Shown here: piece by piece, positions 1-36,789 of the stretch | Layout of the letters: each line of letters starts with the position of its first letter | Position numbering within the stretch: position 1 is the first letter of the stretch | Assembly: GCA_965205655.1 (NCBI GenBank) | Contig: CBDBIJ010000066.1 | Span: 1-36,789 of the forward strand | Direction: 5' to 3' | Length of the DNA stretch: 36,789 nucleotides | Source: Candidatus Latescibacterota bacterium | GTDB taxonomy: Bacteria; Latescibacterota; UBA2968; UBA8231 | The notes under the pieces: model-generated | Told to the model about the DNA's origin: nothing | The model's database searches: none | Seen by the model: the letters and a program-made list of their open reading frames with translations, nothing else | Made by a program: the position numbers and the translations under genes

Positions 1-1
1 T

Positions 2-268
2 CATCTTCCAGTCAAATGGATCGTACCTCTACACGGAGAGGCGGTGGCTGACATCGTCTCACGCGCCGCACGGACCGTCATCGTCGAGAACAACCATTCG
101 GGCCAATTCTATCGTTACCTGCGGAGCGAAACCGGGCTCACCGTAAATGGACATATACGCAAATACGACGGCGAGCCGTTCATGCCTCACCACATCGCTG
201 ACGGTGTCGTTGAGCTGATCGCAGGTAAAACGGACGTTTACGTACCTTATCAGGAAATCATGGTTTGA
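2..268 (+). CDS. korA: 2-oxoacid:ferredoxin oxidoreductase alpha subunit, C-terminal part (5' truncated by window)
   Basis: Frame is open from base 2 (HLPVKWIVPLHGE...VIVENNHSGQF...IRKYDGEPF). VENN.GQ and KYDG.PF are typical of OFOR alpha C-termini. Lies directly upstream of the beta subunit. Confidence 0.85.
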   Translation, partial: HLPVKWIVPLHGEAVADIVSRAARTVIVENNHSGQFYRYLRSETGLTVNGHIRKYDGEPFMPHHIADGVVELIAGKTDVYVPYQEIMV

Positions 269-276
269 GGAGGAGG
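269..276 (+). promoter_or_regulatory. Shine-Dalgarno site of korB
   Basis: GGAGGAGG 5 nt upstream of ATG 282. Confidence 0.8.
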
Positions 277-281
277 CTCAC

Positions 282-1193
282 ATGACTGTAGCAACTACCA
301 CCGAGGACGCATCACCGGCCGTTCAGCTGAAGCCGAAGGATTTCAAAGGAAAAGTCGACCCGGATTGGTGTGCGGGATGTGGCGACTTTGGCGTTCTGAG
401 TTGCCTTCAGAAGGCCTGCGTCGATCTGGGGCTCAAGCCCCATGAGATTCTCACCGTCAGCGGTATCGGTTGTTCTTCGAATTTCCCCGGTTTTTTCAAC
501 TCCTACGGAATGCATACTCTTCACGGTCGAGCGCTGGCCGTGGCTACCGGGGCACAGATGGCGAATCACGAGTTGAAGGTTATCGTGACGGGTGGCGATG
601 GCGATGGCTACGGCATCGGGGGAAACCATTTTACCCACACGTCACGTCGGAATGTCGATCTGACCTACCTAGTCATGGACAACCAGATTTACGGGCTGAC
701 GACCGGACAGGTCGCCCCAACGAGTGCTGTGGACATGAAGACGAAGAGCACACCCTTTGGCAACGTAGAGGCGCCGTTCAATCCGATCACGGCGGCGATA
801 ATGAACGGAGCCACCTTCGTCGCGCGCGGCTTCAGTGGTGACGCCAAACATCTGATCCAGCTCATGCAGCAGGCAATCCAGCACAAGGGTTTTGCGCTCG
901 TCGACGTTTTCAGCCCTTGTGTCACCTTCAATCACGACAACGACTACCCGTTTTTCAAGCAGCGGGTAACCAAGCTCGAGGACGAGGGCCATGACCCCGG
1001 CGACTGGAAGGCCGCTTGCGAGAAAGCCATGGTGTGGGGCGATACGATCTACACGGGGCTCTTCTTTCAAAGGAAGGATACGCCGGCACTCGGCCAGCTG
1101 GAGCCCGTCCTGGACGAGGGCGGTCCCCTCGCCCGTCGACCGCTGGGTCTAAGCCAGGAGCAGATTCAGAAGATCATCAAGAGAATGATGTAG
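282..1193 (+). CDS. korB: 2-oxoacid:ferredoxin oxidoreductase beta subunit (TPP-binding)
   Basis: WCAGCGD, SGIGCSS, LHGRA, the GGDGDG...N TPP motif, YGLTTGQ and SPCVTFN. Confidence 0.95.
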   Translation: MTVATTTEDASPAVQLKPKDFKGKVDPDWCAGCGDFGVLSCLQKACVDLGLKPHEILTVSGIGCSSNFPGFFNSYGMHTLHGRALAVATGAQMANHELKVIVTGGDGDGYGIGGNHFTHTSRRNVDLTYLVMDNQIYGLTTGQVAPTSAVDMKTKSTPFGNVEAPFNPITAAIMNGATFVARGFSGDAKHLIQLMQQAIQHKGFALVDVFSPCVTFNHDNDYPFFKQRVTKLEDEGHDPGDWKAACEKAMVWGDTIYTGLFFQRKDTPALGQLEPVLDEGGPLARRPLGLSQEQIQKIIKRMM

Positions 1194-1198
1194 TCGCA

Positions 1199-1999
1199 AT
1201 GAGAGAGCATCTCCTGACCTCGAAACAGATGGCGCAGTTCGTCGCCTCGGGGTACCTGAAGTTCGACGACATGGTGCCGAAGGAGTTGTGCGAAGCCTGT
1301 CTGGAGGAGATGGAGAGCAACGGTGGGTATCTCGCCGTCGGCACGCCCTTTGAGGAGACCTGGCCAAGGGGCACGGCCTTGGGCGATACCTTCCGCCTGC
1401 CGGAGGTGAAAGGTCTGATCTTTTCCCTCGTCGGCCCCGACCCGCTCTACGACCACCACGCCGCCCATTTTACAGGGGCACGAAATACGCGCGGGCCGAA
1501 CACGCACCAGGACTCGGTAATCGATTTCCGTGAGAACTACTTCGACATCCAGCTGTCACTGTTCCCGGCGGACACCCCCGACGAGATGGGCGGCACCTTT
1601 CTGATCCCGGGTACGCAGTTCCGCAACGTGCGCACCGCCGAGATCACTGTCTACCAGCACATGCGAGGCAGAATCTGGGCGACCTGCAAGGCGGGGACGA
1701 TGTACGTGTGGAACACCCGGGTGTGGCACGGGGCGCGGAGCAACCACACCGATCGGGACCGTTACATGTACAAGCTGCGCCTGAACCCTACGCGCCCACA
1801 GGTCCGCAACTTCGACACCTCTGATCTCGACGATCCTGAGATCGAACGCATCCTGTCACATAACCACGGCTGGGAAGGCAACGAGCACCGCTACGAGACG
1901 ATGCGGCGCGTTCGGCTATGGCGCTTCGTGTCGGGGCAGCCAGACTACGATATCGGAGAGCGCTTCCTGCGGCGAATCGAGTACCTCCCCGGAGGATAG
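1199..1999 (+). CDS. Phytanoyl-CoA dioxygenase (PhyH)-family Fe(II)/2-oxoglutarate dioxygenase
   Basis: N-terminal LTSKQMAQFVASGYL, HQD iron motif, GGTFLIPGT and distal WHGARSN...R. Start placed at ATG 1199 just after the korB stop; the 1016 start overlaps korB. Confidence 0.85.
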   Translation: MREHLLTSKQMAQFVASGYLKFDDMVPKELCEACLEEMESNGGYLAVGTPFEETWPRGTALGDTFRLPEVKGLIFSLVGPDPLYDHHAAHFTGARNTRGPNTHQDSVIDFRENYFDIQLSLFPADTPDEMGGTFLIPGTQFRNVRTAEITVYQHMRGRIWATCKAGTMYVWNTRVWHGARSNHTDRDRYMYKLRLNPTRPQVRNFDTSDLDDPEIERILSHNHGWEGNEHRYETMRRVRLWRFVSGQPDYDIGERFLRRIEYLPGG

Positions 2000-2021
2000 C
2001 ACTTCCTACCTCCGCGTAGAG

Positions 2022-3245
2022 ATGGCAGTGAGAGGCACAACGACCGTGGCCCACACACAAGCCCTCAGTGACGAACAGATCTCGGATTACCGTGAAGACG
2101 GCTACCTGGTCATTCGCAATGTCCTGTCCTCCCGCGAAGCAGAGGACCTCCGGCGGATCGTGCAACACCAGGCTCGATGCAACGCGTACCCACCCAAGCT
2201 GACGTATCCCGAGCAGGGTAAGTACACGATCAGCGGTAACAAGATAGCCGAGCCGGGGCTGGCCCCCATTGCTGAACATCCCACCGTCGTGGATGCCGTG
2301 GAGTGCCTGCTGGGCCAATCGGCTCACCTGACGGCCTACGTCGCCTATCTGCGGACGCCGGGCAGCAAAGGGGCCGATGCGCACTGTGACTACAAGCGCT
2401 GGCGCCCGGTCGGCTCATCGATGAACTGGCTGTTCGCGATCATACCGCTCACCGATTTCAATCCGGAGTTCGGCCCTTTCCTGCCCTCCTCCGGATCTCA
2501 CAAGCTGAGCCGCGTGGTCGACGAGCAGGCGCTGATCCGGGATGTCATCCGTCCCGATGCCGAGCGGCTGCCACCGTTTGTCGATCCCGAACTCAAGGCC
2601 GGCGACCTGCTACTCGTAAATGAGCATACCTGGCACAAAGCGCCGAGCGGCACCTCCTCGGAAGATCGGTGCGGAATCTTCAACAAGTATTGTGCAGTCG
2701 ACGCGCCTCCAGCTGCTGGCTACTATCCGTATAGCCCGGCAGCCCTCGACGCCCTGAGTGATGCCGGCAAGCGTCTCATCCCCGTCTGTTTTGACAAACC
2801 GATCACCACGACGCGCCTGCTCATAGAGTGCCCGTCCGGTCAAGAGTCGAGATTCCTAATGCTGCGTAACGACGAACATGACGGCTGGGAACTGCCCGGT
2901 GGAGATGGCTGGGAAGAGGAAGGAGTTGGCTGGGATATCGGGGCCCGGATCGGCGCTCTGCAGGAACTCACAAAGACACAGCTCGGACTGGACATCCCGT
3001 GGATGTCCTATATCGAGGATGTTGAAACGAAAGACGGCGTCTGCCGACTGTACGGCTACTCCGGTGAAACATTGCCTCCTGACCAACTGGCCCGCGATCG
3101 GCATAAGTGGTTCACGAAAGACCAGCTACGGCGACTCCTCGGCGAGAGCGACTGGATCTGTCGCGCCGTCCAGACCTGGAAGCGCCGGGATATTATTCGC
3201 GGCAAAGGCAAGGCGGTCCGTCAGAGTAAACAACAGTTCGAGTGA
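2022..3245 (+). CDS. PhyH-family dioxygenase fused to a C-terminal Nudix-like domain
   Basis: LSDEQISDYREDGYLVIRNVL, HCD, SGSHK and LKAGDLLL...WHKA...R. The C-terminal ~145 aa contain FLMLR...WELPGG...ALQELTKTQLGL (degenerate Nudix box) and a HKWFT motif. Confidence 0.8.
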   Translation: MAVRGTTTVAHTQALSDEQISDYREDGYLVIRNVLSSREAEDLRRIVQHQARCNAYPPKLTYPEQGKYTISGNKIAEPGLAPIAEHPTVVDAVECLLGQSAHLTAYVAYLRTPGSKGADAHCDYKRWRPVGSSMNWLFAIIPLTDFNPEFGPFLPSSGSHKLSRVVDEQALIRDVIRPDAERLPPFVDPELKAGDLLLVNEHTWHKAPSGTSSEDRCGIFNKYCAVDAPPAAGYYPYSPAALDALSDAGKRLIPVCFDKPITTTRLLIECPSGQESRFLMLRNDEHDGWELPGGDGWEEEGVGWDIGARIGALQELTKTQLGLDIPWMSYIEDVETKDGVCRLYGYSGETLPPDQLARDRHKWFTKDQLRRLLGESDWICRAVQTWKRRDIIRGKGKAVRQSKQQFE

Positions 3246-3865
3246 CTTGCAACGGCATACCGATCGGCCGCAGAATCCATGTGGTTGGGAATAGCTGCGC
3301 TGGCAAAAGCACCTTGGCAGCGCAGTTGTCGGCCGCCCTCGACGTTCCGCTGGTGGAGTTGGACGCACTCAATTGGGAACCTGGCTGGGTCGGTCTGAAT
3401 GAGACAAACCCCGAGGAACTCGAACGGAGAATAAGCGAAGCAACCCGTGGCGATGGATGGGTTGTGGCGGGTTCCTACATGCAATTTTCACAACGCATTT
3501 TCTGGCCACGCCTGGAGACGATCGTCTGGCTGGATCTACCCATGGTTCCACTCATCTGGAGAATGCTGATTCGCTCATGGCGTCGCTGGCGTTCGCAGGA
3601 GTCGCTTTGGGGGACAAACTACGAGCGCTTCTGGCCCCAGCTGATGTTTTGGCGCAAGGAGGATTCGCTGCTATGGTGGATTGTCACTCAGCACCGGCGC
3701 AAGCGTCGCGACATGCTGGCATATAGTACTGAATCGCGTTGGAACCACATTCGATTTGTGCGGCTTAGATCTTCTGCCGAGGTCGAGACGTTTTCACAGG
3801 CTGTGGCACTCACGACTGTCAGCCAGGCTCAGGCCTCTACGAGCTACGATCATATGAAGGAGTGA
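3242..3865 (+). CDS. P-loop nucleotide-kinase-like protein (adenylate kinase-related / FlaR-like)
   Basis: Walker A GNSCAGKST, ELDALNWEPGW, WVVAGSY and IVWLDLP. GTG start overlaps the upstream stop (GTGA). Confidence 0.8.
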   Translation: MTCNGIPIGRRIHVVGNSCAGKSTLAAQLSAALDVPLVELDALNWEPGWVGLNETNPEELERRISEATRGDGWVVAGSYMQFSQRIFWPRLETIVWLDLPMVPLIWRMLIRSWRRWRSQESLWGTNYERFWPQLMFWRKEDSLLWWIVTQHRRKRRDMLAYSTESRWNHIRFVRLRSSAEVETFSQAVALTTVSQAQASTSYDHMKE

Positions 3866-3866
3866 G

Positions 3867-4856
3867 GTGGAATACCGGAGACTGGGCAATTCGGATATCG
3901 AGGTCCCGGTGATGGGTCTGGGTTGCTGGCCCTTCGCGGGCGGCTCGATCTGGGGCGATCAGGATGACGATCAATCGATCGCGACGGTGCGCGCAGCGCT
4001 GGACGCGGGTATCAACCTTTTCGACACGGCAGAGGCATACGAGAAGGGCGAGTCCGAGCGCGTTCTCGCACGTGGTCTTGAAGGCAGGCGCCAGGAGGCC
4101 GTAATCGCGACCAAGGTAGACCCGAACCACCTGACTCCGGAAGGGATCACGTCCGCCTGCGAGGACAGCCTCAAAAATCTGAATACGGACTACATCGACC
4201 TGTACCAGATCCACTGGCCCAATCACGACATCCCGATCGAGACGTCCTGGCGCGCGCTCGAGGATCTGGTGAGGGAGGGCAAGGTGCGCGCGCTCGGTGT
4301 CGCGAACTTCGCCGTCGGCGACTTGTCCGCTCTGATCGAGGTTGGCCGGCTGGAAACGAGTCAGCTGCCCTTCAGCCTTCTCTGGCGGGCAGTCGAATTT
4401 GAAATCCTGCCACTCTGCCGCGATCGATCGATCGGGTTGATATGCTACAGTCCGCTGGCGCAGGGGTTGCTGACTGGGCGGTATGCGACGGCTGACGAGG
4501 TTCCGGAGGGACTCGCTCGGACGCGATGGTATGCGAGCTCGCGCGCGCAGGCCAGACACGGCGAGCCGGGATGCGAAGCAGCTGTTTTCAGCGCCATCTC
4601 CGGCATTCGCGAGTTGAGCCGGCAGGTCGGCGCTCCGATGGCGAGCGTGGCACTCGCCTGGGTGAGACAGCAGAGGGGAGTGACATCCTTCCTGGTCGGC
4701 GCCCGGGATGCGGACGAACTGGAGACCAACCTGCCGACGCTTTCGTTGGAGCTCGATGCAGCTACGATGGCCGAGTTAGAGCGCCTGACACAACCTGTCA
4801 AAGACGCCATCGGCCGGAACCCTGACATGTGGATGTCCGACTCCCGGATGCGATGA
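3867..4856 (+). CDS. Aldo/keto reductase
   Basis: YRRLGNS, GLGCW, FDTAEAY, IATK, DYIDLYQIHWP, GKVRALGVANF and YSPLAQGLLTG. Confidence 0.95.
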   Translation: MEYRRLGNSDIEVPVMGLGCWPFAGGSIWGDQDDDQSIATVRAALDAGINLFDTAEAYEKGESERVLARGLEGRRQEAVIATKVDPNHLTPEGITSACEDSLKNLNTDYIDLYQIHWPNHDIPIETSWRALEDLVREGKVRALGVANFAVGDLSALIEVGRLETSQLPFSLLWRAVEFEILPLCRDRSIGLICYSPLAQGLLTGRYATADEVPEGLARTRWYASSRAQARHGEPGCEAAVFSAISGIRELSRQVGAPMASVALAWVRQQRGVTSFLVGARDADELETNLPTLSLELDAATMAELERLTQPVKDAIGRNPDMWMSDSRMR

Positions 4857-4911
4857 GCCGGGCTGCGCCAGCGCCTCGGGGCTCGTTCGACCAAAGAGGA
4901 GGTAGGCGAAC

Positions 4912-5248
4912 ATGATCAAACAAACTCACACCGTCGTCGACATCGCCATCGTCTGCAGCGACTTCGACAAATCGCTGGAGTTTTATCGCGATCAGCTTGG
5001 ATTCGAGATCGCCGTGGAGCTGGAGATATCCGCGGAGCTGGCCACACAGGTGGGGCTGGCGCCCAGCGGTTTCCGGGCGAGGTGTGGAATTCGTATCGGA
5101 ACCCTTCATGTACGAGGGCGGCGGTGTCGTGTGCGCGAGAGATCCGGACGGGCTGCTGATTGAGCTCGTGCGGAGGCAGCAGGAGAGGCGGATTTTCGCC
5201 GCTGGAGTAGTGGGCAGAAGACAATATGAACATCAGGAAGTACGCTGA
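4912..5248 (+). pseudogene. VOC/glyoxalase-family protein, frameshifted and apparently missing its central part
   Basis: The N-terminus (DIAIVCSDFDKSLEFYRDQLGFE) is in one frame. It joins near 5075 to a C-terminus (RGVEFVSEP...CARDPDGLLIELV) in another frame. The middle strands expected in a VOC fold are absent. 3' end uncertain. Confidence 0.65.
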
Positions 5249-5720
5249 CGCCGACCTCGACGTCGTCAAAGAAATCACCGCCATCTGCTTTGACGGCGTT
5301 TCCATCGATCAGAACATCGAGAAGGAGTTCGGCCCGATCGCCGGTTACGGCTGGCGCTGGCGCAAGAAGCGGCATATCGACGCGGACGTGGATGCGCATG
5401 CTGACGGAATGTTCGTCGCTGAGGTCGACGGCGAGGTGGTGGGCTACATCACTACCCGCGTAGACGAAGAAGCCAAAATAGGCGGGATTCCAAACTACGC
5501 CGTGCTGCCGCAGCATCAGAGAAAGGGGATCGGGCTGAAACTGGTGGAGACGGCCATCGAGCATCTGAAGGGGGAGGGGATGGCGTACATCCGCATCGAG
5601 ACGCTGGACCAGAATGAGGTGGGCCGGCAACTCTATCCGAGGCTGGGCTTCAAAGAGGTGGCGCGGCAGATCCACTACATCATGCCCGTGGATGGCCTCA
5701 CGCGGCCGTCACCTCCCTGA
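5226..5720 (+). CDS. GNAT-family N-acetyltransferase
   Basis: FVAEVDGEVVGY, motif A AVLPQHQRKGIGLKLV and motif B N..GRQLYPRLGF. Confidence 0.9.
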   Translation: MNIRKYADADLDVVKEITAICFDGVSIDQNIEKEFGPIAGYGWRWRKKRHIDADVDAHADGMFVAEVDGEVVGYITTRVDEEAKIGGIPNYAVLPQHQRKGIGLKLVETAIEHLKGEGMAYIRIETLDQNEVGRQLYPRLGFKEVARQIHYIMPVDGLTRPSPP

Positions 5721-5745
5721 CGGTCGCCGCGAGCGCTGCTCGAGC

Positions 5746-6603
5746 CTACTCGGCGAGCGCCTTCTCCACAAGTACGTCGGTGTCGACCACCATTTGCCTC
5801 CAGGCATCGAGACTGTAGTCGGGGTGGCCCTGGGCAAAGGGGGGTGTCTCGATGCACATGGGATGCTCGAACTCGATCTGAGCCGCCTTGCGGAACACGG
5901 TGCTCCAGTCCACGAGCCCGTGACCGGGCGCGAGGTGGGAGTCCCGATCACCGGCGTTGTCGGCGAGGTGGAAGGCGGCCATGCGAGGGGCCATCGCATC
6001 GAGGAAGGCCGCGACTTTGTCGTTGCCACCAGACATGAGGGCGTGCCCGGTGTCGAGACAGAAACCCAGATTGGGGTGGTCGAACTCACGTGATAAGAGC
6101 TCGAAGTGCTCGGGACGCGCGCTAAAGCGAATGGCCCGCTCCCGGGGCGGTAGGTTTTCCAAAGCGATAGTCAGGTTCAACTGCTCTGCGATGGGCAGCA
6201 GCGTCTGTAGGCTCTTGTCCAGCTGACGTAGGTAGTTGTCGACTCCCTCCACATCGACGCAAAGTCCGCTCGTGGTGGGATGTTGGATGACGACCCTGCT
6301 GCCCAGAGCGGCGGAGCATTCCATCCAGTGACGGGAAACGTCGACGGCTTGCGCCCGATCCGTCTCGTAAAAGCTGGCGATGTCGTTCTCGGCACCCAGC
6401 GGCAGATGGAAGCTGTCAATGCCCAGGCCCCCGTCACGGTAGGCGGCCGTCGTTTCCTCGAGCGCGCTATGGCTGGCGTCGGGGAACAGGGGCGGAAATC
6501 CCTCGATACCGGAGAGGCCGGCGTGTGTACAGATCTCGAAGATCGGCTCGTGCGGCAGGCGAAGGTTCGCGCCGGTGATAGACCAGGTCCACGTCTTGTG
6601 CAT
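5746..6603 (-). CDS. Sugar phosphate isomerase/epimerase (xylose isomerase-like TIM barrel)
   Basis: IALENL, FCLDTGHA, FHLADN.G.RDSHLAPGHGLVDW and IE metal-binding motifs. Confidence 0.9.
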   Translation of the reverse strand: MHKTWTWSITGANLRLPHEPIFEICTHAGLSGIEGFPPLFPDASHSALEETTAAYRDGGLGIDSFHLPLGAENDIASFYETDRAQAVDVSRHWMECSAALGSRVVIQHPTTSGLCVDVEGVDNYLRQLDKSLQTLLPIAEQLNLTIALENLPPRERAIRFSARPEHFELLSREFDHPNLGFCLDTGHALMSGGNDKVAAFLDAMAPRMAAFHLADNAGDRDSHLAPGHGLVDWSTVFRKAAQIEFEHPMCIETPPFAQGHPDYSLDAWRQMVVDTDVLVEKALAE

Positions 6604-6688
6604 GTTGATTTCCGATCGTTATTATGCCTGAAGTATCTTGAGTTGCCGTGGGGAGTATAGCCTCCGTCTCCGAGTGGCGGCAAGACAC

Positions 6689-7052
6689 ATGGAGAACTAC
6701 AAGCTCGTCATGCCCGAGGACCTCAATCCGCACGGCTTTCTGTTCGGCGGAAAGTTGTTGATGTGGGTGGACGAATATGCCTACATCGGGGCGAAGCTCG
6801 AATTTCCCGACTGCAACCTCGTCACCGTGGCGATGGACAACGTCGTGTTCCGAAAGAGTGCGGGACTGGGCATGGTGCTCAAGTTCGAGGTGTCACGCTC
6901 GCTCCTCGGCAGAACATCGGCTGCAGTACACGGTCGACGTGCTCGACGCGAACGACCCGTCGGCGGGATCGACGTTTACGACCGTGGTCACCTACGTTCG
7001 GGTCGACGACGGCGGCGCCAAGCAGCCACTGCCCGAGCCGGTCGGGGAATAG
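6689..7052 (+). CDS. Acyl-CoA thioesterase (hotdog fold), frameshift near 6920
   Basis: VMPEDLNPHGFLFGGKLLMWVDE...VTVAMDNVVFR...GRTS continues in another frame as YTVDV...TYVRVDDGGAKQPLP*. The 499-aa ORF 6638..8137 is an artefactual fusion with the next gene. Confidence 0.85.
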
Positions 7053-7120
7053 AAGCGACGAGTGTCACTGGCCACGGCCCTTTAGGGTCGATCATCCGCG
7101 GCGGCAACGACGAGCACCAG

Positions 7121-8137
7121 ATGGCTACCATCTCCGCATGTCTCCCCTCACCCAAGAAGCACCCGGTCGTTTACGATGCCACTGCCCACGGCGGCTCTAC
7201 GCGCGACGCCGTTCACAGCATGTTGCTGAGCATCGCATCGAGCCTGAACTCGAGCATTGAGGAACTCGAAATCGTCGGTCATCAGGCAGGAAACCCGCTG
7301 CAGTACCCTCAAAGCGCGAGCAAGATTGTCGGCCGCACGAGATCCGCCTTCCCTGTTCTGCCGGTGTCGGCGTTGATGGGGGCGGCGTTCGACGAGATGG
7401 GGCTCGACGCGATCGAAATCGATGTGCAGAGCGCGCCGGACGGCGATGGCAGGGCGTTCGTCATGCATGACAGACCGACGGCGAGAGAGCTCCAAGACGC
7501 GTTGGTGTCCGGCTACCTGGCGGCCAACACGATCGAGAGGGCAGTGAGACACTTCGCGGAAAGGGGATATCACGCGCAGGGCAAGAGGATCTATACGGAG
7601 ATCAAGACGACGTCATCCCTCGGCGAGCTCGACGGCGACGACGTCACTACCATCTCTAGGCTGGCCAGCGCCATCGACGATGCGGTTCGGGACAATCCGC
7701 AGGCCGCTCAGGTGCGCGAGCAGCTCGGCTTTGCGTCATTCAATTTGCAGGCGCTGGAGATGGCGCGAGGTCTGGTGGAGGGACACGGGCATACCTTCCA
7801 CTTCATCGCCGGCACGAACAGGCCGCTCTACAAGCTGCTGGCGCGCTTGGTGGGAGAATCCCGCCTCGAGGACGAGCTCGTCCGGCGCCTGCGAGACGCG
7901 AGCTGGCTGACCGGGATCTGGTTCGACCCCCTGTGGGTGCCGGACTACGCTCGCCTGTTCCCCTCGATCGATGAGTCGTGGGAGCGCAAGCTGAACTTCG
8001 GTCTCGCTATGTACTACTCCGGTGAGGAGAGGTTCAAACGGATCGTTCAGAAACCGAAGAATCAACCATTCGGCAATGTGAGCAGCGTCATTTTCGAGTT
8101 CGTTTCGCGAGCTCATCACGAAGCGGACGTCTCGTAA
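7121..8137 (+). CDS. Divergent glycerophosphodiester phosphodiesterase (GDPD)-like protein
   Basis: Motifs occur in GDPD order: AHGG (cf. AHRG), DAIEIDVQ, FVMHD, YTEIK and FASFN. Start is uncertain. Confidence 0.55.
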   Translation: MATISACLPSPKKHPVVYDATAHGGSTRDAVHSMLLSIASSLNSSIEELEIVGHQAGNPLQYPQSASKIVGRTRSAFPVLPVSALMGAAFDEMGLDAIEIDVQSAPDGDGRAFVMHDRPTARELQDALVSGYLAANTIERAVRHFAERGYHAQGKRIYTEIKTTSSLGELDGDDVTTISRLASAIDDAVRDNPQAAQVREQLGFASFNLQALEMARGLVEGHGHTFHFIAGTNRPLYKLLARLVGESRLEDELVRRLRDASWLTGIWFDPLWVPDYARLFPSIDESWERKLNFGLAMYYSGEERFKRIVQKPKNQPFGNVSSVIFEFVSRAHHEADVS

Positions 8138-8203
8138 GTGATGCGAGGGCCGGCGTCGCCGACAGCGAGGGTAGGGAACACCGCGAAAAGGAGCGAAAAA
8201 GGA

Positions 8204-8786
8204 ATGGAACCAACAGAGATCGTCGATTTCGTCCGCGGGCACATCGAGGATGGTCGCAACAGACAGTACGGAGAGGAACCGGTGTCGGAGTTCGAGCACG
8301 CGCTGCAGTGCGCGACCCTGGCGGAGCGGGGACGGAGCGGATGAGGAGCTCGTGGTGGCGGCGTTGTTGCACGACTTCGGGAGGCTCGTGGCGGAAGACT
8401 GCGAGCTGGCAGATTCCGTCGAACACGATGGCGCCGGCGACAACGTGAACCGCAAGGATCACGGTGAAGTCGGCGCCCGAGCCCTGAAACCGTACTTCTC
8501 GGATCGCGTCGTGTTCTGCGTCGGCAAACACGCGGAGTCGAAGCGATATCTGTGCACGACCGAACCGGAGTATCGCGACGGGCTCTCGGCCGCCGCGATC
8601 GTCACGTTGAATAAGCAGGGCGGGTTGATGAGCGATGCGGAAGTGGCGGCGTTCGAAAGCAGCTCCTTCGCGGCCGACGCGGTCCGGGTACGGCGCTGGG
8701 ACGATGGGGGGAAGATACCGGGAATGACGACCAAGCCATTGGGCGATTTCATGGAGCTTGTCCGCAGGCAGCTGCAGAAGGGATGA
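8204..8786 (+). CDS. HD-domain diiron oxygenase, PhnZ/TmpB-like (phosphonate C-P cleavage family), frameshift in G-run near 8330
   Basis: QYGEEPVSEFEHALQCATLA joins GADEELVVAALLHDFG...HGEVGA...H.ESKRYLC...Y..LS.A...TL..QGG.M...RRWDD.GK. This matches the PhnZ-like motif set. Confidence 0.8.
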
Positions 8787-8799
8787 AACGGGCTGCAAA

Positions 8800-11634
8800 G
8801 TGAAGGCCAGTCGCGCTTGCGTTATCCTCGCTGCCGCCACCGTCGCAGCGGGCTGCGCCGGAGTCAAGAAGACCCCAAACGATTCGACAGCACCGGCGTC
8901 GGCACTCGACAAGATGCTGCCGGTAGACTCGCTCGTCGTCACCGGAACACTTCCGAACGGCTTTCGCTACGTAATCCGCCAGAACGAAAAGCCGGAGGAC
9001 CGCGCCGAGCTGCGCTTGACTGTGAATGTTGGCTCCGTGCTGGAAACGGACGAAGAGCAGGGTCTGGCACACTTCGCCGAGCACATGGCCTTCAACGGCA
9101 CCGAACACTTCAGCAAACAAGAGCTCATCGACTACATGGAGTCTATCGGCATGCGCATGGGTGCCGATTTGAACGCCTACACCGGCTTCGATGAAACGGT
9201 GTACATGCTCACGGTGCCGACGGACAGCACCGAGTTCATGACAAAGGCCCTTCAGATCCTCGCGGACTGGGCCCACGGCGTGAGCTTCGAGGCGGAGGAA
9301 ATCGACAAGGAGCGTGGGGTGGTGATCGAGGAGTGGCGCTCGGGGAAGGGGGCGGAGCAGCGCATGTGGGAGAAGCAGATGCCGATCATGTTCAAAAATT
9401 CCCGCTACGCAGAGCGGCGCACCATCGGCCAAAAAGCGGTGCTCGACACCTTCCAGCACCAAACCCTGCGCGGCTTCTACGACAAATGGTATCGTCCTGA
9501 GCTGATGGGACTCGTGGCTGTCGGTGACTTCGATCCGTCGTGGATCGAAGCACTCGTACGGCAACACTTTTCGAAGTTGGAGAGTCCTTCGGACGCGCCC
9601 GAACGAGTCGTCTATCCCGTACCCGACCACGTGGAGACTCTTTTCGCCATCGCCACAGATCCGGAGGCGACGCGCAACGCCGTCGACATCATCTACAAAC
9701 TGTCGGTGCGCGATCCAGGATCGGTGAGCGCCTATCGCCGCTCTCTCATCGAGGGCATCTATCACCGAATGTTCAACAACCGGCTCTACGAACTGCTGCA
9801 GCAGGCAAAGCCGCCGTTTCTCTACGGCTACTCGAGTCAGGGCCAATGGCTGCGGTCGAAGGCGTTCTTCATTCTCGGCGCCGGCGTGCCGGACAACGGC
9901 TTCGACAAGGGTCTGGAGGCGTTGCTCACCGAGGCGTCGCGGGTGCGGCAGTTCGGCTTCACAGAATCGGAGCTGCGGCGCGAGAAGAAGGAAATGCTGC
10001 GCGGCATGGAACAGGCGTATCGGGAGCGGGACAAGAGCCAGTCGTTCGGGTTCGCGAGTGAGTACGTGCGGCACCTGCTCGATGCGGAGCCGATCCCGGG
10101 CATTGCGAAGGAATTCGAGTTGTACCAGGAGCTGCTACCCGACATCCGGCTCGAGGAAGTGAACGCACTGGCCAGCGCCTGGACCGGAGAGGCAAATCGC
10201 GTCATCACCGTGAACGCGCCGGAGAAGCCGGGTCTCGACGTGCCCGGCGAGACGGAGCTGATGTCCGTCTTCGTTAAAGTGGCCGAAAAAGCAATCGAGC
10301 CATACGTGGATGACGTGTCCGACAAACCACTCGTGCCGGAGGTGCCGGCGGCGGCGGACATCGTCGAGCGCGGCGAGATTCCCGAACTGGGAGTGACAAC
10401 GTGGAGGCTCGCCAACGGCATCCGCGTGTTCCTGAAACCGACGGATTTCCAGAACGACGAGGTGCTGTTCGAGTCGTACAGCCCTGGAGGCCACTCGCTC
10501 GTGAGCGATGAGGACTACATCGCGGCGTCAACGGCAGCTTCCGTCGTGCGTCGGGGAGGCATCGGGGAGTTCGACCTCATCGAGCTCCAGAAAAAGCTGG
10601 CCGGCAAGGTCGTGAGCGTCTCCCCGTGGATCGGGGGTCTGCGTGAGGGGATCTCCGGCTCGGCCTCGCCGGAGGACCTGCAGACGATGTTCGAGCTCAT
10701 CTACGCCTCCGTCACGGCGCCGCGGGCTGACAGCTCTGCTTTTGAGTCGTATCAGACGCGCATGCGGGGCTTCATCGAGAACCGAAGCGCCAGGCCTGAA
10801 GCCGTGTTCGGCGACACGGTGCAGGTGACGATGGCACAGTACCACCACAGGTCGCGACCATGGTCAGTCGACCTGATCGGAGAGATGGATCTCGACAGAT
10901 CGATGTCGATCTACCGCGAACGATTCGCCGACACCGGTGACTTTACATTCTTCTTCGCCGGGAACTTCACCCTTGAGGAGATGGAGCCTCTTGTCCGCGC
11001 CTACCTGGGTGGGCTGCCCGCGACAGGGCGCACGGAGACGTGGAGGGATGTGGGGATCGAACGGCCTATCGGTGTGGTCGAGAAAACCGTGCATCGGGGA
11101 CTGGAGCAGAAGAGTCAGACGCAGATGTTCTTCACGGGTCCGTTCGAGTTCGACGGCTGGGGCAACGACTTCACCCTCGAGGCGATGGGAGATGTGCTGC
11201 AGATAAAACTGCGCGAGGTATTGCGGGAGGATCTTGGTGGGACCTACGGCGTGCGGGTCGGCGCCAGCGGGTCCCACTACCCGGATGAGGAGTACAGCAT
11301 CGCGCTTAGCTTCGAGTGTGATCCAGACAGAGTCGAGGAGCTCACGGAGGTGATCTTCGAACAGATCGACAGTCTCAAAACTGTCGGGACTACGGATGTG
11401 TACGTCGACAAAGTCAAAGAGATCGCCAAGCGGGAACACGAGGTGAGCATGAAGGAGAACGGCTTCTGGGCGAGCGGGCTGAGCTGGGCCGATTTCCACG
11501 GTGTCGATCCGGTGCGCTACCTGCGCTACAGCGATATGGTGGACAGCCTCACCACCGAGGCAGTACAGGAAGCGGCGAAGAAGTACTTCGACCTGTCGAA
11601 TTCCACGCGATTCGTGCTGTTACCGGAGGAGTAA
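8800..11634 (+). CDS. M16 (insulinase/PqqL-like) zinc peptidase, predicted lipoprotein
   Basis: Inverted zincin HFAEHMAFNGT, NAYTGFDETVY, KERGVVIEEWR and LREDLGGTYG. GTG 8800 gives a signal peptide with lipobox VAAG-C. Confidence 0.93.
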   Translation: MKASRACVILAAATVAAGCAGVKKTPNDSTAPASALDKMLPVDSLVVTGTLPNGFRYVIRQNEKPEDRAELRLTVNVGSVLETDEEQGLAHFAEHMAFNGTEHFSKQELIDYMESIGMRMGADLNAYTGFDETVYMLTVPTDSTEFMTKALQILADWAHGVSFEAEEIDKERGVVIEEWRSGKGAEQRMWEKQMPIMFKNSRYAERRTIGQKAVLDTFQHQTLRGFYDKWYRPELMGLVAVGDFDPSWIEALVRQHFSKLESPSDAPERVVYPVPDHVETLFAIATDPEATRNAVDIIYKLSVRDPGSVSAYRRSLIEGIYHRMFNNRLYELLQQAKPPFLYGYSSQGQWLRSKAFFILGAGVPDNGFDKGLEALLTEASRVRQFGFTESELRREKKEMLRGMEQAYRERDKSQSFGFASEYVRHLLDAEPIPGIAKEFELYQELLPDIRLEEVNALASAWTGEANRVITVNAPEKPGLDVPGETELMSVFVKVAEKAIEPYVDDVSDKPLVPEVPAAADIVERGEIPELGVTTWRLANGIRVFLKPTDFQNDEVLFESYSPGGHSLVSDEDYIAASTAASVVRRGGIGEFDLIELQKKLAGKVVSVSPWIGGLREGISGSASPEDLQTMFELIYASVTAPRADSSAFESYQTRMRGFIENRSARPEAVFGDTVQVTMAQYHHRSRPWSVDLIGEMDLDRSMSIYRERFADTGDFTFFFAGNFTLEEMEPLVRAYLGGLPATGRTETWRDVGIERPIGVVEKTVHRGLEQKSQTQMFFTGPFEFDGWGNDFTLEAMGDVLQIKLREVLREDLGGTYGVRVGASGSHYPDEEYSIALSFECDPDRVEELTEVIFEQIDSLKTVGTTDVYVDKVKEIAKREHEVSMKENGFWASGLSWADFHGVDPVRYLRYSDMVDSLTTEAVQEAAKKYFDLSNSTRFVLLPEE

Positions 11635-11737
11635 ACTGTGCCCCCAAGGGCAAGTCTTACTCCTCTCGGGAAATGCAAGAAACGCATTTTCCTGCAGGGT
11701 GGAGCCGCCTTATCGAGCAGTCCCTCCGACGGGCTAC

Positions 11738-13066
11738 CTACAATGTCGCGATGGCGCTCTCGATGCGGTTGAGGGCCTCGTCGATGTCGTCGAGGGTGTG
11801 CGAGGCGCTGATGCCTTGATGGCCGACGACGAGAGTTCCATAGTCGTGGAAGTAGACGCCGCTGCCGGCGCAGGCCCTGATGAACCGGGAGCACATGTCG
11901 GTGTCGCGACCGAGGGTGTCGTCGAAGCGCTCCACCGGATCGGTGGAGCCGAAGAAGAATCCGAAGCGGCCGCCCAGTCCCTGAACGCGGGCGGGGATCC
12001 CGGCTCGGTCCAGCAATTCGGTGAGGCCCGCACACATCCTCTCCGAGGCGGCGTAGATGTGGTCGTAGAAGCCGGGCTTGCACATCTCCGTCACGGCGGC
12101 GAGAGCCGCGTTGACCCCAAGCGGGTTGCCGGCGAAGGTGCCGGACTGGGCGACTGAGCCGAGGGGCGCCACCTGATCCATGATCTGAGCCTTGCCCGCA
12201 ACGACGACGATGGAGCCGCCGTTGGCGATGGCCTTGCCGAGGACGCACAGGTCCGGCGTGACGCCGTAATAACCCTGAGCGCAGTCGGGCCCGGTGCGGA
12301 AGGCGGAAAGAACCTCATCGTAGATGAGGACGATGTCATGCGCCGTCGCCCGGTCGCGGACGAACTGCATGTACTCCGAATCGGCGACAATGCAGCCCTG
12401 GTTGTAGTTGATCGGCTCCATGATGATGCCGCCGATGTCGTCGCCGTGCTGCGCCAGCGCCCGCTCGAGGGCTGCCTCGTCCTTCCACGGCACGACGACG
12501 ACGAGGTCATCGTTGACGGGTGGCATGCCGGCTGACTCTGACACCGGTTGAATGATACTACCGGGCTCCACCGGATTGTGGGGCGAGTGGTAGTTGTACA
12601 TGACGTAGTCGTGCATCCCGTGGAAGTGGCCCCAAAATTTGAGCAGCTTGTTTTTGCCGGTGTAGGCGCGCGCCAGTCTAATACTGATCATCGTACCCTC
12701 GGAGCCGCTGTTGCCGTAGCGCACGCGCTCTGCACACGGAATGATCTCGGTGATCGTCCTGGCCAGCTCTGTGTGCGCTTCGGTCTCGTAGCCGGCGAGG
12801 ACCCCGGCGTCAACCGCCCTCATGACCGCGTCGCGCGTGGCCGGGTGATTGTAGCCGAGAAAGGCGGCGCCATGGGCGAGGTTGAAATCGATGTACTCCA
12901 CGCCGTCGACATCGTATATGCGGCATCCTTCAGCGGAACGGATGTAAAGAGCGCGGCCGAGACAGGGGCTGTAGCGCCCGGAAGCGCCGACGCCACCGGG
13001 AAGATAACGCTCCGCTTCGGCCCGGAGATCGGCTTCGGTTTGAAAAGTTGGGGCGGCGGTCGTCAT
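11738..13066 (-). CDS. Class III PLP aminotransferase, glutamate-1-semialdehyde aminomutase (HemL)-like
   Basis: DVDGVEYIDF, NSGSEG, GHFHG, IIMEP, IYDEVLSAFR, PDLCVLGK (PLP lysine) and SGTFAGNP. ATG 13066 has AAAGGAA upstream. Confidence 0.88.
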   Translation of the reverse strand: MTTAAPTFQTEADLRAEAERYLPGGVGASGRYSPCLGRALYIRSAEGCRIYDVDGVEYIDFNLAHGAAFLGYNHPATRDAVMRAVDAGVLAGYETEAHTELARTITEIIPCAERVRYGNSGSEGTMISIRLARAYTGKNKLLKFWGHFHGMHDYVMYNYHSPHNPVEPGSIIQPVSESAGMPPVNDDLVVVVPWKDEAALERALAQHGDDIGGIIMEPINYNQGCIVADSEYMQFVRDRATAHDIVLIYDEVLSAFRTGPDCAQGYYGVTPDLCVLGKAIANGGSIVVVAGKAQIMDQVAPLGSVAQSGTFAGNPLGVNAALAAVTEMCKPGFYDHIYAASERMCAGLTELLDRAGIPARVQGLGGRFGFFFGSTDPVERFDDTLGRDTDMCSRFIRACAGSGVYFHDYGTLVVGHQGISASHTLDDIDEALNRIESAIATL

Positions 13067-13129
13067 GACAGTTCCTTTTGAATTCAATGTCGTCAATCGC
13101 CAGCTGATCGACACAGTAAAGGGAAACAG

Positions 13130-14513
13130 ATGCTGTTCGGCAAGCTCGCAGAAACATCCCACCGCGTGGCTGAAGACCGCGGCCGTCTGAAAAAGATCGG
13201 CTACCTCGCAGAGTGCCTGCGACAGCTATCGGCCGATGAGGTCGAGGCGGGGATCGCCTTTCTCGCCGGCGACATGCGTCAGGGCCGTATCGGTCTGGGC
13301 TACGCCGCCGTGCGCGATGCCATGCCGGAGAGGCCCGCAGACGCCGCGACTCTCACGGTAAGCGAGGTGGACGCCGGCTCGGTGGCGGCGAGCTGTGATG
13401 CTGGCTGGAGATGTCGTCAAGGCTGCGGCGGCCGCGCTCAGCCGGGGGGAGGAAGGGCTGGCAGGGTTTCGCCTGCAGTTGCTCACGCCGGTCAAGCCGA
13501 TGCTGGCGCAGACCGCGGAGGATGTGCCTGACGTGTTCAGGCGCTACGAGGAGATCGTCCTCGAGTACAAGTTCGACGGCGCCAGGATTCAGGTTCACCG
13601 GCTGGGCGACGAGGTGAGAGTCTTCACGCGGAAGCTGAGCGACGTGTCGGCGGCGGTGCCGGAAGTGGTGGAGGCGGTGCGGTCACTGCCGGTGTCTCGG
13701 CTCATCCTCGACGGCGAGACGATCGTCATGGGTGACGATGGCACGCCGGCTCCGTTTCAAACGACGATGCGCCGCTTCGGCCGGCGCCTCAACATAGAGG
13801 AGATGCGCTCGACGTTGCCGCTATCTTCATTCTTCTTCGACTGCCTCCACATCGACGGGGAAGACCTGATCGATCGACCGGGCGCCGAGCGCTCGGCGGC
13901 GATGCGCCAGCTGCTGCCGGCTGACGACATCGTTCCCGGCGTCGTCACCAGTTCGTTGGCCGAGGCGCAGACCTTCGTCGACGAGGCGCTGAAGGCCGGC
14001 CACGAAGGGGTGATGGCCAAGGCGCTGGACGGTCCCTACGAAGCGGGCAGGCGCGGCGCGGGCTGGCTCAAGCTGAAACCGTCACACACGCTGGACCTGG
14101 TTGTGCTGGCGGTGGAGTGGGGCAGCGGCAGGCGGCAAGGCTGGCTCAGCAATCTCCATATAGGAGCCCGCGATTCCGCTGGAGGTTTCGTCATGCTGGG
14201 GAAGACCTTCAAGGGGATGACGGACGAGATGCTCGAGTGGCAGACGAAGAAGCTGCTCGAGCTGGAAGTCGCCCGAGAAGGCCACACCGTACACGTACGG
14301 CCGGAGCTGGTGGTCGAGGTCGCCTTCGACGGTGTGCAGCAGAGCTCAAGGTATCCCGGTGGCATGGCGCTGCGGTTTGCCAGGGTCAAGCGGTATCGGC
14401 CCGACAAGAGGGTGGAGGACGCCGACACGGTGGAGGCCGTGGGTGCGATTTTGGGGCGGTCTGCCAAAAAAGATTCGGGTGTCGATGCCCGCTCAGCCCC
14501 AGAGTTCCGGTGA
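13130..14513 (+). pseudogene. ATP-dependent DNA ligase (LigB-like), with frameshift and apparent internal deletion near 13375-13390
   Basis: N-terminal DNA-binding domain start, then PMLAQ, EYKFDGARIQVH (adenylated Lys), LDGE, FDCL, EGVMAK, WLKLK and an OB domain LRFAR. The DNA-binding domain is much shorter than usual and out of frame. Confidence 0.8.
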
Positions 14514-15480
14514 GGCCGGGTCGATGCGGCTTTCTTCAAACTGGAGACCGTGATCGCGGTCACGTTGTAACAGCAGCGGACCATCGAGATCGACAAAGTC
14601 GGCGTCGCGGGCCAGCAGTGCTGCCGGAGCCATCGACAACGAAAGTACTGACCATGCAGCCGACCATGACGCGAAGCCCGAGGGGGCGGGCGCACTCTGC
14701 CAGCGTCAGACCCTCCGTCAGGCCACCCGTCTTATCCAGCTTGATATTGATGGCGTCGTACCTTGTCGAGACCTCGTCGAGGTCTGCCGCGGTGTGACAT
14801 GATTCGTCAGCGCACACGAGCAGCGGGTGGGCGACCTCAGCCAGCAGCCCGTCGTCCGAGGCCGGCAGCGGCTGCTCGATGAGAGTGACGCCGAGCCGGG
14901 CGAGCTCAGCGGCGAGGGGCTCGAAATTCTCGGGTGACCAACCCTCGTTGGCGTCGGCGATGACGGTGGCCTCAGGGGCGCTCTCGCGAATGGCGGCGAT
15001 GCGTTCCGGGTCTCCGTCACCCGATAGCTTGACCTTGAGGACAGGACGATGGGCGTTGTTGCGGGCGGCGAGACCCATCTGCTCAGGGGTGCCGATGCTG
15101 AGGGTGAACGCCGTCGTCAGCGGGCGTGGTTCACGTAGGCCAGCAAGCTGCCACACGGGAAGACCCGACTCCTTGGCCGCCAGGTCCCACATGGCGCAGT
15201 CGAGGGCGTTGCGTGCCGCGCCCGCTGGCAGGGCCCCCTGCAGCGCGGCGCGGTCGATGCCCGCCTCGATCTGCGACCGCAGGCCGAGCACCGTGTCGAC
15301 GACGCCGTCGACGGTTTCGTCGTAATGCGGGTACGGCACGCACTCGCCGCGGCCGCGAGCCTCACCTCGGCGCAGCTCGACGACGACGACGTCGGCCGCC
15401 GTCTTGCTGCCCCGCGAAATCGTGAAGGTGCCGGCGATGGGGCAGCTCTCGGTATGGACGTCGAGCTCTGTCACGTACAC
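14493..15480 (-). CDS. dgcA: N-acetyl-D-glutamate racemase / L-Ala-D/L-Glu epimerase (enolase superfamily), frameshift near 14640
   Basis: FTISRGSK, LKVKL, DANEGW, EQP, ADES, NIKLDKTGGLT and MVGCM. Continues in another frame as SMAPAALL...DLDGPLLL.RDR...PELWG* (stop at 14493). Downstream of dgcN. Confidence 0.85.
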
Positions 15481-15495
15481 AGGAGGCTCACGCCG

Positions 15496-16491
15496 CTACA
15501 ACACCTCTACGAGACGGGTGACGCCGTCGCGGCAGGGGTCGACGGCGGGCAATCCGGTCTCGTCCTCGGCCGCTTTGAGAGCGGATTCGCGATTGTCGTC
15601 GTCCAGCCTTGAGGTGTTCATCGACAGACCGATGACACGGCAATCGGGATTCGTCAGGCGCCCGGCCTGTTCGTTCATGCGAACCGAGTCGACGAGCGAT
15701 GGCAGGGGATAGTCGGGTAGACCGCGCATGTGGTTGCGGGCGGGGTCGTGACAGAGAATGAGGCGGTCGGCCTGGGAGCCGTGGATGAGGCCGAGCGTGA
15801 CGCCGGCGTAGGAGGCGTGAAAGAGGGATCCCTGGCCCTCGATGAGGTCCCAGTGATCGGCATCGTTCGCCGGGGTGAGCCACTCGGTGGCGCCGGCAAT
15901 GAAATCGGCGATGACGGCATCGACGGAGACGCCTTCACCGGCGATGAAGATACCGGTCTGCCCTGTGGCCCTGAAGTCGGCTCGCATGCCCCTGGCCTTC
16001 ATTTCCTTTTCCATGAACAGGGCGGTGAACATCTTGCCGCACGACACGTCGGTGCCCACCGTGAGAAGCCGTCTGCCCGAACGTTTCACCCCGTCGGCGA
16101 GAGGAAACGGACGGTTCGGATAACGGACGTCGGAGAGAGCAAGGCCGTTGCGGTCAGCCCTGTCTGCCAACTCGGGAATGGCACCGAGTCTGTTGTGAAG
16201 GCCGCTGGCAATGTGGTATCCCAGATCGAGTGCCGCGGACAAGGTCTGCATCCACCTATCCGATACGACGCCGCCCCGATTGGCGACGCCGACGACCAGC
16301 GTGCGAGCCCCGGCTTTCAAGCCGTCCTCGAGGGACATGTCCGGCAACCCCACGTCGGCGCCGCACTGCGCCAGACGCAGCTGGCCCACGCACCAATGAG
16401 GGCGCCAGAAGGCGACCCCGTCTGCGGTTTTGGCCGCCAGCTGGTCGGCGGCGTCGCCGAGAAAGAGGAGGTAGGGACTCTGAAGCTGCAA
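15496..16491 (-). CDS. dgcN: DUF1611-family D-glutamate N-acetyltransferase
   Basis: PYLLFLGD...AAKTA.G, ASGLH, TVGTDVSCGKMFT, FRATGQTGI, DAVIADF and EGQGSLFH..YAGV.LGL.HG. Paired with an enolase-superfamily epimerase. Confidence 0.88.
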   Translation of the reverse strand: MQLQSPYLLFLGDAADQLAAKTADGVAFWRPHWCVGQLRLAQCGADVGLPDMSLEDGLKAGARTLVVGVANRGGVVSDRWMQTLSAALDLGYHIASGLHNRLGAIPELADRADRNGLALSDVRYPNRPFPLADGVKRSGRRLLTVGTDVSCGKMFTALFMEKEMKARGMRADFRATGQTGIFIAGEGVSVDAVIADFIAGATEWLTPANDADHWDLIEGQGSLFHASYAGVTLGLIHGSQADRLILCHDPARNHMRGLPDYPLPSLVDSVRMNEQAGRLTNPDCRVIGLSMNTSRLDDDNRESALKAAEDETGLPAVDPCRDGVTRLVEVL

Positions 16492-16648
16492 GGTATATCG
16501 ATATCGGGACGGCGGGCAACGAATCGAAGTAGTCGAACCTACCAGTCGTCATATCGCCGGTCAAGGCCCCAGACTAGCGCCCGACGGGATGTCGGCCGGT
16601 TTCGTATATTATTGAAAACCAGCTTGTTACGCTAGGCGGGACAAAGAC

Positions 16649-17086
16649 ATGGCCGAAATAAAGGTGATCTGTCCGGAGTGCGGGAAGCAAGTATCCCTAC
16701 GAGGTCTGAACGGACATCTCCGCTTCGATCACGACTACGAACTGGAGCAGGCGAAGAGGATGGCTGCCGGAATCAGCGTCGACGGTCGACTGAACCGGCT
16801 GGAGCAGGATGTGATGGATTACGTCAGGCAACTCTATCGGCTCAAGGAGGATGCGGAGCAGCTGCGGCAGGCGAAGGAGGAGGGACTCATCGGAGAGCAG
16901 CTGTATGAGCGCATGATCACCCAGAAAGGACACGAGCTGACGGCCACGACTCGATACCTGCAGCGGCTCGAAGGGTCGTGGCGCGACCGCGTGGGCCAGG
17001 TGACGGGGGTGGTGCCACCAGATGAGTCGGAGGAAGACGGTGGCGTAGGCGGTCTGCTCGAGGAGATCGAATCAGCGCGGGAATAG
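16649..17086 (+). CDS. Hypothetical protein with N-terminal C2H2-type zinc finger and coiled coil
   Basis: CPECGKQVSLRGLNGHLRFDH (C-x2-C-x11-H-x4-H), then a heptad-rich helix and acidic tail. Confidence 0.7.
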   Translation: MAEIKVICPECGKQVSLRGLNGHLRFDHDYELEQAKRMAAGISVDGRLNRLEQDVMDYVRQLYRLKEDAEQLRQAKEEGLIGEQLYERMITQKGHELTATTRYLQRLEGSWRDRVGQVTGVVPPDESEEDGGVGGLLEEIESARE

Positions 17087-17109
17087 TCGACGGGATCCGC
17101 TGAAGATCA

Positions 17110-17148
17110 GGGCAGTGCGGCACACCAAGCCGCACCGCCCCTTTTGTT
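17110..17148 (+). terminator. Rho-independent terminator
   Basis: Stem GGGCAGTGCGGC / GCCGCACCGCCC (12 bp, one mismatch), 7-nt loop, followed by CTTTTGTT; 23 nt after the stop of 16649..17086. Confidence 0.75.
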
Positions 17149-17196
17149 GGTGCAAGGCGATGTGGCGCGGCGCCTGCGCCGGCGACTGAAATTGCC

Positions 17197-17223
17197 TAAA
17201 GCATTCCATGGTCGGCCCGATAC
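17197..17223 (+). promoter_or_regulatory. Sigma28 (FliA)-type promoter
   Basis: TAAA-N15-CCCGATAC versus consensus TAAA-N15-GCCGATAA, about 115 nt upstream of the flagellin start. Confidence 0.7.
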
Positions 17224-17338
17224 AGGAAGGAGAAGAATGCCTGTGTCCTCTCATAACACGTTGTAATTACGTTAATTATGAGGTCCGATTTAGGCAGAAG
17301 TGATACTATTCTGTATGTAACAAGATGAAGGAACCTTT

Positions 17339-18503
17339 GTGAGGCTCGGCACCAACAACAACATCAGCGCCATAAACGTGCGGCGCACGATTCTGAAGAA
17401 TCGGATGTCGACCGATCGTCAGATCGAATCCCTGGCATCGGGTCTACGGATCAAGCGGGCTGAGAACGACGCCTCAGGCGTATCGCTGTCTGAAGGACTC
17501 AGGTCAGAGCTCGCCAAACTGACGCAGACCCTGCGCAATGCCGAGCAGTCCAACGATCTGCTGCAAGTGGCCGAGGGCTCGTTGGGCCAGATGAGCGGGC
17601 TGTTGCAACACATGAGAGTGCTCGCCGTCCAGGCCGCGACGAGCACGTTGACGAACCAGCAGCGCGATGTCCTCAGCTCGGATTTCATCCAGGCGCGCCT
17701 GGCCATCGACCGAATCGCCATGGCGACGGTTTACAACAACCAGATCCTGCTGTCCGGCTTCGTTGCCGTCGATCGAGACTCGTCGACCGTCTTCACCGAC
17801 ACTGCCGCCACCGGTGCAGTGGATGTGAACTTCTCAGGGGCGGACAAGGGACTCTACAATTTCGTCGACTCGGCTGCCGATTTCTCAATCACCCTCGGCG
17901 ACGGCGCCACGACGCAGACAATCGACTTGAGCCGGGTGCTCGACAACGGCGCCGTGGCTCAGGGCACGAAGGTTGTCGCCAACTTCGATCGGCTCGGTGT
18001 GAAGCTGGTGCTCGCCGGACCGGGCGCCAGCAAGCCAGTGGGCGTGGGCGACTACGTAGCCGGAGACCTGGACGGCAAGACCCTCGTGATCGAGGAGACT
18101 GGCGGCGGCCTGTTTCACGTCAGTCGAAACGCCGACAGCAGCGCCCAGATCGGGTTCAACCTGCCGGACATGAGGACCACCGGCGCCGTGATGAATCTGG
18201 ACAGCCTGTCGCTCAGCTCACAGAGCGGCGCCAGGGGGGCTATTGCCCCCCTCGATCTGGCGATCGAAGCGGTGTCGCTGGAGCGCGGCAAGATCGGCGC
18301 CCTGAACAATCGTCTCGACCACTCAATCGTCTTCAGTGAGAACGATCTCGAGAATGTCTCGAACTCGGAGTCAACTATTCGTGACACCGACTTCGCCCTG
18401 GCGGCCTCCAGATTGACCCGCGCCCAGATCCTTACCGAGAGCAGCACGGTCATGCTGGCGCAGTCGCTGGCCTCATCCCCGCCGTCTGCTGCAGCTGCTG
18501 TAA
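17339..18503 (+). CDS. fliC: Flagellin; likely one extra C near 18478, true C-terminus probably ...RRLLQLL* at 18503 (unshifted ORF ends 18520)
   Basis: NNNISA...LASGLRIKRAENDASG...RNA...LLQVAEG...MRVLAVQAA N-terminal domain; RGKIGALNNRL...N..NSESTIRDTDFA...QIL C-terminal domain. Confidence 0.92.
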
Positions 18504-18636
18504 CTGCTCCTCCCGCCTAAGTACCTGTCCCGGAAGGGCCAACACCAGACGCACCCGCCTTGTTGTCAACGGCTGGTGGGCGTATCTTGAGCCGGTCGGT
18601 CAGCAGGTACTCCCACTCCAAACGGCTCAGCGAGAC

Positions 18637-19296
18637 ATGTTCGAACCCCTGCCCGAGACGTCGACGGACGGGCTGCTCGACGAGGTGCTGCGCTTCCGCA
18701 GCCACTACGACCGCTACGAAAAACCAGACGATATAAACGCTCTCATCGGGCTGTTTCCCAATGTGTCGGTTCGCGACGGCTACCTCCTCGACTACGTACA
18801 AGCCGCGTCGACGGAGGGGGTGATACAGCCGATCAGGCCTTTCGCGCGGCCGGGCGGGGATGAGTCCTGGATCCCAATGTTCGACCCCGACGAAGCAGCG
18901 CAGCGTGAAGAACTGGTCGAAGAGCTCTACCAGTATCTCCAGTTCGAACACAGTGCGGCAGGGCTCTTCGAATACGCCTTCTTCGTGATCGAATTATGGT
19001 CAATGCGAGCGAGTCGTCACGCGGCAGAATGGCTCGAGTCAACGCCCATTTTCACCGAGGCGCGGTTCGATCAGATTCTCGAGAAGGCCGGGCGGGTCAG
19101 CGATCTGAGGCGGCCCGAGCATTTCGGACCGCTGGCCAGAATCGACACTGAGGGCGGGAGGGTGCGCTTTCTCGTGCACACCCCTCTGGGGTGGGAGCGG
19201 ATCTACTACCTCGAAAGCATGGTGTATGGAGACGGCTTCGTCGATCAGGAAGCCGGTGAAATCGTCGCCGATTTGGGGTCGGGACACCTGTTTTGA
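18637..19296 (+). CDS. Hypothetical protein (acidic, soluble)
   Basis: 219-aa ORF with natural composition filling the space between flagellin and a convergent gene; no recognisable motif. Confidence 0.65.
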   Translation: MFEPLPETSTDGLLDEVLRFRSHYDRYEKPDDINALIGLFPNVSVRDGYLLDYVQAASTEGVIQPIRPFARPGGDESWIPMFDPDEAAQREELVEELYQYLQFEHSAAGLFEYAFFVIELWSMRASRHAAEWLESTPIFTEARFDQILEKAGRVSDLRRPEHFGPLARIDTEGGRVRFLVHTPLGWERIYYLESMVYGDGFVDQEAGEIVADLGSGHLF

Positions 19297-19317
19297 GACC
19301 GGCGCCAGCTCAGGCTA

Positions 19318-19724
19318 TCACAGGTAGCGGTCGAGACCTAGTTTCGCCCGCTTGACCTCCTTGTCCTTCTCCTGCTCCTCCTCTTCCTCTCTCTGCCGCT
19401 CCTCCTCAACCGCCTTGCGCTCTATATAGTTGGGCCGGGCGGGTAGTTGCGGAGCTGCTTGAAGTCTTCTTCAAGCGGTTCCAGCTGCCTCCTGCGCTCG
19501 GCGATCTGCTCCAGCTTGACCGGGATGTGGGCCTGCAAGACGTTGATCTCAGCCTCGATTTGCGCCATCCGGGTGTAGAGAGGACCACTCTGTTTGAGGT
19601 AGGTTAGCAGAGAGTGAACGAGGATGAAGACGCAAATCGTGAACACGCAGGTGAAGATGACCTCCGCGCTAAAGATGACGTCCACGTTCTGCCGGGTGAG
19701 CAACCCGCCTAGGATGTCTTGCAT
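19318..19724 (-). CDS. Hypothetical membrane-anchored coiled-coil protein, frameshift near 19420-19440
   Basis: Hydrophobic segment VIFTCVFTICVFILVHSLLTYL, then coiled coil. Continues in another frame as YIERKAVEEERQREEEEEQEKDKEVKRAKLGLDRYL* (TGA TAG). Confidence 0.6.
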
Positions 19725-19894
19725 AGGCTACCCCGAAACCGGCGCTGTCGTCGCAACGGCTGTTGCGGCCGCCCGCGCCGGCCCTCAAATGGGCCCTCGC
19801 CCGCGCCTGCAGAATTTTGCGTAAACTGTTTGCGTACAATAGGTAAAAGCGGCTTCTTAGGCAAAACCTCGGGTCGTCGACTGAGAAACGTGCA

Positions 19895-20416
19895 ATGAAC
19901 GAATCACCGCCGAGAAAGAAGCAGGCAACGCCGGTCGAACTGGCCGCCCTGCTGATGGAAACGGTGCGCCGCCCCAGCGGAGCCGAGGAGTCGGCCTTGC
20001 GGGAGCTGGCCGAATACCTCGGCGTGGGGCTGCAAAGCATGCAGTCCGAACTCATGTTTCTGCGTGCCTTCGCCGTCGATTTCGCCACCGGGATAGCTTT
20101 GGGGGACTCAGCTGAGAAGCAGGCCATCCTCGAGCGCTACTACCAGCATTGGGAAATAATGGACAACGAGGCGGAATCGGATGTGCTGGACCAGTTGCAG
20201 GATCGCCTCCAGCTCTACTTCGACGCCATCGATTCGCCGGAGTCGGGCCCAGCGGGCCTGGGCTCTCAGGTCGGCCTTGCTTTCGCCACGCGCTGCGACG
20301 AGACGGGTGAATGGCGTGAGGACCTGGCGATGCTCGGTGGATCGATGTTCGCGGCGCTTTTCGACGAGGTGACCGATCTCTTGCAGGAAGTGGAAATCGT
20401 GGTTTACGAGGCGTAG
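19895..20416 (+). CDS. Hypothetical protein (acidic, helical)
   Basis: 173-aa ORF 6 nt upstream of cfa; no motif recognised. Confidence 0.65.
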   Translation: MNESPPRKKQATPVELAALLMETVRRPSGAEESALRELAEYLGVGLQSMQSELMFLRAFAVDFATGIALGDSAEKQAILERYYQHWEIMDNEAESDVLDQLQDRLQLYFDAIDSPESGPAGLGSQVGLAFATRCDETGEWREDLAMLGGSMFAALFDEVTDLLQEVEIVVYEA

Positions 20417-20422
20417 AGGCTT

Positions 20423-21772
20423 ATGGATACACGAATGGAAAACAGCGGAACAATGACCGGGGCGGCAGTTTTCGCTGTCGACTCCGCGGTCGAGACCACC
20501 CTTTCTCTGCTCGAGGACCTGCTGGGCGCCTGTGACGTCGACTTCGCCGTGAGGCTCTGGGAGGGAACGACGTGGTCGCCGAGGCAGCGGCCAGAGCCGC
20601 GGGAAGGCGCCCCCGGCGTCATCCTCGTGCTGAGACACGCCTCGGCTCTCCGCCAGGCGCTGCTGAAGCCATCGGAGGTGAACCTGGCGGAGCGCTACAT
20701 CCACGACGACGTGGACATCGAGGGGGACTTGGAGTCACTCATACCGATCGGGGAGTCGCTGCTGGGTCAGCTGCGCGGTCCGCTCGACAAGCTGCGTCTC
20801 GGTCGACAGCTACTCGCACTGCCGTCGTCGCGCGGGCGCAAAGGACGGTTCGCCAACGGGCGACAGCGCGCCCACCTGTCCGGTGTGGAGCACTCGGCGA
20901 GCAGGGACAGCGCCGCGGTCACCCATCATTACAATGTTTCGAACGAATTCTACCGACTGTGGCTCGACCGCAACATGGTCTACTCCTGCGCGTTATTCTC
21001 GCGGGAAGACGAAGACCTGGACACCGCGCAGGAGCGCAAACTCGACTACATCTGTCGCAAGCTCAGGCTCGAGCCAGGGCAAAGGCTGCTCGACATCGGC
21101 TGTGGCTGGGGCGGCCTCATAACCCACGCGGCAGTCAACTACGGGGTCGAGGCCCACGGCATCACGCTGAGCGAACCTCAGGCAGAGCTGGCAAACGAAC
21201 GCATCGACGCGGCGGGTGTGGCCGACCGCTGCCGCGCCGATGTCCGCGACTACCGGGATCTGAAGGACGCCGAGGGCTACGACAAGATCGTCAGCGTTGG
21301 CATGGTCGAACACGTCGGAGGAGAAAAGCTGGACGAGTATTTCGGTGTGGCCTGGAGCCTCCTCAAACCGGGAGGCGTCTTCCTCAGTCATGGCATCGGG
21401 GACCTGCCCGAGAGACCAGCAAAGACGAACCGAGGCTTCATTCGGACCTACGTCTTTCCGGACATCGATCTGCCTCTCATCAGCCACATCTTCCGCGCCG
21501 CCGAGGCGAGCGGTTTCGAGTCGCGGGACCTCGAGAGTCTGCGCGAGCACTACGCCATGACCCTGCGCCACTGGGTGCGCCGGCTGGAGGCAAACCGGGA
21601 GGCGGCGCTTCGGCAGGTCGACGAGCGCACCTACCGCGTCTGGCGTCTCTACCTGGCCGGCTGCGCCAACTGGTTCGCAAGAGGCTACATAAGTGTCTAC
21701 CAGGCGCTGTTCGCAAAGCCGGATAATGGACGCAGCGGCATTCCCCTGCTGCGGCGGGACTGGTACGAGTGA
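20423..21772 (+). CDS. cfa: Cyclopropane-fatty-acyl-phospholipid synthase family SAM methyltransferase
   Basis: HHYNVSNEFYRLWLD.NMVYSCA, LLDIGCGWGG, GITLS..Q, DKIVSVGMVEHVG, YVFP, HYA.TL..W and RVWRLYLAGC. Confidence 0.92.
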   Translation: MDTRMENSGTMTGAAVFAVDSAVETTLSLLEDLLGACDVDFAVRLWEGTTWSPRQRPEPREGAPGVILVLRHASALRQALLKPSEVNLAERYIHDDVDIEGDLESLIPIGESLLGQLRGPLDKLRLGRQLLALPSSRGRKGRFANGRQRAHLSGVEHSASRDSAAVTHHYNVSNEFYRLWLDRNMVYSCALFSREDEDLDTAQERKLDYICRKLRLEPGQRLLDIGCGWGGLITHAAVNYGVEAHGITLSEPQAELANERIDAAGVADRCRADVRDYRDLKDAEGYDKIVSVGMVEHVGGEKLDEYFGVAWSLLKPGGVFLSHGIGDLPERPAKTNRGFIRTYVFPDIDLPLISHIFRAAEASGFESRDLESLREHYAMTLRHWVRRLEANREAALRQVDERTYRVWRLYLAGCANWFARGYISVYQALFAKPDNGRSGIPLLRRDWYE

Positions 21773-22386
21773 GAATCGGCGCCAACCACCGCCTCGAAGG
21801 CGAGGGGGTGGCGCACGTCGAGTCGCCGAATCACGGCGGTCCCTTCGCCAGCGGCGGTGCGGACACCATCGTCATCCACTTCACCGATTCGGCGACTCCG
21901 CAAGACGCAATCGACACCCTGTGCGACCCAAAACGCAAGGTCTCCGCCCACCTCGTCGTCGGCCGGGACGAATCGGTGGCGCAACTGCTGTCTTTCGACA
22001 CAGTGGGCTGGCACGCAGGCGAGAGTCGCTGGCACGGCCGCAGCGCTCTGAATCAGTACTCCATCGGTATCGAGGTGGACAACGCCGGCAGGCTCGAAGC
22101 GTCCGAGGGTGGCCGCTATCTGGCGTGGTTCGGCAAGGAGTACCCAGCCGAAGAGATGATCCGCGCCGTCCACCGCAACGAGTCGGAGCCATCGTGCTGG
22201 CACCGCTTCGCGACGGCGCAGGTCGAGCTGGTGGAGCGGCTGTGCGCGCTCCTCATCGAGGCCTACGGAATCGACACGATCGTCGGCCACGAGGAGATCG
22301 CCCCCGACCGCAAGGACGATCCAGGTCCAGCCTTTCCGCTGGACGAAATGCGCGATCGACTGTTCGCCGAACGACTACAAGCGTAG
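21769..22386 (+). CDS. N-acetylmuramoyl-L-alanine amidase (Amidase_2, AmpD-like)
   Basis: SPNH, IVIHFT, VSAHLVV, WHAGES, NQYSIGIE and VGHEEIAPDRK.DPGPAFP. GTG overlaps the cfa stop. Confidence 0.92.
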   Translation: MRIGANHRLEGEGVAHVESPNHGGPFASGGADTIVIHFTDSATPQDAIDTLCDPKRKVSAHLVVGRDESVAQLLSFDTVGWHAGESRWHGRSALNQYSIGIEVDNAGRLEASEGGRYLAWFGKEYPAEEMIRAVHRNESEPSCWHRFATAQVELVERLCALLIEAYGIDTIVGHEEIAPDRKDDPGPAFPLDEMRDRLFAERLQA

Positions 22387-22396
22387 GGACCGGTCC

Positions 22397-25337
22397 CTAT
22401 GACGTACTCGGCGCCCGGCTCTCCCAGAGCTGAATCGCTTCACCCATCACCCGCTCCACATCCTCGCGATCGAAGGGTTTGGCCAGCACGAGGTCGACGA
22501 CGGACTTCGGGTCCGCGTCTGCGCTCTTGTATTCCCAGCCGGTCATGAGAACGACGACAGTGCGCGGTGAGCTCGCCTTCACCTGCTGCGCGATCTCCAA
22601 ACCGGACACTTCAGCCATGACCCAGTCGCTGACGACGACATCGAAGGTCTCCCTGCGCACTCGCTCGAGTCCCTCGGCACTGCGGTCAGTGGTTTCGACG
22701 CGGTGGCTGTGCAGCGGCGGCGGCAGCAGCTCGAGGACGCGCGGCTCATCGTCGATGATGAGGATGCGCAGCGCCCTGCCGTTGCCGCCGTTCGCTCTGA
22801 CAGATTCGGTTTCTTCGCGCACCGAGGCGATCGGCACGCGTATATCGAATCTCGCACCCTCTCCCGGGCGGCTGGCGACCTCGACGCGACCACCCATGGT
22901 CTGCACCAGGCCCCAGATGGTGCTCAGACCTAGGCCGGTGCCCTGCTCCAAACCCTTCGTGGTGAAGAACGGCTCGAAGACACGGCGGCGAGTCTCCTCA
23001 TCCATGCCGATGCCGTCGTCGGACACCGACAGCACGACCTGCTCGCCATCCTGCCGGGTCTGCACGGTTATGACGCCGCCCTCCGGCATAGCGTCGACGG
23101 CGTTGAAGATGAGATTGGAGAGGATCTCTTCCCATGCGGCGCCCTGGCTTCTGATTGGCGGCACCTGCTCGAGATCCATTTCAACCCTCACGGAAAGACC
23201 GGCCTGCTCCGACTGGTTCTTCCACTTCGGCCTCGTGAGATCGACGGTGTCGCGCACCACATCGGAGAGATTGACGAGCTCCGTTTTCTGCGCGTCGATG
23301 GGCCGGCCGAAGGTCTGGATGCGGCGGACGATCGCCGAGCACCGCCGGGCCGATTCCAGAATGCGGTTGGCATCGTGCTTTAGAGTCTCGGGCAGATCGT
23401 CGTGCATGCCGATCAACTCGGCGTTACCGAGCACGACGGTGAGCAGGTTGTTGAAGTTGTGCGCCACCCCGGCAGCCATCTCGCCCAAGGCTCGCAGTTT
23501 CTCCGCCTGGTGCAGCTGTTCGCGAAAGCGCATCGTCGCCTGCTCGCGATCGCGCCGCTCGGTTATGTCGCGTCCGATGGCGTGAACGCCGGTCGTCTCA
23601 CCAGCCTGGACGATCCAGCGGGATACGAGCTCGAAGGTGGACTGCGAGCGGTCGGCTCGGACGAAGTTCGTCTCCACGACCGATCTTCGCTCACCGGGTC
23701 TGGCAAGCTCCACCTGCTCCCGAACGCGACCGGCGTCCGCTGGAGACAGCAAGGAGTACATACTCTGGCCGATCACATCGGCAGACGCATACCCCAGAGC
23801 CTGCAATCCCGCTTTGTTCACCGAGGTGAACCGCATTTCAAGATCGGTGGTGAAGACGAGGTCTTGGGCGTTGTCGAACAGGTCCCGGTAGGCCCGCTCC
23901 GACTCCTCGAGAGCTTGCGTTGATTCCGAGAGGGCGGCGGCCATGTCGTTGAAGGAGCGGGCGAGCTGACCGATCTCGCTGCGGGTCGTTACATCGAGGC
24001 GGTGGTCGAGATCGCCAGTGGCGAGTCGCCGGGTGCCGTCGACGAGAGCCAGCACGGGCCGGGTGATGCGACGAGCGCCGAGAAAGCTGACGAGGGCGGC
24101 GACGACCATGACGCCGAAGCCGATGAGGAGCAGAACTCGCTCGAGCGCACTCAAGAACTCGAAGGCCTGGTCGAGCGAGAGCTGAATGAGGTAGAATCCG
24201 CCGCCGTGTGATAAGGGGCGGTCGCTTTCGGGTTCGGCCTGGGAGACGGGGGCGAACTCGCCGGCCGATGAGAGGTAGGTCTCCGAGCCGACCCGCATCT
24301 GAAAGTGGCTCTCCCTCTGGAAACGCCGATCATCCAGCTGCTGCTGAAGCTCCAGTCGCCGAGGCTCGTCCCAGGTCGAGGCGACGACGAGACCATTGTG
24401 GATGAAAGAGACCTGGCTGCGCATCATCTGACCGAGGTCCGCTGCCAGTTGGTCGTCGATCTCAAACCCGACGCTGAGGCTGCCGACGACCTGTCCCTGC
24501 GACCAGACCGGAACCGCCGCGAGGGTGGTAGAGCCTCTCGCTGTCGATGTAGAGACCGCTCACCTCGCGGCCCTCGAGGGCCGCCTCGACCGGCTCGCGG
24601 GTCGAGAAGTCCTCGCCGGAGCTCACCTCGCACAGGGTGATCACCGTTGGTGTTTTATGGCGGTCGGATATCGCAATCACATCCGGGGCGAAGGCGAGCT
24701 GAAGCTCCCGCAACAGACCGGAAGCGCCGCCGATGCGGCCAGTCTCCAGAGCCCGGCGAGTCTCGCTGGAGGCAGCGAGCTGGCGGAGATGCGCGGTCAC
24801 CGGTGAGACGTCGACCGGCTCGGCAAACCCGACGCTCAGGAAGGCGATTTCCTCATCGCCCTCCCGGACCGGCTCCGAGACCACGTGGTAGTCGCGACCA
24901 CCGATAATCCAGCGCCCCTCTACGCCCGAGCTCTCAGCCTCAACAACGTCGTCGGAGATCTCGGAGACTTCGAGTCGCGCCAGTACTCGGCCGGATCGAT
25001 TCGTGGTGACGAAGAGATCGCTGCCGATGATGCTCTGAAACTGCTTGGCCACAGGGATCACGGTGCGCGCGTGCGTCTCGAGGTCGGGGTCAGGAATGTC
25101 GAGGGTCGCCGAGAACCGCGGGTCTTCGGCCACGACCAGGCTCTGCGAGCGGAGCCAGTCGGCTCGCTCTCTCATAAGGGCGTCGAAGACAGACCCAGTT
25201 CTGTCGAGATCGTCGGCGAGCTGCAGCCGGATGCGGTGCTCGACTGAGTTGTGGATGACGGCCAGCGTCAACGCCACAAGGGCGACGACGATGCCGAAGG
25301 TGAGCAGGAGCAGGCGATTCCTGAGAGTGAGTTTCAC
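22397..25337 (-). CDS. Membrane hybrid sensor histidine kinase (periplasmic Cache-like, HAMP, PAS, HisKA, HATPase, REC), frameshift near 24523
   Basis: TM1 in ORF 24462..25337. Removing one C gives LYHLAAVPVWSQGQVVGSLSVGFEIDD in frame with ORF 22397..24427, which has TM2, HAMP (EIGQLARSFNDM), PAS (RDITER), H-box GVAHNFNN, N box, DDGIGM, FEPFFTTK, GTGLGL and REC (IIDDE, SDWVM, KPF). Confidence 0.9.
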
Positions 25338-25360
25338 TGGAGGAGAGCTGCTTACACCCG

Positions 25361-26026
25361 CTAAAACTGTATGTCGACGCAGGCGGCGCCGTCGTCGGGC
25401 ACCTCGACCTGGTAGCGGCGCTCACCCCCGGTGGGATGCCAGGCTTTCAGATCGTAGGACCCGGCGGGCACGGTGAGCTCGTAGTGTCCGTCGCCCTGCG
25501 GGACGGTGAAGTGGGGGTTGCCGAGCACGACGATGAAGGCCTTCATGCCGGCGTGGATCTCGCAGCGCACGACCACGACGGCGGGTGCGTCGAAAACCTG
25601 CTCGGCTGCCTTGCCCCTACCGTAGCGACCCAGGTCGAAACGGTCGCCGGCGACGATGGAAAAGACGTTGTGGTAATAGTCGTCGTCGTTGGGAAACTCG
25701 ACGGTGGTGCCCGCCAGCACCGGCAAAACATGGGGGATGAAGCGATCGTGACTCTGGCGCATGACCGCCGCTTCGCTCGGGCTTGCCACGCCCTCGGGGC
25801 CGTTCTCGAGGTAGACGACGACGCTGCGAAGCGGATTCGGCGCGTCGCGCCTAGCGCCAGTAGCAGCGCGGTAAGGGCCGCGGTGGTAGCGCGGCGGGCG
25901 CTCGCGCTCAGGGCTCAGCTGCAGGCTCACCGAGCCCCGAATCGTGCCGGCCTGTGCCGGTCCCACCGGCGGTCCGCTGGCGACCAGCAGCAGGGTGACC
26001 GACAGGACGAGGCGTATCCGGTTCAA
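25361..26026 (-). CDS. Exported cupredoxin-like protein with C-terminal carboxypeptidase-regulatory-like (SD-repeat type) domain
   Basis: Signal peptide; F.PHVLPVLAGTTVEFPN.D..YHNVFS...FDLG.Y...CEIH.GM (His, Cys, His, Met, a type-1 copper-like ligand set), then G.YEL.VPAGSYDL.AWH. Confidence 0.75.
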   Translation of the reverse strand: MNRIRLVLSVTLLLVASGPPVGPAQAGTIRGSVSLQLSPERERPPRYHRGPYRAATGARRDAPNPLRSVVVYLENGPEGVASPSEAAVMRQSHDRFIPHVLPVLAGTTVEFPNDDDYYHNVFSIVAGDRFDLGRYGRGKAAEQVFDAPAVVVVRCEIHAGMKAFIVVLGNPHFTVPQGDGHYELTVPAGSYDLKAWHPTGGERRYQVEVPDDGAACVDIQF

Positions 26027-27270
26027 AACAGCAGCGTCAGTTGCGCAGCCAGGATGTGCTCGCCGTCCGTTTCTGAACCGGGCCGGCCGAGATCGTTGAG
26101 CTGGGCAACGAGCTTGGCGATGACTGGCTCGGTGGGCCGATACCCCAGGCCGAGCTCAAGACGGTCGACATCGTTGTCCCACGGCTCCGAGTTGGCGGCT
26201 CCGGTGCCGTCGTCGATCTCACCGAAGCGGAGCCCGTCGTAACGGGCGGCCGCGAACAGCCCCGGTCGCAGGCTGTACCTACCCTCCACATAATAGCCGA
26301 AGACTTCCAAATCCTCCCGGCGGTTCCCAGTATCGCGAACGTTGGGCGATTCCCAGCTGTTGGATACCAGCTCTGCATGGATCTGGAGATGACGAATTCC
26401 GTACTCCATGGAGAGCCCGACGATTTGCTGGTCGAAGTCCTCCACATCCGAGCCGGCGGCCCGCAGGGTGTCGCCGACAGCTCTATCGAGGTAGGGCCCA
26501 CGGGCGAAGGAGCCCCGCACCAGGAGTCCGGTGAATGGGACGAATCCGAGGCGCAACGCCAGCTGACGGCCGTCGTTGTTGTCGACGGCGTTCGAACGCG
26601 GATCGGAAAGGGTGCCCTGGGTGAGGGCGGCGAGATACTCGAAACGCCAGACCGAGCCGATAGCGCTGGCACCGAAGTCCCAACAGGAGTCGTACACGAG
26701 CGGCAGGCCGCTGAACCTGAGGGGAGAGCCGCCTCCGCCGTATCCTCCGAACCGGGCGGAGGGACCCTGGCCGCGGCGGCTGAGCAGCTCGGCGTTGCTC
26801 GCCGGCAGCTGGTTTGACCGCAGCGAGGTGGCGTAGTGGTAGATGAGCGGGATGCCGAGCAGCGGGTTCTTGTCGGTGTAGGAGCGCTCGGTGAAGTGAC
26901 CGAACGGGGTCGGGATTTTTCCCGCCTCGATACTCAGATCGACACTTTCGCTGGCGAACAGCTCATAGCGCAGGTAGGAGCGCAGAAAGCTTCCCAGCGT
27001 AGCCCGCCCGGAGGGGTCGACGGGGAGCTGGTTGAACAAGGTCAGGCGCTCGTCGACGACGACATCGGCAAACAGGTTGAGACGCAGATGACTGAAGGGG
27101 CTGTCCGACCGGCGCAGGAGGTTGGCGTGACGAGCATCTTCGCCGGCATCCGACAGAAGAATATCGAACGTACCGGCCACGAAGACGGCGGGATCCGTCT
27201 CAGCGCTCGCCCGACCAGTTGTTGAGGTGAGCAGCACGGCGAGCGAGACTACACAGAGCGCTCTTGCCAT
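26023..27270 (-). CDS. Outer-membrane beta-barrel (porin-like) protein
   Basis: Signal peptide (ASA cleavage), GKIPTPFG, DNNDGRQ...RLG, YYVEGRY, ARYD, alternating amphipathic strands and C-terminal AQLTLLF ending in Phe. Confidence 0.75.
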   Translation of the reverse strand: MARALCVVSLAVLLTSTTGRASAETDPAVFVAGTFDILLSDAGEDARHANLLRRSDSPFSHLRLNLFADVVVDERLTLFNQLPVDPSGRATLGSFLRSYLRYELFASESVDLSIEAGKIPTPFGHFTERSYTDKNPLLGIPLIYHYATSLRSNQLPASNAELLSRRGQGPSARFGGYGGGGSPLRFSGLPLVYDSCWDFGASAIGSVWRFEYLAALTQGTLSDPRSNAVDNNDGRQLALRLGFVPFTGLLVRGSFARGPYLDRAVGDTLRAAGSDVEDFDQQIVGLSMEYGIRHLQIHAELVSNSWESPNVRDTGNRREDLEVFGYYVEGRYSLRPGLFAAARYDGLRFGEIDDGTGAANSEPWDNDVDRLELGLGYRPTEPVIAKLVAQLNDLGRPGSETDGEHILAAQLTLLF

Positions 27271-27411
27271 TCGCTTAAGGTATCTCAGCAGAGTGGGGTA
27301 TGAAAGGGAGGACGTACTCCTGCCGCATTTGACGGGGCGGTGTGGATGCCAGTGATTTTTCTCTCAAGATGCTATTCAGAAAGAAGATACGCGGATTCCC
27401 CGGCGTCGAGA

Positions 27412-29678
27412 ATGAGGCAGACCTCGCGAGGCCGCGTCTGGCGCGGCGCCGCGCTCGCAACGCCCGCTGGAGGCGTGTCCTCGCCTTGTCCTGGGCCGGT
27501 ATCACCGTCGCAGCAGCGACCGGGTTCGCAGATTGGCCCAGCTGGCGGGGAGCCGAGCAAACCGGTGCATCACGAGAAGCGGGTCTCATTTCATCGTGGA
27601 CGGTGGATGGCGCCGGTCAGCTCTGGCGCGCCGATTTCATCGGCCGCTCCACACCGGTCATCTTCGACGGGCGCGTTTGCGCCGTCGGCAGATCCGGTGA
27701 CGGCGTTTCAAAACGGGAGCGGGTTTCGTGCTTCGATACTGCCAGCGGCGACCTTATCTGGGACCACCGCTTCAACGTCTTTCACACGACCATTCCCTTC
27801 AACCGGGTGGGGTGGGCGAGCCCAGCCTTCGACCCGGAAACGGGAAACCTCTACGCCCACGGAGTGCAGGGGCTGCTGCTGTGCTACGGCAAGAGAGGTG
27901 ACATCCTGTGGCAACGCTCACTTACCGAGGAATTCGGACGGATCTCCGGGTACGGCGGCCGCATTCACACGCCTGTCGTGGACGGTGACCTCGTCATCGT
28001 CAGCTATCTGAACAGAAGTTGGGGCGATCACAGAATTCCGAGACATAGATACTTCGCCTTCGACAAGTACACGGGCGAGGTAGTGTGGATTGCGACGCCT
28101 GGTGGCCGCCCACTCGACACGACCTACTCGACGCCGGTCGTGGCCGACATCGACGGCGCGCGGCTGCTCATCGCCGGCAATGCCGACGGCGGCATCTACG
28201 GGATGAAGGTGACGACCGGGGAAAAAGTGTGGGGCTTCGCGCTGAGCAAGCGCGGCATCAACGCCTCCGTCGTCGTCGAGGGCACGCGGGTCTACGCCGC
28301 CCATAGCGAGGAGAACGTGGACGGCACCGTCATGGGGCGTGTCGTCTGCATCGACGCCACGGGCTCGGGGGATGTGACCGCGACTCACGAGCTGTGGCGT
28401 TACGACGGATGTCAGGTGGGATACGCCTCACCGGTCGTGCACGAGGGCCGGGTTTACGCGGTGGACAACAGTGCCAACCTCCACTGTCTGAATGCTGACA
28501 ACGGCGAGCTGATGTGGACGCACAACGTCGGCACCGTGGGCCGCGGCTCGCCGGTGTGGGCAGACGGCAAGCTCTACGTCACGGAAGTGAACGGCAGCAT
28601 CCAGATTCTGGAACCCGACGACAAGGCCTGCAGCGTGCTCGACTCGGATACCATTCGTATGCCCGACGGCGGCCCTGCAGAGATCTTCGGCTCGCCTGCT
28701 GTGGCTGACGGTCTCGTCTACGTCGCCACCGAGGCTGGGTTGCTCTGCCTGGGAGAGGGTGGGCGGGAACGATCGAGCACGAGCCTCCAGTGGCGCGTCA
28801 GCACACGCCGGCAGGCACCCCGGATACAACTCGTGCCGGCAGAAGTCTCGATCGCGCCGGGGGACTCGGTTCGATTCTCCGTCAACGCTTTCAATCAGAA
28901 GGGTCGCAAGGTGGCGTCTTCAGCGGCGACAAAGTGGGAGATGGAGGGGCTCTCGGGAACGTTGGTCGACGGACTTTTTGCGACGGAGGCGGAGAGTGGG
29001 CAGGTCGGGCTCGTCCGGGTTCGCGTTGGCGGAGGAGGGGGAGGCAACGACGGGAGGCTCGAAAGCACCGCCAGGGTTCGAGTAGTGCCCCACGGATCGT
29101 GGTCCGAAGATTTCGAAAGCATGAGCGTCGAGGAGGGATCGAACGCGGCCCCCGGTCACTGGATCGGAGCGGGAGGCAAGTTCGTCGTGCGCCAGCTCGA
29201 TGACGGCAACAAGGTGTTCGTGAAAACGCTGGCGAAGCGGGGACTGCAACGCTCGAACGTCTTCCTGGGGGAGCCGGACATGAGCGGCTACTCGATCCAG
29301 ATCGATCTGATGGGCTCGAAAGCAAAGCGGAACCGCCCGGACATGGGACTTATCGCCAATCGCTACACCCTCGACATGATGGGGAACCACCAGCAACTGC
29401 AGATCCGCTCGTGGGCTGCCGAGCTGCGGATGGCGACGCAGGTGCCCTTCGAGTGGGAGACGGAGGTGTGGTACCGAATGAAGATGACGATCGCCGACGA
29501 CAAAGGAAAAGCCGTTGTCAAAGGCAAAGTCTGGAAACGCGCCGATCCCGAGCCGCAGGGCTGGACGATCACGGCAGAAGATCCCTTTCCCAATCGTGAA
29601 GGCAGCCCGGGACTGTACGGATATTCGGCGGCTGAAATCTCCTACGACAACCTCATCGTGACGGTGGCAGAGAAATGA
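27412..29678 (+). CDS. Exported PQQ-binding-like (BamB-like) beta-propeller with C-terminal Ig-like and beta-sandwich domains; start uncertain (ATG 27412 plus probable frameshift near 27465, or in-frame GTG 27342)
   Basis: ADWPSWRG, repeated S(T/S)PV..DG and D..TGE..W propeller blades; then RIQLVPAEVSIAPGDSVRF and WSEDFE...WYRMK...GKVW...EP..WT...GSPGLYG. Confidence 0.85.
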
Positions 29679-31126
29679 AGACGAACTGGCTCAGAGGCGC
29701 GACCGGAGTTGCAGTGGCCGGCATTATTGCGGCGAGCACCTGGTCCCGGCCCGCTTCCGCGGCGGAAACGATGTGGGGATTCACGCCAGGGCGCAACATG
29801 GTGTCCGAGGCGTCGAATCTGCCTTCGTCATGGAATGTCGACAGCGGCGACAACATCCTGTGGACGGCCGAGCTCGGCTCGCAGACCTACGCCGGACCGC
29901 TCGTCGTCGGGGACAAGATCATCGTCGGCACGAACAACGAGGCTCTTCGCAACCCGGCCCTGAAAGGCGATCGCGGCAACCTCATGGCGTTTTCGAGAGC
30001 GGACGGACGCTTCCTGTGGCAGGCGACACACACGAAGCTGCCCGCCGGCCGCGTCAACGACTGGCCGCTGCAGGGCGTTTGCTCGACACCGTACGCAGAA
30101 GGAGACCGGCTCTACTACGTTTCGAATCGCTGTGAGGTCGTGTGCGTCGACCTCGAGGGATTTCAGGACGGCGAAAACGACGGCCCCTTCGTTTCCGAAA
30201 GCGACACGAGCTCCATCGACGGCGACATCGTCTGGACACTCGACCTGATGGAGGAGCTCAATGTCTTTCCGCACAATCTGGCCACCAGCTCACCAGTGGG
30301 GGCGGGCGATCTCATCTTCCTCCTCACATCGAACGGCGTCGACGAGGGGCACATTCACATTCCGTCACCTTTCGCGCCGAGTTTCATCGCCGTCGACAAA
30401 AACACGGGAGAGGTGGTGTGGGAAGACGCCTCGCCGGGAATGAACATCCTGCACGGCCAGTGGTCGAACGCCTCCTACGGCGTCATGGGTGGACGCCAAC
30501 AAGCCGTCTTCCCGGGCGGCGACGGCTGGCTCTACTCCTTCGAGCCGAAGACGGGCAAACCGCTCTGGAAGTTCGATCTGAATCCGAAAGACTCCGTCTG
30601 GAAGCTCGGCGGCCGCGGCACCCGCAACAACATCATCTCCACACCCGTCATCGTCGATGATCGGGTCTACATCGCCGTCGGTCAGGATCCCGAGCACGGC
30701 GAAGGCGTCGGCCATCTGTATTGCATCGACGCCACGAAATCAGGCGACGTGACTGAAACCGCCGCGATCTGGCACTTGGGTGGCGACGACTACAAACGCA
30801 CAATGTCGACGGTGGCCGTTCACGACGGCCTGCTCTACACCGCAGACCTGAGCGGCTACGTCTACTGCCTCAATGCCGATACCGGCGAGAAGCTGTGGAC
30901 CTACGACAGCTTCGCGGCGATCTGGGGTTCACCGCTGGTGGCGGACGGCAAGGTCTACATCGGCGACGAGGACGGCGACGTGGCGGTGCTCAAAGAAGGC
31001 GACAAGCTCGAGGTGCTGGCCGAGATCCAGATGGGCAGCGCCGTCTACACGACGCCGCTCCCCGCAGACGGCGTGCTCTACATCGCCACCCGCAACAGGC
31101 TCTTCGCCATCGGCGCCGGCGAGTGA
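29675..31126 (+). CDS. Exported PQQ-binding-like beta-propeller protein
   Basis: Signal peptide (ASA-A), WG.TPGRNMVS, NILWTAELGSQTY, repeated STP/SSP and D..TG...W blades, WGSPLVADGKVY. ATGA overlap with the upstream gene. Confidence 0.88.
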   Translation: MKTNWLRGATGVAVAGIIAASTWSRPASAAETMWGFTPGRNMVSEASNLPSSWNVDSGDNILWTAELGSQTYAGPLVVGDKIIVGTNNEALRNPALKGDRGNLMAFSRADGRFLWQATHTKLPAGRVNDWPLQGVCSTPYAEGDRLYYVSNRCEVVCVDLEGFQDGENDGPFVSESDTSSIDGDIVWTLDLMEELNVFPHNLATSSPVGAGDLIFLLTSNGVDEGHIHIPSPFAPSFIAVDKNTGEVVWEDASPGMNILHGQWSNASYGVMGGRQQAVFPGGDGWLYSFEPKTGKPLWKFDLNPKDSVWKLGGRGTRNNIISTPVIVDDRVYIAVGQDPEHGEGVGHLYCIDATKSGDVTETAAIWHLGGDDYKRTMSTVAVHDGLLYTADLSGYVYCLNADTGEKLWTYDSFAAIWGSPLVADGKVYIGDEDGDVAVLKEGDKLEVLAEIQMGSAVYTTPLPADGVLYIATRNRLFAIGAGE

Positions 31127-31144
31127 GAAAGTGAGTGTGAGGCA

Positions 31145-32236
31145 ATGACGGCCGCGGCACAGATGAGTCTCGACGATTCGATATCGGCGGCGCGCCGGGA
31201 GCTCGACGACCATGTGCGCGATATCGTTCAGTGGCACTTCGACACGCAAAGGGGCAGCGAGTTCTGGCTGGATTACGCCCGGCAGCTCGACTTCGATCCG
31301 CGTGAGGCGATCCAGGGCTACGGCGATCTCCAACGGCTCGGTCACTTTCAGGATGAGTGGCTTCGCGGCGGACCGGTGCGGCGGTGGGTGCCGAAGGCCT
31401 TCGCCGACGAGGCGGTGTACGTGTTCGAGACCGGAGGATCCACCGGGATCCCGAAGAGTCGGATCAACATTCGCGACTTCGAAATCGACTACGAGCAGTT
31501 CAGCAATGCTCTGCCGGAAGACGGATTTCCCCGCGGCGCCGACTGGCTCATGCTCGGCCCGAGCGGCCCGCGACGGCTGCGGCTGGCGGTGGAGTTCCTG
31601 GCCCAGATCAGGGGCGGCATCTGCTTCTTCGTCGACATGGATCCGCGTTGGGTGACGGAGCTCATCAGGCAGGGAAGGCACCGGGAGGTGCAGGACTACT
31701 CCGCCCACATCATCGATCAGGGGCTCAAGCTGCTACGCTCTCACGATTCGATCCACTGTCTGTTCACGACACCGCGTTTGCTCGAAGCGCTGGGCCAGAA
31801 GATCGACCTCAACAAGGCCGGCATCAGGGGAATTTTCTGTGGCGGTACCGAGATGGACGCCCAGTTCAACCGCTTCGCCCGCGAGGAGCTCGTCCCCGGC
31901 ATCGAGTTCGTCCCCACCTACGGCAATACCCTCATGGGTCTGGCTCACCCCAAGCCCTTCGATCAATCAGATAACTTCGATGTCACCTATTATCCGCCCC
32001 AGCCGCGTGCCGTCATCGAGCTCGTCGACCCGAACGAGACGGACCGGGTCGTCGACTACGGCGAGACCGGCCGGGTTATGCTGACGACGCTGACACACGA
32101 GTTCTTCATGCCTCGCTTTCTCGAGCGGGACGAGGGTGAACGGGCACGGCCGGTCGAGCCGTATCCCTGGGATGGCGTCCGCAATGTGAGACTACTGCGA
32201 TCGCTCGAGGAGAGCGTCACGGTGGGCGTCTACTGA
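31145..32236 (+). CDS. EhpF/GriC-like atypical ANL-superfamily adenylating enzyme (arylcarboxylate reductase component)
   Basis: WHF...GSEFWL...LDFDP, ETGGSTGIPK (A3-like P-loop), GPSGP, FFVDMDPRWV, TTP, GGTE, YGNT, VDYGETGRV..T.L, PR..ERD and C-terminal GVY. From my recollection of Pantoea EhpF, the motif order and ~365 aa length match. Confidence 0.8.
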   Translation: MTAAAQMSLDDSISAARRELDDHVRDIVQWHFDTQRGSEFWLDYARQLDFDPREAIQGYGDLQRLGHFQDEWLRGGPVRRWVPKAFADEAVYVFETGGSTGIPKSRINIRDFEIDYEQFSNALPEDGFPRGADWLMLGPSGPRRLRLAVEFLAQIRGGICFFVDMDPRWVTELIRQGRHREVQDYSAHIIDQGLKLLRSHDSIHCLFTTPRLLEALGQKIDLNKAGIRGIFCGGTEMDAQFNRFAREELVPGIEFVPTYGNTLMGLAHPKPFDQSDNFDVTYYPPQPRAVIELVDPNETDRVVDYGETGRVMLTTLTHEFFMPRFLERDEGERARPVEPYPWDGVRNVRLLRSLEESVTVGVY

Positions 32237-33678
32237 TGCGCATCCCCCTCCTGAGAGCTGGACAGCCGTACCGGAGTCTCAAAGTCACGGAGTTGCGGCA
32301 CGTGGCCACTGGCGAGCCAGTGGCCGAGGTGAGCCAGGCGAATCAAGGGATCATTACTCGAGATCTACTGAACGCGCGAGAGAATCAGCGAGCGCTCGCG
32401 GCCAGCGGCGCTGACGAGCTCATCGATATCTGCCGGCGGGCGGCCGACCTGTTTCAAACTGCGGCGCTGCCGGTAGTCGGCGTTGAGGATGGCCAGCCGC
32501 TCCATACGCCGGACGATTACATCTCCTGCTTGTCGGCCACGACCGGTCTGCCTCACACGCTCTGCCGCTCGAACATGGAGAAGATCCGCCGCGTTTTGGC
32601 CCACATGGACGAGGTGATCGCCGGTCTCACGCGCGGCATGAATGCGGCCGTCCTCGACGAAGGTTGGGGGGTGCAGGATGGGCGCACTCTCAGCTACCGG
32701 CGTCAGACTGAAGCGCTGGGCGCGGTGCTGCCGAGCAACTCTCCCGGGGTGCACGGTCTGTGGCTGCCGTCGATTCCGCTCAAGGTACCGGTGGTGCTCA
32801 AACCCGGCAGCGAAGAGCCGTGGACGCCCTACCGAATCGCCGCGGCCCTTGTCGCAGCCGGTTGTCCGGAACAGGCAATCAGCCTCTACCCCACCGACTA
32901 CGGCGGCGCCACGCAGATCCTGTTGCACTGCGACCGCTCGCTTCTTTTCGGTGGAGGGGAGACCGTCCGGCCGTGGCTGGATGACCCCCGGATCGAGGTT
33001 CATGGCCCGGGTAGGAGCAAGATCCTACTCGGGGCCGACGAGGCGCGGCGCTGGGAGAAACACCTGGACCTGATAGTCGATTCGGTGGCGGCAAACGGCG
33101 GGCGCTCCTGCATTAACGCCTCCAGTGTGTGGACGACCGAACGAGGCCGCGATATCGCCGAGGCCGTCGCCGCAAGACTTGCCCAGATTGAACCGGCGCC
33201 GCTGGATGATCCCGGGGCGCAGATGGCCGCTTTCGCGAATCCGGAGGCAGCGACCCGGATTTCAGCAGCGATTGACCGACAACTGGGCCAGCCGGGGGCC
33301 GAAGATGTGACGATGGCGCACTATGGGACGAACGAACGAGTCGTCACGGTTGGCGGGTGCACGTTTCTCCGGCCGACGGCAATTCTTTGCACCGAACTGT
33401 CTCACCCGTTGGCGAACACGGAGTACCTCTTTCCCTTCGTCTCCGTCGTCGAGGTGAAGCAAGCCGAGATGTCACGGCGAATCGGACCATCTCTCGTGGC
33501 GACGGCCCTGACGGAAGACGAACGGCTCGTGGCCGACCTCATGGAAAGCGCCGATATCGACCGTCTCAACATCGGGCCGATTCCGACGCACCAGGTGTCG
33601 TGGGACCAGCCGCACGAGGGGAATCTGTTCGAGCACCTGTATCGGCAGCGCTCCTTTGCCACGGCGCTGCGGGCGTGA
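32236..33678 (+). CDS. Aldehyde dehydrogenase-fold acyl reductase, GriD/EhpG-like
   Basis: PSNSPG, LKPGSEEP, FGG, catalytic Cys in NGGRSCINAS and EYLFPF. HGPGRSK replaces the canonical ELGGK. TGATG overlap with the adenylating enzyme. Confidence 0.82.
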   Translation: MRIPLLRAGQPYRSLKVTELRHVATGEPVAEVSQANQGIITRDLLNARENQRALAASGADELIDICRRAADLFQTAALPVVGVEDGQPLHTPDDYISCLSATTGLPHTLCRSNMEKIRRVLAHMDEVIAGLTRGMNAAVLDEGWGVQDGRTLSYRRQTEALGAVLPSNSPGVHGLWLPSIPLKVPVVLKPGSEEPWTPYRIAAALVAAGCPEQAISLYPTDYGGATQILLHCDRSLLFGGGETVRPWLDDPRIEVHGPGRSKILLGADEARRWEKHLDLIVDSVAANGGRSCINASSVWTTERGRDIAEAVAARLAQIEPAPLDDPGAQMAAFANPEAATRISAAIDRQLGQPGAEDVTMAHYGTNERVVTVGGCTFLRPTAILCTELSHPLANTEYLFPFVSVVEVKQAEMSRRIGPSLVATALTEDERLVADLMESADIDRLNIGPIPTHQVSWDQPHEGNLFEHLYRQRSFATALRA

Positions 33679-33688
33679 GTCAACGGCC

Positions 33689-34795
33689 ATGAAAGTTCTC
33701 TTTGGCAGCCACGCCATCGACCGGCTCGGCGAACTCGCCCGCGAGCTGTGTAACGGCACCGTACTCGTGGTCACCGACCCCGGGATCGAGCAGGCCGGCA
33801 TAGTCGACAGGGCGTTGCAGTCGCTGCAGCGGGCATCGGTTGCGCACGCCGTGTTCACCGGGGTGGAGGAGAACCCGACGACGGCGCATGTCAGCGAGGG
33901 CGTCGCGTGTGCGCGGCAAGGTGATGAGGTACAGCTCATCGTCGGGCTCGGCGGCGGCAGCGCCATGGACTGCGCCAAGGGAGTCAACTTTCTGCTGTCG
34001 AACGGCGGCCGCATGGAGGACTACTGGGGCGACGGAAAAGCACAGGAGCCGATGCTGCCCTCTATCGGGATTCCTACCACCGCAGGAACGGGAAGCGAGG
34101 CCCAGCGCTACGCCCTCATCGCGCAGGAGGCGACGCATCGCAAGATGGCGTGCGGCGACGAGAAGGTTCGCTTCACCACTGCCATTCTCGATGCGGAGTT
34201 GATCGGCAGCGTGCCCAGAGGTGTGGCCGCCGCCGCCGGCATCGATGCTATCTCCCACGCGGTGGAGACCTACGTGGCGACGACGGCGACGCCATCTTCG
34301 AGGCTGCTGGCCCGACAGGCGCTGAAGCTGCTGGCAGCACACATCGAGGAGTACCTGGGCGATCCGCAGGCATCGGCGAGGGCCCGTCACAGGATGTTGT
34401 TGGGAGCTCACTGGGGCGGCGCGTCGATCGAGCGATCGATGCTGGGTGCCGCCCACGCCTGTGCGAATCCACTGACGGCGCGCTACGGCATCAAACACGG
34501 CGTCGCCGTGGGATTGATGCTGCCCCACGTGGTCGAGTTCAACAGCCAGGCCGTCAATGGCGAGTACGAAACGCTTGGCGCGGTGGTGGGTGGCGCCGGA
34601 TGCGAGTTCCTCGTGGAGCGCATTTTCGAGCTGAACCGCACTGCCGGACTGCCCGAGCGCCTGCGGGAGCTGGATGTGGAGGAGACGGACTTCTCCGACA
34701 TGGCGATGGAGGCAGCCGATCAGAAAACAGCCAGTTACAATCCCAGGCCTGTCGCCGCCGATGATCTGCAGACGCTCTACGAAGCGGCGTACTGA
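33689..34795 (+). CDS. Iron-containing alcohol dehydrogenase
   Basis: VVTDPG, ENPT, GLGGGSAMDCAK, IPTTAGTGSE, DAISHAVE, HACAN, KHG and NPR. Confidence 0.93.
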   Translation: MKVLFGSHAIDRLGELARELCNGTVLVVTDPGIEQAGIVDRALQSLQRASVAHAVFTGVEENPTTAHVSEGVACARQGDEVQLIVGLGGGSAMDCAKGVNFLLSNGGRMEDYWGDGKAQEPMLPSIGIPTTAGTGSEAQRYALIAQEATHRKMACGDEKVRFTTAILDAELIGSVPRGVAAAAGIDAISHAVETYVATTATPSSRLLARQALKLLAAHIEEYLGDPQASARARHRMLLGAHWGGASIERSMLGAAHACANPLTARYGIKHGVAVGLMLPHVVEFNSQAVNGEYETLGAVVGGAGCEFLVERIFELNRTAGLPERLRELDVEETDFSDMAMEAADQKTASYNPRPVAADDLQTLYEAAY

Positions 34796-36012
34796 AGCGC
34801 GAAATTGGACGCTCATTCACGTCGGCACGCTCCTCATCGCACTTCTCCTCGGGTGGAGTGCCCCCGGGGCAGCGAGCGCTGACACCGGTGTCGACAGCTG
34901 GCCTTCTTTTCGGGGGAACGCCCGGCAAACCGGCGTGGCGGCGATGCCACTGGCGCGCGAGCTCGAGCTTCAGTGGGCGTTCAGAATGGCGCCCGGCGAA
35001 GCGCCGGCGGCCAATGTCGACGTCGGGATCGAGTCGACGGCGGCTATTGCGGACGGCAGCGCGTATGTGGGAGGACTCGATTCACAGTTGTACGCCATTG
35101 CGCTCGGGGATGGCAAGCTGAAATGGAAATACGCCACTGCAGCGCCAGTGACAGCGTCTCCGGCCGTTTCGGGTGGCGCCGTCTTCTTCGGAGATGAGTC
35201 GGGCCTGTTCCACGCCGTCGACGCAGCTACAGGTAAGGGGCGTTGGACCTTTGCCACCGACGGAAAAATCACCGCGTCTGCCAACGCGGTGGAGGGCAAG
35301 GTCATCTTCGGCAGCTACGATACGAACCTCTATTGCCTGGCCGCGGATACGGGAGCGCAGATATGGCGGGCCGAGACCGAGGACTACGTTCACGGATCGC
35401 CCGCAGTGGCGGACAGTGTGGCGTTGACCGCCGGCTGTGACGGGTTTCTGAGACTCATCGATCATGCAGAGCGGGCAGCGAAGTTGCCCGCATCGAGCTC
35501 GGGACCTACGTCGGCGCCAGTCTTGCAATCGGCGACAGTGGCAGAGCCTACGTCGGCACGTTCGGCAATCGAGGTGCTCGGCATCAATCTCGTGACAGCG
35601 CCGGCGGATGAGTTGGCGCTACACAGCAGGGCTGAGAGACAGTCATCCCTTCTACGCTTCCGCCGCTGTGACCGCCGATGCAGATAGTCGCCATCGGCGG
35701 GTCGGGATCGGCTCCGTGCACGCCCTCGACCCGCACTCGGGCGCGTTGCTGTGGAGTTTTGAGGCGGCAGGCAAAGATCGACTCTTCGCCCAGTCGTCGC
35801 CGGCGACCGGGTATTTTTCGGATCGAATGACGGCCGGCACGTGTACACAGCCTCGAACCTGGCAACCGGGCAACCGCCGAATGGTCAGTTTGACAGCGGC
35901 TCTGCAATCACGGCGTCGCCGGCGAGTCGCCAGCAGGCCGGCTCGTCATCGGCACAGTGCAGACGGCGTCGCTCCTCTGCTTCGGCGGCAAAGACTGAGA
36001 CTGAAGGCATGA
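34761..36012 (+). CDS. Third exported PQQ-binding-like beta-propeller, several frameshifts after ~35470
   Basis: ATG 34761 gives a signal peptide (RRSTKRR...LLIALLLGWSAPGAASA), then WPSFRGNARQTG, ESTAAI, ASPAV, DAATGKGRW and HGSPAV. Propeller fragments continue across frames to the stop at 36012. Confidence 0.7.
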
Positions 36013-36789
36013 CAAAAGCCGGCAAACCCGGAACCGGCCACGACGCGACTGGACGAACTCCTCACGGAGACGGAGATCGGATCTGTCTTCGTTTCCAACT
36101 ACCCGCCCTACTCGTTCTGGAAGACGGAGGACGATCACACTGCCCACGCCGCCCTCGACGCTCCTGCAGTCGCGTCCCGCAGAACCGCCAGTCAGATCTC
36201 GGTCTCTATATCCACATCCCGTTCTGTCGCAAGCGCTGCAAGTTCTGCTATTTCCGGGTGTACACCGACAAGAATGCGAGTCAGATCCAGTCGTATCTCG
36301 ACGCCGATCTGAGTCGCGAGATCGAGCTCTACAGCCAGCTTCCACGAACCGACTGTCCGCCCTCTCAAGTTCGTCTACTTCGGCGGCGGCACGCCATCGT
36401 ATATCAGCGCCCGGCACCTGAAGGCATTCGTCAAGCAGGCAACCGCGGCGTTGCCATGGTCGGAGGCGGAGGAGATCGCATTCGAGTGCGAGCCGGGCAC
36501 TCTGACCGAGGCGAAGGTCGAGGCTATCGCGGACATTGGGGTGACCAGGCTCAGCCTCGGGGTGGAGAACCTGAACGACGCCATTCTCGCCGAAAACGGT
36601 CGCGCCCATTTGTCTCGCGAGGTGTACGAGGTGATGCCGTGGATCGAGGCGCGGCAGTTCGAACAGGTAAACGTCGATTTGATAGCGGGGATGACGGGGG
36701 AGACGTGGGAGAGCTGGCGCGAGACCGTGGCGCGGACGATCGATCTGGGAGCCGACAGCATCACGGTGTACCAGATGGAGCTGCCCTAC
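36009..36789 (+). CDS. HemN/HemW-like radical SAM enzyme (coproporphyrinogen III oxidase family), frameshifted, 3' truncated by window
   Basis: Not in the ORF track. ATG 36009 overlaps the upstream stop. SNYPPYSFW, LGLYIHIPFCRKRCKFCYF (CxxxCxxC at 36225-36248), YFGGGTPS, FECEPG, RLSLGVE, VNVDLIAGM.GET and YQME are spread over two frames. Confidence 0.88.
   Translation, partial: MTKAGKPGTGHDATGRTPHGDGDRICLRFQLPALLVLEDGGRSHCPRRPRRSCSRVPQNRQSDLGLYIHIPFCRKRCKFCYFRVYTDKNASQIQSYLDADLSREIELYSQLPRTDCPPSQVRLLRRRHAIVYQRPAPEGIRQAGNRGVAMVGGGGDRIRVRAGHSDRGEGRGYRGHWGDQAQPRGGEPERRHSRRKRSRPFVSRGVRGDAVDRGAAVRTGKRRFDSGDDGGDVGELARDRGADDRSGSRQHHGVPDGAAL

Follow-up and report, generated by a model that had tools for sequence, protein, structure and literature searches.

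Why are exported PQQ-like beta-propellers encoded in one operon with a two-protein carboxylate reductase, an alcohol dehydrogenase and a radical SAM enzyme? The question arises from the 3' part of a 36,789-nucleotide stretch of DNA of a Candidatus Latescibacterota bacterium, here called the window, which is the entire contig CBDBIJ010000066.1 (C66). We find that the operon is real, has about 16 genes and is common to several little-studied bacterial phyla; the seven genes located here form its front half. Because the window is the whole contig, the operon runs off its 3' end, and part of the downstream tail is found on two other contigs of the same genome. The operon probably converts a halogenated hydroxybenzoic acid to the alcohol for the exported propellers. 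In our main reading, to which we give a probability of about 0.45, a swappable enzymatic head would supply an aromatic redox cofactor or mediator to propellers residing in the periplasm.

All seven genes lie on the forward strand, in the order propeller, propeller, EhpF/GriC-like, GriD/EhpG-like, Fe-ADH, propeller, radical SAM, and profile matches (PQQ_2 propellers, AMP-binding, Aldedh, Fe-ADH, HemN-like radical SAM) agree with the families named in the original prediction. P1 (27369-29678, PF13360) encodes a predicted exported BamB/PQQ-like beta-propeller with two all-beta C-terminal domains that have no Pfam match. Its start had been placed at ATG 27412, which is out of frame; the in-frame candidates are GTG 27342 and ATG 27369. 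P2 (29675-31126), a second putative exported propeller with a PQQ_2 match and invariant polar motifs, is followed by F (31145-32236), an adenylating enzyme of the EhpF/GriC family, G (32236-33678, PF00171), an ALDH-superfamily protein and putative acyl reductase, and the iron-containing alcohol dehydrogenase Fe-ADH (33689-34795, PF00465 and PF25137). P3 (34761-35998, starting at 34761 or 34815) is predicted to be an exported propeller of the ACSF4 type, and the 5' part of a HemN-like (class C-type) radical SAM gene, recognized by its homologues, extends from 36009 to the contig end at 36789. The ATGA overlap at 29675, the TGATG at 32236 and the 18-nt gap at 31126/31145 are all present as described, and 10 nt precede the Fe-ADH ATG at 33689. 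By contrast, the P3 end supported by homology is the TGA at 35996-35998, leaving a gap of 10 nt; therefore the ATGA at 36009 is no real stop/start overlap. No sigma-70-like promoter or terminator was seen in 27150-27600, and no RNA dataset is listed among the public sequencing runs.

Compared with intact homologues, the frame of P3 is broken 8-9 times (about 35467-35938) and that of the radical SAM gene twice (about 36176-36357). These breaks fall in an error-rich stretch of the assembly, 35426-36420, where 49 letters of the window are absent from the contigs of three public runs from two studies (X2, X3, X4); the same comparison gives 29-34 substitutions, with indels itemized at 35464-35684. 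Over 27000-35434 the contigs of a further run, X1, show at most one difference from the window. Given that the run contigs lack these 49 letters, errors in the present assembly are the most likely cause of the frame breaks, and we consider a pseudogene reading of the two genes less likely than sequence error.

The operon is conserved well beyond its source. Among 80 loci with an F homologue, P2 is found within 10 kb in 74, P1 in 72, G in 67, Fe-ADH in 39, P3 in 35 and the radical SAM gene in 27, the neighbours counted all being on the same strand. All seven genes are present in 25 of the 80, in identical order every time; linkage across phyla, for which a synteny check had been proposed, exceeds chance. 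Identity across phyla is 56-71% for six of the seven proteins and 49% for P3; the median for P1 in relatives is 62%, and in many Poribacteria P1 is two separate genes. The seven genes and their order stand as first described, but the first reading covered just seven of roughly 16 genes. Further members of the operon in relatives are a fourth propeller (P4), a TonB receptor, a chorismate-lyase-fold protein, a PaaK-like ligase, a flavin halogenase, a symporter, a CxxC-bearing GT4 glycosyltransferase, a small membrane protein, a thioesterase and a MacB-type ABC system. Poribacteria carry lineage-specific insertions (sulfatase, creatininase, PhyH, a TPP enzyme, a Vgb-like gene, a toxin-antitoxin-like ATPase and restriction-modification genes), which we left out of the model.

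F aligns with EhpF over its full length (3L2K/3HGU, E 4.7e-42, residues 10-362), and G has N168, H256 and C292 invariant in 33 of 33 sequences. His256 precedes the GxGxS motif at a position that we take to be Glu in hydrolytic ALDHs. The homology of F, the adjacent ALDH partner with its invariant Cys292 and the TGATG coupling support assignment as a two-protein set of EhpF/GriC and GriD type in which the expected residues are present, the likeness of G to GriD/EhpG being judged from family, catalytic cysteine and adjacency. F belongs to a tight, separate clade of at least 8000 clusters at 90% identity, marked by GPRRLR where distant relatives (30-42%) mostly have GPH.

Could the pair instead work on a fatty acid in the manner of LuxE/LuxC, the alcohol being glycosylated by GT4, flipped, extracted by MacB and carried to the envelope by propellers, much like a heterocyst-type glycolipid? 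The GT4, small membrane protein and LolD/FtsX-type ABC genes do resemble a lipid flip-and-extract set, the propellers are BamB-like, and a preprint on Halo_AMP clusters, discussed below, describes frequent matches to the glycolipid exporter BrtI. Yet F is EhpF-like and profile searches returned no LuxE family match; the protein, which has GVY or GIY at its end in all 25 clade members (GVY here), lacks the C-terminal acyl-carrier cysteine of LuxE. Neither an ACP nor a ketosynthase recurs among the mapped ORFs (cut-offs 70-100 aa), and substrates of aromatic type are suggested by the chorismate-lyase fold, the PaaK-like ligase and the phenolic-type halogenase. We regard a fatty-acid role as quite unlikely.

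The nature of the aromatic acid is suggested by the tail. Co-occurrence was counted in 61 relatives (37 F-positive, 24 F-negative) and in KSB1 genomes (22 F-positive, 99 F-negative), which are mostly incomplete MAGs and, being kin, not independent. Chorismate lyase, PF01947, occurs in 27 of 59 genomes with F and 0 of 123 without (relatives 25/37 versus 0/24; KSB1 2/22 versus 0/99), and its occurrence only alongside F points to 4-hydroxybenzoate. Likewise, a second subfamily of this fold (hhalign probability 96.9), directly adjoining the halogenase in 9 loci, is found in 4 of 22 F-positive and 0 of 99 F-negative KSB1 genomes. Against this reading, PF01947 is absent from 12 of the 37 F-positive relatives, 5 of these being negative for the second subfamily too, and the fold is absent from 16 of 22 F-positive KSB1 genomes. 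The copy of the source genome, on contig C87, scores 31.2 bits against a cut-off of 22 and has VVGLVT in place of the TDGTVT of relatives; it may therefore bind rather than catalyse. Chorismate lyase and importers were considered as strict alternatives, an idea dropped since they adjoin each other in G000, G042 and L022.

Within 20 kb downstream of F in 19 relatives, a PaaK-like ligase is found in 15 and a halogenase in 14; neither was found in the source genome, which is 84% complete. In all 14 sequences the relatives' halogenase keeps GxGxxG, K73 and WxWxIP. Its top PDB matches are PltA/CndH-type halogenases (3E1T presumably being CndH), QhpG and LodB also matching below cut-off; we consider it a putative flavin-dependent halogenase of the PltA/CmlS type. 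Only one of five F-positive KSB1 genomes has the PaaK-like ligase, which weakens a CoA-tethered halogenation step. Fe-ADH scores under every NCBIfam equivalog cut-off. Intact homologues of the radical SAM protein (about 449 aa) have an invariant CxxxCxxC and HemN_C, and the one scored fell below the equivalog cut-offs for HemN (198/325 bits), HemW (175/205) and ChuW (200/400).

The same genes could be read in reverse, as a catabolic or detoxifying route in which an imported aromatic alcohol or glycoside is oxidized by Fe-ADH and ALDH to an acid that the ligases activate. The TonB receptor and sodium symporter are importers, and both dehydrogenase folds are reversible. However, the operon includes enzymes of biosynthetic type (halogenase, chorismate-lyase fold, radical SAM and GT4), a histidine occupies the hydrolytic-glutamate position of G, and ring-cleavage or beta-oxidation genes do not recur in the locus maps, making this reading very improbable.

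What, then, are the propellers? The model of P1 (pLDDT 86.6, N-terminal helix 10-36) best matches BamB and tetrathionate hydrolase, and fold searches with P1 and P2 return generic propellers only. P2 has the invariant motifs WPxQGxCS, HNLA, DEGH, HGQW and QDPEHGE, and an intact P3 homologue passes the PF13570 cut-off (203 versus 133 bits). Vicinal cysteines are absent from 45 P2 sequences and from further sets of 35 and 14 sequences; a lipobox-like motif occurs in 3 of 45 P2 and 0 of 35 P1 sequences. A P1-P2 complex prediction scored 0.00 with its controls unfolded, and so speaks neither for nor against an interaction. Against the cofactor reading, the propellers are at least as similar to BamB and tetrathionate hydrolase, which carry no cofactor, as to quinoproteins, and lack the vicinal cysteines. 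Moreover, a siderophore-type TonB receptor (264 against a cut-off of 223.5) and fusions of some propellers to enterochelin-esterase-like domains fit metal uptake equally.

A halogenated aryl-alcohol glycoside might accordingly be secreted as a metallophore, signal or defence compound, tailored or bound by propellers, exported by MacB and re-imported by TonB, as in the pyoverdine cycle. This receptor, the propeller-Enterochelin_N-esterase fusions in KSB1 operons and the direct adjacency of F, G, GT4, ABC and MacB genes in several distant loci favour it, and clusters of this kind are regarded as natural-product clusters in the Halo_AMP preprint. On the other hand, the identity across phyla noted above is high for a secondary metabolite pathway, the receptor is present in 32 of 37 F-positive (0 of 24 F-negative) relatives and so missing from five, and the GxSxG serine is absent in most fusions inspected. 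The genes around the propellers also pair with a purely Fe-S head without such enzymes (see below). On balance we find this alternative doubtful.

Genome-wide counts connect pathway and propellers. PQQ-like propeller Pfam matches have a median of 20 per genome with the operon and 8.5 without, and the small membrane protein follows F without exception, both occurring in the same 37 of 61 genomes. The P4 propeller clan, with 1-8 matches in a genome, is present in 37 of 37 F-positive and 2 of 24 F-negative relatives. We therefore considered that every clan propeller needs the pathway product, an idea that failed in KSB1, where the clan is present in 23 of 99 F-negative genomes and so, taken as a whole, does not depend on this product. 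There it tracks the CxxC-GT4, which is carried by 41 of 44 genomes with the clan and 1 of 77 without it, and not the reductase (21/44). The original prediction that the product serves the propellers thus fares unevenly, with co-occurrence speaking for it and the F-negative KSB1 genomes that keep the clan against it. In its place we put a chassis of propellers, P3, CxxC-GT4 and a LolD/MacB-type ABC system that would be served by exchangeable heads.

In accordance with this replacement, most F-negative genomes examined have a NuoEF/GltD/polyferredoxin module upstream of the same propeller-GT4-ABC genes. Among 15 loci taken from F-negative genomes, P3 and GT4 are present in 14, a GltD-like gene in 13, a NuoEF-like gene in 12, and ferredoxin plus membrane polyferredoxin upstream in 9, while the 277 loci collected earlier gave no match to these head genes. 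G139 has P2, P3, P4, TonB receptor, GT4, thioesterase and ABC genes in one block, but yielded no F, G, radical SAM, halogenase or small membrane protein. G003 (81% complete, 810 contigs) has six clan matches; F, small membrane protein, a close P2, G, a halogenase orthologue and TonB receptor were not found. An Fe-S electron wire in place of these enzymes hints that the product carries electrons.

Our main reading builds on the gene content, order, families, catalytic motifs, co-occurrence and sister operon observed directly, and on the established chemistry of chorismate lyase and of the GriC/GriD reaction; from these we infer substrate, step order, transport direction and redox role. The head would comprise F, G, Fe-ADH, radical SAM, halogenase, PaaK-like ligase, thioesterase and chorismate-lyase-fold protein, together with symporter, small membrane protein and TonB receptor. 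It would make or scavenge a 4-hydroxybenzoate-type acid, which may be halogenated, probably as a CoA ester, and receive a C1 unit by radical SAM chemistry. F would adenylate the carboxyl group, G would take the acyl group on Cys292 and release the aldehyde with NAD(P)H, and Fe-ADH would turn it into the benzyl alcohol, which would cross the inner membrane and act as redox cofactor or mediator. A variant, rather unlikely in our estimate, makes the head a chemical electron wire resembling the fungal aryl-alcohol redox cycle: an oxidized haloaryl acid or aldehyde enters by the symporter and would be reduced by F, G and Fe-ADH at the cost of ATP and NAD(P)H, the alcohol leaving through the small membrane protein to be re-oxidized by the propellers. 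This would be the job of the NADH-flavoprotein and membrane polyferredoxin in the sister operon, both heads feeding one shared propeller system whose assembly would need CxxC-GT4 and the MacB-type ABC; on this view it would make sense that cells keep an importer as well as an exporter, that they can do without the synthesis genes and that the two heads appear to alternate.

PQQ-like propellers are abundant in these lineages, and the data tie one clan to a single chassis (CxxC-GT4, P3, MacB-type ABC) that would take its input from one of two heads, the one reducing aryl acids, the other transferring electrons through Fe-S proteins. This split gives a direct test of propeller ligands and of a new aromatic cofactor or mediator. 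It also proposes what class of substrate may be used by the clade found here, the largest known of two-protein carboxylic acid reductases, and may account for some of the orphan halogenase clusters that a recent catalogue lists for sponge symbionts.

How does the operon compare with known systems? In the literature searched, with subscription papers mostly outside coverage, we found no description of the full operon. Like PQQ quinoproteins (pqqA-E, PqqU) and the acido-empty-quinoprotein TIGR04528, it has exported PQQ-like propellers, dispersed paralogues co-occurring with it and a TonB receptor. Scores are, however, far below the quinoprotein, TIGR04528 and PqqU cut-offs (23-59 bits against 480 for TIGR03075), and pqqC exceeds its cut-off in none of 61 genomes, in a search where no control genome was positive. 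BamB is the best structural match of P1 and P2, yet they reach 52-89 bits against an equivalog cut-off of 285, with few lipobox-like motifs and many invariant His/Asp/Glu residues. In baaAB of Planctomycetales 10988, which makes 3,5-dibromo-p-anisic acid, and in bmp5/bmp6, a chorismate-lyase-like gene likewise adjoins a flavin halogenase; dihalo-4-hydroxybenzoate is proposed for baa, and BaaB is about 44% similar to Bmp5 (bioRxiv 10.1101/723874). The description of baa includes neither a reductase nor propellers nor transporters, and the halogenase class, PltA/CmlS type here, rules it out as part of this operon. The Halo_AMP orphan clusters of sponge microbiomes, defined by a flavin halogenase and an AMP-binding gene in one cluster, as found in our relatives, have the ingredient list of our tail: BagE/YtkN-like ligase, Bmp2-like halogenase, radical SAM, frequent PQQ-like domains, TonB receptor, GT, thioesterase and ABC, in hosts including Acidobacteriota, Latescibacterota and Poribacteria (bioRxiv 10.64898/2026.08.03.742642). 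This tail is probably among them. The main text of that preprint focuses on a variant that contains a P450 and is tentatively linked to barettins, gives no product and makes no mention of aldehyde, alcohol, dehydrogenase, EhpF, HemN or chorismate. Also close are EhpF/EhpG (D-alanylgriseoluteic acid, Pantoea/Enterobacter agglomerans Eh1087) and GriC/GriD (grixazone), where an EhpF homologue likewise precedes an ALDH-superfamily gene with catalytic cysteine; GriC/GriD, according to PMC10179220, adenylate and reduce an aryl acid. F differs in its separate clade and in GPRRLR for GPH, and the neighbours here are propellers, halogenase, radical SAM, GT4 and transporters. As predicted, no phenazine or griH-type genes were found in five genomes searched or in the operon maps (PF01959 0/5, the control being positive in three archaea; PF03284, for Phz, 0/5 in a search without positive control). 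The two-protein reductase itself is a new member of a known family; what is new is the system as a whole.

The operon of seven co-oriented genes proposed in the original prediction is borne out by family matches from position 27369 to the end of the window, which is an entire contig (C66) of a genome that is 84% complete. The genes encode, in order, two exported PQQ-like propellers (P1 and P2), an EhpF/GriC-like AMP-binding protein (F, 31145..32236), an ALDH-superfamily putative acyl reductase (G, 32236..33678), an Fe-ADH, a third exported propeller (P3) and a HemN-like radical SAM protein. The overlaps described at 29675 and 32236 are also confirmed. Two details have to be corrected: the ATG at 27412, where the predicted region begins, is out of frame with P1, and the ATGA overlap at 36009 is an artefact, as the homologous stop of P3 is at 35996-35998. 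The P3 gene contains 8-9 frame breaks and the radical SAM gene contains 2. Because 49 letters of the window are absent across 35426-36420 from contigs of three runs (two studies), the breaks are taken as probable assembly errors on this sequence comparison. The same contigs diverge from the window by about 3% within this region. Upstream of P1, a divergent block on the minus strand (22397-27270) encodes two exported proteins without Pfam matches (415 and 221 aa), then a 291-aa ORF and a HAMP-PAS-kinase-receiver protein; the latter two may be parts of a single sensor gene broken by a frameshift around 24430-24460. This block is not retained beside the operon in the relatives. Unrelated to the operon, the window also carries two PhyH genes in tandem (1016-3245), a lone flagellin gene (17339-18520) and a cyclopropane fatty acid synthase gene overlapping an Amidase_2 gene (20423-22386).

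Among incomplete, related genomes, which form our evidence base, F is present in 37 of 61 relatives and in 22 of 121 genomes of a second set (KSB1) drawn from the phylum of G061, a genome holding a locus labelled KSB1. One positive row in the KSB1 tallies is G143, a genome marked unpublished, and no claim depends on it alone. The linkage across phyla on which the original prediction hinged is found: all seven genes are colinear in 25 of the best 80 named loci, labelled Poribacteria, Latescibacterota, Gemmatimonadota, KSB1 or uncultured bacterium, the remaining loci being cut short or broken up by insertions. Further leads, in Planctomycetota, Acidobacteriota and Actinomycetota, come from atlas clusters for F and P2. 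A compact variant, F-G-GT4-ABC-MacB (L208, L210-L212, L215, L216, L219, L223 and L236, the last with two F copies), mostly has one propeller nearby and in some loci a glyoxalase-family gene. In three poribacterial loci (L081, L088, L096) F lies next to an M16 peptidase gene, and none of the other operon genes is found within 10 kb of it.

The 20 kb 3' of F, taken from 19 of 36 F-positive relatives picked for long contigs, encode a PaaK-like ligase (15/19), a flavin halogenase (14/19), a GT4 with an N-terminal CxxC, a 156-aa membrane protein and a 4HBT thioesterase (13/19 each), a MacB-type permease (12/19), a sodium symporter (10/19) and, in many of the 19, a fourth propeller (P4) and a TonB receptor. 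In the source genome the end of contig C31 carries the GT4, membrane protein, thioesterase, ABC ATPase and permease, and contig C87 the TonB receptor, a chorismate-lyase fold and a broken P4. Orthologues of the ligase and halogenase were not found in this genome at its 84% completeness and probably fall in the gap between contigs C66 and C31. Two genes of the P4 propeller clan are in pieces in this genome (L120 on C87, 9213-14017; L140 on C113, about 12070-13340). Other neighbours include a Gfo/Idh/MocA oxidoreductase 5' of the TonB receptor in the source genome and G042, a DUF3311 protein of 70-84 aa immediately 5' of the symporter in distant loci L248, L257, L261, L268 and L271, and MsrAB adjoining the halogenase in two KSB1 operons (L185, L189).

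In the relatives, the P4 clan occurs in 37/37 F-positive vs 2/24 F-negative genomes and the TonB receptor in 32/37 vs 0/24, and the genomes with the 156-aa membrane protein are exactly those with F. In KSB1 the clan is found in 21/22 F-positive but also in 23/99 F-negative genomes, and strict dependence of the clan on F thus fails. There, with 14 candidates scored per genome, the CxxC-GT4 is present in 41/44 clan-positive vs 1/77 clan-negative genomes, including 21 of the 23 that have the clan and no F. Loci fetched from 15 of these 21 genomes (L278-L292), several of them cut off at the edge of a contig or region, reveal a sister operon encoding an NHL protein, a ferredoxin, a membrane polyferredoxin, a propeller, a NuoEF fusion, a GltD-like protein, P3, CxxC-GT4, ABC and MacB. 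P3 adjoins GT4 in 14 of the 15, in most cases with ABC and MacB after it; only G123 departs from this, its 5-kb contig carrying an F-type GT4 next to a TonB receptor. Upstream lie a 2Fe-2S/GltD-like protein (13/15), a NuoE-NuoF fusion (12/15), a propeller with an N-terminal membrane-like segment (11/15) and ferredoxin with membrane polyferredoxin (9/15). This Fe-S gene set had no match among 277 earlier loci, nor had its ferredoxin and polyferredoxin in the source genome, and the shared proteins of the two operon types are 32-48% identical. The simplest account of these gene sets would be one chassis (propellers/P3, CxxC-GT4 and MacB-type ABC) with interchangeable heads.

What would the F-type head act upon? 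The chorismate pyruvate-lyase family PF01947 occurs in 25/37 F-positive vs 0/24 F-negative relatives, often distant from the operon, and in 2/22 vs 0/99 KSB1 genomes. A second subfamily of this fold, missed by Pfam, adjoins the halogenase in 9 loci; it is present in 4/22 F-positive vs 0/99 F-negative KSB1 genomes and in none of the 5 relatives in which it was sought. Given that in the sampled genomes the fold is exclusive to F-positive ones yet dispensable (present in 31/59), and that the PaaK-like ligase is dispensable too (found in 1/5 F-positive KSB1 genomes), the pattern fits a substrate of the 4-hydroxybenzoate type, made or imported. G keeps N168, H256 and C292 in 33/33 sequences, and the halogenase has all three hallmark motifs. 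F is without a C-terminal cysteine and has a clade-specific GPRRLR motif that may bind an extra anionic group. The radical SAM protein scores under the HemN, HemW and ChuW cut-offs. Two distant relatives with a C-terminal F domain, P0190 (824 aa) and P0215 (725 aa), are possibly natural G-F fusions.

A question remains, what does the product do? Judging from family matches, the sister head, a set of NADH-linked Fe-S proteins, would conduct electrons to the periplasm. The F-type head would reduce an aromatic acid to the alcohol at the expense of ATP and NAD(P)H, and carries an importer as well as a likely exporter. Setting the two heads side by side, we favour, at a probability of about 0.45, a product used by the propellers for redox chemistry, either as bound cofactor or as recycled mediator. 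Propeller models are nearest in structure to BamB and tetrathionate hydrolase, so the fold does not imply a cofactor; invariant His, Asp and Glu residues of P2 suggest an active or metal site. A secreted metallophore or signal is a less likely but serious alternative, given that the TonB receptor is of siderophore type and propellers are fused to an Enterochelin_N-esterase (about 800 aa; L184, L186, L188, L194, L195, L166, L172), with up to four in tandem in an operon; most of these fusions lack the GxSxG serine and two retain GGSSG. Within the favoured redox reading, the mediator form taken separately, with the product recycled between cell and propellers, would find its analogy in the fungal aryl-alcohol/aldehyde cycle and is quite unlikely. 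In G139, a single MAG, one block unites propellers with a TonB receptor, a GT4, a thioesterase and an ABC system, and F, G, radical SAM, halogenase and membrane protein were not detected there, as might be the case in a scavenger.

The operon is real and conserved, and we found no account of the whole of it in the literature. Partial prior notice is probable: a 2026 preprint (10.64898/2026.08.03.742642) catalogues halogenase and AMP-binding clusters from the same phyla, including PQQ-like, radical SAM, TonB, GT and thioesterase genes; its main text gives neither product nor reductase, and its figures or supplements may show the operon. For one planctomycete, dibromo-hydroxybenzoate is the proposed product of a chorismate lyase and an adjacent halogenase (10.1101/723874), the latter differing in class from the one described here. 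While the system as a whole matches no described pathway, the F/G reductase pair belongs to a known family, within which it forms a new clade: F aligns over its full length with EhpF, of the EhpF-O route from phenazine dicarboxylate to D-alanylgriseoluteic acid (PMC3175449), and in grixazone synthesis GriC adenylates 3-amino-4-hydroxybenzoate, which GriD reduces to the aldehyde (PMC10179220).
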